This document shows positions 1 through 64,000 of a DNA stretch of 64,000 bases, piece by piece. The stretch's first letter is position 1; the number at the start of each line of letters is the position of its first letter. The stretch is from Amphiscolops sp. MND2022 (Eukaryota). Made by a program: the position numbers and the translations under genes. The stretch covers positions 42,718,001-42,782,000 of the forward strand of contig OZ076409.1 of the NCBI GenBank assembly GCA_964187785.1, read 5' to 3'. The notes under the pieces are model-generated. The model ran no database searches and had not been told where the DNA came from. It saw nothing but the letters and a program-made list of their open reading frames with translations.

Positions 1-49
1 AGATATGGCGCCGACTTGGGCCGTTCCCAGCTTGTCTAAATTTCCTTTG

Positions 50-1545
50 CACAAAACGTCATCATTAAATTGTCAAATTTTGGAATTTAGAAAAGTTTGA
101 TGATTTCAACTGAGGTCATTTTTACGCACTTTTTAAAATGAAACTGCAAATAGTTCTTCCAAAAGTTCTACTGGTTACTGGGTTCAGTGGTTGGTAAGTG
201 TTTACAACACTCGGAGTCAAACGTTTGCATGAAAACGTCCTTCTTAAATATTTTTCTAGGTTTGTTTTAGGAAGCGCACTGTATATTGGTTAATTTGTTT
301 GGAGCTTATTGAATAACATTTCACAAAAAGTCGGAAAAAAGAAACTTAAGTTTTTGAAGAACTTCTACAGAATGTTTGCAAAAGTCGCGTCCGATTTCAC
401 TTTGAAACGCGTACTGAAAGCTACATGTGACGATGCAGAGCCCATTGAGCTTTCATTATTGAAAATATTCGAATGTTGTCCAAACTTGAAAGGTTGTTGT
501 CAAAATCTGGAAAAAATGGATTTTTTGACTCAGGTGTTGACAAATCTCAAAAGTTTATCCTTCTTTTCTCCAAAATAGTGTATCAAATACCTAATTGTTT
601 AAGCGTTCGGGTCAAAAGCAGATCTAATCTAAAAACGTTTTGTCCTAAACGAAAAAAGCGTTTGTCCTAAAACTAGCTTCTATTGTGATTTTTCAGATTT
701 CGGGGTGTTTTTGAAGTCTATCCTAAAGAAAAACTGCAATTGTATTATTCAAAGCAACTACATCAAACCACCTTTATTCGTTGTTGAGTATTACACACTT
801 GTAACATACGAAGTTGTTCAATAATTTAACAAAAACTTGCATTAAAACCTTATAAATTTGAAACTTTGTGAGTTTTAAATAATTTTGGGCCTTTTGAGTA
901 GTTTCTACCAACAACTTCGTGTTTTTTCAAAAGCGTATTGAAAACTTAGTTTTATCGTCTGGAATTTTTTGAACGTTTCAATCAACAAATTTTTTCTAAT
1001 ATTTAGTGAAGGGTCGCTGAAAGTGTTTAAAAAAGAATTTTAGAATTTCCCGACTGTTTCAGGGTCAATTTGAGACTTTCTCCTTGATCGTTGATCTTTT
1101 TGGGATTCTAATTCACCAACATATATATTTGTCTTTGAAAACGGCATATATCTTTTCAAAAAGCCTGGACAACGGATTCAATTGTTGTTACTAATGTTTA
1201 ATTCGACAAAATCTTTAAAAATTTACGAAAATTGAGGTGAAAAAGTCGAAAATTAGAAAGTTTTTGGATTTTTTCAACTTTTTAGGGTCATTTTGTGGCC
1301 ATTTCCAATCACTTAACTGCATTCATCTCCTCAAGAACAGCGAATTTTTGACGTTTTCACCCACATTACTTATCGAAAATTTGACAAAAGCTGCATAAAG
1401 TTGTTAGAAATTCGAAAGATTTGGAATTTTTGTTTATTTGGGGGTCATTCTGGGGTTGTCTTTGGCTTTAATCAAAAAGTCCAAAAATTTAAATATTTTG
1501 ATATTTTCCTTTTCCATAGGAAATAGGGACAGGAAATGATAATGA
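50..1545 (-). repeat. Degenerate H1-like fragment
   Basis: Shares internal blocks (gtcaatttgagac, ggggtcattc) and a decayed head near 1500-1545. Confidence 0.4.
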
Positions 1546-1787
1546 AGAAAATATTTTTATTCAGAACGCTTCAAACCAAAACTCGAAAATTATTTCTTCG
1601 TCGAAAAACATCATCAAATTAATTTACTGATGAACCCACGTAAATGTTATGTAATACTTTTAAACTCCCAAATTGTCACAAATCTAAATTGAATATACAT
1701 TTATTCATAGTTATCAAGTTTCTGAAAACTACTTTTTTGGAATTGTACCGAAGAAAACAAATCCAGTTGTCTTCGTCCATTTCCCTC

Positions 1788-2050
1788 TCAAGGTGTCTTT
1801 TTCTTTGGCTTATTTCTCTTCGGAGTAGAAGGTAATTTTTGATCATTCAAAGATCCACCTTCTGATTTCTCTGGTTCCGCAAAGTCCGCGCTTGTAGCTG
1901 TAGAGATGCTGTTTGTTGGGCTGGAACCACGACTGGAATTTTTGGGACGTGTTGTTTTGGATTCCAAGAATTCGGACAAGCTGGACAACTGGCTGTCGGT
2001 AGAAATGGTCCTATCCGAAGAAGGCACCACAATTTCGTCAAAAATCAGCT
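1788..2050 (-). CDS. aGPCR terminal exon, Ser/Thr-rich cytoplasmic tail
   Basis: Acceptor ttttccag at 2051-52; phase 1 matches the upstream exon; reads LIFDEIVVPSSD...KKKTP*. Confidence 0.7.
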
Positions 2051-5000
2051 CTGGAAAAACTTCAAATCATTAGCACGTTCTGAAAAAAAATAACTTCTAC
2101 CAGTGTTGACCTCCCATGCAATTGTCTTACATGTTTTCATGTACTTTTCATGCTTGCAATGCATGACCATGAATATTCAGAAAAATTTCAAAGACCAAAA
2201 AATCGACACTCGGTAACAAATTGTGCTCAATATAGTAGAAAAACAACTCAAAAATGACAATAACCGCTTTTAGGCCCAAGTCGTCCCAAAGATTTGCCGT
2301 CTCACATCTTGAAAATCTAGACATTCCATTGGTTTACAAAAAAACAGTTTGATACCAATGTTGTTTCTGTTTAGTTTTTTTTGATAACCTAGAAACTTTT
2401 TTTCCATTTTTAGTCGGCGCTTCATGAAGTGAAACGCGACTATTATAGTGGCTTTTCTTTTTTTTCAATCCACACGAACTGACCAAAATAGTTCTTAAAA
2501 GTTCTACAAAATATTATTGCACCAAATTGCACTATTTGGTCTAGCGAACTGAACCAAAATGGTTTTTCCTGTTTTCCCGCGTACCATACCATACCCGGGG
2601 AGACCAAACGGTCCCCCGTTCCGATTTTTTTTCGGCACTGCGAGAGTTTTTTTCCGGAAATTTTTTTCCCCAAAGGGTCCTCCTTTCAATTTTTTTGCTG
2701 TTTTGCGACAGAATGGATGTTGGAAAATCCCAAAGGGCCCCCCTTTCAGTTTTTTTCGGCACTGTGAGATTTTTTTCCGAAAATAAAAATTTTTGATTTC
2801 TTCAATTTTTTCATGTTTTGCGACAGAATGGATGTTGAAAAACCTCAAAGGGTCCCCCTTTCAGTTTTTCGGCATTGTGAGACTCGGCATTGTGAGACGC
2901 CCGGCGCGCCACTCGGTCCAGTTTTTTTCGAAAAATTTTCGATTTTCGAGTACTGTAAAAAAGAATACTTGACACTTGGAAGTCTTTTTGCTATTTTTGA
3001 GCCTTGGCTATGGCGCCGACTTGGGCCGGTCCCGGCTTGTTCAATTATACGCAGAAAGAAAAGAAAATCCAAGTTAGATGGACCATGCATGGATTCAATA
3101 TGGATCATTCATGGACCATATTAATTTCATACATGAAATCATTGTGATCGAAGAAATAACGTCTAAATGCGAAAGAGGAATACGTTTAAAGCCAAGCGTG
3201 CTCATTCCTTATCTTTTTATTTTTTTCCGTCCAAATTTCAAATGAAAATGGAAAATATTTGAATCGAACGCATGCATAACAATGCATCGACAACATCGAA
3301 AAAATGCATAACAAAATTTGCAAAGCACCAAACTTATATCCAAGTTAAAGGGTATCACCCATGGAATTCAACTGACGTACAACTAGTATCACGCAGTATG
3401 TATTTGAAAGGATTTGTGTACTTTTTTGGTTGACCCCAAAGACCCCAGACTTTCACGATTTATGCAAATATTGTGAATTTTTCGATCGAACTCGTGGCCT
3501 AGATAGTTAAAAACCTTCAACAAGGAAAGAATTTGTTGGCCGAAGATGACCCTTTGATAAAATAAATTCACTCTTTCTGCAATAAAATGCCTCAAATCTA
3601 GACCCAATTCGACAAAAATTCCAAAAAGTTCAGATGTTTAAGGTTTTTATGCAATTTCTGTCTAATTTTTGAAAGACTTGGTGGCTTTGAGTCGTGCAAA
3701 TGTTGAAAAAGGAAAAAATGTTGTTGTCCGGGAGACTTTGGTGAAGAAAAAAACGCAATTCCAACTGAAAATGACACAAAGTCCAAAATTTACATGTTTT
3801 TATGCATTTTTTGTGAAATTTTTCAGAGATTTCATGAATCAGAGCTTTGAAAATGTTCAACAACGAATGAATTCCTTGTCCAATAGGGTTTTTTGAGGGA
3901 AATATAGAGTTTTGTAGGAAAATTGGCCCCAATTTTCCCACAAAATTCTTCTTTTCTCAAAAATTTTATTTTCTAACGCAATTTTTGAAATTTCAAAACG
4001 ATTTCACGGTTTAGAACTTCAAAACCGCTCAACAAAACTGTGAATTCGTTGTCCAGTAAGCTTTTGTAAGAGCTTCCCGCAGTTTCTCGATAAAAATGAG
4101 CTTTAAATTCGACCGCCAAATTGTGGAAAAGCTCAAAAATTTCCAGTTTTTGATGGTTCTTGTCATTTGAGGAGGACCTTTTAATGATTTTCTCTGAATT
4201 AGAAGGTTCAGAACAACCAAAAGGCGAACGAATTATGTATGTATTGTCATATTGTGATGAGAAAATGACAGTGTATCACATCAGAAACACTTCAAACGAC
4301 ACCAGTGAGTCGGAAAGTAGAGAAATAGACAATTTCAAACGTTTTTGTGCGAAGGCTGTGAACGCTCCCAATTCTTTCGAAAGTTAGAACAAAAGAATGG
4401 TTCAAAAACAAACGAGTTGATATCCAGTTGGCTTTTGTGGGAGGTTTTTGCTGATTTGTGTTTGAAAAAGGTATCAAGACGAACCGAAAAAATTAAAGAA
4501 AAATTACAAAGGTTTTTTCTATTTTTCACAATTGGCTTGTGAACAATTTCGTGAATTAGATGGCCCTGAAGCTTTAGATGATCAATTTTAGAAGCTATGT
4601 AGTTCTCCTTTTGAAGGAAACTTTTGTTATTTTCTAGGTAGAACTATGCCTTTGATGACTCAAAGTAGTCGAAAATCCAGAGTTTTTCCGAAAAACCAGT
4701 TTTGTTGGAAGTTTCGTAAGTTTCGTATAATAGAAGAATAGAAACAATCAACAGGAAACCAACGGAAAATAGAGTAGTATTTTGGAAAATCAATTGCACT
4801 TTCTTGTTCGAAAAGAACCTCAAATGTCCCCATAGTAACCAAAACATTGAACGTTTTCAAAATTTTTGACATTTGGAACGCAACGTTTTCAAAACTTTTA
4901 GAGATTTGGCAAAGTAGAACTTTGCATTGTTCCTTCCATAAACAATTGAAAACTTTTTCCAGGACGCTTTTTGAAGAAATAAATGCAAATTATCATAGAA

Positions 5001-8000
5001 ATATACCTCAATTTGTCCCCAAAATATCAAAAACTTTAAAAGCTTCCCCCATTTGTGTTTTTCATACAGTTTGCGTACAAATTTTTGTTCCCAAGAAGTT
5101 AAAAACAATCCAACTCGGACACTCCAAATAACAACTAGATATGCAGTATGCTATTTTGAAGAGACAGTTGCAGTGTTTTGCTTCGAAAGAACTTCAAAAA
5201 TGACCCTGATGAGTCGGAAATTAGAAAAATTGTACCAAAAATGCATGAAAACTGACAAACTGGAAAACCTTCGATTTTCTATATTTCGGGCTGAAAGTGA
5301 TGCCTGTTTTTCTGACACCTTGAATTTATTTTTCCAAAAAGTATTTCGGATAATATACTTAAATGTTAATGCAACGTTTCAAAATTCTACTTTACCAAAT
5401 CTTTCGAAAACGTTTCCTTTGCAAAGTTCTGAGTTTTGTGAAAAATTTCTACCGTTGAAATAGTGAAAACGTTCAACAAGGAACAAATGGGTTATCTACT
5501 AAACTTTTTGAAAGTCACTTGCAGTTTCGCGTATGAAAAGAGCCTCAAAAATATTCATAAAATAGTCGAATAAAATTTTGTTGACAGTTGTATGACAATT
5601 TAATGAAATTTTTAATGAAGGCTATTGAGTCTTCGTAGTATTCGGAAAATTTAAAATTTCAAATAGGCATGCAGATTGTTCAAAAAATGAAAATTTTACT
5701 TTTGTGCGTGAAAAGTTCGTCAGACCGATTTGAAAAATGTGAAAAATCCAAATTTTTCTTAATTCCCAAACAATTTTATACTTTTTTGTACACTTTTCGA
5801 GCAATTTCGAAATTCAATAACAACTGGACCCGGTATCCAATAGGCGTTTTTGACAAGACCTCTGCAGTTTCTTCGAAGAGTGCCTCTAATGACCGCAAAG
5901 TCGTCGAAAAATCAAAGGTTTCCGAATTTCGACGTTTTTGGTCAGTTTGTGCAAAATTATATGATTGGTTAGGTTTTGGTATTCACACAGGCTGACAAAA
6001 ACTCAAAAAAGTGTTCGCTGTGTTCTTGAAGTGTTTTCTTTTGAAACCGGATGACATTATCCAGAAGTGTCAAAACTTTCTTTCATCAAACTTCTAAGCG
6101 TTTCCATAGTGCAATGGCCACTCTTGAGCCTGAAAAAAATATGTCATTGCTAGAACAGTTTAGATAGAAAATATCCTGCTGGTCAGCGGGCGACTTGTAT
6201 TGATTTTTAAACGTTATTTCCGGAACCTTTTTAGATGGTTTTCATTAAACGTTATTCGCGCATCTAGCGGTTTCGAATCTTATTCCAATGGTTTTGGAGC
6301 TTGTTCCACTGTTTTCAGCTTTTATTTTTGATTTTACCACCAGTGGTTTTGGTAACTATCGTTTGTTTGTTTTATTTCTTATTGATGTTTTCCAGAGTCG
6401 ATTTTGGAAACAATTAATTTAATACATTCTTTGTTCTAAATTCTGGGCGTTTCAACATCCTCTTTGTTCTACTTTTCTGAGGATTTCCTACCCTCGCAAG
6501 CACTCTTGATTTTCGATCATTACTAATTGCGTTTCATGTTCCAGCCAAAAACTCTCAGCCTACTGGATATATTACAACTTGCTTTTTGTTTAACGACTAA
6601 AGTACTAACGGTTTGGATTCGGTACAGAACTTCGACGTCGTTTCTTTTTGCGAGGCTCTGGGATCTTCAGCTGCTTGGAATCAAAGTAAGCGTCTTGGAT
6701 TTCGCTGGAAGAGAACATAAGGAAATAGGCGGCGAAAAAACTCAGGAACGCTGTAGCGGCAGCAGACCCCAGATGCAAGTAGAAGTTCTCCTGGTTCAAC
6801 GCGTAGGCATTGAATACAAAAGTGGCTGCATTGGCTGAAAGAAGAAATTGGCTGTAAAAACAAAGAATAAAAAGCCCTCTTGCTGAGAAAATAATAATAA
6901 GCATTTGTCATGAATGCCCGATGTAAATCCGTAAACGAAGATACCTTTTCAAATCAATAACAGAACAAAATGTTCGAGTTGAATTAGAGTGATTTTACGG
7001 GGCCCTTTTTGGAAACAAGACTACAACAATGGGTGATTTTACCAAAGATGTCATTGAAAAATCCACTTTTTGTTCAGTTGTTTAATTTGGCTGTCGAAAT
7101 ATATCGACACGTACCAGAATCAAACGTTTCGAAAATATATTTCGTGCCGTTGGACTATTTTGTACTTTCACAAAATTTAAGAAACTGAACAGGAGCAAAG
7201 AACCCTTTTTCCAATTTTTCCAGCATTGTTCGATTTTTCAAAAAAATTGAAAAGGATTCGCCTTGTTTTTGGGCGACGTTTTTCGAAATAAAATGAGCCC
7301 GTCTATTACAGTAACGCGTGTTTTTTACCCATGCCACCGAATGTATCTGAATAGTCCTCATTTAAAAAAAACTTCGTTGACACCAATTGCATGGCCCGTC
7401 ACTTCACGAAAAACTTTTCAAGCAACATTTTTTGCCCAAAGAAATTTTACCATTCACTGACTTCAAATGAAACTTTTTCACATCTTTGAAGTCAGTTTTC
7501 ACATCTTTTCAACCAACAGTTACCTATTAGCATCAGCTGAGCATTTCTGGCGCTCGTTGTGATAGCCACTGCTGTGAGTTCTTCTTCCAGCATTTCTGCC
7601 AACGTGTCCGATTCCTTCCTTATTCGGAAGGTGATCATGGCGCAATTCACCAGCTGAATTCCGATTGGAGGAGACAAAACTACAACCGATTGGATACTTA
7701 GGAAGTCGGGAAAGCAGGAGTAAAAGTCTCCAACTGAGGAACGGAAAATGAGCATCATCAAAAGGACGTGAATGCCTGAAACAACAAAACAAGCTATTCT
7801 TGCGTCTGAAAAAAAATCATTTCGAAACGTGCATTGAACTAATACAAAAGGAGAAACTTTTAACACTTTTTTGACACAAAAGAGACAACTTTAAAACTAA
7901 ACTCTAGGTTCGACGAACCTGTATATTCTCTTGATTCTCAAGCTCTATTCGAATTCTGAGCGATATGCGAATAGACTTGGACGGAGCGGTATGACGGTAG

Positions 8001-11000
8001 AAAAAACCTTATTACTCAAAAGTTGGCAACAAAAGTTCACCGTTCATTCAGTTTGCAATTGTTTTCAAAAGTAGCGTACATCTCTTAATATTTCACGTTT
8101 ATCCGATGATTTTGTTGTTTTTTATGGATTCCAGCAGTAAAAACGGAAGGCCTCGATTTTTGTGTGACGTCATAACTTACTTGGCAACCCAAGAAGGTTG
8201 AAGAAGTACACGAAGTAAACTTGACGAGGCTCAACGCTCTTGATCTGCAGATCCAAAATTTGACCCAGTAAAATGTTGTTGACACTGCCCATACTGACCC
8301 CGATACCGAATATGGTAAAGATCTGCGATAGGTGACACCTGAAAAGCTACGTGAAATTATTATTATCAGTGAATGTATTGACACGAACAAAAAAAATCAT
8401 GATGGCTAATTGTGAACTTCTATCTTACCAACACGCCGTGCTTTTGAAAACGTGATAAAGATCTTTGAAAATGCTAGATCTGTAATTCAAAAGTCGATGC
8501 TGCTATGCACAAACCGAGAGCGAACTACTATCCTTGATAGATTCGTCTATAATATGGTGTAGATTGATTCGTCTATAATTATTATGATATAATAATCTTT
8601 TTTGTAATTTAAAAAACTTTCCATCAAAGACCAGCATAACCTGGTGCTGAAAAGTCACGTGGTGCAGAAAATCGCGCCATTTTTCTCAATTTTTTGTAAC
8701 AACTTCTTGTGGGTCAAGTTAAACTTTGTTCGCGTCTGGAAGAAATTAGTACGAGTGACTGTTTGTTTGTTTTTTTTACGAGACTGACCTCATTGGACTA
8801 TCTACTTCTCCCCCACCCGAGAGGTATCCGAAGAGGTAGGTGTTGAGACAGGCAAAGTAAATCATATGTGCCACTGCGCTCACACTGTCCATCTCCTCGA
8901 GATAGAAGAGGATGATAGAAAAACAAGTGGACGTCACTATAGTCGCAATCACGAAGCCCACGTATGAAACATCATGATACGAAACCTACAAAAGGAAAAG
9001 TCGGAAAGAAAAGTATTATCATAGGTTAAAACGTTCTCTCGATAACCCATTATATGACAGCTTGGAATACTTGGCAAGATTTTGACAGGATCTTGCGGGA
9101 TTTGGCATGTTATGGAGGGGATCAGGGCGGAATCATATCTGGAGGGGATCTGGAGATCGCTTAAAATTGCTCGGAAAAAGCGGTAACTTTGCTAAGATTT
9201 TTTTCCAAATTTTTTTTAGAAAAACCCTTCCACTGAATAACTTGCCCTGGGATCTTCTGGGTAACTGGATCTAGCGTTCTAGACACGAGTACATAAAAAA
9301 ATGTCCAGAAGCAAAAAAACACATCTTCAAATTAAATAAAGAAGAACAATCTTTGAACGATAACCTAAGAGTATGGAGAACCATCGGCAAATAACGCCAG
9401 AATCTCCGGTTATGTCAGCATTTTAAAGGCTTGCTTGACTGACTTGAAACTTGATTTCGACACGTGCAGTTGCGAAAACAACCGCCTTCAAAGCAGATAA
9501 AAACATAATTAAGACTGGACAACATCTAGGAGGATTCGTATCAACCGGCGGATCTTACTTAATTGAGCACTATTATGGACATGGTTTGTCATGATCATGT
9601 TCAAATGTCGAAAACTCCTTTCCTATCTATGGGAAAACTTTGATTGAACTTCTGTCAACAGTGGAAAAGTCTCAAGATCTTGCGAAAAAAAAACAGGAAC
9701 GCGGGATCTTAGCTAGATTTCTGGAATTCAATGGGACCTTGGCGGGATTCTCAAGATTCATACACCTTTATCGATGCAATCTGTTTTTTGTTGGAATCTT
9801 ACTGTTGCTTGCTGTACGAGTCAATATTATTTTTCGAAGACAAGGACTAAAATAGAAATCTATGGCAAGAAAAATTTGGAATGCAATAAAATTTTCCAAC
9901 TTGAAGTTTACCGGATCTTGCCGAGTATTCCAAGATTCTATTTCAATCTTTTGTACTTGTCAAGTATTCTATGTCAAACATTGGCAGAAACAAAACGGCC
10001 AAACTGCTTATTTTGATTATTGAATATTTTCATTCATGGCATGTTCTCTCCAAGATCAACTGAATGATTAATAAGCCCATTTATTTAAACATGTCTCTGA
10101 CTGACTGACCACTTCAACAGGGTCCTCTTTGACTTGGTCTATGTCTGCAACCACTGCAAATGTTGTTGTGTGAACGAATTTGCAAGCTGAACGAGAGGGT
10201 TCCGAGAGAGTCTCCGCAGTATTGTTCTCACTCACAAACCTACCACTCTGGACGTCCCAATAGACACACTTGAAAGTGCTAGACGTAGTGTATTGACCTG
10301 TAATAACATACATGCAATGAAAGGTCTCTCATAACCACCACAATCCTTAGGGTGTTGGAATCAATCAAAAACACACAGGTTGTTTTTACTATAGTATGCT
10401 CAAGGGCTCTGAATGATAGATTCGTACTATTTGATCGATGTTTAGCGAATACACCGGGATGAATGAAAATAAGAGCACTTGACAGCTACGCCCAGCGGTC
10501 TATTTTAGAGGAAACAAGCCGTGAAAGGCCCAGGTCAGCGCCTCGCTCAAGGTTCAAAAAGAGAGAAAGAGCTAAAAACTTTGAAAATGCTTCATCAGAG
10601 ACACTGTGAAAATGTTTATCAAATTCACAATCCGAAAACATATCCGAAGGAATACCCAAAAGACTCGAAAACCGCTTTCACCCCAACTCCAAACATCGAA
10701 AAACCAATATTTGAAAAACCAGCCAGGAACGGCTCAAGTCGGGGCTATATCTAAGCCTCAAAAATAGCAAAAGGACCTCAAAGTATCAAGTATTCTCTTC
10801 TACAGTACCCGAATGTGGAAACAATTTTTCCGAATTTTTTTCGAAATTTTTTTGAAGTCTCTGGTAAGTCGCATAGCGCCAAAAAATGTAAAAGGGGGAC
10901 CTTTTGGGATTTTTTGAACATCCATTCTGTTGCAAAAAAATAAAAAATTGAAGGGGGACCCTTTTGAGACAAAAAAATTGCGAAAAAAAGTCTCACAAAG

Positions 11001-14000
11001 CCAGAATTACATGCACAAAAAAATTTGGTCCAAGGCGAGACCCGAACCCATGTCCTTTGCAGGCATAAAAGTCTACTGAGCGTTTGGTAAACACTGACCC
11101 CGAAGACTGCAATCCTTTTTCATTTTCCGCCCATATTCCATATGAGAAAGGAAAATATTTAAATCAAACGCGTTTTTTCGGCAAAATTTGTCAAGCACCG
11201 AAATTGTATTTAACTTTAAGGTGTTACCCATAGAATTCAACTCACATAAATATAGCTTCGTGCGATTTGAATATAAAGCGATTTCCGGACCTTTTTTAGT
11301 TGACCCCAATGACCCCGAATGACCCAAAAAAGAACCTCAAAAAAAGAAAATTTGCAAAAACTTCCAATTTTCTACGTTAAAAGGAAGTTTTTATGAAAAT
11401 TTCGACAGACTTCGTGGATTGGAATGTTGAAAAGGGTCAACAAGGAAAGACTTTGTTGTCCAGTAAGATTTTCCGAAGAGTTTATTGTAGTTTTCTAAAT
11501 GAAAAGTGTCTCAAATTGACACTGAAAATGACAAAAAACCCAAAAGTTTTCAATTTTCAAAGTCTTTATGCATTTTTGTTAAAGTTTCGATAATTTCCAT
11601 GGATTGGAATGTTGAAAACGTTCATCAAGGTAAAAAAGCGTTGTCCAGTAGTCTTTTAGGAAGAGATCATTGAAGTTATCTGAATCAAGATTGTCTCAAA
11701 TTGACATAGAAAATGATTTTTTAAAAATCCAAAATTTCCAATTTTCTAAAATTTTATGCCTTTTTTGTATTTTTTGTGAAGTTTCAGGACTTCCAGTAGG
11801 CTTTGTAGGAAATATTTGCAGAATTCAATTAGATAAAGGCTCAAAATTGACCGCAAAATGTCAAAAACGTCGAAATTTTTGCCGGTTTCTGACAATTTCA
11901 GTGAATTTTTTTTCCGATAGGAGAATATCCGTAGGATAAAAGCTTCGAAAAGTTCAAGATGCAAAAACTAGGTCCACAGCATGTTCTTCAAGAAACGGAC
12001 ATACTCTGTTAAAAAAAAAAGCTTCCTCAGAATGACCCAAATAACACAAAATTTCAGAACTTTCAAACTTTTTTTTTATAAGGCAGTTTTTTGAACAATT
12101 TTTGAGCTACTTCCTGGCACAAAATGGTTCACGAAACACAACAATCACTAACCTTGGTATCCAACAGGCTATTTCAAAGATATAACTGCAATTTTGCTGG
12201 AATCGGCTTCACCCTCAAAATCCATGAAACATCATAAAAACAGGTTTTTTGACATTTTTTTCCCATTTTTGTTCAAACTGCGAAAGCTTTTGAAGAATAG
12301 GACTTCCATCGACCTGAGCGTTGAAACAATAGGTTATTCGAAACGCAATATAAGAAAAAGTGAAATGAAGTTCATCGAGTTTACAACGAGGAGTCAAAGT
12401 TTCCGAATTTTTTTAATTTTCGAGATCACAGTCTAAATTTTGTACCCTTTCCAAATTGTTACTTCAATCAGAAATACCATAGATTGGGCATTGAAACGTG
12501 TAGCTACCGGCAGTGTTTCGAAAAGATATCAGACAAATTTTGTTTGCACATTTTTCAAAAACTTTTCTCGAAAACGTAAATTTCGAACTTATTCGTACAG
12601 TATTTAATATTCAATAAGCTCCAAGCAAAATCACTAGATATGGAGTACAACTTCCAAAAGAATATGTTTTGAGCTACTTCGTCGGTTAGAAGGGTGTGAA
12701 TATTCAACAACAACTAAACTCGGTGTCCAGTAGGTTTTTTGTAGAGATATCTGAAGATTCATGTTAGAAAAGTTTCTCAAATTGAGCCCAGAGTTGTCGA
12801 AAATATTTCCAATTTTTGACACTTCTGGTGAAACAATGTGCAATAATATAACAAACCGGAACCGTTCAATTTTCTTCAACTTGCAAAGGACGTAGTTTCA
12901 AGCTTCTCCTATTTTCTCAGTGCCAAACTTTACCCCAAGAAATACACCTGAGACTTGAAAGCCCCTTTTTAATCAACAAGAATCACGAGAAAGTCCTATG
13001 ATGGTGAAACAAGTTTCAGTTCGCAAAACTACTATTCTCAAGCAAGCCGAAACCAGCTGAAAATGCACAGCGGTACTCTTCGACCAAAATAAAATTTCTG
13101 AACGACGCACAGAGCCGTAAAATAACTGACATGAAGTATTTTACAATATCAATAAGAAAACTTATCAGTTCCATATGATCAAAAGTAACAAAGAGGTCAC
13201 CTTCAAGACTCGGAAAACTTATTTCCTTTATAGAAAGCCTCAAACTAAAATTTTCGAAAAATGTTTTTCCGAAAATTGTTTTAGAAAAATGTTATCGAAA
13301 AATTTCTCTTTACTCTGTAAGTCGCATAGTGCCGAAAAAAGTGGCCTGCTTTTGCAGAAATAATAAATTAGGTGCTGCCTTGAAAAATGGGCGAAAATGA
13401 ATCAAAGCTTTCTTTTATACGGACTTCTTTGCGTTTTTATCGTTCATTGGCTGTTCTTGAGCCTCAAATTTATGTAGTTTTAGAACTGTTTGGGGCGGAA
13501 TATATATCGCTGCTCAGCGGGCGTCTTGTTTGAAATTCCAAATAAAAATTAAAATTCCATATAGAATTTATGAAAGGGGACACTTCAGGGTGACTGAAGA
13601 AAACAACTTGCCACTGAAATAGGCGGCACTTCTTTGATAGAAAGCGTCGACTGAAAAACAACAATGTTTTGCTGAAAACTTCTCTGTCAAACGTAGCATA
13701 CACTTCTGGCGAATTGAAGCGTTGAAAAACAAACATTACAATCTAATGTTTGAAAATTTCGAAAAAAGCTTACAGTACAATTTAACAATAGAAAATTCTT
13801 CCCAAAAAATCATCAAATTTGAACTAAACGATTTTTCAACTTTTCATATCAACTTTAGATGTGGGGTAAAATATTAAGCCCAAATGTGTCGAACATCTCA
13901 GGAGTATCAAGAAGAGCGAACTCAAATTGTAGGTTATGGCTTGTTCATGGAATACTATCCTTGATCATGGATTTTTGGAAAAATCATTCTGGAAAAACCA

Positions 14001-17000
14001 TTCTGGAAAATCATGGCTCATATCATTTCATGATTCTCCCCTGATAAATCATCATTCATTCATTCATAATAAATCTATGAAAGTTCATCATAAAGTACAG
14101 TTTTAAAAAATTCAGCAAACAGTCGATATTGTATGTGAAATATTGAAGTGGTTGAATTAATTGAAGATTTATTTTCGAGTGCAGCCTACCTGTCATAGAT
14201 TTCTGCGGAATGTTCTCTTTTTTGTTCATCGAATAGTTTGCTCCTGCTGGCAAATGTTTCCCATGGGAATCTCTCATGCTCGCGATGAACAGATCTGTTG
14301 TTCTCTTGAAGAACTTGTTGTTGATTCGGTATCGGTCTTTACTCAATGGAGTAGATTGCGGCCAGGCTCGAAGACGCTGATTGGCTTCACAAATCGACCA
14401 ATCAAAAAGAAACATTGCTATTGTGTTGCCTGATTGGGCACTTGCCAGAACATCGTGCGTAAAAAGGTGGCCTCCTGGAAGCAAATCACTTGGAAAAAAA
14501 CACAAAACTCGACCTCTTAAAGTGGATATATATACATCGTTTTTTCTTTTCGGGACGTAAAGCTGCAAAAATTGATGCTCAATGAAGACAAAACTTTATC
14601 TTATTTTTGATAAAAATCTGGGTACAAGTATCTCTATGCTCGCGTGATGGTCAGTTTGTGTCTTACCTTGTAGCGTGTTTTTGGTGATTCCATTGTGATC
14701 CACCCTGGAGCAATTGAATGACTCTTTTGTGGCCCAGCTGAGGTCTTGAGTCAACCGGAAGGCCACTACTCTAGAAGACTCAGTAGTCAACGACACCTGT
14801 ACCCCATCACCTGTTAACAACGGGTAAATGGCATTAATAACGTCATAATCAATGATGACTGCTTCAGATAATGACAATGAAAAACAAGTTGAAACTTTCT
14901 GATACACTGAGAAACGTTCAAAAAAGTTTTTTCAAAGTTTTTGGAAACATTTTCTTCAAAATTCTTGTAGATTTTTTTGTTTAATTTTATCGATAGTCCA
15001 AATGAATATTGAACATTCGAGAGGCAAGCTAGTGAACAATGTGATCAACACTCTGGAAAAGACAGCACAAGTCGGGCGCCCCGTTTACATATGTAAGAAG
15101 GCAAAGTACCCGACAACCCTGTGGGCCTAAAAACTTTTTCTCTATTTAAAATATGTTAGCAGGCTGTTTTATGGAAACTCTAAAACACTTCACAATGCCA
15201 AGATCTCTTTAGTTTAAAACACTTTTTCTTCAAGAAACTGAAAATGAGACTTTTTGGCCTCAAAAGGGGTTTTTGCTGACTGAAAACATCCAAAAAAATG
15301 CACAAGGCCAAAATCCCACGTGTGGAATTTTAATTTGAAGAAAATTTCTCAAAAAAACACGTTGATCCTCTCAAAGACTTCGATCCTCTTTAGTTCCATG
15401 GAAAGTACACTTTTAGGCAGATTTTTTTGCTCACGATCAGATTTGAAATTCTCTGAAACGTTTGAAAAAGCCACTAGAAGTCACGTTCAATTTGATGAAG
15501 CATTGACGAGAAAAAATGAACCTGGAAAATGCCCCCTTGAAAGAATCAAATGCGTTGGCTGAAGAACCACTTTTCGGAAAGTAACACTTTCTACTCAGTT
15601 TTTTTGAAGAGCAAGATTGTCTCGAATTCAAAAGACTCTACAACAAAAGTCAAACAACTACAACTGCAGGTTCACCCTAATAAAATTATAAGTCTCAAGC
15701 TTCGATTACGTTTCATTTAAAATAACATGAATTGAAAAACCTGAGCAAACTATTGTTGATTCGATTCCAACAATACATTACAAGCTACTTTTGATCGCTT
15801 CACATGTTAAATTAATTTCAAAATCAATTGTCCCAGACTGCCTCCTGCGAAGGTTATCTGTCTTACGCATAAAGACGGAATCAACCAACAACCTCCAGGG
15901 TAGTGCGCCAATGATTTGACCTTCGATCCACCTGACGTCAACAAATTTATGTTACTTATTTCGAACTCTTATGTTGTAGACACTTCTTTTTGAATTATTA
16001 GTTTGATGTAGAACCAACAATTAACATTAGTGCGACAGCTGTCTGAAAATGGAACTGATTACACCAATACGTCGTCTTACACCAAACTCAATTTTGATTT
16101 AATCAATTTTGCCAATGATTTAACTTTATGTATTTAATGAATTTATGTATTCAATTGGGTGTATATACCCGAACGCTGAGTTCGCGTGATCATTCTAATT
16201 ACCACTTTTGTATCAATCATTCGCTATGTCTTTGTTACTGTCGTTTCATACTTGATTCGCTAATATGTTAATCTCGAAATATTTTTTGTTGAAAACTGAA
16301 ATATGCCAGTTATTATTATTCAAGACAAACTTCACTATTAAACATGCTTTCTATCTTGTAATGCTTCAATTAGAGAACAGAAAGCTTGTGGAAATTATCA
16401 CTCCAAAATGACGTTTTGTCTGGTAAAAAGTTATGAATGACTTGTTAAGAAACTACGGAATAAATAGATTTGAAAACAACTTGTTATCAAAAGATTCAGG
16501 AGCGGACCTTTTGTTCAATGGAGCACATGAAGGCAGAACTTCAAACCACGAGAAATTTAGATCGATGAAGGAATCTAATAGTGTTGAAAACAGTAAAAAG
16601 AACGTTGGAAATTTCTAGATACTCACATTGCGAGGGCACAATAGACGTCACAATTAAAGAGCAAATCATTCTGCGGATTCAAATTAGCATCAAAGGACTC
16701 AAAAAGGAATTGAAGTCAGCATGGATAGATTGGTCCCCGAAGTCCAATTAGAATGCTAACACGACGGAAACGTCTAAATTCGGCGTTATATTCAAGGCTC
16801 AGAAAGCGCAAAGTTTTTAAAATTGTAAAAGGGGAGCCTTTGCGCTTTTCCAAAATCCAGTTTGTTGAAGAATATCAAAAAAACGAAAGCGGGCCTCTTT
16901 GGAGACATTCATAAACTTTCGAAAAAAACTGAAAATTTCCGGAAAAAAATTCAAAAAATAATTTTTTTTGAAAAGTCTCAGTGCCCAAAAAATATAAACT

Positions 17001-20000
17001 GGCCCTTTGGGCTTTTTCAACATCCAACCAGTTGCAAAATATCGAAAAAAATTGATGGAGGGACCTTTTGGAGACTTCAGAAATTTTCTAAAAATGTCTC
17101 ACAAAGCCGAAAATGGGGCAAAAAGGGGGCAGGGAAAGTCTCATAGTGCCAAAACCATGGAATGAAGGCCGTTCTGGGTTTTGTATTTAATGTTAGAGGC
17201 CTTGGATGCTTTCACAATAAAGTACTAATTATTTATGGTAAAAGTACATAATGAAGAAACAGTGGTACGTACAGGGTGAGCTCTTTGGTCTGACGAAAAA
17301 AAAACAAGCCGGGAACAGCCCAAGTCGGCGCCATATCTAAGGCTCAACAAATTATGTGAATTTTTGGGGAAAAACTTGAAGAAAAAGTTTTTGGGAAAAA
17401 TTAAAACGTTATATCCGAACATTGACAACGTTATATCCGAACTTTGAAAACGTTATATCCCAACTTTGAAAACGTTATATGCGAACTTTGAAGGCGTTAT
17501 ATCCGAGTAACCTTTGGTCCTGTTGAGTTTCCTTAGATGATGTAAAATACGTGATAAGCTTGTATGCAAGATGAAATGCAAGATGAAATCTGTAGGAAAA
17601 GTGAACCACACAGTGTGAGATTGTAAGCTGAATAAAACTATCCACTGTAAAAGTCGAAGTCGGGCTTTTTTCCTTAAGGGAAAAGGCGCTGACTAAAAAA
17701 AACTATTTGCTGTAATAGTCGGGCTTTTTTCCTCAAAGGAAAAAGCGCCGACTAGCAAGAGAACAAAACTAGCCACTGTAATAGTCGGGCACTTTTCACT
17801 AGAAAAGTCTCAACTAAAAAAGGTCACTGAAAGAGTCGGGTATTTTTTGATCCACATAAAGCGTCAACCAAAAACGCTTTCTTTAAGTTTTGTTGCCTTT
17901 TTTCCGGTAAATATTGGGATATAGATTCTAGTTAATGTTGAGGTGCTTATTTATTCGCAACCAATCCTACTAATTGCTACTACTCTGATATTACGAATAT
18001 GTAAAGACCAATAGGATACAATTCGGATTTAGCGCTTTTGATTCAGTGCGATGATTGTCCGTCCACGAGCATATATAAATGACTGCTACTGTCAATCTCA
18101 AGCGGGCGCTGACTTGTGCCGTCCACGGCTTGTTCGTTTGATTGGATATCTATGAAAAGTTTTGGGTTTCATCATCACCTCGTTTTGTATACCTTATTTG
18201 GTTGAATTACACTTGGGTACCAAAGAACTACAGACACTCAAATTTGCTGGCAAACGTTTCAGAGTGTACGAAGTTTTCAATATATATTAGTTTGCCAATA
18301 AGGTATCAAAGCAAAACTCTTCCGAACTTAGATCAGAATTTCAACGATAATTTTGTTATGGAATCGATGAAAAATTACAAAAGTTATATCATCTGGCATT
18401 TTTGTCATTTTTGGCTATTTCCGAAATAAATCATGTGTTATCTCGCAAACCAGCAGTCATAACAAAAAACGTCAGCAACAAATTTTGTAGCTGTGGTCCT
18501 GTCCTTTAACATTGTTTTTAAGTTTTCTAGTTTTTAAATTTTTTGGAAAGCGCTTCTTTAAGAACTGAAACTGCAAAATGATCAGATACATAATTCCTCA
18601 AAATACAATGTCATAACTTTTCAATTTTGATTAGATTTCAAAACATGATTGTAATTTTGACCAAAATTTGAGAGCTTGATGTCAAATACATATCTAAAGA
18701 AATAATTCGCTTCGGGCTGTAATTTCAGCTGCCTCTAAGTTTTTGCACCATAATGTAACTTCTCTGGCCATCCGGCTTCTAAACATGCTAATGCAAGAAT
18801 TTCTCCTAGAGTGTCTGTCTGAAATATCAGATTTCCGCTTTCTAATGAATAACAAACTTTAATGAAACAACCTGAAATTTCATATATTTGCCACCAAAAT
18901 GTTCCAAGAAACGTGCATGTTTCCTGAGATCCAATTTATTGAGAAAACAACTTAGTTTCCTCTCAATACAAATGATTTTCCGCTTATTTTGATTTCAGTT
19001 TGGCCATCTTGCCACTCGATCATTCTGGTTACATGTCATTTCGTCCTATGCAATTTCAACCTATGCAATTTCAACCGCTGTCATTTCAACCTATTACACT
19101 TTCAACCGCTTGCAATTTCAACCGCATGCAATTTCAACCGCTTGCAATTTCAACCGCTCGCAATTTCAACCTAATTTAATTAGTTCAAGGTCGTTGCGTT
19201 CTTTGCGAACGTCCTAAAACTAATTGGACATAATCGAAGCGCGGCAAAATAAAAGCAAACAAACTGTCAAGACGCATAATATTGTACGCATTGAAAACTT
19301 TCGTTGCACTAAAATTGGCAATGTACGAAAAAGACAGAATGATGAAATCGTATGACACAATTTGAAAAAGCATTCAACAACATGCTATTCGCGATCAAAA
19401 ACTTATCATCGATGACGTCCATTTGAAAGTGTGAAAATGAAGTGACTGAACATTTGTGATAAGAAAGTTTTCGGTTAAATGCTATTAAAAGTCCTCATTT
19501 TTTAAAAACATTCAGTTACAATTAACAACTTAGACAAGTGCTACTCCTTTAAAAGGTTGGTCTGATTCCTCTGTCACGCTCTTGTGGTTTCACGGGCATG
19601 GTTCTAATGTGGCTACATCAAAGAGCAGTTACGGGGAGTAGTGCGCCAACCTTCGGTACCCGGGGGAGGACGCAACCGGGTGCCAGTTAATTGTAACTGA
19701 TAAAAAATTATTCCCATTCTAAAAATTGAAATGAGCAAAACGCGATTTTCAAATACACACTCACAAAAATGAATCACATCATAAAAAGAAGCAACAAATC
19801 AATGCAGCAGAATAGTTCATTATTTTCATCTAAAGCTGGCGACTGCTCTCAAATGAGGCAAGACGTTTTCGAAATTGTAGCCACTTTGAATGACTTGCAT
19901 CTGTTTTTTGATTTTTTCATAACGGGGGCTTCATTTTTTCATGAAATATGCTTGAAGTCCATAATGCCAGCCTTCTACGCTGTTAGTTGTTCTTGCCACT

Positions 20001-23000
20001 CCTTCGCCAGCGGCCTCGAACTGGTTCCATAATTCTATTGGGAACGGTGCCTTTTTCGTGACTGTGGGGCCCTCTATATAAGTGTTTTTAAAATAGAGTG
20101 CAAGTTCGTCCACTTTTTCGCTGATGCTGTCATCAAACGTCTCCTTATCAATGACTTCAGCAATTTCTTCTACTACCAATTCAAAAGATGCTTTTACATG
20201 ACAGGGCGGGACATGGGCAAGCGCGGGAAGCATTCTAAGTGCCAAATTGAAATCCGGGCAGTTTTCGTAAAAAACTTTCAGACCAATTTCGTTTATTTTA
20301 CGGTTAAACGATTGTGTCAAGTGAAAGTAGCAACATGAAATGTTCGCATCGGGAAATTTTTTGCTGAATGCGTTCAATGCTGCTTTTTCAAAATCCGCAA
20401 GGATGCGATCTGGTTTGGCGTTCGTTTCTTCGCAGAGCAATTCAAGCATTCGGGAATATGTTTTTTCTGTTTTGTTTGGTAGTAGCAAACAGACACAAGG
20501 TGGTGCAAAACCTTTTAACTCAATGTGGATTGTGTATATTTGGTAAAAATTGTCCGGGGATAATTTGAAAGTTCCATCAATCAGCCATGTTTTCGAAAAA
20601 TTAAGCAAATTTTTCATTGTTGTATCGCCAAACATTAAAATTCGTTCACTGTCGTCTTTTCCGCTGTCTTTCAGAAGAAAGGTTTTGAATTCTCCAGGAA
20701 TGCCAAAATGGCGATCAATCGGGGTTGGGGCGTCAATTCTATTTTCTCTTTGTCGCTTGCGGCAAGCTGTTCTGATTAAATTTTCTTTTTTCGGCAAGGA
20801 AAGCTGGACTGCATAATCGTCGGAGATAACCGATATTTCACTTGCGATGGCCACCGTTGGTGTCAATGACTCGGACTTCTGTTTAATTTGGTTAACAACT
20901 TCTTTCGCTTTACACTCGGAAGGGTCACTTTCATGAGTGTGACTGTCTTTCAAACTAATGACCACGTTCTGGTTTGTCTTCAAAACGGCAGGGCATTTAA
21001 TTGAATAGTATTTCGTGCATCTCCAATGAATGCAACTTGAAGTGACTTGTTTTGATTGTAACAGTAACCGTTGTGTACTGCAATATTGCCCCCTCTATTT
21101 GATTTTATGATTTGAATTAACATTTTGAGTTTTAAGATTCCAAATTATTGAGCTTGTTGTGTGGACTGGCTACAATACAGCTGACTTCGCTATTTATACT
21201 ACTAAAACGTTGCAAGTAATTATCACATTTCATAGTGTGAAAGATTATTGTTAGTTGCTGGACTCTTATAATAGCTTTACTAATTACCATATAAGCTTTC
21301 ATAATTAGCACGGCTTGAGAGCAATTAGGCGGAAATGTGATAGGTTGAAATTGCCGTAGGTTGAAATTGCAAAAGGTTGAAAGTGTGAACGGTTGAAATT
21401 GCAAGCGGTTGAAATTGTGAACGGTTGAATTGGCAGCGGTTGAAATTGCATAGGTTGAAATTGCATAGGACGAAATGTCCTGACACCATCATTCTAATTC
21501 AAAAATAGAAACTGTTTTGGTTTCAAATGCTTGCCTGAGTGAGACATGACCCAATGCGTGTAGTTTTCGATCATGGCCAGAACAGATATCATGGCACTCT
21601 CGTTCTTCACCAGGGCGGGACTGTTGGCTGTCACCCCCTCCAAGAACTTGATACCCTTGTCCACAATTCGGTTGGCCATTTCAGAGAGTTGATCGAGGGT
21701 GGGATTTGTTAAATTAGTGGTCAAACTGTAACGGTGAAACAATTAAGGTACATGGTTGTGTTCAATGTTCAGAAAGAAAACAAAATTCACAAAAATCGTT
21801 GTTACAGAACGAATTCAACGAAGAATTCAGGCTCTTAGATTTCCTGTTTGAAATATCAAGATTCAAATTCAAGTTGCAGTGGGATTTCTTTTCTAAAGGA
21901 ATGATAGTACCAGTTTGATGCACTGTTTGCTGTAAGATGCACTATTAGATCTTTTGAATAATAGCCACCCTCCCGAGGCATCCCTACGGAAAAAAGCCCC
22001 TCCTTCATATAACCGTTTGAAAATCAGCCCCCCTACCGGACTTGAAGGTGGGTTGGCCGTTGTTGATATAATCTAATTGTATTCGGAAAATTTCTACCAA
22101 AAAACTTTCCAATATTCGTTAATGGTAAGAATGATGCTAACGTTATCGTTTGTAGCATGCCTAAAATAGACAAATATTGCTGTGCCTTGATTCTTTCAAT
22201 ATTAGGCTCCAGTAGGTTGACCATTCTGTCGATGGAGTTGGAAAGAACTTTGAAGTGAATTTGTGACTTGAACAACACTATTTCTTCCAGGGCAGCCAAT
22301 TCACGAAGCAGCTCCAATTCGTTCCTCGTCATCTTCACTGTTACTTCATTGACAGCCAAGGTCGAAGTTGTTGGTGTTTCGGTTGTGGTCTCTTTTTTCT
22401 CATTTGGGTTGCTCGTAGTGTCATTTACTAGTTCGGGTTGACCTTCCACTTGAATAGAGGAGGCTGTTGCGAAAGTACTGCGAGTCGTTCCGTCTCTATA
22501 GAAAGTCGTGGTGGCGACATTTTCTCGGAAAAGTGCACACGTGCAAACAAACATGCCAATCGGTAGTTTCACTGTGGCACATCGTTCAGCAATGTACGTT
22601 TCAGTGTCGTATTTAAGCTCTGTGTCTCTGAAACCCACGACAACTGAGTTATCTTGTGATAACATACAAAGAAATCTCAAGTGATTGCTCCCGATGTTGA
22701 CACCGCAACTCCTACAGCAGAACGAGACTTGGCTGTCTGAGCGAGAAGTTTCTTCGATGTAGACTGACTCCCATATTTTGTTGTTATCCAATCGGTCGCT
22801 GATAAGCAATGACGTCAAATCGGTGACGTCATTGTACGCATCCACTTGACATTCGGTAGTCGTTTCGGGCCAAGGTATTATGAAGTTTATGACAAAAGTA
22901 CCAGCACTGTGTTCAGTTACTATGGCATCTATATCACCATTTCGGGACCCTGAGCACGTGACTTTGACATTTACTTCCTGTCCGTATATGACAACTTGAC

Positions 23001-26000
23001 CTTCCAGCTTTCCAGGAGAACAAGTAACGTTATACGTGAAGGGGTTGTCACCTATGGGTGCAGAAGGATGAGCCTCTAAATCAAAGTAGCGGGTATGCGT
23101 CCGTAATTGGGTTTCAGCATGTGACCCTTCAATGCCGCTGTAACATTTGAGGAAGTAAAGTCCGGAATGAAGAAATGGATTCAAGTTTTGGAATCTAAGG
23201 TAATAACATCTTCGAGTTGAATTACATTGCGGGTACTCGTCAGGGATCACTTCCCAAGTCACTCCCCGTTCGCCATTCACGAGTGGTGTCTCATCAGCAG
23301 GGTATAACCTGCCCCAGGTGCAGTTTTTGAAAGGGTTGCCGACCACACAAGATTTGAGCGAAACATCTTCTCCAAAACAAGGTTGGGTCAAGGAGCTATC
23401 TGTAGGCCGGCACCAATAGTCCAGAGGTTCAATGAAGTCATCAACCTTCATGTCTAGGAAAGTGGATTCAAATCCAAGTTGAAACCAATTAGATTCTGTA
23501 GTTATACTCTCATTCGCAATTTGCCTGCATCGGAATTGTTTAACGTCACTTTCTTCCGGAAACGGAACTTCGTATGTCACCCGTTCAGAACCTGTCAGAG
23601 ATTCGAATGTCTTGTTCTCATAAGAGCCTCGGGGAAGAGCTTCGCATTGTAGCGTAAAGAGGGGTGACCCATGAATGAGAGCACCTACAGTCTGTTTCAA
23701 CCCAATATTTACATCTAAAGGTTTGTATAAACATTTCCCGGGGTCCGCAAAAATGTCCCATACTTTTCCTCGTTGGTATCTGCAGAGTCTCGCTATCTCA
23801 ACATCTGCATTTTCAACCTGGGAAAAACCAACCTCTTGATCGAATTTCGCGAGCGTTAGAAGTCTGCGGTCCGAAGCCCTCTCCATGGAGAAGAATACTT
23901 CTGATGGATCAGCTTCTATGTCAGGCGAGTTTGGATTCATGCCAAAGTTACAGGTAAGAGCAGTCCAGAATTTGATCAAATTTATGTTGCCAAGCTCAAC
24001 TCTTTCGCTTTCAAGGTTCCTCAGAATTCGAGAAGTGATAGCATCTTCGGTATCTCGTACAAAAGTTCCGCCATCTCTGGCGCAGACATCCCTCGGCTCT
24101 TTATTGCCAAATGGGGGAAGCAAGCGGTAAAAGTAAAGAAAGCCATTGTCCATAAAAGCATCGTAAGCTAAGTATAAACCTCTTGGGTTTATGTCTTTCT
24201 GTGGTCTTGGCGTTACAATGCCAACATCGAAGACATTGTTGACATAAAACATTAGATATTGCTGTGTAGTCGTTTCTTTATCAAAGGACTCACAGGTAGC
24301 GGGTACAATCGGATTGTTAATTACATCGATGTCACAGTTTCCATCAAACGATCTTCCGAAATAGTAACAATGATCCACCGAAATGGGTGTCACCGCGAGA
24401 TAGTACCATCCTATATTCCATGGCTGGGTGCTGAGAATCCCAAAAGTCACTGTCGCTTTTCTGTTTTGCTCATCGAAGCTTAGACTTCTCAGTGCTCTTT
24501 TATCATACAGCAAAGATCGCTCTACTGTGTTTGTGTATTCGCAAGGATTAAGTTTATTGTACCCTGGTATGTCCATGAAATATTCAGCTTTCCAGAACTT
24601 CAGGGAGATGTTCAAAACGGACTCAGATGCAAACAAAGCTGAGTCTGTAAACAGGTGGTGATTGATATCACATGTTACTTCGACATCTTTTCCGTGCAGT
24701 ATGTCAGTGTTGCACCGTTCGGTGCATTCTATCTTGAAAGGATGAATGAACTCTGATTCCACTTGTTTCAGCTCTCCTCCCGCCTCCATGGAAAATCTGT
24801 AAAGCCCGGCTGACTTTGGGGACAAACCGAGAAACTCTAAAGTTCCAGTTGCCCTGACTTTGAGGTGATTGCCTGTACAGGTGTAAAAGTACTCAGTGCT
24901 CACTGCGGTTGACTCCGCTGTCCAGCCCCCATTGGGAGGTTGAAACGCATAGGTGAAGAAGTCCATCAAGTAACCAACAGATTGGACTTTAATTTTGTAA
25001 AGGGTGTCGTAATCCGTTGGTTCTAAGTAAACCGGTGTTTGGTCAGCACTGATGAACTTCAGCTCGTCGTGCGACCTTTGAAGCTCGAAAGTTCCTTTTA
25101 TGGCAACAAAAACTGTGTCGTTCTTCCTACGGCCAGCGACACATTCGATCTTAGCCAACACATCATTCGTGTCGACTTCGACCTCGTAAATAGCGACTTC
25201 GTCTTTTTTCATTTCGAACGTCCGGTCTTTATTTCTTATGACCAAGTCTCTGTTATCCCAAGCTTGACACACGACTTCGCGACTCTCGCGGGCACCTATG
25301 ATGACTGGTTGTACCCTGTACTTAACAATCGCCACTTTGTCACCCGATGCGTCCTTCACAGCACAACTCTCCGGCTCAACGGTGATTTTATTGATCTCCG
25401 CGTCATAAAAATAGCAAAATATGCCAGCAATGTTGTCATTATAGTCTCTACACTCTAGTACATCCATGAGACCAGTTTCCTTGTCTATATAAGTACACAT
25501 CTCTTTAACTGAATCTCGGAGATAGACGTACACTTTATCCGACACGTCATCGCCAATTTTTTTGCCCCACTTGCCGTAGATCATAGACTGGAGAAAAAAG
25601 TTGGTGTCAACTGCCTGAAATTGGGTGGCAAAGTATTCGCTGAGGACGTCGGCTCCTCCCTTTTGACTAGAGCAGGCGTCTTTGACCTTCAGAAGACGTT
25701 CTGGGTCTTCTTGGTCTAAGCCGTGGGGAAAATCGACCATCGTTACAAAGAAGTGACCCTCAAAAATGTTCACGTGGAAGTAGGATTCTCTTGGGTCAAA
25801 AGGCAGCTGTAAACATTTAAAACAATTTTTTAAATTCAAAATCAAATTCAATACCAAAGTTTATCTTTTCAAATAACCGATGTTACAGTACCATTTTTGA
25901 GAAAAACTATAATCATTCGATGATCATATTATGAACCATTATTTTCCGCCCATATTTTATATGGGAAAGGAAAATGTTTAATTCAAACGGGTTTTTTACA

Positions 26001-29000
26001 AAATTTGCCAAGAATTATTGTTTACGTAATATGAAGAAGTACATTCACAGAATTCAACTGACATAAATTTAGTTCCATGCGATATGTATTTGTAAAGATT
26101 TTTGGACTTAAAACGATTTTGTTGCTCAAATAATTTGGGGCGGAAAATATCCCGCTGGTCCGCGGGCGTCTTAATTAATATTCAATTATTTTTGTTGCAA
26201 ATTTGCTCAAACCTTCTGTTATCAACGCTCAAGTTTTTTTACAAAATCATTGAAAGTCTTCCCGAAATACTTTGAAACTTCTGACGTTTCACGTAGATTG
26301 GTTTTGTTGTCTTGATTTTGATTATTTTAACACACAAAGTAAAAAATTTTCGGAATTTGAGAGGTTGCGGACCTTCATTTCCTGAGAAATGCTATAACTG
26401 GGAATCTGGAGATTGTAGGTGTCTTTCTGAATAAACTGGAAAGCTTCGATCATGAAGAGCACCAAGCATCTCTTGTATTCGTCAAGGTACTCCACTCGAT
26501 AGTGAATGACCCCTTCCATCTTTTTGGGTACCCCGTTCTCCATAATTACGTCAGAACCTTGAAAAAACAACCATTGTTCAAAGAAACATAAACTATTGAC
26601 ATCAAATTGAAACAAGAAGCCCGCTGAGCAGCGAGATATTTTTCCGCCCCCAATCTGTTCTACAACTATATAAATTTGAGGCTCAAGAATAGCCAATGCA
26701 CTATAAAACCCAAAAAAGGTCGAACAAAAGAAAGCTTTGATTCCTCGTAACCCAATTTTAAGGAACCCCCTAATTTATTATTTCTGCAATAGCTGGCCAC
26801 TTTTCAATTTTTCGGCACTATGCGACTCACCGAGAGAAGAAAAAAATTTTAATATATTTCTGAAAACAGTTTTCGAAAAACATTTTCGCAATTTTTAGTT
26901 TATGAGGTTTTCGGTAAAGAAAATAACTTTCCCGAGTCTTGAGGGTGACTTCTTTGCTACTTTTGATCATACTTTGGAACTGACAAGGATTCTTATTGAT
27001 TGTAGAACTTACCTCCTTTCAGTTTTTACGACTCTGTGCGTCTTTCCGAAACTTTCATTTGGTCAAAGAGAAACCCATGCTTTCATAGCAGATTTAGGCT
27101 TGAGAAAAGTGGTTTTGCGAGCTGAGACTCGTTTCGCCATCATAAATTAAAAAAATGGATATTTTCATGATTCCTGTGGGGCAAAAAGTGGTTTCCTCAG
27201 GCGTACTTCTTGAGGTAATTTTTGGCACTGAGAAAATGGTAAAACCTTTTGCAAGTTTAGGAAAGTTGAGCGATCCTAGTTTGTTATATTATTGCACATA
27301 GTTTCACCAGAAACGTCAAAAATTGGAAATCGTTTTGACAACTTTGTGGTCAATTTGAGGAATTTTTCTAAAACGAGTCTACAGATGTCTCTTCAAAATT
27401 AAGCACAAAAGTTTTTCGACACCTTTGGAGTCATTCTGAAGTGCTTTTGAAGCAATACGCTGCAACGTTTCTTCAAAAAAAGTATGCATGGCTCGTCTTT
27501 TTGTTGTTGAGTTGATTGTTGGGACTTGGAACGAAAACTTTCGGAAATTGTACAGTAAATGCATCGAAAACGAAAAATTTCCCGACATTTCAGGGTCAAT
27601 TTGAGGCATTTTTCTTTTACGAATTGAACTTATCTCGTAACGAAAGCTCACCGAAACAACAAATTTGCCCATGCCTTAAACGTTTCATTACTCTAGTCCA
27701 CGAAGTCTATCGATAATTTGACAAATTGAACGAAAACAGTTAGAATCGGAAAAATTTTGAAATTTTGTTTTTTGGTGTCGATTCCGGACTCTTTTCGTTA
27801 AAAAAAAGTGTATACATCCCTTTTCTAAACATACACTGGACAACTTTTTCTTTCCTTGTTCACTTTTTCAACGTTCCAATTGACGAAGTCTGTCAAAAAT
27901 TTGAAAAAATGCACAAAATTTTTGGAAATTGGAAAATTTTTGGTGTTTTGTCATTTTCGGTGTCAATTTGAGACATTTTCATTCACAACATTGCGTATAT
28001 CTTTTCCTTAAAAACTACTGGGTGTGCCATTTTTTAATTATTGACCCTTTATTACATTCAAAAGCTTTAACAAAAACGCATAAAATCTCTGAAAAAAGAA
28101 AAACTTTATGTTTTTTGGTTATTTCGAGACATTTTCACTTAGAAAACTGAACTAAACTCTTCGGATAAGCCTACTGGACACCACATTCTTTCCTTTCTGA
28201 CCCTTTTCAACGTTCCAATCTACAAAGTACGTCAAAAAATGGGAAAATAATTGCATAAAATCTTTCAAATTTAAATTTTTTGTGTTTTTGTCTTTTTCGG
28301 TGTCAATTTGAGACAATTTCATTTTAAAAAATGCAAAACATTTCTCGAAAACGACTACTGGACAACCAACCGGTTCCTTGCTGAATCTTCAAAACATTCC
28401 AATATTTGATATCTGTCACAAATTTGACAAAAAATGCGTAAAAACTTTTAAAAATGAAAACTTTTGGAGTTTTTGTCTTTTTCGGAGTCAATTTGAGACA
28501 TTGTCACTTAAAAAACTGCAGTAAACTTTAAGGAAAAGCCTCCTGGACACCACATTCTTTCCTTGTTGACCCTTTTCAACGTTCTATCTACAAAGGCCGA
28601 CAAAAAATTAGAAAAAAATGCATAAAATCTTTCAAGTTGGAAATTTTCAAGATTTTTGTCAATTTCGGTGTAAATTTGAGACATTTTCGAAAATGCAACA
28701 AACTCTTCAAAAACGACTACTGGACAACCAAACTATTCCTTCTTGACCCTTGGGAGCATTCCAATCCACGAAGTCTGTCAGAAATTTGACAAAAAGGCGT
28801 AAAAACGGTAAAAATCGGGAAACTTTTGCACACTTTCTCATTTTTGGGGTAATTTTTGGGTCATCGTGGGGTCAACTAAAAATGTCCAGAAATCACCACA
28901 GAAACAAATCGCACGAAGCTAGATTCATGTGAGTTGAATTCTATAGGTAACACCCTCAAAGGTAAATTTGGTGCTGGTGAAACCCGTTTCTTCCAAATAT

Positions 29001-31961
29001 TTTCCTTCCAATATGAAATATGGGCGGAAAATAAAGAAACACTGACAAAAAACCATTACTATGGTCGGTTTTTCTCAAGAAAAGCGGCGAATAAAAACGA
29101 CCAAAAACAAAAGACNNNNNNNNNNNNNNNNNNNNNNNNNNNNNNNNNNNNNNNNNNNNNNNNNNNNNNNNNNNNNNNNNNNNNNNNNNNNNNNNNNNNN
29201 NNNNNNNNNNNNNNNNNNNNNNNNNNNNNNNNNNNNNNNNNNNNNNNNNNNNNNNNNNNNNNNNNNNNNNNNNNNNNNNNNNNNNNNNNNNNNNNNNNNN
29301 NNNNNNNNNNNNNNNTGTGAGGACGTTGTGAGACGTTGTGAGATAAATATATAATGACACATATAAATACATATATAGGTATATACAATATATATAATTA
29401 TACATATAAAATAAAAGGTAAACATGCTTCATCGTCCTCTGTAAATACGTTTAAGAAAAACGTGGATGAAAAATTGAATTTTGTTTACATTTATGGCAAC
29501 AAAAAAGGAATCAAGGCCTTATGTATTTGTGTTATGAGAGTCGGGTCATTTGGATCTAATGCTTTCGCTGAATCATATATAGCTGCTACAATGTGATTCT
29601 TTAATCGAAATTATATCGAAACATAGGATATAAAGCTAGTTCAAAATTGATTTGCTGGATGGAGATTCTATTGTTGATTATCGATGTCGAGGATTCCAGA
29701 TGCCCGAAGCATCCTATCTAGATACATTCTGCAGCTCTTCCTAGATGGGTTATAAGTGAAAATAGCACCTATGAAGATGGATTGGATCGGTTTCCAGGTT
29801 TTTCATGAAGTTTAGAATGGTTTCATCAAATGCCAACACCTCAATGAAAATAGCACTGTTTATTGATAGTATTGTAATTGAATGTCTTCAATACTTTAAG
29901 GTATCGACGATATGGTTCGACATCCTTGCTGTTTGTTTTTGTTTTTCTCATGAATTGATTCAACTGATTCATTGTTGTACGCATGTTCAGATCATTTTTG
30001 ACCTCACATCCATTGAAACTCCCCACGGTGTGTGCTAAACATTCTTCATATCCATTTCTGGTTTTTCATGGAATTTGTTGTAAAAGAGTTTCACTGTAAG
30101 GTGAGCCCCATTGAAGAAAAACCGTGCGAGAGCGCAGCTTTTTTGAAGTCCTTTTGAGTTTTCTTTTTCTGGTCCCGAAGAACTCTTATTTCTATTTGAG
30201 TGTACTGATCTGTGGACATTACGGATGAAATCAGAAATTGTTTTTGTTTCCTTCATTCATCGTGATCTTTATTATATATTTTTTATTTCTTGGACTACAT
30301 GATGTCTGTATTTATCTCAGTTCCCAAATTTCATTTAATGAAGAAGTCCATCTTTTGTTCCGGTAGAATTTTGAAGAATTACATATTTTTTTGTTGGAAA
30401 ACAAACTTCGCAAACATCTCTTCGAAATCCAATACGAATTTGAAAGCTTTTGTCGGGGGCTTCTGGTAAAAATTTGTTGTGTTTTTCTTAACATCTTTCA
30501 ACTATTTCGCATACCTTTCAAATTCTTTCGAAAATCTCAATCGCCGCATATTACTAGTCCCTCTAGTTTTTTATTTTTGCAACAAGTATAAACATCAGCA
30601 AGAAAAACCATGGTGTTTACAATATTCTCTATGTTATCCAGATGAACACTTTTTGGACCCCTGCAGAAAGTTTCACGGAGTTTTTGTAATTTCGATGAAG
30701 CAACAATCTACTCCTTTCCAAGGAGTTATTTTCACCCCAATAGAACAAATCTCTTTATGTATTCGTAAGGGACAGTCATGTTTATCGAAAGGCGTTTGAG
30801 ACAAAATGTAGTAGTTAAAATTGAGAATACTTTTCTAACTTTTAAAATTGCAATTAAATCTACGTTTTTGTCATTTCTATAATTCTCCAACTCGATACAT
30901 GAGTGAGGGAATAATTCAGGTATAATCTTTGTCAAAACTAGAAGAAACTTTTAGCTCATTTAGAATTATTGTTGTTTAGTATGATATACATTTCTTAGTA
31001 GACTTCACATTTTCTGTCACATGCTGCACTTGACACAGTGAATTTCCGTTGATGGAATACAGTCCTTTGTATGTTCATTTTTTTGCTGCCACTCAAATTC
31101 TTTATGTCTGGCTGTTGGGTGTTCGCAGCCACAGATAGCACACGACTTTTGTTTTTTAGTCGGCGTTTTCGAAGAAAATCCCGACTCTTACAGTGGCTAG
31201 TTTTTTTTTTTTCGTCAGTTCAACGCGTACGTCCACTTTTTGTGCATTAATCCAATTAATGCACATTTACCAACTTTTACCATATGTACTTAGTACTTCA
31301 TTTTCAACGCATCCAAAGCGTCAAACATGAGGTAAAAAGCGTCCCCCCTTTTACATTTTTCGGCACTATGCGACTTACCGGAAACTTCGAAAAAAAAATT
31401 CAAAAAAATTTTTTTTCTCAATTTTTAGTTTTTTGAGAGCTTTTGTTGTTTTTTCTTAAAAGGGTCCCCAATTCACTAATACTTTGACATTTTGAGGTCC
31501 TTCTGCTATTTTTGAGCCTTAGATATGGCGCCGACTTGGGCCGTTCCCGGCTTGTTTTTTAAATACCTTGGTTATATGATTTCCCAACTGTTGGCAGCTA
31601 AAACACTGAATAACGCTTTTAGTGAGACGTTTTGAGTCCATCTTGGGGACAAATTTTGCAGTGATATTGTTTTGGAGATACTCACTGGATCTGCCGTCGT
31701 ATTAAAAGGTAACTCCAATACTGTTATGGCCCTTCAACCTTTAAACCTTTGAGGTATCGTTTCACATGGAATTGTGTGCCAGTTGTGTACAGTGTGTTTG
31801 GTCGAAGGGATATTTACGGTTTTTATTTTGTGTACAAGTTCGCACATTAATTCTGTTTGCCCTTCTAGAACTTCCATATCACACTGCTGGCGAACATCTG
31901 CAATGCCGTATTTTCTTTGCATTCTTCTATCTGCCCCCACTGTGTCAACTTCAGTTGATCT
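1788..31961 (-). CDS. Adhesion GPCR-like (class B2) multi-exon gene; 14 chained exons, >=2128 aa, 5' end not found
   Basis: Hand-built chain with canonical AG acceptors, GT donors (one GC) and matching phases throughout (total 6387 nt, divisible by 3). Shows a GPS motif, TM1 SYVG, TM5 PPxxIQLVN, a helix-8-like segment and a Ser-rich tail. No start codon or signal peptide identified. Confidence 0.8.
2411..3040 (+). repeat. Helentron-like family H2 copy
   Basis: Subterminal inverted pair AGTCGGCGC / GCGCCGACT, then GGGCCG[G/T]TCCCGG and CTTGT. The same end occurs at 1-35, about 10717 (-), about 17304 (-) and 31555. Confidence 0.55.
3205..6198 (+). repeat. Non-autonomous Helentron-like element, family H1 copy
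   Basis: Head shared with the other H1 copies (ttttccg[c/t]cc...gaattcaact); 3' end with a hairpin (gctg..cagc) followed by CTTG. Confidence 0.5.
6610..6882 (-). CDS. aGPCR exon, TM6-TM7 and helix 8
   Basis: Acceptor ttttctcag, donor gttagt; hydrophobic GLFILCFYSQFLL... and FYLHLGSAAATAFLSFFAAYFLMF followed by SSEIQDAY. Confidence 0.85.
7524..7805 (-). CDS. aGPCR exon, TM4-ECL2-TM5
   Basis: Acceptor tttttttcag, donor gtaact; ECL2 Cys (FYSCFPDF) and TM5 VLSPPIGIQLVNCAM. Confidence 0.8.
8181..8338 (-). CDS. aGPCR exon, TM3 to start of TM4
   Basis: Acceptor ttttcag, donor gtaagt. The phase-compatible frame reads CHLSQIFTIFGIGVSMGSVNNILL...VYFVYFFNLLGLP, which is not the ORF-track frame. Confidence 0.8.
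8789..8985 (-). CDS. aGPCR exon, TM1-TM2
   Basis: Acceptor ttttgtag, donor gtcagt; VSYVGFVIATIVTSTCFSIILFY resembles the aGPCR TM1 ISYVG motif. Confidence 0.85.
9061..9934. mobile_element. Possible MITE-like remnant
   Basis: 20-bp inverted pair CTTGGAATACTTGGCAAGAT (9061-80) and ATCTTGCCGAGTATTCCAAG (9915-34), 1 mismatch; internal gggatct motifs; no TSD seen. Confidence 0.35.
10110..10297 (-). CDS. aGPCR exon with GPS motif and Stachel-like peptide
   Basis: CVYWDVQSGRFVSENN...SACKFVHTTTFAVV; acceptor ttacag, donor gtcagt. Confidence 0.85.
10717..11090 (-). repeat. H2 copy
   Basis: Reverse complement of the H2 3' end and of the internal gggggaccttttg blocks. Confidence 0.55.
11115..13528 (+). 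repeat. Helentron-like family H1 copy
   Basis: Head ATTTTCCGCCC at 11122; tail GGGGCGGAA + CGCTGCTCAGCG hairpin + CTTG. Internal about 180-bp subrepeats. Confidence 0.55.
14190..14474 (-). CDS. aGPCR exon, probable GAIN region
   Basis: Acceptor ttccag, donor gtaggc; symmetric phase 1-1, open frame. Confidence 0.7.
14667..14861 (-). CDS. aGPCR exon, probable GAIN region
   Basis: Acceptor ctgaag, donor gtaaga; phase 1-1. Confidence 0.7.
15867..15931 (-). CDS. aGPCR small exon (WIEGQIIGALPWRLLVDSVFM)
   Basis: Acceptor gtcag, donor gtaaga; its phase-1 end matches the next exon. Confidence 0.5.
16810..17345 (-). repeat. H2 fragments
   Basis: Internal blocks homologous to 31200-31440, plus a 3' end at 17304-17345. 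Confidence 0.5.
17404..17508. repeat. 22-bp tandem repeat, about 5 copies
   Basis: AACGTTATATCCGAACTTTGAA units. Confidence 0.85.
17640..17850. repeat. Tandem degenerate palindromes related to the H2 head
   Basis: About four copies of actg(t)aa..agtcggg...(c)gact. Confidence 0.6.
18760..18871 (-). CDS. Candidate aGPCR exon (CFIKVCYSLESGNLIFQ...WPE)
   Basis: Acceptor atttcag, weak donor gttaca. Chosen because it bridges phase 1 to phase 2. Confidence 0.35.
19027..21487 (-). mobile_element. MULE/Mutator DNA transposon with array-type TIRs and 8-bp TSD
   Basis: Termini GGTTACATGTCATTTCGTCCTATGCAATTTCAACC and the inverted match ending ...GACGAAATGTCCTGACACC. About 15-bp TGCAATTTCAACC arrays at 19043-19172 and inverted at 21342-21466. 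TSD ATCATTCT at 19019-19026 and 21488-21495. Confidence 0.92.
19830..21123 (-). pseudogene. MULE transposase (FLYWCH plus DDE), frameshifted and apparently internally deleted
   Basis: ATG at 21123, frameshift near 21045 inside FLYWCH (HWRC...C...HTH). IDGTFK, ADFE, CCYFH and NSVEGWH motifs are present. After the stop at 19931 a short C-terminal tail (...HLRAVASFR*) resumes, suggesting a deletion. Confidence 0.88.
21535..21725 (-). CDS. aGPCR exon, helical segment (possible GAIN subdomain A)
   Basis: Acceptor gttacag at phase 2; the donor would be non-canonical GC (CAG|gcaagc). Confidence 0.65.
22037..25806 (-). CDS. Giant 3770-bp ectodomain exon (about 1256 aa)
   Basis: Lies within the 1274-aa ORF; acceptor tttacag at 25807-08, donor gtaggg at 22035-36. 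Cys-spaced beta-rich modules and a Thr-rich stalk; both ends are phase-consistent. Confidence 0.85.
25935..26172 (+). repeat. Short internally deleted H1 copy
   Basis: Head ATTTTCCGCCC at 25941 followed about 200 bp later by tail GGGGCGGAAAAT-CCCGCTGGTCCGCGGG-CGTCTT. Confidence 0.5.
26373..26557 (-). CDS. aGPCR N-terminal ectodomain exon
   Basis: Acceptor ttttcaag, donor gtccgc; joins QEMK|LPFDP in phase 0. Confidence 0.65.
26613..29035 (-). repeat. H1 copy containing about six degenerate 180-bp tandem units
   Basis: Reverse-complement homolog of 11115-13528. Anchor ACTGGACA recurs near 27835, 28173, 28357, 28542 and 28719. Confidence 0.6.
29316..31150 (-). pseudogene. Heavily decayed possible MULE-like transposase
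   Basis: Fragments FFFNGAH..., VLAFDETILNFM...HRCYFHL and a Cys-rich piece CAICGCEH...HCVKC; many stops. Confidence 0.3.
31157..31555 (+). repeat. H2 copy
   Basis: TAGTCGGCG head and GGCGCCGACTTGGGCCGTTCCCGGCTTGT tail. Confidence 0.6.
31739..31961 (-). CDS. Candidate upstream aGPCR exon (Ig-like CDMEVLEGQTELMCEL)
   Basis: Acceptor ttttag, donor gttgaa; phase 1 matches the 26557 exon. Confidence 0.45.
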
Positions 31962-32944
31962 CTAAAAGTTACTAGTGCTTCTTCTCATCGGCACATCATC
32001 AAATATTGTCTATTCAGTAAATTTATCACAATAATTGAACTGAATTCAATTTGTCAATCGATATTTCGCGTGCAAATGATCCGTTGTTTGCAATGATTAA
32101 TAGATCAACCAATAAATGCAATCATTATTAAAAATTATTATTGGTTGTTGTCTTTTGCAACAACCAATCAATTGAATTGTGAAATTGGTTTAATTGATTC
32201 CTCGAATATGTTATCAGGTTTGAAATGATCACTGACAGCAAAGATTTGAAGTCCTCTGCAAAACGTTTTTTTTTCGTTTGAAAACAACGTTTACAAAACC
32301 AAAGGGGGAAATGTTAAAGCTAAAAAAGAGCACTGGTTGGTGGAACCTAATGAATCACAGCCGGACAGAGCCTGAACAAAGACAACGGGCGCACACAAAA
32401 CATCGAAGTTGCTGTGCTAGCATTCTCACTAATGATTGACAAAACATTTCCAAGTGCAAAAGAGCAATTCGAAGTCCGGCATTGGACCTTCACCCAATAA
32501 GGGAATCGTTTGAGATTGTGGTAACTCTTCAAGCAGATAATTGTGAAACAATTGGGGCGCTCGCTGAAAAAGCAGTTTGTTCCATTGATTGAATGTAATT
32601 CTCACTGTCATGCCGGACGGCATGATGGATTTTAACGACGACACTTCCCAGTTGCCAAGGACTTTAAATTCAGTGCAACACAAACTGGCATCTCACAATT
32701 CAAATTAACGAAAAAGAACGACCGGCCTATCCAGTCGTCAATTTACCTAACACTTTGCATGCAGTTCAACATATATTACAGGATAAACAAAGCATCGATT
32801 AGTTTTTGTGAGGCTCATTTCCCATTTATTAGCGGTAACCATCGAATCATTTTTTATCCATTAGCAGTAACAATCGAATCATTTTTATTTAGTATCAGTA
32901 ACTATCAATATATATTGCGTCGATTCATACATTCATACACTAGG

Positions 32945-33464
32945 AAAATCCCACATTAACAACCAAAAAATTTAGTGGTCATCAACATTTGGTGCATCGA
33001 TTTATATTAAATGAAAGTTGTGTAGCCATATTCACCACCATAACCTTTAATCGTAAAAATAGTCGAAGCTAAATAGTGAAAAGATTAGTAATATGATAAC
33101 AGGTGCGAAAGTGCTGAAGATTAGTGACAACCAAAGTATCCAGTCGTCTAATGCACCTTGAAGTGATATTTGCTGGCTTAACCAGTATTACAAAATATGT
33201 AGACTCACTCAATTAAGCTAACGCATGACAGAAGATCAGAAAGGTGCTACTACGAAATAGAATACAACCAGTTGACCATTCGCTACCGTGATATTCAGAA
33301 GTTACTGTCTAAACTTGTCATAAGATTCTAGCCTAGCATTCAACTTAGTAAAATTACATTTCTGCATTCGAACCTTGGTTCAGTCCAAACTAAAACAAAT
33401 CTCATCTCCAAAAATGGTAAATACTAGATCACAAGTTCATAGAGAGAATCGAACCGAACAGTCA
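32945..33464 (+). repeat. Partial Gypsy-A LTR with gag start MVNTRSQ (ATG at 33414), running into the gap
   Basis: Homologous to 50615-50774 joined to 59210-59580, and carries a single uninterrupted GGTGC at 33102-06. Confidence 0.8.
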
Positions 33465-34330
33465 NNNNNNNNNNNNNNNNNNNNNNNNNNNNNNNNNNNN
33501 NNNNNNNNNNNNNNNNNNNNNNNNNNNNNNNNNNNNNNNNNNNNNNNNNNNNNNNNNNNNNNNNNNNNNNNNNNNNNNNNNNNNNNNNNNNNNNNNNNNN
33601 NNNNNNNNNNNNNNNNNNNNNNNNNNNNNNNNNNNNNNNNNNNNNNNNNNNNNNNNNNNNNNNNNNNNNNNNNNNNNNNNNNNNNNNNNNNNNNNNNNNN
33701 NNNNNNNNNNNNNNNNNTCAAAATTTCAGACAATATTAGGCACTCTGACCCCTTTTTGTGATTATACAGAAACGCTTTGAATTTTTTGCCCTTCTGGAGT
33801 CTCCCAAAAGATAGAAAGTGGAATGTTGAGCACGCCTTAGTTTGGTGGAAACGTCAAGAATTTTATGCCGGTGGGCTGGAGTCCTATTATTGCAGGAATT
33901 AGAAAATCTAGAAATTTTATTTTGTTCATGTCAAAATGAGAATATAGATGCTTTTTGATACTAACATGAGTGACAATTACGGGTTCAGAGGCGTTTAATT
34001 AGAATTCAACTTTTGATACCTTTCAAGTTTTTTTAAACCTTCTTATGATTATTTTCTTCCAGTCTCACCGTATTTCTAACTGATAAAATGTTTTCAACGA
34101 CTACTGTAAAGGTCCATTGATGTGCATATAGAGACGTTTCATACTTTCAAGGAAGACTATCAGATAACCTTCAACCCACTTTGGTAAATAGAGACGTTCT
34201 GGTTAAAACTCAAGTTACATATCAAGGTAACATATCATGAACTCAAAGCATTCAAACAACAAGTACTGGCTAAGTTGCCAAAAGAAACAAAGTAACAGGG
34301 ATAAATACAATGTCACAAACTCAAATCAAA

Positions 34331-36472
34331 TCAGTTTTTCGTGTTTTTCATTACATTTGAAAGCTTTTTAGTAGCCTTATCAAGTACCTTCTCACGATCA
34401 GCATTACTGAGCTTCATCAGCTTGCACAGGTCTCTGAGTTGGCCCCGACCTGTGTAGAACTGAGCAGCAACAACTTTGGTAAACAGTTCCTCGAGAAATG
34501 GTTGCAGGGGATCTGCAGGTCCTTTGAATTTCATCAGTTTTTCACATATAGCTTCCCATTTTGTCGCATCGTTTTCTCTAGTTTTCAATGGTCTTTCTGT
34601 TTCCCATTTGACCTTTACCCCTGGATCGGGCTTATAATCTTCATCGTCTTGGTCGCTAGGGATTGGTGTTGGAGCATCATCTTCACACATGTCATCCTCG
34701 TCAATCACCAATGAGTTGTTGTTGGCGTCTTCATTGTCAGGTGTCAGAGCGCCTCCGTCGACGTTTTCTTCCTGTGTATCACCAACGTTTCCCGTGTCCA
34801 TAGTTTCTTCTTCACTTTCGTGCTGTTCAGGATTGTCCTCTTGCTCAACTGGTGGTGGGGGCGGGGGATCGTCTTCGGCCACGTAGCAGCTTTCGGGGTC
34901 ATCAATTATCTTCAATTGCTCATCTAAGAAGCTTTCAATTTCATTATCGGTCGCCGGTTTCAGGTAGTATTTTCGACGTGTAGCCTCACAATGGCCAGTG
35001 TTCATCTGGTATAGCAGGGCATTTTGACCTGTGACAAACTGAGACTTCTCGAAGAAGGTATCCCATGCTTTTCGAACATTGTCGGGGTTATACAGCTTGT
35101 CGTCAATTCGAAAGTATTTGTATATGGCCTCCTTGAAATATTTGCCTTGGCAGGTGAACTTCTTGTTGGTGTTGGACGGAAAAGCGAGCTTAGGCGTCAG
35201 ACCATTGTTTTCTTCCTGGAAGTATTGATGAAGGTCATCTACCCATTTTCTATTCTCTTTTGTTATCCGTATGAAATTGGGAAACTTCGCCCCAGTTTTG
35301 TGCTCGAATGAAGTCATAACCTTCTTCTCTTGCATGACTTTATAGTCCTCAAAGGTCAAGTTCAGCAATGCACCGATTCTGCAGTTCGATTCTGAATGGA
35401 TTACAAACACCAAAAGGCATAAATATTCGAGGTAAGTGAACGAGCTGTAGACGTTCTGACCCAGCATTTCTTTAACCATTTGACGAAGATGGCTAACTTG
35501 GTACAAATTTGGCACCGAATCGAACCTGGCTTGCATACGCCGATTAAACTCATTCGAAGCCTCCTTTGCAGTCTTTTTCAGCAGGTTTCTGACCTCTCCT
35601 TTGAACAAAGCCATGTTGAATCTCAATTCTTTTTGTTTGTAGGAGTTGCAAAACTCGAGAAAACGATTGAATTCAAACATTAATTTCCGCATTGTTTGGA
35701 ACGTGTAGTTTTTTTCTGACTTGATTCGATAAAATGTTGACTTGACAGCCTCGGGTTTCCTCAAAAAGGACGTTCCACTAAGAATTTGAGCCAAAAAAGT
35801 CTTCTGGAAGCGGGTCATGTTTTCATCACCGGCCTCGTTCCGGTTCTCATCATACTCGTCGAGCAGTTTATGGTGGTTGAAAGTTTTTCCCCGTATACCA
35901 GGAATGTCAAAGCGGAAGTGTGAGGGGAATTCGTTCATAGATTTGGGGTTTACTTTGATAATTTCATGCTTTCTGCAAATTTTTTTGTGTTTCTTCTTTC
36001 CAGTGAACCTTATGAAGCAGCCGTTGCATTGGTACACTGTAGACACACAAATCCTTGTAGCATAAAAAGATAGCAAGAATTTTCGTTGTTGGGTTGTGAG
36101 ATTATGGCTCTTGGAGAAATGCTGTCTCAGATTCGCCACTTTTGTAAGGCAAAGTACACACTGTTTTACCCGTGGTTGTTTGGGCCGTTTGCCTTGCAAT
36201 TGGTTTCGCTGCAATTGTCTGCCTCGGCGCGTCGTTGTTTGTGGCTCATTTGAATTACTTGGTTCCCTTGGTTCAGAAACTATCTCATTGGGCGACTGAG
36301 CTTGCGTAGGCATATCAGAATCATCCAAAATTCGGCTTGAACATGCGTTGACTGACTCCATGATATCCATACAAGTTCTGTTCACAAGAGCGTTTGTACT
36401 CGGAGAATACGCCAATCCGGCAATTTCTGTGAGGTTGGAAATACAATCGAAGGACGTATCAGCTTGTGACAT
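34331..36472 (-). CDS. Intact zinc-finger tyrosine recombinase (YR1), 713 aa from the likely ATG
   Basis: C2H2 CVLC..H..H and CNGC..H..C fingers, a core-binding-like region, then R376 (NCRIG), K403 (HKTG), R478 (DNVRK), H505 (TGH) and Y514 (ORF-track numbering). Acidic linker and helical C-terminus; ACC-ATG context. Confidence 0.85.
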   Translation of the reverse strand: MSQADTSFDCISNLTEIAGLAYSPSTNALVNRTCMDIMESVNACSSRILDDSDMPTQAQSPNEIVSEPREPSNSNEPQTTTRRGRQLQRNQLQGKRPKQPRVKQCVLCLTKVANLRQHFSKSHNLTTQQRKFLLSFYATRICVSTVYQCNGCFIRFTGKKKHKKICRKHEIIKVNPKSMNEFPSHFRFDIPGIRGKTFNHHKLLDEYDENRNEAGDENMTRFQKTFLAQILSGTSFLRKPEAVKSTFYRIKSEKNYTFQTMRKLMFEFNRFLEFCNSYKQKELRFNMALFKGEVRNLLKKTAKEASNEFNRRMQARFDSVPNLYQVSHLRQMVKEMLGQNVYSSFTYLEYLCLLVFVIHSESNCRIGALLNLTFEDYKVMQEKKVMTSFEHKTGAKFPNFIRITKENRKWVDDLHQYFQEENNGLTPKLAFPSNTNKKFTCQGKYFKEAIYKYFRIDDKLYNPDNVRKAWDTFFEKSQFVTGQNALLYQMNTGHCEATRRKYYLKPATDNEIESFLDEQLKIIDDPESCYVAEDDPPPPPPVEQEDNPEQHESEEETMDTGNVGDTQEENVDGGALTPDNEDANNNSLVIDEDDMCEDDAPTPIPSDQDDEDYKPDPGVKVKWETERPLKTRENDATKWEAICEKLMKFKGPADPLQPFLEELFTKVVAAQFYTGRGQLRDLCKLMKLSNADREKVLDKATKKLSNVMKNTKN

Positions 36473-36659
36473 GGTGTCTGAAAATACAAGATTCTGAAAT
36501 TTCACATGAAATTAGATAAAAGGTGCAAATAGTTGACAGCGCGTCTCTGCCGTGTTTACTTTCAAATCACATTCACTTTGACAACGATTATATGACCGCT
36601 TATTATGCGAGAGTGCGTACAAATTACCTGCAGCGATGAGAAAAGTAAGCTTGAGCGAT

Positions 36660-36716
36660 TCTGATTGGTTCTTACGCTAATAAAATAAGAATTTAAGTCA
36701 CGTGATATTACGTCAG
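36660..36716 (-). promoter_or_regulatory. Possible YR1 promoter elements (CCAAT, CACGTG E-box, TGACGT)
   Basis: Motifs clustered about 190-240 bp upstream of the ATG; motif match only. Confidence 0.3.
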
Positions 36717-37001
36717 CAAGCATATTCTTATCTTCCCTACTGTTGAAACGTCTCTATATTCACTCAAAACAGTTGAAGCGAGTCTATATTCTAAAAAAGA
36801 TTTTTTTAAACCGTGAATGAATCGAACTGAAAACTATGCCGAAAAGTTTTATATTGCTTCGCGATTCAATAACGAATATCGAAAAAATTGTACCATTTGA
36901 AAAAAAAAAAATTTCTAAAATACTTTCCAACCCCCGACTAAAATTGCCAGAGAGACTGTCTGACCCCCCTTTTGGAGTTTCCTGGGTGCTGGAGCGTATC
37001 T

Positions 37002-37023
37002 GATCATCATGATGATGATGATA

Positions 37024-37093
<70 letters not shown>
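37002..37093. repeat. (GAT)n microsatellite, about 28 units
   Basis: Read directly from the sequence. Confidence 0.98.
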
Positions 37094-37736
37094 CCATTAT
37101 AGACGCTGTGTATCGGCCCTCGATCGTTAGAGATTGTATGTACAGGATCCCCATTTTCAGGTGCTTTTCCCTGGATTAGTTCCAAAAAATACCAAAGGAT
37201 TATCGTCTCTTATGTTCGCCTATTCTAGTCAATTTAATTCTTGACCCACAGACGGAATCTGACGTTGCTACGACGAGTTTTAGGAGAAATTTGAGAGCCG
37301 TTTAAAAAACGGAGTAATCAGCTTGAAAATGTAAAAAATGGAGACTCGGCGTACAAAATTTGTGAAAATGTAGTACTCTGTGTACAGCAAAATGAAAATC
37401 GGAGACTTCAAGTACAGTGCAAAAGTTGGTTGTATCAATAGTCCAACCATGGATTTAAAGTTAGCCTAGGGAACGTATTCGCCACGTACAATGTCAGTTC
37501 CGAGATACTTTTCATTTAGAAACGATTAAGGTTTTGAGTAAAAAAAATCGAGACGCTGTGTACACGCTTAGAAAATCAGAGATACTGTGTTTAGCTCAAA
37601 AAAAAAGAACAAAATGGCCTAGTTTTTTAAATTATATCAAGAAATACGAATACTTGAACATTGAAATGAATACAAAACAGTTCCGTATGAATGAATCAAA
37701 GTTGGAAACAAGTTTTGGTTGGGCGGAACAAATGTT

Positions 37737-39424
37737 TTAAAGGTCCAAATGCTTGCAAATGTTGTGGTATTTGGAGTACACTTTGTTGAGCACTGCTTCC
37801 TGGTCCTGCAAATTCATTTTCATTGGCAGCATGAGGTTCCGCATCTCTGTTTTGGCCAGTTTACCATCGACTTTGCTCAGGAGATCAATAAGACGAATCA
37901 TGCTCGCATGCAGTGGATCTCGTGGTCCCTTGAATGTTCGCATTCTTCTGTGCAACTCGTCGAGTTTGGATTCAGTCGACATTGTTGCTTTAGCATACCT
38001 TCCAGGAGCTTTTATAATTCCTGTCCTGGTCTTAACTGAGCTGAAAGAAAATGTACTACAAGTTGACAACTCATAATCTGAGTCTGTCTGGATTGGCATT
38101 AACACTTCCCTGAGGGGCTGTATCCAAATTTCCAAGAGTAACCTCGGACGCCGATGTATACAAAGGGTCTGTTGTATAGGCATCATCGTCTTCAATTGTC
38201 TTCGAACACGAAGGCTCGGGAACTTCTAGCTCGTGCGTGCTGAGGCCTTGGTGCATCAGTGGAGCCTGGTTATACCGGGATATCCATATGATCGTCTTCG
38301 ATTTGATTTTCGGCACTGTACACGGCGTCTCTGATTATGTCTCTCTGATGGGCAAGTAAGTCCTTTATTGCGTCTTCCTGCATCGGTGCGACGTAATGAG
38401 CTGCTGCTGTTTCATCGGTGTGTCCAGTGTTCGGAGACGCCATGTACAATGTGTTTTTCCACTTCTTTTGCCAGTTTTGCCACCTTTTTGAGGGTTGGGA
38501 CCTGTTCGAACCGCTTTTCTTTCCTAAGTTCGATCTCTTGATTCCGACTTTTCTTTGTTCGCTTCTGATAATCGTTAATTTCGTTCAGAATCGAAGTAAA
38601 TTGTATCCGTATTATTCAGGATCTGTGCCGTTGAAGCCATGTTATGAAGTCTTTTAGGGCAACAAGGAGCTTACTCATTGAATTTTGTGTATAGCCATTC
38701 GTTTCTTTGTACTCCTTCAGCACTGTTGCCACTCTAGCAGTGTCACGAAAGTGGTCACTCTTCGAGAACACGGCTTCAATGAAATTTCTTTTGAACTGAC
38801 TGATTTCTTGACCTTGGGCTTCTCGAATTGAATTGCAATATTCCTCCAACAATTCAGCAGATTTAGGCCCTAAATCATTTCGTTCTGACAACTCCTGTAT
38901 CTGGGGTGAAAATTCTTCATCTGATTTCTTATTTCTGACCTTCAGGATGATGTGTTGAGGGAAATCATTATTGTGTCTCCTGGGATTCGTCATCCTCAAG
39001 GGCAATTAACACACTGTGAAACTGGACCGCGGACGTTTTTAGTACAATAGAACAACATCAAGAACTTCCGGTGCTCTGATAGAAGGTTTCTTTGATCTTT
39101 GTCAAGGTGCTGTCCTATTTTTGCGACTTTTTTGCGGCAAATTGTACAGTCACGTACTGCTTCCTTCGATGTTTTTTTGTGAATTTTTCGCCGTTTGGAA
39201 GTCAAATTGGCCTGCCCATGGGTTGGTTCTTCTTCTAGAGGAACTTCAACCTGTGTAGAAGTTGCCGCCGGAAGATCAGCGGCGGGGGAGAGTTGTAGAC
39301 CGAGATCTGAGATGGTATTCAGGTCAAAAGTTGACATTTCGGCTAGTTGTCGGTCGATCATTTCCGAGGTCTCATTCCTCAAAATACCAATAACAGTTGG
39401 TTGTAATGCCTCTTCTTCGCTCAT
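37737..39424 (-). pseudogene. Second YR paralog (YR2), frameshifted, catalytic core deleted
   Basis: Collinear homology to YR1: CTICRKKVAKIGQHL/RKFLMLFY, RFEQVPTL vs RFDSVPNL, NTGHTDETAAAHY vs NTGHCEATRRKYY, FKGPRDPL vs FKGPADPL. About 150 aa carrying R, K and R are absent. Confidence 0.85.
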
Positions 39425-39966
39425 GGTAATGTATTGGAACAATTATAACCAGAAAACAATTTTTCGTTCAAATTTTTAGACCGACTGATCAGTAGGAAGC
39501 TGTAAGAGAAAATGACACCTGTCAATAATTTATTAAGTGTACACAGCGTCTCTGAAATAGAAAAAGACTCAAAATTTTCCCACCTGCTAATATTATTTGA
39601 CTCAAAGTAACTATACACGTTTGCACGTGCTAGCACTTCCTTTGAGGGGAAAATTAGAAGTAGACGCTGAAGAAAAGTTGCGGCTTCAGTCAAAAGTGTT
39701 GTTGTACAATGAGTCTCCGATTAGTCCAAAATTATACAAGTAGTCCAGGACTTTCAAAATGTCATTTTTTGAGCTTTGATGGGAACCGCCTGTTTTTTCG
39801 CTTGTGGAATACTGTTGAAATTTTGAATTTATTGGCGGGATCAAAAGTAGGGAGTTCGAAAAAAAACATAATAAAGTTTCCGTGAGATTTCTGGTACATA
39901 GGGTTTTGGGTGTTTTGGAGACTCAGTGTATACTCCGGGAAAACTTTAGGACTACGATGGATCTCC

Positions 39967-39973
39967 GATGATC

Positions 39974-40011
<38 letters not shown>

Positions 40012-40014
40012 AAT
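39967..40014. repeat. (GAT)n microsatellite, about 15 units
   Basis: Read directly from the sequence. Confidence 0.98.
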
Positions 40015-40053
40015 ATTAGTGTGATTTTCCACTTTTGCGGTATATGTATCGTA

Positions 40054-43000
40054 ATGGTGACAGGAGTCTCGACGAACTCAATCCCAACTCCAAACTTGCA
40101 GCAACCACACAGGACCCCAACTCCTGCAATCCACCAGAAAAGAGGACATTCCCAATCCGTAAACGAACTACAAATGGACGACGACATGACGGAAATCCAG
40201 AATTTGCGCACCACAATGACTGATGGAGTGATGCAACCAAAAATATTGAAAACACAAGTCCCTCTCTTCCGCGGAAACAGAGAGAAATACAATGAGTTTT
40301 ATCACCTGCTCAAAAATCATGTCCGCCCACACATGCACAAACTGACGGAAGAGCAGAAACTCAACTACTTTCAAAGCCTGCTCAGGGATGACGCCATGGA
40401 ATTCTGGCAAACAATGAAAATAACCACCTAAACGACGCTAAGAGACGTCTTGCAAGCTTTCAACAAGGAGTACGCGGAGAAAGACCTCAAAGAGGTGTCG
40501 AAATACAAATTCGACCAAACGAGGTACAACCCCACTACAGCTTCGTTTGCCGACTTCAACACAAAATACAAGAAGCTTGCAAAACAGGCGTATGGAGAAA
40601 AAGCCAACGATATTGCTGAAACATTTTTGTTTGCCAACCTACCAATCCAGATACAAAAGGAATTGGCCATGGCAGGCAAGAACGACGCAACAATCAAGAC
40701 GTTCGTGCAAGGACGCTGCCAGTAGGCGTAGATACTACCGGAACATCTGGAATGCAACCCTTAAACCAGATACAAAACTACCCTGAAAGACAACAAGGGA
40801 ACCAACAAGCCCCTACTAACAGTAAATAACGCAAGCGAAACACAAACAAAGAAGTCAAGAGGAAAATTGAAGCCAACTGCAGGTATTGCACCACTGTCGG
40901 TCACAAGAGGATCAAATGGCGAAAACGTCTCAGAGACGCGGCTAATAGAATAAATACAAAAACCTACCACATTCCACAATCAGACAACAACAATGCCCAA
41001 CCACAACAAAACAACAAACCACGATACAATGCGAAATGTGTTTGCCAGAACTGCGGGAAAGTTGTACACTATGCCCGAGATTGCAGAAATAGAGTAAAAG
41101 GTGCTTCCGCCTACCGGAACGCACCATACAAGCAGTCAACATCCGAAAACCGAGAGTTCCGACGGGATTTTAGACAGTCATAAAAATGAAACCAGACGAT
41201 GTCTCAGGTAACCCAGGAAGCAACCCAACCGACACAAACTGAAGACCACAACGACTGTTACAACGAGGAGTACAATGACGAATTCCACTCCAACTCGAAA
41301 AACCTGTAACGCCACGTCATCCTCCACTGAACCAGACTACAAATGCTCGCAACAAACTACATTCTAACAACCACTACAACTCGACGACCAGGACATCAGA
41401 ATGTCGGCAGCATTCTAAAAAACAGACTAAACCCTCTTGAAAATACTACGTACAGAAAGTTTCTCACAATAACTACCACATCCTTCCTCTAATTGGCGAT
41501 GACTACCTCGAAACCAAAACAAGAGACGAAAACATACCCTGACTAAGAGGAAAATTCAACTAACGCAAAACCGGAAAACCACACGAAAAACCACGCGAAG
41601 TAACCAATGACCATCAGACCATTGAGCGCTACCCTACAACTCGATAGAAGAAACAAGATGATCTAAGTCCCTCTACCTAGTTCAAGGAATATGAGAACTA
41701 CGGATTGCTCGACACAGGAGCATTCCAGAGCGCAATGTCTGAAAACGAACTGAGACGGATACTCCAAACAAAACCAGCCGCCCAAATCGAAGAATTTCCA
41801 ACCCCGGACTTCAAAGTCTAAGTTGCCAATGGGAGTATCGTCCCAGTAAGGAAACAGTTCTTTCTTCGTTTTTTTTATTGGGGGAATAGTTTTCGAAGAG
41901 ACATTCATGATTCTACCTAAAATGTTGAATATCCTGATAGGAATGTCCTTTTTCAGAAAATTCTTTGTGACTCTGACCTCGCAAACAACATAGTAAGATT
42001 CCCAGAGATTACCCTCCAACTCAATTGGCCAAATGGGAAATTGAAATTACAAATGTTGGATCACAGAAGACAATCATCTCAACCAGACAAAAAGTATTTG
42101 TTCCTGTGATTGCAGAAAAGGACATCGGCACAGTGACAGGCACAGTAGAAGCGTTCCCGGCCGTTGAACGTAAGACAGAATTACTAGAGTCTCAACAGAT
42201 GTCCAGATTACCAACCACCTGGACCACACCATAACAATTCCCCAAAACTCGACAGTTGCAGTATTCAAAATCCTGACTCCAAATCAAGCCTAAAACGTAC
42301 AGTCAATGACAATCGAACAACTGACCATGATCTCCAACTTTCCAGACGAAGGAGACAGTGTGATCAATCAGTTGTACCAGGACCCTGGTGCATCCAGAGA
42401 CAAACGTGGTACCCGGCACCCGAGACATGCGACGATCCTGACATACTCAACAGGAACGAGCGTCGCTTAAACGACGAAATCATCCCACTCCGAGAACCTG
42501 AATAACATGATCCCACATGTGACGACGAGCAACGACAGACGTTCCTCAAGAAATTCCGCTGTGACGATTCAATCCTCGATGAGCAGGAGCAACAGAAGAT
42601 TGAAGCACTGCTGGTCAAATACCACATGATTTTTGCACGCCATCGATTAGACATCGGTATCAATAACGATTTCAGAATCAAGTTAACACCTAAACATGGT
42701 GATTCTGTGTACGCGCAAAGTCTACCAAAGCCAACCAACCTGAAAGATGACGTACTGGAAGAACTGGCCCTCATGCAGTGATACGGGATCACGGCGACGC
42801 TTCCGTACGGTTCCGTATACTTCCCTGATATTTGCACAGTGGAAGCCACATGGCAAACTTCGGATACTAATGGACTTAAGTGGCATCAACTATCTCCTCA
42901 AGAACGACTATAATCAACACAATCACCCAGTCACAACAAAAGCAGATGCTGCTCAACAAATGGCTGGCAAGAAGTATTTCTGCAAACATGATTGCTCACA

Positions 43001-45790
43001 AGCTTACCACTGCCGCCTTCAGATGCTTTCAATCAATACAGCTTCTTGCATTCAACTTTGGCAGCTGAACCTTTGCGTACCTCCGGCTTGCTCAAGGGTT
43101 AAACATATCTTTGTCTGCGTTCAACAGTGCAATCCGACAGTACCTGCACTAGAGAAAGCAGCCAAATGTGCACAGTATGTCGACAACATCGGGATTGCTG
43201 CAAACAATGTGGATCAGCTGATAGTCAACATCGAGGCAGTATTTCAGCAGATACATAAGGCAGGACTAAAACTCTCGATGTCAAAGTGCCCCTTTGGACA
43301 CCCGAAGATCGAATTCTTGGGTCGGAGCATCACGTCTAAAGGCATCGCACCCCTCGAAGACCGCATCGACAAACTCCTCGAAATCTGAAGTTGCAAACGT
43401 TAGTCAAGTCGCTTCAACGATACATCGGATTTGTGCAGTTCTATAGACAGTACATCCCCCCGAAAGTAGGCGAAAAGTTTCTCCCACTGTACAAACTGTT
43501 GTAGGAAGAAGTCAAGTTCGCACTGACGCAAGGACACAAAGATGCGATTTTCGACATCAATGAGAATCTGGCACGAGCTGCAAAACTGTCACTCAGACTG
43601 CTACGACCCGAAAAACAACTCGTCATCATGTGTGATGCAAGCGAACACGCAGAGTGGTACGTGCTTCTCATCGAAGACTACACAGAAACCAACGAGGGCA
43701 AGAAGAAAACGTACGCATCCGTATCATTCGGTTCCCAGTGGTTAACCGAAGACCAGATGTCACTGACCATGTACGCCAAAGAGTTCCTTGAAATGCACTT
43801 CACCTTCGACTAATTTGCTGACATGTTGTGGGGAGTCAGAAATGTTACGAAAACTCCCAGAACAACAACAACTCGGTGTAATCAATACCCACAATGACTT
43901 CACCCAAATGCGATCTTTGCTGCATTCCCTCGCGAGCAACCATTATCAGCATGACGACGACCATGTCAAGATGATTCAGATCATCAGTCGTCACCTCGAG
44001 CCTGTCCTAGCAAGGAGGCTCCCTTCATCATGCTGACGAAGTTTACCCGGCGTCACTTCTCCTACACGGTAAACCAGGTATTCCCGCAAAGGGATTCACG
44101 AACAACCCAGGATCAGTTAGGTAACCAGGACGTTCAACAAGAGGTTCGCGTTTTGGTAAATAACGAACCACTGCCGAACCATGTAAACTTTGCTAGAACT
44201 TTTATCCGATAACTTGATTTTAAAAAAAAAACAGAAAACGTCATGAAGTAGTCAACAATGTTTTGTACAGGAACTTTTTTGATAACACTGGTAGAGTTCT
44301 ATTGAAACAAATCGTTGCACCTCCAAAAACTACTATGCCCAATTTCAGGACGATGCATGGGAAGTCTGGGGCATTTAAAATGTTGGTAGACCTCCAGGTC
44401 TTAGTCAGCACGTTTCAAAGTATGTAAGTAACTGTACCGAATGTATGAAAGCCAAACCTAACGACTCAAGGCGACTAATCCCCCTTTGGAGAAAATCTTT
44501 GACCCCCACAATGGCCCTGAAGACGTACTTGAGATCTATCGGGTGAGCGACTACCTATTTCCAACTGCCATACGCATATCATGACAGCGTGCGATTACCT
44601 CTCACGTTACCTGTTTGCTGTTTTGATCCGATAACCAGACACAAAATCTGTAGTGAATGCTCTCATGCAAATAAACACTGAGCATGCATATATCCCAAGA
44701 CGATCATCACTGATAAAGGCACAGTCTTTACCTCAAACATCATGACCGAAATTATGAGAACTGCTGGAATCAAAATCGAACACGCGACTGTAAAACATGC
44801 TCAGACCATTGGCATGGTGGATCGCTCCCACCAAAGATTGAAGCAGGTTCTGAAAATCAACGTTTCAGTTGACTCCCCTCAATGGGATAAGTGCGTTAAT
44901 CTGGCAGTCAAGGCACACAACACCACCTACCACAAATCACTTAACTGTACACCAAGCGAACTGTTTCACGGTAGGAATCCGTTTACCGCGCTGGACCTTA
45001 CGTTCAGCAACCCTCTGAAATACGAAACAAAAGAAGCCGACATAGCAAAACTAGTCGACCAAATGAAAGAAAAGTACAAACAGGTCAATGACAACATATT
45101 CCAAGCCTACCACACGTACAAAAGGTTTAGCGACCGTAAAGCTCAGGCGTTGCCGTTAAAAGTTAATGAGTTATCGTTCCTTCTCAACCCTAAATCACAA
45201 CTCAGTCTGACAAAATCGCATTCAACCACTTCAAATGGGAAGGCCCTATCAAGGTAGTCAACGTCTTAACTAATTTTAACTTTATAATCAGGAAAGTCAG
45301 CATTTTACGAACACAGTACGTTCACATGATGCAATTACGTCCTCTCATCTCGAACGCACCCATACCGGACATTGAAGAAAACTCAACCCTCTTTTCGCTA
45401 ACCTAACGCGGCTGACGGGTCAAGAGCTCTTCAATGACCATATTCCTCAAAATATTTGTTTTTAACCAACACCTGTACCTGACGAACGCGAAGAGATTGA
45501 TACATAACACGACACCATATATTATGAGCACGCACAAAAATTGATTGACTGAACGCAGTTACAACCGATCCACGAAAATTCTCCTCAAACTTTGGAGCAA
45601 CCACCTGACGACCCCAGCGTCAAAACAACCACAAACGACGAATACCGGGTTGAACCTGATGAAGCTGTAATAGACAATATTGAACTGACAAGCACTAGTA
45701 ACAGAACACAAGTCACGTCGCGAAACAACTGTACCCGATATAACTTGCGGTCTGAACCAAACCCCAAAACTTAACGAGTTTTTTTGTTCA
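40054..45790 (+). pseudogene. Gypsy gag-pol with many stops and frameshifts
   Basis: Gag PLFRGNREKYNEF, CCHC CQNCGKVVHYARDC, protease LLDTGA, RT DCSQAY/YVDN, RNase H MCDAS, integrase TACDY/ITDKG/MVDRSH, terminal RYNLR. Confidence 0.92.
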
Positions 45791-47604
45791 CGAACTTCAA
45801 GTCAAACCCGCCCTATCTAAAAATCAAGCTCGACAAAAAAACCAACTAAAAATTGTGTAAAAGTCCTAAACAAGCAATCGACTACTTCCTAAAGCTCAAC
45901 AAAAACCAATAGGTGACACCATCAGGTAAACGTCCTACGTTTACACCACTCATCGGATAATCACCCTTTTCCCATGTCTGATAATTCGTAGGCTCCACCT
46001 CGTATCCGATCAAAATTGACAACTTACCTGATAAATGAACTAACATACGACAAAAAAAACTCTGCTGAAAGTCAGTGACTACATGAAACCTAAATGAAAG
46101 TGTCCTGCATCTTCCTAAGGTATACATGTAACATAAATCAACACAATTAAAATTTCCACAAACACACGCCGTTGTCAACTGCCATGCTAAGTGACAGCTA
46201 CTACTCACCGTCGTCTTGCGTTCAATAATCCGAAAATTGACACTTACGAAGCACCGCACTCAAGCAAAAGCATTGATTAAAAACCAATATTTGTTGCAAC
46301 GGCGCCCACCTTTAGTCGTCAAAGAAATTCCGCAAATTTAAAAAACATGTAATCTAAAGTTAACTCGCTGGTAATTTATGCAATTCATGTAAATTCAACT
46401 ACCAACCGCGCTCAAGAGGAAATGTTCTACATTTTCTGCCACTTTACATTACTGAACGAAAATGAATACAAAACTAAGCTACAAAAGACGCTCAAATGAA
46501 ATTTATCACGACATAGCTGGTGAAGATAAGGTTAGATCTGCTAAACCCAAACCCCCACCCACAGAAATCATGGTGTCGGCTATGTGGATGCGTCGTCAAA
46601 AATGTGTCTGTGTGGTTGATTGTGCAATCGGACGAAGCTATTTGCGTGGGAAACCAGCGGTAAATGGAGTCTAAGTTAGTTTTGTAGGGTTTTTGTGACG
46701 ACAAAAACCATTCCAAAAAAAACGAACAAAAAAGTAAAAGCTTTAGACGGTGAAATACAGTCGTCACAATACAAAGGAACGAAGCACCCTACCAGAAAAC
46801 GTCATGTATACATGCAAGCGAAATATACAAACCATGTAACGACTAAATGTCAAAGACGTCAATGACACACATCACGATTGATGACGTCGCAAGACTCACA
46901 TCAACGATGATGACGTCATAACCAACGCGTCCTTTGCCGAAAATAGATGCAAATAAAAATTGTTTTACAAGCCTAACACGACATTCAGTTAGTAAACATC
47001 CGTTCGAATACACGTCTGCTGAGTATAAAAGCAAAAACTAAACTTTTCAAGCCATCTGAAGGAGTGGAGCCGCTCCACCCACCCACCAAGTTCCACCTCT
47101 GTCATATGTGTTTCAACTGGACAACGCAGAAGGGCACTTAGTGGGTGAGAGCATGTTCAATGGTAGTTGTGAAAGGGACTACTCTACCAGAAATGAAATG
47201 ACACCTGAAGCTGTGCCTCACGTTCCAACTTTTTGAATGCAGCTAAAACGTTTACATGCAAAAAGTAGTAAAAAATTATTATAATGTAGCCTACCATATA
47301 ACATGCATAGTTGCAACTCCAAACGAAAGATAAAAGTAACCCCAATAAATAATAATTCTAGCTCCTAATAATTGAGGAGCAAAACACTACAAACACATGT
47401 TCGAATAACTACAATATCAGAAAACTACCAATATAAAAAACCAATAGCAACAACACAAATAACATTGAATACAATGCAAAAAGAGTCCAAACACTATAAT
47501 GTCAAACAAAAAATCTGGAAATCAAAATAAAACACTTCCAATAACAATTCTAATAGCACTAAAATCCGAAAAAAACTTTTAAGAAGAGATGAAAACTCCA
47601 CAAG

Positions 47605-48959
47605 CTAAGGAGCATTTGTCCCGTCCTCTGAAGTTTCGCTCAAACGTGCTGCCCTTTCCCGACAACCCCTTCTGTTTAAAACATCGTCAACTTGAATTTC
47701 TTGAGAGCTAGCAATACCCGATGTCGCAGTTTTCACTGTTTTCGCCACTTTCCGTCGTCCTCGGTTCCGCATCGCTGGTGAGAAACGAGAACCGACACCT
47801 CTAGATGTACACTGACTCGCTGATTTCGCTGGAACGACGACTAAGTCTTGCAATCGTGAACCCTTCTGACCTCCGGCTGCCGAAGCACTAAGCTCCTTCA
47901 AAGTCCCTGTAAAAAGGGATTCACTGATGGTCTTCTTTGAAGGTGACTTTGGTAGAGATTGTCTCCCACTTCGTGGTAACGATACAACCTTTTCACAACT
48001 CGCCAAATGGGCACAAACACACGAACGGTATCCGTCTACAGGAATAGTCTCGACGGACAACACTTCTCTAGCCAACAGCCGTTCACACTGAGCAAACGTC
48101 TCAGCAAGTCCTCGTTTCAATAGCGGAATCCAAGGACAGCATCGTTGGTCGTGACACCTGCATATTGGTCGACTCACAATTCCGAATAAAGCCAGCTGTC
48201 GATTGACCATCTCGCCCAGAAAAATAAATAGTCAACCAACTCCGCACCAAATTGACACAAAAAATCAACTCTCCCTCTGACAACACGGTTGACTTCCCAT
48301 CCACAAAGTCTACACAATACAGACTACGTACAGCACCGCTGAACACAAGCTGTACCACATCCAGAAGTTCCGAACACCGCTGCCAGTAAGGGTAGGACAA
48401 CCACAGGTTGAAGATGTCATCAATCACAGGAACTTCATTAGACTGACTCAACCACTTTTGCCGGGAATACGAGCTCACCTCGCTATGTTGAAGTAGCACA
48501 GTTGACCCACAGTCTTCAGCTATTAGCCGATATCAAGGATAAACACGTCAATAACAACGAGTCCACCAAACGGTCTTTTGATCCACCGATTACCAGAACA
48601 GCATCGAAAGGTGCCAGGGATAGGATATCTCCTCGTTGATAATCGGTGACCAGAGCAGTACACAAGCCGCTCAAGAACTGTTGATTCTCACGGTAAACAT
48701 AAGATCGTTGAGAACTAATGTCCAAACGGAAATACTGTCCAAACAGAGCTCTGAATTTTTCTTCATCGAAAAGACACCAGTCCAGAGTACGCACTGCTAA
48801 CAAGCCTGCTATATCAGAGGCTGGAAGAACATCACTTGGAGTCTGCACTAACAAACGAAGTGCACGAATGAAGGCTGTAAACTCCCGTTGAAAGCAGACG
48901 TCACGATCTCGGAAATTCGTAAAAATACGAAAACACATGCGACAACTGAAATAACACAC
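47605..48959 (-). pseudogene. Antisense accessory ORF(s) in the Gypsy-A 3' region, function unknown
   Basis: Three overlapping or abutting ORF pieces (147, 132 and 201 aa), Cys-containing; probably one frameshifted gene. Confidence 0.55.
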
Positions 48960-51725
48960 ACTTCAATATTATCACGCAAACAAGAGGTAAGACGCCCATG
49001 GCACAACAAGAGGTACGACAAACCAACGCCATGTTAATCAAACCAACCAGGCAGAATCCAAATCAATCATTTCTAATCACACTAAATACCGTCCAAAAAA
49101 GAAAAAAACAAAAGCCACTTCAACACTGCAAAACGCGGTCGTGAAAGTCGATCCTCGAAAACATGAACATCGAAACTAGGTTGGGCTCTGACAGCCGACG
49201 ACACAGTAGGACGGTGCGTTCCGAAATATAGATTCAAATCGTCCCATCATTCGACTAACTCTGTAATTAACTGCGCTAGCTCCACAGTAGTTTGTCTCAT
49301 CCGCCCGCACGTAGTAGAACAAACAGCACACCATATTGCCAAAATATCGAACAACCAATGTACACCTACCAAACCCACTCCCCCCTCGCCAACATCCTCG
49401 CACTTCAAAAAACCGCAGAAATAGAGCATAAAGAACTCACTCAAGCGAAAAGTTAATATTACAACAATCGAAACAACTCTAACAAAGTATACTTACACGC
49501 CGCAGTTCAGGCAAACTGTCAAAAGGCCGGTCATCAATGACCCCGGTCATTCGAAACTTCAGGAATTCTAGCACACTGTATAGGTCCACACCACTCATTT
49601 GTATAAGAAAGCGGGTTCTGATGACGTTTTGCATCCACCACAAGTCAAAGACCTACATGACCACTGGCACAGTCGGTACAGCCACGCTCGCAATAGCCCG
49701 GCCCTCAGCAGGGTAATTGTCTACGCACACCACGCCCTAATTGGAAATACAGTCCACGCAAGACAACGCAGTTGCGACGATACGGGACAAGCTCGACTGT
49801 TCTCCAGGCCGTACAGCGCCGACAAGCACTGCTTTCAACTCTTTTCCGTCCACAAAATTACTGTCAAATCTCCACTGAAACAACTCCTGAGTGAGTCTCG
49901 CACCAACACGACACCCCCTGTTGGGTTAACTCACTGAGCTGCTCAACCACGTACGCGTACAATCCGTATAACACCAGACTCTGAAACACGAAACATACGG
50001 TGAACTTACAATGATATCGGAACAAATTACCATACGACAGACACAAACCAGGCTCACAATTACTGTACGCAAGCAATGTAACCCCCTTTTATCTCAATTT
50101 GGCAATAGGAACAAAATACTTTCTAGCAATTACTTACTTGGCATTTTGGGTGAGTCAAAGAACGCTCCACGAGATCCAGTTCACTGCGCATGCAAACGGT
50201 GCTCAGCACCTTTCTAATGCCCCACAGTTTGTTGAGACCGCGACCGGCAAAACTGATGTCAACTCTGCCCATGAGACAACGGGCATACCCGTCGATACCG
50301 CGCTTGTGACACCGAAATCCCACAAACAAACCGACCACGCTGGATACCAAGTACGAAGGCTTCAGTGTATTGATCTTCAGTTTTCGCACTAAAACATAAC
50401 ACATAAAACATTAACCGTGTTGCTCCGCAAAGAAAAAATGGTTCTATCTTATTTAGCCCTTAGTGTTTTTGTATCCTGAACTCCTAGTTTTGGAAACGTG
50501 AATTCCTAAGAGTAAGTCACGTTCAAATTACACCTAAAACCCCTCATGAGATTTTATGAGATTCTTACCAGGTTTGCTGTCAGACGTCGATGGCAAAGCG
50601 ATAAGCCCTCCACAAAATGCCACAGAACAACCAAACGATTCAGTGGTCATCAACAATTGGTGCATCGATTAATATTATATGAAATTTGTTTAGCTCTCAT
50701 CACCACCATAACTTTTAACCGTAAAATTAGTCGGATCTAAAAGATGGAAAGGTTAGTATTATGATAACAGGTGCTGCTGGCGCCAGTCAATTGCGAGATC
50801 AAAAACTCAAATTGGAACGTGACTGATGAAACTTAGCACTCAAAACTCTGTGAAAAATGATCAAGATTTTGGTTGGAAAATTGCAACTTCTAGCTAAATT
50901 AGCCGTGTGTAAAAAACCATCATCCCCTTTTTTGAGAAGCACTTGTCCAATGACCCTGACACTTAGCACGCAAATACTAGAGGTGCTAACTCAACTTTTC
51001 ACTCAAACCACCCTACCTCGTATCTCCCCTGGGTTCCGAGCAGTTATCTCTGTTGAAATTTATTATATTTACATTGTGTAAACATACTTTCTAGCCCACC
51101 TAACCAACATGCCAAAACCACCACATAGTTTGTTTACTTATCCAATAACTTCATTTTACGCTTTGAATGTCATTAATTTATACAACATATTCCAACTGAT
51201 ATTTGCCAAATTTACTGTAGAATTGTAAACCACATTTATACCAGTATTAGATAGAGATTTTCTCCACTGAATAGATATAGTCAAGTTGGGTCTTAGGACC
51301 AAGCGACTAATTGATAAACTTCTTAATCTTCACAACTTTTCGCTAGAGTTAGAGCGACTAAGTAGCTACTCTCATAGTTGGAGAGCCGGAGCGCGTGAAG
51401 ATACAGTGAGGGAAGTGTGTGCAGGATCACATCGGATCCAACAAGTGCAAAGAGGGATCGCAAGAGATTCCTACGGGTCACATCGGACCCACCAGCTAAA
51501 AGATACAGTCCTTTAAACACGAAAAACCAGTAATTGCTTAGTGACGGTCCACAGCACTAAGCAACGGATCAGGGCGGCGTAAAGCTTGTCAAGCCTCAGC
51601 GCAGGGCAAGCAGCCGTTACATTTGGTCCGCCGACCCGGACGAGAAGACGAAGACGACTCGTTGGTGGACAACTGAGAAGATTGCCCAAGAAGAACAAGT
51701 GTCTGGATCTTGGAATCTCTGATTT

Positions 51726-51930
51726 TGTGTCTCTGAGAGATTGGGCTGCTCTGTCTCTGGGAGATTGGACTACTGTGTCTCTGGGCGATTGGGCTAATGT
51801 GTCTCTGGGAGATTGGGCTACTGTGTCTCTGGGAGATTGGGCTATTGTGTTTCTGGGAGTTTGGGCTACTGTGTTTCTGGGAGATTGGGCTACTGTGTTT
51901 CTGGGAGATTGGGCTATTGTGACTTTGGGA
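51726..51930. repeat. 24-bp minisatellite, about 8.5 copies, in the BEL leader
   Basis: TGTGTCTCTGGGAGATTGGGCTAC units. Confidence 0.9.
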
Positions 51931-52059
51931 ACTGAGAGAGAACAGATGGCTTAACCAAAGCGGTTTGAAATCAACAAAGTTGAAAACTTTCTGAAGAACT
52001 CTGCAGACAACGCGCAAACGCGGAGTTATAGGAATGCAGCTGTCGAGCACGGAAAGTCG

Positions 52060-55000
52060 GTGAAAGAAATTGATGAAAAACTAGCTAGCAATGATGACAA
52101 CAAACAGATAGCAGAACTACTGTTACGACGAAGAGATGCCATAAACAGGCGAGAACGACTCAATAAACGACGAAAATTCAATAAAACTCAAGTATCAACC
52201 GCAGATACCCGAAATATTCTCAGCAGTGAACAAAGCATTAAAGAGTCGATTTGTTGAGTTGCAGCAACAAAACTCTAGCGTTGGAAAGTTGATAAGAATA
52301 ATGTCAGCATTGCAAGATGAAAATCAGATTTTGAACTATCTGGATCTTGAAGGAAAGAAACGTGCTATTGATGAAAGAATCGTACACAACAAAAAGTTGA
52401 GCGATGAACGAATTGAAAACGGTGAGGACGCCGAAGCAGATTATGCAGCAGCATTTCAAGAATTGCTTCAAAAGAGGTCTGACCTCAAAGTGAAAATTGA
52501 AGCTCTCCTGAAGTCAAGAGAAACTGGGGCCATTTTGCGAAGCCTTGAAGACGCCGAACAAAGACTAGCAGACGTTCGCGCAAGCGTAGCCGCAGACAAA
52601 TCAAGTAAAAATGGCACTTCACCACAAAAGGCGCTGCAACCAGACGATGAGCAAAAAGAACATGATGGTCACAACGCGGATGACAGCCAAGAACCAAAAA
52701 ATGTGCTGGATCATTGCCAATAGTAGAATTAAGCATACATTCGCGAAGTAAAGGACCAAAAGCAACAAAACATCTGTGATTTCAAAAACATCAAGTGCAA
52801 GACGAGTTCTCGAATTAGAGTTAAAAGCTTTGAAAGAGCAAAAAGAACTTCAAACCCGCCTAGAGAAACTGAGACGTCAAGCAAACGAAGTTAAGATAGC
52901 TAGCTTGCAAGATGAGATGGTTGGCTTGCGAAAGGAGATGGCCTGCAAAACCAAAATTGCTGAAAAGGAACTACAAATGGCGCAAGCGTCGAGTAGTGGT
53001 GGGTCTAGTTTCAGACGTATCTCACCAGTCGGGACCCAGATGACAATCTGACGAAAATCTCAGGATGAATGGACAAAGCAGAAGAAACTGAAAACGTGGC
53101 ATCGTCGAATATCGTGCCATTTGTACACCAGCAAACGTCCGTCTCAGCACCAGTGATTACAGTACGGTCAACTCATGGAGGACAATGCTCCTCGCAAGTG
53201 AGGGACTTGAAGCCCTCATTGAAACCGGTCATGTCCACAGAAGCCGCTGTGCGAGATATTGGAGAAGACGGAACAAAGACTGTCATAGGTGCTGGAAGTC
53301 AAAGAGCAACAGCGCAACCAGAATTGAAGTTCGCCTCATCGAAGGCGTCGATGACCCTCAGTACAGACCGGAATCGGTTACCACTTACGTTTGGAGGCAT
53401 CCAGAGTGGTGCATTTCAAGTCCCACAGGTTGCGAACACACAGAAGCAGTATTTGTCAAGTCAAGGGCCAAACATGGCGTCGAACGCGAGAGATCAGATG
53501 AGGCTTGCCAAAACGGAAGTTGGCAGAATTCTCAGGTGACCCATTGGAGTGGCCAGAGTGGTCACAACTATTTCAAGCAACCGTCCACGCAGCAAACATA
53601 GACGACAGTGTAAAGATGAATCACTTGAAAACAATGATAACGGGTAAAGCCAAAGAGGCGATTGCTGGCCTTGGGTACACCGCGGAGATGTACAATGTGG
53701 TGTGGAAGGTGCTAGTTCGAAACTTTGGAAAACTGCAGATGGTTGTGAATGCTCAACTGAACTGAATATACTCTTTTCCCCCAATGAAACCTTATGATGG
53801 AGCCGCATTGATCAAGTTTGCGAGAATAATGTCGAGTTGCGTGAATGTTTTGACACAATTCAACTACGTGGGAGACCTAAATTCAGAAGGAGTTCTGGGC
53901 AGTGCCACAAGGAAGTTAACACTGGACATGAAAACGAAGTGGCTCACTTATGTCAAGCAAATGAACCTGTATCAACCCGGACTCGCTGTGTTCAGTGAAT
54001 GGCTCAATGATATAGCAGATGTACAAGATGAACTGCTTCTACCTTTAAACCCGAATGCTGATCGCGCGAAGTCGAGCTACAAAGAAAAGGCAAAGGGTTC
54101 CACGTTTGCAACTTCCGCCACAAACACTGCCAGTGACAACTCGAAATACCAGCGAGAGTGTGCGCTGAAAGATGGCAAACATCCAATATGGAAATGTGAG
54201 AAGTTCAAGAAGATGAACGTCGAAGAAAGAGGACAACAGGCGAAAGAGTTGAAATTGTGCTTCAAATGTTTGTCAGACGCACATCAGATGAGAAATTGCT
54301 GTAAGACTCTGCGACGTAAATGGTTGCGGAAAACCTCATCACAGATTGCTACACAGACCAAACAAGAACGTGGAAGAAACGAAAAATGTTGAAAGTGTCG
54401 ATGAGGTCTCAAACCTGTCCTCAATGAGAAGCAGTGGAGTGCTTCCAGTATTCCAGTAACGATAGGGAGTGGGAGCAAAACTCTTAAAACGTTCGCTTTG
54501 TGTGACTCTGGAGCAAGTCTGTCCTTTGTAGACGAGAGCCTGATGAAAACGCTAAATCTGACAGGACAGCCAGTGGATTTGAATGTTGCAGGGATTCATG
54601 GTACCTCAGATATTAGTAGCAAACGACTTCGAGTCAGGATTGGAGATCAAGACAGAAAGGTCAATGAAGATAATATGGCTTTTAGTCACCCCAATGTAAA
54701 TGCAGAAAATCGAACGTACAACCTCAAGAAATTGAAAGAAACATATCCTCACCTGTCAGTTTTGAAAGACTCTACCATCAGCTTGTATGAAGTGAAAGTC
54801 ATCTTGGGTCAAGATTGCTACCATTTGCATAGAGCAATCGACTATAGAAAGTGTGGAAACGCAAAGCACTGGGCAGTGCGAACGAAGCTGGGATGGATGC
54901 TCAGTGGGCCATTGCCTCAACATGAGACAGCAAAACTTGCAACTGAAAGCTTAGTTGTAGCTGAAGTGGACCCATTAGCGGATCAAGTGAAGTCTTGGTG

Positions 55001-58000
55001 GAGCATGAAATCGTATGCTTCTAACTGCAGCGTATCCGGAAGGTCCAAGGAGGACAAAAAGGCCCTCGAAATGCTCAAGGCAACCACAAAGTTCGATTGA
55101 GAGAGGTATGAGTTCGGTCTACTTTAGCAAAATTCAAAGCCGCATTTACCAAACAACTATAGCTCAGCAGTAAGTCAATTCAAGTCTCTCGAGCGCCGAT
55201 TGGAAAAGGATGAGAACCTGAAACAACGCTACAAAGAGACAATTGATGTGGACGTGCAAAAAGGATTTGTGAGAATTCTGGATGAAGCAGAGATTAAAAA
55301 CACTAAATCAGACATTCAGTGGTACGTTTCGCATCTCCCTGTGCTGAACCCTAACAAGCCAGACAAAGTGAGACGAGTATGCAACGCTGCCTCAAAGTTC
55401 GGAGGTGTTTCACTCAATGATGACTTGATGGCCGGTCCAGACCTCCTACAATCGCTGATAGGCATTATCTTCAGATTCAGAGAGAAACAAATTGCCTTGA
55501 CAGCAGATGTCGAAGCGATGTTTCTCCAAGTGAAAGTACCCCCTACTGACTGCAAAGTACTGAGATTTTTGTGGAGAGAAAACCACACTGACCCTATTTC
55601 TGTGTATGAAAATGGAAGACACATTTTTGGAGCTAAGAGTTCGCCAACATGTGTCAACTATGCTTTGCAACAAGTCGGACGAGACTGCAGAGATGAAAAC
55701 GGGATGGTTGCAAATTTGATCAACAGAAATTTCTACATGGACGATTTTGTGAAGTCAATTGCTTCAGAGGAACACGCTGTTGACGTGTACAGAAACTTAG
55801 CGGATCGTGGATTTCAACTAACGAAATGGATTTCCAACTCCGAGAAAGTAATGCAAGAAATTTTTTCTGAAGATAGATCAGTCGCGCTCAGTAAAACGTT
55901 AGAAGCTGAACCCTTGGCGCCCTCTATATTAGGACTTCAATGGAACGTGAAGTCAGATAGTCTTGAGATCTGCCGCGGTATGGCAAAAGAGGTGCCTGCC
56001 AAGATCACTCAGAGAAAAGTTCTTTCACAAGTATCCTCGGTGTTTGACCCATTGGGATTGTTTTCCCCTTCACAGTGAGGATGAGATTGTTGCTCAAAGG
56101 AATTTGGAAAAAACATGGACAAGCATGGGACGAAGAGTTATCTCCAGAAGACGAGCTGGCATTCAAGGTTTGGGCATCGGAGCTGAATCATATGAATGAA
56201 ATGGCTAGCAGAAGAAAATATTTGTCGAAAAATGCTGAAGTAATGGAATTGCATATTTCCGTCGATGCATCCCTAGACGCCATGTGCAAAGTTGCTTTGA
56301 GATCAACAAACTGAAGAGCTCGCCTATGTGGTAGGGAAATGCCGCGTAGCGTCAATGAAGCAACAATCAATACCAAGTTTAGAGCTTCAAGCAGCCATGT
56401 ATGGAACCCGATTGACTGGAACAACTGATCGTAGATGAACACGACGTTAGAATTGAAAGAACTTTCTTTTGGACTGATTCGACAACTGTTTTGCAAGGGT
56501 TGCATGGAGCTAATAAGAAACAACCGGTGTTTGTGGCGAACAAAGTCGCAGAGATCCCTGACAGTTCAACCATTGATCAGTGGAGACACGTCGAAGGAAC
56601 CTTAAATCCTGTCGACATTGGAACAAGAGGAAAATCGGTTCTTGAACTAGAAAAGAGTGAATGATTCACAGGGCCGGCATGGCTTCGAGAAAAAGAAGAT
56701 GCTTGGCCACAAACCTCACCACAGTTGTTTCAGCAAAAAACAGAAGACATAGAACAAGTATTTGAAGTCGTGTCAGAAGAAAAGGACATTGATTGGGAGA
56801 AGTTCGGTTCGTTTAGACGAATGACGCGAATCTTCGCCTATTGCCTTCGGTCAAATCAAAAACCAAAGGAAAAGTGGCAATAACAGAAGAATTGCAGCAA
56901 TGGATCCGATTGTTACTGCGGAAGAGCCAGATGGAAAGTTTTGGTTCAGCCTATCAAGCATTGGCCGCAGGTAAACCCATGGCTGCGTCTGATCACTTGA
57001 ACAAACTATCACCATTTATGGACGATCAGAACCTAATGCGATTATAAGGACGTCTACGTCGTGCTGATGCGAGTTATGAAATGAAACATCCAAATTTGCT
57101 ATCTGCGAAGCATCCAATGGTGAGAAAATTGATTGAGGATGCTCACGAAAGTAACTATCACGAAGGAACAGAGTATGTTCGCAGTATTTTGCAGCAAAAG
57201 TACTGGATAATTGGACTCCGAAACGCGCTCAGAAATGTGAAGAAGAAGTGTGTTAAGCGCAGAAAGCAACAAGTTGGAGGAGTTCAATCTTTCATGGCAG
57301 ACCCACCTAAAGAAAGATTGGAAGAAAGAGTATTCCCTTTTGTCAACACTGGAGAGACTACTTTGGACCATTCGAAGTCAGATTCATGAGGAAAACAATG
57401 AAATGATGGTGTTGTCTGTTCACGTGTTTAACAACAAGAGCTGTGCATATTGAAGTCGTGCCCAGCCTGGAAGCCGACGCATGTCTTGCTGCAATTACGA
57501 AATTCATCGCTCGAAGAGGAAAACCGAACATCATTCTAAGTGATAATGGAACAAATTTCGTGGGCGCAGCTAGAGAAATGCGAGAATGGATAGAAGCTTG
57601 GAATCAATCAGATTTTGAGCAGTCTTTGGCTCAAAAGCAAATAAAATGGAAGTTCAACCCCCGAGGTGCGCCGCATTTTGGAGGTGTTTGGGAGCGAATG
57701 GTCAGAAGCTGCAAGAAAGCTATGATGGCAATAGTGGGAAACAGAACACTGACTGATGATGTATTATCCACAACAATGTGTCTAGTGGAGCAGATTTTGA
57801 ATTCCTGACTAGTGTCAGTGATGATCCTGAGGATTTGGAAGATTTGATTCCAAATGACTTCTTGCTAGGACGTGCAAGTCCGGCAACTCCATTCATTCCT
57901 GACGCTCAGCGATATACAGATCTGAGAAGAGTATTCAGAGTATCAAAAGCATACGCAGACATGATCTGGCGCAGATGGAAAAGAAAATACTTGCCGCAAT

Positions 58001-58255
58001 GGAATGAGAGATTTAAATGGAATAAAGAAGAAGTTAGACAACTTGAAGTCAATGATTTGGTTTGAATAGTAGATGAGAATGTGAAAAGAGCACATTACAA
58101 GATGGATAGAGTGTTAGAAGTCTATCATGGAAGCAATGGGCGAGTGAGATCAGCGCTGGTGAAAACTGAAGAAGGAAAACTGAAAAGACCAGTAGTGAAA
58201 CTGGCACCCATGTTCCACGAAAGTGTTTTTCGGGAGAAAAACAGGGCCGGTAATG
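52060..58255 (+). pseudogene. BEL/Pao gag-pol, fragmented
   Basis: Coiled-coil gag, FSGDPLEW region, Cys-His knuckles (CALKDGKHPIWKC, CFKCLSDAHQMRNC), protease CDSGAS, RT FYMDD, integrase SDNGTNFVGA, C-terminal GRVRSALVKT. Confidence 0.93.
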
Positions 58256-61200
58256 TTGGTGCCAGTCAATTGCGAGATCAAAAACTCAATTTGGAACGTG
58301 ACTGATGAAACTTAGCACTCAAAACTCTTTGAAAGTTGATCAAGATTTCGGTTGGAAAATTGCGACTTCTAGCAAAATTAGCCGTGTGTCAAAAAACTCT
58401 ACGCCCCTTTTTGAGAAGCACTTGTCCAATGACCCTGAAACTTAGAACGCATATACTAGAGGTGCTAACTCAACTTTCACTCGAACCACCCTACCTCGTA
58501 TCCCCCCTGGGTTCCGAGCAATTAACGCTCAAAATGACCTAGGTCGGACCCCATGAATTACCCCATTTTGATGTATTAACTATTATGTGAATTTCTCATA
58601 TGACATTGACGGAAATGTAACTCTGTTGAAATTTAATATATTTACATTGTGTAACTTACTTTCCAGCCCACCTAGCCAACATGCCAAAACCACCACAAAG
58701 TTTAATTACTTAGCCAATAACTTCATTTTACGCTTTAAATGTCATTTATTTATACAACATATTTCAAGTGACATTTGCTATATTTACTGTAGAATTGTAA
58801 ACCACATATACACCATTATTAGATAGAGATTTTCTCCACTGAATAGATATAGTCAAGTTGGGTCTTAGGACCAAGAAACTAATTGATAAATTTCTCAATC
58901 TTCAAAACTTTTCGCTAGAGTTAGAGCGACTAAGTAGCTACTCTCATAGTTGGAGAGCCGGAGCGCGTGAAGATACAGTGAGGGAAGTGTGTGCAGGATC
59001 ACATCGGATCCAACAAGTGCAAAGAGGGATCGCAAGAGATTCCTTCAGGTCACATCGGACCCACCAGCTAAAAGATACAGTACAGTCCTTTATACACGAA
59101 AAAGCAGGAATTGTTTAGTGACGGTCCACAGCACTAAGCAACGGATCAGGGCGGCGTAAAGCTTGTCAAGCCTCAGCGCAGGATAAGGGCAAGCAGCCGT
59201 TACAGGTGCGAACGTGCTGAAAATTAGTGACGACCAAAGTAACCAGTTGTCTAATGCACCTTGAAGTGATAATTGCTGGCTTAACCAGTATTACCAAATA
59301 AGTAGACGCACTCAATTTAGCGTTGCTAACGCACTACAGAAGATCACGAAGGTACTATTACCAAATAGAAATTAACCAGTTGACCATTTGCCACCGTGAT
59401 ATTCAGACGTTACTGCTTAAACTTGTCATAAAATTCTTGCCTTGCTTTCAACTTAGTAAAATTTCATTTTTGCATTCGAAACCTAATTCAATTTATATTA
59501 AAACAAATCTCTTCTCCCAAAAAAGTAAATACTTGATCACAAGTTCATAAAGAGAACCGAATCGAACAGACAGAAGCAGATAGATCTTTTGATGATTATT
59601 ATAATATTAATGTCGCTGATCAATAACCAAGGAAGTTATCTTAACGAGAATGATGAAGAAACGATCGATGAGATCTCTGGAGTGAGATCATGAGAGGCTC
59701 CGAATGGAGCAAAGATTTCTAGAGATGAATAGACAGATCGGAGAAATAACCAGCATGGTGAAAGCCCTTACTGAGGAAATGACAAACAGTAGGGAAGAGA
59801 ACGACCAAAACATTCCCTGACTTCAGGACGTTCCGCGTTTTGACACTCACCACCTGGCGTTAGCGATGAAAGGGGTTTTTGAGCAGCGATGATTGATTGC
59901 TGTGCAAAGTTATTACTTCAATGGTTAAACTGAAGGCGCCGAAGACTGTAGATGAACTGCGAAGCTGTAATCAATTGAGACCAATATAATTTTTTCGAAC
60001 ACGTTGGTCAAGCGTAATGAAGTTTGCTGGAGAAAGCGTAAAAAAAGTTTGGTGGAGATCCAGGACATTATTGTTGGAGCCTATTGAAACGCGCTTCAGC
60101 GAAATTGATTTGGACTGCGTTCGGACTCTGTTAAATGAATTGTTGAACAAGGTAAAGAGTTTGGGTTTAAACCAAAGAAATATCGAGATTGCAAAACATT
60201 CGGAGTTTGAGAGTAGCAGTCTGTGAACGAGTCTGGCCTCAGTTCACAGGAAAGCTTAGCCTATAAAAATTGAGAACGTTCGCAGATGTCACGGAGGGGT
60301 ACTTTGTTAGCTCAATTCTAGCCAAGGATAAAAAAGAGACAAAACAAATTAACCACGAGCCAAGTTCCATTCCATTGCCGATTTCAAACATCTGGAGAAG
60401 CTTTTAAACTCATTGAGGTACGCCAGGAACGACTATCTAACGATCCTTTTCCGGCTATTTTGAAAAAGCAGTTATTTCCTTAGTTCAACTGCTAAATTAG
60501 TTTGTTAATGCTGTTAAGTGATTAGTACCTTGTTCATTGCTTACGAACAAACTGTTTGACAAAATTGTAAAAGATTCCAATTTTGTCTGGATAAATCATT
60601 CTAAAACAGCTGTTCATCTACAGGTTCAATTGTTGCAAAACGTTATTGGTGACCGGTCCCAATAATCAATTAATTGAATTCAATTGTTTCACGCAAATAT
60701 TTTCGTTTCACTGTTAAGGACTTTTCCTTCTTTTCATTCAACACATTGACCGATCAATCCACACCGAAACTGGAGGACAAATGGCAGCACCTGAACCCTC
60801 AGCACTATCTATTCATTGAAAGAATATACCTAAAAATAGTAAACTGGAAACCTGTTTTCTTTGTCCTACCCAAGAACAAAAACGGAAACAAAGTCGTGGC
60901 TATCTTGAACACGTTGCTCGCAACCACAATCCCAACGAATCCAGATAATTCGAAACACTAAAACTGGCCATGACTCTGTCACGTCTAACATTAGCTGGAA
61001 CCAAAGCATTCAAACATAACTCAGTCAACGATACACTCAGTAGACGTCTAATATGTTTATTAAATGTCAATATGATCAATTATACGATGAAGAGAGTGCA
61101 CTGCAGCAAAGGCTAAACAAACCATTCAGAACGAGACCATCGACGAACTCAAAAAGTTGACAACCACATGTCAAAAAGCAAGATTTCCAATGAGCACGCG

Positions 61201-61343
61201 AGTCTTTTGAGAGCTATGGCTTTGTATGGAATCGTAATTTCGCCACTGATGAAAAAGTAGCTGGTCACAATACATGTCAGAGGATGTACGCTGTTCATGG
61301 AATTGCCGTTGGAGATCTCGCAACGCTGGGAGGACTATACTAC

Positions 61344-64000
61344 TGTAATAACTTTGACCCGTGGTCTCTCTTAAATCACCAACAGATCGCGAATCCTTCT
61401 TTGTAATCTTTATTTTAGGCCCAGATGCGCTTTCCCTATTTTCCTGACTGCTAGGGGACGAACTGGCCTCAGTGTCCCTGTGCCCCCGTAGAGGACATTG
61501 AGTTAGCAATATTTTGAATCTCTGGGATGACTCTTTCAGCTATTGCCGCCGTAATGGCTCTATTTATCTGACTATGCATCATTGACATCATTGAATCCAT
61601 TTCCTGGGATAGTCTAAGGTTAAATTCGTTTGAGAAAGTTTCAAATGACTGCCTAACCTCGTTTTGTCTCAATAAGTCATTTTCGTGTAAATAATTTCCA
61701 AATTCATTCCCATGGTACGCGTTTGTATCAGCGTCCCCGTGGGCCGATGATAGATCTATGGCGTCAGTTAATTCTCTCTCTAAGGGGTTATTATTTTCAC
61801 TCCCTAACATCATGTCTAAGTTTTCAAAGTCAGACATCATTTCCATTTCTCTAGATTTCCTGGCTTTTGCCTTTTGTCTTCTTGTGGAAGGCATAAGAAA
61901 TGTTACAAGGTAAAGATGTTAATTATCTTCTAACTTGCAAATATAGTGTGATATTACTGTAACAAGTAACTTTAACATGTAGCTTCTTCACAACTTGTGT
62001 CCTCGGGGCTAAATGTCCCGGATATATATATTGAAAACTACATGACAGTCAGAATATGAATTGTCATATTCTAAAAATAGCCTTAAGGGCTTTCTAAGAA
62101 TAGTAACATTCTAAAAATAGCAACAAATAGCTATTGACGTAATTATGATGTGAGTGACTTCAAAGGAGATTTCCCGACAGGTAGCACGTTGGCGGGAAGC
62201 CCTTGTGTCTAAAAGTCATATTAACAGCATACATATAAATAAGCAAATTACATGCATTCAACCATCTTACGAGAGATTTATTAATAGCACGCAACATTTC
62301 ATTACCATGCGGTCTTTCGATACTACGTACCCATTTCATGAGAAATTAAAGCGTTTCTAAGCTCTGAGTAATTGTATTCATCATTCAGCACCTTTAATTC
62401 AAAAGTGGACTCAGCGTCCCATAGACACGGCAGTCCTCATTTGTTTATTGACAGGCGGCATAAGGCCGTCAAGTCCTTTAATTAAAGCGCCGCGTACAGT
62501 TTTGGATAAGAGCACTGGTTAATTAAATACTGCACTCTGATTGGCTAAGGTTTGCTCGGACTTGCTGTCCAAGGCGACAGGCGAGGAAACATTTGAACGC
62601 GTTTCCTTTACCTGTACGCCTTGGTGTCCAAATTACTAGCAACGTACAAAATAGCGCCTGTATTTCGTAATTTTAAATCATCACTACATGATATTTTACA
62701 TTCAGAATAAATAAATTACATGACTTCTGAGATACAAATGCAGTTCATTTAAAAAGATTCAATTTAGATGGATCGTGTTGGGTGGGGCTTTTTGATAGTT
62801 ATGGCAAATAGAATACAAGTTGCCATCACAGGCGGACGCCTGGGACACTCCCCCTGGGATTAACATGAAGCAGCCCACCTTCATTCCTTCTAAGAACGCT
62901 AGTCTCCTGGCATTAAATTGTTCTGGGGACTCCCCTCGGACAGCCGTCTTGTGAAGGTAGTCAATCACTGCTTCATCTTGAATCTGTTCTACAGATTTTC
63001 CGCAGATGAGGCAGTCTGTGCAGCCCGTGATGTAAGGGTTGTCGTCGCTAGGGCCTTTAAAGTGGATTCCACTTGGGCGTTGTTGTTTATTACTAATAGA
63101 GGGTTCTGCCATTGCCCTCCAGTCGCCTGTAGGGTATTTATCCACAGCAGGGGGCGACATTGGTGTGTCCACCATTGGAATTAATTGGCTGCAAATATTA
63201 ATCGGGTGATCGTACCTGAGCCTTGGGTCCCTTGCAACTGGCCCTCTCCCCATCCCTAGATCAAAGTATCCAGCATCGAACATTGGTCTGGGGATGTATG
63301 AAAGCCTGGGGGTCCCGGGACGATTTTCTCTCTGTTGGTTTGAGCAGGAGGGCACCGGAATGCTTTCTGAAGCCAATGGGAGTTCCATTTGTCTTTCTAT
63401 GCCTTCCGCCAGTAGAGCCACTTCATCATCGTCGGACAGAGATTCTAGGTCGTCTACTGAAGCGCTGCTCGCACATTCCATTTCATCGTCACTGGATATG
63501 CAAATTATTCCGTCTCCCGGGGCTGCTCCCTGAAAGTCTTCTGGGTAGTACTCGGGGGACTCTGAGTCGAAATGGCTTGATAGGAACTTGTCCATAATTA
63601 TTTTCTTTGCAATTTTTGGAGAGATTTCTTTTGAGAAGTTTTTTGAGTTTTAATTCAAATAGCCAACTGGTTGTCGTGAATGATTGTGAAACAATGGCGG
63701 TCTTCCCTTCCGTTGACTCGCGGGAGTTTTCGTTTCAGTTTCCCGGGGTTTTGCGTCTCCTAAGAAGGATAAATTTTCAACAACAAGTTCCATCTTGGTA
63801 ATATCTTTCATCTATCCGCCTTGCCTTCTTTGATAACGCCGACAACGGCCTTGTTGGCATACATCAGTTTTGTCAACACCTCCATATTAAGAGTGCCGCT
63901 TCAAGTGTGTTTATTAACACTCATCGTGCACTTAAGGGTTTCAAGAGGGTAAAGCTATGGCAGTCAGCCACGCCGTCCACCAACAATTTGATAAACCAAT
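61344..64000 (-). mobile_element. Gypsy-B 3' end: accessory ORF plus 3' LTR containing the gag N-terminus
   Basis: Minus-strand LTR ends ...TTATTACA at 61344. Gag-like MPSTRRQKAKARKSRE starts at 61894, a CCAAT box lies near 62540, and the LTR start is uncertain (about 62690). No pol in the window. Confidence 0.6.
62759..63595 (-). CDS. Gypsy-B accessory ORF, 278 aa, acidic N-terminus and C-terminal CxxCxxC
   Basis: Uninterrupted ORF; GCTDCLICGKSV motif; no signal peptide or TM. Confidence 0.6.
   Translation of the reverse strand: MDKFLSSHFDSESPEYYPEDFQGAAPGDGIICISSDDEMECASSASVDDLESLSDDDEVALLAEGIERQMELPLASESIPVPSCSNQQRENRPGTPRLSYIPRPMFDAGYFDLGMGRGPVARDPRLRYDHPINICSQLIPMVDTPMSPPAVDKYPTGDWRAMAEPSISNKQQRPSGIHFKGPSDDNPYITGCTDCLICGKSVEQIQDEAVIDYLHKTAVRGESPEQFNARRLAFLEGMKVGCFMLIPGGVSQASACDGNLYSICHNYQKAPPNTIHLN

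Follow-up and report, generated by a model that had tools for sequence, protein, structure and literature searches.

Few eukaryotic transposons have a tyrosine recombinase as their sole enzyme, and little is understood of them; it is notoriously difficult to say where such elements end, and the rules by which they choose a target have been worked out for only a handful of families. Cryptons are eukaryotic DNA transposons of this kind, encoding only a tyrosine recombinase; their groups are F, S, A and I (Goodwin 2003; Kojima and Jurka 2011, PMC3212892). In published models a circular form of the element recombines through short direct repeats at its termini (PMC3212892, PMC9977147), and CryptonA recombinases match DUF3504 at 8e-12 or better (PMC3212892). 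Tyrosine recombinases have also been described from endogenous nimaviruses. These combine a C2H2 finger with SAM-like and recombinase domains, have five of seven key residues, are associated with insertion into (TAACC)n and include telomere-repeat- and 28S-specific types; related non-viral recombinase-like proteins were noted in decapods (Kawato et al. 2023, PMC10871703). Full-text literature searches yielded no description of a recombinase-only transposon bounded by microsatellites.

Layout of the locus and its recombinase

The window (the whole 64-kb stretch of DNA that was analysed) contains two head-to-tail recombinase units, both on the minus strand, one with an intact gene (YR1) and the other with a broken and divergent one (YR2). 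Their features are as follows.

33718–37010, minus strand: YR1-type unit U1, made up of 3′ trailer, gene and 538-bp 5′ leader; 98–99% nucleotide identity over 3283 bp to units in loci L001, L002 and L003
33746–33752, minus strand: subterminal GGGGTCA in the U1 3′ trailer, oriented as the 5′ motif
34331–36472, minus strand: YR1 gene, intact, 713 aa plus stop; uninterrupted ORF 34331–36505, ATG at 36472
YR1 residues C105/C108/H118/H123 and C149/C152/H162/C166: two zinc fingers
YR1 residues about 200–530: SAM-like core-binding and catalytic domains
YR1 residues 544–629: acidic disordered linker
YR1 residues 632–710: C-terminal helical domain, pLDDT about 95
36961–36967, minus strand: subterminal GGGGTCA on the 5′ side of U1, about 45 bp inside the 5′ end
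36989–37010, minus strand: 5′ terminal inverted-repeat arm of U1, touching the tract
37011–37091, no strand assigned: pure (GAT)27 run, reading (ATC)n along the gene strand, at which the YR2-type unit meets the YR1-type unit
37092–39975, minus strand: YR2-type unit U2, defective; 94–97% nucleotide identity to L001 units, nearest protein relative P0032
37737–39424, minus strand: YR2 gene, broken; ATG at 39424, stop at 37737
39976–40011, no strand assigned: pure (GAT)12 run, upstream limit of the array, where homology with other copies ends

The 3′ end of U1 is truncated by an N gap at 33467–33717. Each unit has a single long ORF without a reverse transcriptase (RT), and an Rfam scan of the window gave no match. 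A tandem-repeat finder (TRF) placed the two tracts at 37001–37093, as (GAT)31, and at 39967–40011, as (GAT)15. With a TRF score of at least 60 and a period of up to 6, these are the only short-period repeats in the whole 64 kb, and each lies exactly at a unit end. Thus, the arrangement is not due to chance.

The original prediction had proposed two collinear, highly divergent recombinase genes in the same orientation, each with a GAT tract about 530–545 bp upstream of its ATG and neither with an RT of its own. This layout was reproduced: an intact gene of the YR2 type (L001:125-2251) aligns collinearly with YR1 at about 26% identity, and the ATG lies 529 bp from the tract in YR1 and 543 bp in YR2. 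The predicted repeat counts of 28 and 15 agree with TRF for the second tract, the TRF counts being 31 and 15 and the pure runs 27 and 12. As for the genes themselves, YR1 is intact, and YR2 is a dead copy. Relative to the intact 709-aa gene at L001:125-2251, to which its nucleotide identity is 95.5%, it carries two substitution stops and four indels that shift the frame, including a deletion of ~0.45 kb. RT ORFs are present within 3 kb to the right of the array; these are part of a BEL/Pao-type element that lies outside the array and is encoded on the opposite strand. Indirectly, BEL/Pao elements suggest an animal host.

The YR1 protein is 98% identical to the database protein P0001. Sequence and profile searches against the PDB yielded noise and no match, and a Pfam scan of YR1 and the YR2 pieces recognised neither an integrase nor any other domain. 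In 40 relatives, Phage_integrase (PF00589) gave sub-threshold matches to three (best E = 4.3e-5) and Phage_int_SAM_1 weak matches to seven. The final AlphaFold model (m25861e9937dc), built on a 150-sequence alignment, has pLDDT >90 over residues 100–530; a 10-sequence run had given pLDDT 33–58 in the catalytic part. When the PDB was searched with Foldseek, the top matches were all tyrosine recombinases with ~350 aligned columns, led by XerA (E = 5.6e-5) and followed by Tn1549 integrase, Cre, lambda integrase and XerH. Structural matches in BFVD were integrases and VLF-1. Sequence identity to the structural matches among prokaryotic tyrosine recombinases is 9–15%. As modelled, the YR1 protein is a tyrosine recombinase with a two-domain fold (SAM-like and catalytic).

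Conservation of residues, scored over up to 40 diverse relatives, is high for R365 (37/37), K392 (38/38), R467 (39/40), H494 (37/39) and Y503 (36/40), the position of the Tyr nucleophile being 9 residues downstream of His-III. The canonical His-II position is occupied by N, T or D and that of Glu/Asp-I mostly by P, which leaves five of the seven key residues. With its open frame and all five conserved catalytic residues, YR1 looks functional. The architecture foreseen for it, a finger followed by a recombinase and an acidic tail, is borne out in the order N-terminal zinc fingers, recombinase fold, acidic linker, and then the C-terminal helical domain.

Related units and their termini

The YR1 protein cluster holds 54 variants at ≥90% identity in one assembly, and the family as a whole forms 203 clusters in a representative protein database; the genes are intronless. 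One relative, with 67% identity, was found in a metagenome of the coral Cyphastrea and others in marine and Tara metagenomes. Searching for related loci with the family alignment returned one metagenome locus, and there was no relative among 2.9 million viral contigs. Contigs of the relatives break exactly at the tracts.

Units bounded by (ATC)n in constant orientation were found in the window and in L001, L002, L003, L004, L005 and L012, a set of five lineages with 98–26% protein identity from three samples, one of them a coral metagenome. All units at four other loci in the same assembly, and all those of three more-divergent lineages from two other samples, are likewise flanked by tracts, in line with the original prediction that other copies would have GAT at both ends. 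Its assignment of the two units to two families also holds, YR1 belonging to the P0001 type and YR2 to that of P0032. Complete units measure 3311–3326 bp, and complete U1 units outside the window 3316 bp. Arrays are head-to-tail and mix the lineages in differing orders, at no fewer than four loci with unrelated flanks; at their outer ends, tracts of 12–22 repeats border on unrelated DNA. In one case the outer tract has degenerated, as would be expected of an ageing microsatellite of the host, (ATC)5 being followed by AAC repeats that were not seen in internal junctions. A contig with one unit has tracts at both ends. Tract lengths vary from 5 to 570 repeats, indicating that expansion clearly occurs. 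An identical deletion derivative is present at three places, a block of 5.9 kb recurs in L001 at 95.5%, and neighbouring tracts have identical lengths in L004 and L005.

Contrary to the original prediction, which reported no terminal inverted repeats, short imperfect ones adjoin the tracts. The 5′ arm of U1 matches the reverse complement of the U1 3′ end, taken from complete copies, at 15 of 22 positions, two of which stem from the anchoring of the comparison; 3 of 20000 random 22-mers reach this score. The arms of U2 match at 13 of 22 positions and those across lineages at 13–16 of 22. Inverted arms abut the tracts in four of the five lineages, the L005 lineage having a weak inverted repeat only, and the arms of U1 and L012 show a paired A/G difference. 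Across the tract, the distance from arm to arm ranges from 33 to >1700 bp. A search for long terminal or inverted repeats around the array with an 11-bp seed found none; the short arms are detectable only when the comparison is anchored at the tracts. The 5′ GGGGTCA motif has one and the same offset in U1 and L012 units, and in the L005 lineage it is found at +56; on the 3′ side, units of the U1, L004, L005 and L012 lineages have equivalent motifs at a distance of 23–54 bp from the end.

More distant lineages lie beside other repeats. P0061 contigs end in (TAG)n. The P0053 element, from the same assembly, has (TAG)40 upstream, (TAG)4 downstream and a 10-bp inverted repeat; it is longer, about 8.7 kb, and has an extra SET-domain ORF. 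P0179 was found beside (TAA)n in six contigs that represent one locus sampled several times, and we therefore count this case as ambiguous. The distant contigs L013 and L016 have no microsatellite within the contig.

Proposed integration into microsatellites and rival explanations

Since the units always lie between (GAT/ATC)n tracts, here and in relatives, the microsatellite is suggested to be the integration site of the element. In the integrated state the order is (ATC)n, 5′ inverted arm, ~530-bp leader, recombinase gene, ~640-bp trailer, 3′ inverted arm and (ATC)n. We consider it likely that the locus is a two-unit head-to-tail array of a ~3.3-kb, Crypton-like DNA transposon that encodes only a tyrosine recombinase and recombines within a microsatellite. 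The best reading of the tracts is insertion into a pre-existing GAT microsatellite, which would have been split in the process.

According to the mechanism that we propose, the recombinase would bind both inverted arms and perhaps, through its zinc fingers, the subterminal GGGGTCA. Recombination of the flanking tracts would release a circle with the junction 3′ arm–(ATC)n–5′ arm, which could re-enter the genome through strand exchange within any (ATC)n tract, where the repeat would provide the identical crossover sequence that tyrosine recombinases require. Such a mechanism would leave each unit flanked by tracts and each array closed off by a tract at either outer end, and all units would face the same way with respect to the ATC strand, which is asymmetric. 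Further copies entering the tracts of those already in place would give rise to head-to-tail arrays of mixed lineages, and recombination between non-adjacent tracts could shift multi-unit blocks and deletion derivatives. Several observations count against the model. The arm separation far exceeds the 6–8 bp spacer of classical sites, and the canonical His-II and Glu/Asp-I positions are unconserved. The weak inverted repeat of L005, the ambiguous P0179 and the absence of a microsatellite in L013 and L016 also weigh against it. Given the identical neighbouring tract lengths in L004 and L005 and the repeated block in L001, the arrays seem in part to reflect segmental duplication or an effect of assembly and not separate insertions.

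The tract might instead be part of the element, a slippage-prone core between the arms, with integration at short or unrelated sites (perhaps 1–2 ATC units) and outer tracts derived from exchange and later expansion. A tract is always present and touches the arms, expansion is evident from the range of lengths, and Cryptons use 4–6-bp sites (PMC3212892), such as CAYCG in PMC9977147. This explanation is nevertheless unlikely: both outer ends of an array have 12–22 repeats next to unrelated DNA, and one outer tract runs into degenerate AAC repeats of a kind not seen at internal junctions. A greater improbability attaches to a coding macrosatellite, whose units would have spread between microsatellites by unequal crossing-over or segmental duplication, with the recombinase no longer, or never, responsible. 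The L001 block and the matching tract lengths would fit such a history; what argues against it is the occurrence of arrays at four or more loci with unrelated flanks, the interleaving of 26%-identical lineages in different orders, the retention of open frames and catalytic residues in many 98–99% identical copies and the conservation of terminal arms between lineages.

It is very improbable that the units are modules or fragments of a larger element, be it a DIRS/Ngaro retrotransposon, a Polinton-like virus or a nimavirus-like endogenous virus. RT ORFs do lie near the array, tyrosine recombinases of similar architecture serve endogenous nimaviruses (PMC10871703), and the distant P0053 reaches ~8.7 kb with its added SET-domain ORF. 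Against this, the 3.3-kb single-ORF units are complete between tracts at every locus, the one-unit contig is tract-bounded at both ends, the nearby RT is of BEL/Pao type, on the opposite strand and outside the array end, and the 2.9 million viral contigs hold no relative. A domesticated host gene pair, single-copy and intron-containing, was the reading that the original prediction had set against its own. The intact YR1 ORF would agree with it, but we regard it as hardly conceivable and have rejected it, as copy number (the 54-member cluster) and unrelated flanks contradict it: the genes are multicopy, intronless and repeat-bounded at many loci, and dead copies and deletion derivatives exist.

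The preferred reading, a transposon integrating into microsatellites, provides sharp ends (tract, inverted arm, gene, inverted arm, tract) in a layout that is the same down to 26% protein identity. The apparent target is a class of genomic sequence, the trinucleotide microsatellite, and not a unique site, which gives a testable picture of the choice of a harmless niche and of the reason for array build-up. Microsatellite loci in these genomes can have common flanks because they are element junctions, and such shared flanks matter for marker design and assembly. More tentatively, these elements could represent a superfamily, so far undescribed, of tyrosine-recombinase DNA transposons of eukaryotes that occurs in marine invertebrates, corals among them, and homes to microsatellites, with the repeat serving as the crossover region between inverted recombinase-binding arms. 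Its lineages would have switched the motif, with (ATC)n in five, (TAG)n in two and possibly (TAA)n, and the repeat-specific recombinases of nimaviruses would be captured members. As builders of mixed head-to-tail arrays, such elements could help to create, expand and spread trinucleotide microsatellites.

Comparison with described systems

Like Cryptons, which are also known from cnidarians, the units have a tyrosine recombinase as their sole enzyme, with neither RT nor DDE transposase; their terminal direct repeats are taken as recombination substrates, a circular intermediate is presumed, and non-autonomous deletion derivatives occur. Whereas the terminal direct repeats of Cryptons measure 4–6 bp, those of the present units are (ATC)n tracts 5–570 repeats long. 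Short terminal inverted repeats, absent from animal Cryptons, are found in the GAT-bounded units, as are N-terminal zinc fingers and a C-terminal helical domain, the latter being a domain that animal Cryptons lack. The histidine of the Crypton R-H-R-Y tetrad is unconserved in the present family. A scan of 40 family members gave no DUF3504 match at E values up to 1, and no search returned a Crypton sequence.

The best structural matches are with prokaryotic systems (Tn1549/Tn916 integrases, lambda integrase, Cre/loxP and Xer/dif), which involve a circular intermediate and share the inverted binding arms around a crossover region. The subterminal GGGGTCA direct motifs may be accessory ‘arm-type’ sites, as in those systems. 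Their spacer of 6–8 bp is replaced here by a microsatellite of tens to hundreds of bp, and the N-terminal domain is, unlike theirs, a zinc finger. DIRS/Ngaro elements are likewise eukaryotic, recombinase-bearing and often in arrays, whereas the present units are without RT/RNase H, split or inverted long terminal repeats and an internal complementary region. R1-clade non-LTR retrotransposons have been reported on (AC)n, (TC)n and similar repeats. They have a common niche with the present units, simple repeats as a safe target, but a different enzymology, with endonuclease and RT in place of a tyrosine recombinase.

Going by the published description, the closest analogue would be the simple-repeat-specific recombinases of endogenous nimaviruses. 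Both have the C2H2-finger/SAM-like/recombinase design, five of the seven residues and a lineage-specific simple tandem repeat, a likeness of description and not a shown homology. No viral genes adjoin the units. The nimaviral enzymes serve viral genomes of 200–600 kb on pentanucleotide (TAACC)n or rDNA, whereas the element described here is a 3.3-kb single-gene unit on trinucleotide repeats. It may thus connect free-standing transposons with the repeat-specific integrases of large endogenous crustacean viruses.

Recombinase units and their copies

The two zinc-finger tyrosine-recombinase genes of the window, YR1 and YR2, are accompanied by trinucleotide tracts that read (GAT)n on the forward strand and (ATC)n on the gene strand.

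Features of the window array
34331–36505, minus strand: YR1 gene, uninterrupted ORF (ORF call); first ATG at 36472, 713 aa
37737–39424, minus strand: YR2 gene, from ATG at 39424 to stop at 37737, in pieces (ORF pieces and relatives)
37001–37093: (GAT)31 tract, pure run 37011–37091 (tandem-repeat finder)
39967–40011: (GAT)15 tract, pure run 39976–40011 (tandem-repeat finder)
33467–33717: N gap, truncating the YR1 unit at its 3′-end

The original prediction of two recombinase genes with (GAT)n tracts ~530–545 bp upstream of both ATGs was confirmed (measured distances are 529 bp for YR1 and 543 bp for YR2), with two corrections: terminal inverted repeats (TIRs) are present, and YR2 is dead. Besides the two tracts, the whole 64-kb window contains no repeats with a period of ≤6 (TRF score ≥60); their occurrence at equivalent places is therefore not due to chance. 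Compared with an intact gene at locus L001 (95.5% nucleotide identity), YR2 carries four frameshifting indels, including one ~0.45-kb deletion, and two substitution stops; judged by its reading frame, the window YR2 is a dead copy. As had been claimed, no reverse transcriptase belongs to the units: the neighbouring one is part of a plus-strand BEL/Pao-type retrotransposon lying rightward of 40014, with DUF1759 gag, Peptidase_A17, and RVT_1 domains. The remnant of this retrotransposon (DUF1759 gag, RVT_1) begins at the array end, 39910–40431 (+), and extends to ~48000; in a mechanical ORF, the (GAT)15 tract is translated into poly-Asp preceding the gag domain.

Other elements in the window
50775–59204: LTR retrotransposon with ~0.9-kb LTRs (50775–51621 and 58254–59204, 91–93% identical) and RVT_1/Peptidase_A17 ORFs
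32945–33464: uninterrupted copy of the host repeat of this LTR retrotransposon, just left of the N gap
19026–21488: MULE transposase ORF (19931–20983, minus strand; PF10551, E = 4e-14) flanked by ~148-bp inverted repeats of 16-bp tandem units (19026–19173 vs 21488–21341, 86% identical)
22033–25857, minus strand: 1274-aa ORF, no Pfam match at E ≤0.01, local GC rise to 0.43–0.44
27835–28855 and 11116–11779: ~185-bp satellite; degenerate copies are present at other places in the window

The first two of these form an occupied/empty pair for the LTR retrotransposon inside one window, while 19026–21488 looks like a compact MULE element.

The YR1 protein cluster (≥90% identity) comprises 54 members on separate contigs of one assembly; among the members listed, 8 of 15 have the full length of 713 aa. 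Three more loci (L001–L003) were taken from the same assembly (ENA ERZ25074608), with the window array cut at its tracts providing a YR1-type (U1) and a YR2-type (U2) reference unit. All three resolve into head-to-tail units with (ATC)n, as read on the gene strand, between them.

Composition of the arrays
L001: intact U2 (709-aa gene); deletion derivative; U1; the derivative again; a further U2 start
L002: U1; U2 fragment fused to part of a third lineage; U1; U2-type deletion derivative
L003: U1–U1

DNA identity among U1 copies is 98–99%, array flanks are unrelated except for dispersed repeats, and the genes are intronless. The YR unit is a multicopy mobile element. A single-copy, intron-containing host gene pair, the alternative named with the original prediction, is ruled out by the size of the cluster, the unrelated flanks of the arrays, and the lack of introns.

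An internally deleted U2-type unit was found three times (L001 3036–5423, L001 8910–11299, and L002 10907–13281). Its two L001 copies are 95.5% alike, and its 3′ part is only ~83% identical to the window U2. It immediately follows U1 in two cases and immediately precedes it in the third, and the pair of U1 and derivative is found in both L001 and L002. This recurrence points either to a derivative that is non-autonomous or to two units moving as one block.

An overlooked tyrosine recombinase

No integrase match for YR1 was found in Pfam, and PDB searches with the sequence and with a profile returned noise only. A word-based search yielded 10 relatives; HMMER, run in full over 1.84 billion representatives, delineated a family of 203 clusters. 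Alignment of 40 diverse members revealed near-invariant R365 (37/37), K392 (38/38, in the context H391-K392-T393-G394), R467 (39/40), H494 (37/39), and Y503 (36/40). As aligned, this set forms the R...K...R...H...Y signature typical of tyrosine recombinases; its Tyr is nine residues past His-III. The classical His-II position is taken by N, T, or D, and the Glu/Asp-I position mostly by P, so five of the seven key residues are kept.

The AlphaFold model (150-sequence alignment) has pLDDT >90 over residues 100–530. Its top PDB matches by Foldseek were all tyrosine recombinases (XerA, E = 5.6e-5; Tn1549 integrase; Cre; lambda integrase; XerH), aligned over ~350 columns with both the SAM-like and catalytic domains covered. 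Matches in a viral structure library were phage integrases and VLF-1 of nudivirus and baculovirus. Weak Pfam matches among the 40 relatives (Phage_int_SAM_1 in 7, Phage_integrase in 3, and a ROS_MUCR zinc finger in 4) point the same way. We conclude that the YR protein is a tyrosine recombinase overlooked by standard libraries.

The predicted architecture of finger, recombinase, and acidic tail proved correct: the fingers are N-terminal, and residues 544–629 are acidic and disordered. The first C2H2 finger (C105, C108, H118, H123) is invariant in all relatives having this region and is followed by a second finger with the same spacing. Residues 632–710 form a confident helical domain in the model.

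Tracts and termini across lineages

(GAT)n tracts had been expected at both ends of other copies, and (ATC)n indeed bounds units in L001–L005 and L012. Sample ERZ25067548 provided two arrays, L004 and L005 (51% and 36% protein identity to YR1, respectively), in which 21 to 570 copies of ATC part the 3.3-kb units. L012 (67% identity), one contig of 3535 bp, comes from the JGI metagenome Ga0126343, the source of which is the coral Cyphastrea sp. (bioRxiv 10.1101/391565); it consists of a single unit with (ATC)35 at both contig ends. The unit length is 3311–3326 bp in four lineages, and the sense-strand tract is ATC, never GAT, in all five. The outer ends of arrays also bear tracts, which adjoin unrelated DNA: upstream ones have 12–21 repeats; downstream, L002 has 22 repeats and L003 has (ATC)5 running into AAC repeats. 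The microsatellite boundary is thus a family-wide property.

The L004 (21 kb) and L005 (11.9 kb) contigs have low coverage and contain nothing but recombinase units and (ATC)n tracts, which reach 570 repeats, with some adjacent tracts identical in length; their names end in _c, taken as the assembler's circular flag. Either multimeric circles or artefacts of assembling a tandem array may account for them.

A different trinucleotide repeat accompanies two more distant lineages. Contigs of the P0061 type (marine and Tara metagenomes) terminate ~700 bp past the stop in (GTA)n, a phase-shifted (TAG)n. The P0053-type element (L017, 6092–14915), which shares its assembly with the window, has a SET-domain ORF (7390–7983) followed by a 1065-aa recombinase. 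It apparently spans the ~8.7 kb between (TAG)40 upstream and (TAG)4 downstream, and a perfect inverted repeat of 10 bp lies immediately inside the two tracts. A P0179-type gene has a (TAA)n tract 1.8 kb upstream, but this is one locus in several samples and is ambiguous. In two distant contigs no microsatellite was seen. In the distant lineage that includes L017 and P0045/P0184 (L016), a SET domain is paired or fused with the recombinase; in P0045 it is at the N-terminus.

The original prediction had reported no TIRs; short imperfect ones were revealed once the comparison was anchored at the tracts. We compared the opening 22 nt of a unit, directly following the upstream tract, with the reverse complement of its closing 22 nt, directly preceding the downstream tract. 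These arms match at 16/22 positions in the L004 lineage, 15/22 in U1 and L012, and 13/22 in U2, two matches coming from the anchoring; random 22-mers from the same units attained such values in ≤42 of 20000 trials. The L004 arms read ATGACTATCGGAGACG at the 5′-end and, as the reverse complement, ATGACTATCGGAGGCG at the 3′-end. One position covaries, being A in both U1 arms and G in both L012 arms. In L005 the match is confined to a short TACGC core, with a one-base shift. Since the TIRs abut the tracts, every unit junction and any circle junction consists of two inverted arms around a microsatellite. Such an arrangement has the layout of a recombinase core site, the repeat replacing the spacer.

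Further inside, GGGGTCA motifs occur in direct orientation ~45–56 bp from the 5′-end (U1, L012, and L005), 23–54 bp from the 3′-end (U1, L004, L005, and L012), and ~265 bp from the 3′-end (L004, L005, and L012; GGGTCA in two of the three). On motif placement, we would only suggest that these may be candidate accessory binding sites. L014, of the (GTA)n-associated P0061 lineage, carries a GTCAGGAGACCCA motif at 1–90 and 3330–3380, with two copies near the 5′-end and two near the 3′-end (one imperfect), all in direct orientation and resembling the subterminal GGGGTCA motifs of the (ATC)n lineages. Just upstream of its outer tract, L003 has ...AAGCGTCTCAC (7380–7398), resembling unit 3′-ends (...AGCGTCTCC...); this may reflect either coincidence or what is left of an older unit.

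Probable microsatellite integration and known systems

The fold, the catalytic residues, the multicopy single-gene unit, its tract–arm–gene–arm–tract layout with constant orientation, the mixed head-to-tail arrays at unrelated loci, and the threefold derivative are observed, and on this basis we consider it probable that a recombinase-only element excises and integrates within the microsatellite. Recombination of the flanking tracts next to the arms would free a unit as a circle, which could insert by strand exchange within any (ATC)n tract. The repeat would provide the identical overlap sequence required by tyrosine recombinases, and its asymmetry would set the orientation. Insertion into the tracts of resident copies would produce arrays, while exchange between non-adjacent tracts could shift multi-unit blocks such as the recurring pair of U1 and derivative.

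In the main rival reading, the element would carry its tract along, a very short target being sufficient; with the outer ends of arrays tract-bearing as well, we regard this as unlikely. Segmental duplication certainly adds to some arrays, but it cannot explain the whole pattern. The data support the original interpretation of a recombinase element inserting into microsatellites, with a third correction: the tract is probably, rather than certainly, the target and not carried.

In the full-text literature no recombinase-only transposon bounded by a trinucleotide microsatellite is described, while a Repbase entry, outside this search, possibly exists. If Cryptons are defined operationally as DNA transposons that encode a tyrosine recombinase alone, the element is Crypton-like. 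The mechanism proposed for it is the Crypton model of recombination at a 4–6-bp site (PMC3212892), with that site exchanged for a microsatellite; Crypton activity and clean excision have been observed in Chlamydomonas (PMC9977147). The element does not fit the named animal Crypton groups. CryptonA recombinases match DUF3504 strongly (PMC3212892), whereas this similarity is absent from the YR family (0/40 relatives). The element further differs from animal Cryptons in having TIRs, zinc fingers, and a C-terminal domain, and the tetrad histidine of Cryptons is missing. Judging by the published description, the nearest analogue in design is the recombinases of endogenous nimaviruses. These are described as combining a C2H2 finger and a SAM-like domain with a recombinase domain that keeps five of the seven key residues, and they accompany insertion into (TAACC)n or 28S rDNA; related non-viral proteins in decapods are also mentioned (PMC10871703).

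Follow-up and report, generated by a model that had tools for sequence, protein, structure and literature searches.

The locus described here raises the question of why a short bipartite motif, GAGAC-N5-GTACA, should recur around and inside one recombinase gene. The gene, YR2, lies within a stretch of 64,000 nucleotides from Amphiscolops sp. MND2022 (assembly GCA_964187785.1, contig OZ076409.1, positions 42,718,001 to 42,782,000, forward strand), the whole of which is referred to as the window. The original prediction, made from the letters of the window, was that the motif copies are phased binding sites for the recombinase or its zinc fingers, arranged as an att site. In the present work, we have examined the distribution of the motif, the element which carries it, the protein which this element encodes and the fate of the sites in related sequences (designated by L numbers).

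The motif and the element that carries it

A pattern count over both strands of the 64-kb window has identified seven exact matches to GAGAC-N5-GTACA, all of them within 37341-39717 and at the same coordinates and strands as originally listed, and none were found elsewhere in the window. Since dinucleotide shuffles give an expectation of 0.06 exact matches (maximum 2), the description of the motif as far above chance is upheld. Column counts over the window and its relatives (55 distinct sites) reveal base preferences also from position -3 through 0 and, within the spacer, at positions 6, 7, and 10, so that the site is ~20 nt in length; hence, the GAGAC/GTACA core stands, but the motif was originally defined too short. 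With a 20-nt weight matrix and a threshold of at least 10 bits, 11 sites are found within 37100-39932 vs. 3 in the other 61 kb, which places the latter at background level. Rfam and tRNA scans of the window gave no match, indicating that the motif is not part of a known RNA.

The near matches comprise copies with one mismatch (37130, 39884, and 39918) and copies with three mismatches (37100, 37372, and 37579). The copies at 37100 and 37579 (12.5 and 10.1 bits, respectively, with the 20-nt matrix) both recur at the equivalent place in relatives, and the reported near matches are thus confirmed with the exception of 37372, which is weak (4.2 bits). One further degenerate copy is located at 39951-39965 (- strand), adjoining the right-hand microsatellite. 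The spacings between neighboring copies are 30 nt (37100/37130), 29 nt (37550/37579), 34 nt (39884/39918), and 61 nt (37341/37402). The neighbor distance of about 30 bp is therefore real for pairs that are 29–34 nt apart, but the copies are paired only, and they form no single long periodic array of the phased kind that had been proposed.

Homology between YR2 and its copies in L001 (94–97% identity) stops at microsatellites on both sides, which delimits an element of 2.9 kb here, with bounds accurate to a few nt. The boundaries of this element and its motif copies are as follows.

37001-37093, no strand: (TGA/GAT)31 microsatellite, left boundary of YR2, common to the neighboring YR1; the same repeat bounds all family members (6 loci)
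37094-39966, - strand: YR2 element; DNA transposon with a tyrosine recombinase (~3.3 kb), present here as a defective copy
37100-37114, + strand: terminal copy of the 3' (gene-distal) tip, separated from the microsatellite by 6 nt; 12.5 bits; equivalent in L001, L005, L006, and L003
37130-37144, + strand: subterminal copy, 30 nt from the terminal one; 1 mismatch, 18.5 bits
37341-37355, + strand: subterminal copy; exact
37402-37416, + strand: subterminal copy, 61 nt beyond the 37341 copy; exact
37550-37564, + strand: subterminal copy, first of a pair; exact, 26.2 bits; within a tandem repeat of period 28 (TRF)
37579-37593, + strand: degenerate partner of 37550, 29 nt on; 10.1 bits; better preserved in L001 and L006
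38317-38331, - strand: intragenic copy, read as R-D-A-V-Y-S in the gene; exact; third-position identity 0.86
38434-38448, + strand: intragenic copy, convergent with 38317, V-H-G-V-S on the gene strand; exact; 7th of 1250 windows for identity
39538-39552, - strand: copy oriented like the gene, with the ATG 128 nt downstream; exact; counterpart 95–158 nt upstream of located ATGs in L002, L003, L004, and L006
39703-39717, - strand: copy 293 nt upstream of the ATG; exact; conserved in relatives
39884-39898, + strand: weak subterminal copy at the 5' end; 1 mismatch, only 6.9 bits; present in all close copies
39918-39932, + strand: 5' subterminal copy, 34 nt beyond 39884; 19.9 bits with 1 mismatch, which is absent from L001, L005, and L006 (exact there)
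39951-39965, - strand: degenerate terminal copy of the 5' tip, in opposite orientation to 37100 and directly against the microsatellite; 7.2 bits
39967-40011, no strand: (GAT)15 microsatellite, right boundary; beyond it lies non-element DNA (a retrotransposon leader)

Three characteristics of this interval were absent from the original prediction, viz. that it constitutes a whole (GAT)n-bounded transposon, that the gene is dead in the YR2 copy, and that the 30-bp spacing is that of pairs.

The recombinase gene and its paralog

The protein-coding features of the locus, along with the neighboring paralogous element, are listed below.

37737-39424, - strand: YR2 gene remnant, with zinc fingers, core-binding domain, a stump of the catalytic domain, and C-terminal tail
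39092-39148, - strand: first C2H2-like finger, C-x2-C-x9-H-x4-H in relatives and beta-beta-alpha in the structure model
33718-37000, - strand: YR1 element, of a paralogous family with a variant motif (GAGACG...) and the same layout as YR2

Counted against an intact gene (L001:125-2254; 95.5% nucleotide identity), the YR2 gene contains six breaks, consisting of three small frameshifting indels, one deletion of ~0.45 kb and two premature stops; the deletion, which is itself frameshifting, takes most of the catalytic domain. The YR2 copy is hence a non-autonomous relic, in which the catalytic domain has been lost and the full set of sites retained. The intact L001 relative encodes a 709-aa protein in which the core-binding and catalytic domains are accompanied by two C2H2-like fingers. 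An abundant ORF of 218 aa comprises the finger part only. The two fingers are conserved in an alignment of 13 family members, and the last zinc-ligand position of the first finger is substituted in the YR2 copy. The R, HKTG, RK-x-W, NTGH, and Y boxes are present in at least 90% of the members in the same alignment; the boxes for the catalytic R, K, R, H, and Y residues of tyrosine recombinases are thus present, and the histidine that precedes the second R is not retained.

An AlphaFold2 model was obtained for P0019, a protein which is 99% identical to the intact 709-aa L001 copy, with pLDDT values of 80–90 across residues 90–520. The best Foldseek matches of this model in the PDB are XerA, Tn1549 integrase, XerD, and Cre (probability 1.0, 340–380 aligned columns), and in the BFVD viral library they are VLF-1 and phage integrases. 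The structural matches span both the core-binding and the catalytic domains, and by its modeled fold the family protein is a two-domain tyrosine recombinase. Searches of Pfam and PDB sequences with YR1, the YR2 pieces, and the 13-member profile gave no significant match for the catalytic domain; the Pfam integrase and DUF3504 models had no match in the family, and a match to Phage_int_SAM_1 fell below threshold (E = 0.028). Because the sequence profiles gave nothing significant, the catalytic domain was recognized solely through the comparison of folds. A similarity of the fingers to Ros/MucR zinc fingers was set aside as sub-threshold (E = 0.44 vs. the PDB; best Pfam value 7.5e-4, in 3 of 13 members).

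A phmmer search with the N-terminal piece retrieved 9 proteins among 1.8 billion representatives, and word searches retrieved 9 relatives of YR1 and 5 of YR2. The family proteins all derive from ENA metagenome assemblies, and L001 is likewise a metagenome-derived contig. Judging from these searches, the YR2 family is a small one in protein databases.

The neighboring YR1 element contains an intact ORF (34331-36505) of 724 aa, which shows ~26% identity to the YR2 type, and its left junction is hidden in an N gap (33465-33717). The YR1-type units in the window, L001, L007, and L008 share with the YR2-type units the layout of their sites, and the sites themselves read GAGACG and then differ in their 3' half. 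When the YR2-trained matrix was applied to the YR1 element of the window, 0 sites were found.

Conservation of the site map

We have compared the positions of the sites in five YR2-type lineages, whose proteins share 40–70% pairwise identity. When the units are read in gene orientation, each begins after a microsatellite with a terminal copy, and ~40 and 75 nt inward the opposite strand carries one or two further copies. The gene strand then has one copy ~270–295 nt and another 95–158 nt 5' of the located ATGs, and a convergent pair, 539–566 nt apart in complete units, brackets the catalytic domain within the gene (117 nt apart in YR2 vs. these intact relatives). Past the stop codon there is a pair with a spacing of 29–30 nt and one or two single copies, and the unit ends with a terminal pair, 30 nt apart, that stops 6 nt short of the next microsatellite. 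The order, orientation, and spacing of the sites are identical throughout the complete units of lineages A, B, and C; two partial contigs, L002 and L004, agree with this map as far as their sequence extends. The two tips carry their terminal copies in opposite orientation, a pattern plainly visible in L005:7619-10866, L007, and L008 and, in degenerate form, in YR2.

The positions and orientations of the sites are kept in relatives with 40–54% protein identity. Between lineages, the non-coding DNA yields matches of at most 40 nt, nearly all of which fall on the sites. A matrix derived from the ten sites of the window detects 9–10 sites per 3.2-kb unit in the lineages with 43–44% identity, and 3 sites in the remaining 57 kb of the window; for this window-trained matrix the swap shuffle is a weak control, and the YR1 element together with the rest of the window provides a better one. 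The motif also differs between lineages, with position 15 occupied by A in lineage A (9 of 11 sites) and by G in lineage C (8 of 10; p = 0.001).

The two intragenic copies belong to the four most conserved stretches of the gene. In 15-nt windows they rank 7th (38434) and 16th (38317) of 1250 for nucleotide identity, and across the five lineages their third-position identity is 0.68 and 0.86, respectively, vs. a mean of 0.43 for the gene. A codon test of these sites across all five lineages was marginal (3/6 vs. 16%, p = 0.07), and their conservation is thus based on the windowed nucleotide and third-position tests rather than on the codon test. The conserved map, the conservation of the intragenic copies, the shift at position 15 between lineages, and the variant motif of YR1 together point to a reader of the motif that is encoded by, or co-evolving with, each element family.

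The copies might instead serve to control transcription and not recombination, either as modules of a promoter, enhancer, or terminator or by binding a host factor. Such a role could be read from the two copies at a conserved distance upstream of the ATG (128 and 293 nt here, 95–295 nt in relatives whose ATG was located), and the array past the stop codon could mark the formation of the 3' end. However, a site for a host factor is expected neither to differ between YR1-type and YR2-type elements within one genome nor to shift in concert within a lineage; the outermost copies are inverted at the very tips, against the microsatellite; and the six copies in the same orientation downstream of the gene are hard to account for by transcriptional control. 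We therefore regard this explanation as improbable.

The copies might also be passenger repeats with no function, i.e., internal duplications inherited by descent. Among close copies (~89% identity) the motif positions are not significantly better kept than the rest (95% vs. 89%, p = 0.12), as passenger repeats would lead one to expect, and the pairs spaced by 29–30 nt could have come from tandem duplication (TRF period 28). Passenger repeats would not, however, be expected to persist in position at 40–54% protein identity, where other non-coding DNA no longer aligns, nor to include two copies in coding sequence whose synonymous positions are conserved. An origin of this kind is already disfavored, and we consider it very improbable.

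Insertion at microsatellites and proposed recognition of the element ends

The (GAT)n repeat is present at both ends of ~20 units from 6 loci with complete units, as well as in the window, and the gene strand reads (ATC)n in 8 of 8 loci, which represents a single fixed orientation. In the long loci the units are arranged head to tail and are joined at the microsatellite only. The subfamilies are interleaved in varying order, and they include full-length YR2, a 2.5-kb deletion derivative, YR1, and lineage B. The GAT spacer between terminal copies in these integrated arrays measures 30–1200 nt, and no circle junction was seen. In the window, L006, and L003 the repeat forms the edge of the array, beyond which the DNA is unrelated.

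The window also contains a candidate for the site before insertion.

59590-59613, + strand: probable empty site, in a paralogous LTR copy which has only GATGAT at the position of the array; supported by homology of the flanks

The sequence to the left of the N gap (32945-33464) is an LTR copy, whose partner LTR (50614-50774 plus 59202-59572) is split by a nested LTR element. The left flank of the array (33099-33464) is homologous to 59202-59572, and 18 nt past 59572 the segment 59590-59613 matches the right flank of the array (39999-40022). By this comparison, the YR1 and YR2 array looks like an insertion at a position where the partner LTR has GATGAT alone, which suggests that the long GAT tracts arrived with the elements or expanded later.

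These observations bear upon two further explanations. The arrays may be iteron- or partition-like sites which serve, solely or in addition to integration, to maintain or copy an episomal circle. Direct-repeat arrays are similar to the iterons of plasmids, L007 derives from a contig that is flagged as circular and built of tandem units, and Cryptons in action have gained in copy number despite observed excision (PMC9977147). However, the elements do not encode a replication protein, the circular flag of L007 may have arisen when a tandem array was assembled from 2x coverage, and every copy seen is a chromosomal array with host junctions; we hold this to be highly unlikely. There is similarly very little probability that the units are a non-mobile complex tandem satellite (gene plus microsatellite linker) spread by unequal crossing-over, for although every long locus contains head-to-tail arrays, the subfamilies alternate in differing orders, the arrays end cleanly at a microsatellite against unrelated DNA, comparison with the paralogous LTR copy marks the array as an insertion, and the protein has the fold of a recombinase. 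Each of the alternatives suits a part of the data, and each fails on the pattern of family-specific, tip-anchored, and position-conserved sites.

The confinement of the enriched motif to the element, the conserved site map, the inverted tips at the microsatellite, and the recombinase fold are the grounds on which we favor a role of the motif in recognition by the recombinase. It is, in our judgment, reasonably probable that the motif is the cis-acting recognition site of ~3.3-kb DNA transposons, flanked by (GAT)n, that carry a single tyrosine recombinase and no reverse transcriptase. That the element's own protein binds the motif is predicted from the comparative evidence and the fold. In such a mechanism, the recombinase of the element would grip the ~20-nt sites by means of its two N-terminal C2H2-like fingers and/or its core-binding domain, and the GAT tract, flanked by the inverted terminal copies, would be the crossover region once the element is excised or circular. 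The subterminal pairs, 29–34 nt apart, would help in the assembly of the recombination complex, comparable to the arm sites of lambda attP or the internal sites of multi-site transposons, and the two copies upstream of the ATG may also provide autoregulation. Tyrosine recombinases exchange strands across 6–8 nt; the GAT spacer of the arrays is far longer, which speaks against this mechanism.

Several observations count against the recognition-site model. The 5' terminal copy of YR2 is poor (7.2 bits), the motif positions of close copies are not significantly better kept (p = 0.12), a single motif is present at both terminal and accessory sites, which is unlike classical att sites, and the left junction of the array lies in an N gap. 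The intragenic pair has no role in this model. It is conceivable, if doubtful, that the family represents a new design of site, in which one 20-nt motif would act both as inverted core and as accessory arm, a trinucleotide microsatellite of variable length would serve as a traveling crossover region, the element would seed and lengthen (GAT)n and thereby make its next targets, and the convergent intragenic pair would be used for self-control.

The systems to which the YR2 family may be compared include Cryptons and the microsatellite-specific CryptonV elements. Cryptons (Goodwin et al., 2003; Kojima and Jurka, 2011) encode a recombinase only, lack terminal inverted repeats and have direct repeats of 4–6 bp which are taken as the recombination substrate (PMC3212892), and their proposed route, by a circle that integrates at a matching target (PMC3212892), is supported by events observed in Chlamydomonas (PMC9977147). 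Like Cryptons, the YR2 family has a single recombinase gene and no reverse transcriptase; each 3.3-kb unit contains one long ORF, and RVT_1 matches are located outside the element only. Both also have a common sequence at the two termini, which is a GAT tract of 30–1200 nt in the YR2 family vs. 4–6 bp in Cryptons. Unlike Cryptons, the tips of the YR2 family bear imperfect inverted copies of the motif, distinct in L005:7619-10866, L007, and L008 and weak in YR2, and several more copies are present at each end. CryptonV elements are tyrosine-recombinase DNA transposons described from cnidarians, of which some families are described as "inserted specifically in microsatellites" (Kapitonov and Jurka, 2012, Repbase Reports 12:2034, via PMC8869645). 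The YR2 family, as set against that description, is likewise a recombinase DNA transposon at microsatellites, and insertion in microsatellites is seen here both in the boundaries of the units and in the LTR comparison; the accessible papers on CryptonV describe no site arrays.

The unit lacks the features of DIRS/Ngaro elements, in that it contains no reverse transcriptase/RNase H ORF and no split or inverted long repeats. DIRS/Ngaro-type repeats were ruled out by a search for long inverted and direct repeats over 30–48 kb, which gave microsatellites only. The recombinases of endogenous nimaviruses have C2H2 zinc-binding and SAM-like domains and enter simple repeats, and non-viral relatives of these proteins have been noted in decapods (PMC10871703). 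When compared by description, endogenous nimaviruses are giant viral genomes in (TAACC)n or 28S rDNA, whereas YR2 is a 3-kb element in (GAT)n.

Among systems with multiple sites, lambda attP and Tn916/Tn1549 have several recombinase sites on either side of the crossover region and an integrase with an extra N-terminal DNA-binding domain, which resembles the arrangement predicted for the YR2 family, and the Tn1549 integrase is among the best structural matches of P0019. The arm and core sites of lambda, Tn916, and Tn1549 are distinct sequences bound by different domains, along with host bending proteins, whereas the YR2 family uses one motif in both positions and its N-terminal domain is a pair of zinc fingers. 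Mu, Tn7, and P/hAT-type ends likewise repeat one motif from the tip inward, with copy numbers that differ between the two ends; these, however, depend upon DDE transposases and generate target-site duplications, whereas the YR2 family uses a tyrosine recombinase. The att-like recognition sites of the original prediction thus gain support, at the level of sequence, from the conserved positions and orientations, the family variants, and the inverted tips, but their layout appears nearer to the ends of multi-site transposons than to an att site of the lambda type.

The best-supported reading is that the YR2 family works like a microsatellite-specific Crypton. Microsatellite-specific Cryptons are already on record; the multi-site ends, the imperfect inverted tips, and the finger domain are not in the accessible descriptions. 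If the CryptonV entries in Repbase are the same family with the same ends, then the YR2 family is merely a further member of CryptonV.

To our knowledge, essentially nothing is known about how Cryptons recognize their own ends, and they have been described without terminal structure. The YR2 family presents an end architecture that can be read, in which a motif particular to the family is combined with inverted tips, subterminal copies in pairs, and one constant orientation relative to the microsatellite, and it makes the recognition of Crypton ends a question answerable by sequence censuses, structures, and occupancy maps. For annotation, it accounts for the arrays of 200–720-aa ORFs with GAT-repeat separators in metagenome-derived eukaryotic contigs. 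The family also provides a concrete case in which the origin and expansion of a trinucleotide microsatellite are tied to a mobile element.

Retrotransposon host of the array and other elements in the window

The array formed by YR1 and YR2 is hosted by a BEL/Pao-like LTR retrotransposon, the two LTR copies of which provide a probable empty site of the array, and a second LTR retroelement is nested within its 3' LTR. The window additionally contains a MULE-type DNA transposon and a 1274 aa open reading frame for which no Pfam match at E < 0.1 was found.

32945-33464, 39910-43388, 50614-50774, 59202-59613: BEL/Pao-like LTR retrotransposon
39910-40431: its gag-like DUF1759 ORF
42747-43388: its RVT_1 fragment
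50775-59204: nested LTR retroelement
50775-51621 and 58254-59204: its LTRs, ~92% identical
55200-56078: its RVT_1 ORF
19034-21477: MULE-type DNA transposon
19931-20983: its transposase ORF (Pfam MULE, E = 4e-14)
19037-19173 and 21341-21477: its inverted ends, on either side of the ORF
22033-25857, minus strand: 1274 aa open reading frame

YR1 and the microsatellite tracts

YR1 is a second element, which belongs to a paralogous family and has its own variant of the GAGAC-N5-GTACA motif; it has a microsatellite (37001-37093) in common with YR2, and its left junction is covered by an N gap (33465-33717).

33718-37000: YR1 element, apparently intact
34331-36505, minus strand: YR1 ORF, 724 aa, intact

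The flanking microsatellite tracts, which are 45-93 nt long in the window, reach 0.6-1.2 kb in the most distant lineage, the metagenome-derived contig L003.

L003:1-657, 3909-4500, 7751-8952: long microsatellite tracts

Another such contig, L007 (ENA ERZ25067548, contig ctg93953_2x_c, 21 kb), consists of YR1-like units in tandem, separated by 0.4-0.9 kb of microsatellite, and is flagged as circular by the assembler, which could be an assembly effect or reflect a circular multimer.

A deletion derivative of YR2

An abundant 2.5 kb deletion derivative of YR2 retains all of the non-coding motif sites and only one of the intragenic sites.

L001:3028-5423, L001:8903-11299, L005:1795-4189, L006:7889-10281: copies of the 2.5 kb derivative

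Its product is a 218 aa protein consisting of the finger domain only, and many 218 aa proteins are found among the 184 members of the cluster of recombinase P0019. This derivative may represent a non-autonomous element or the origin of a finger-only regulator.
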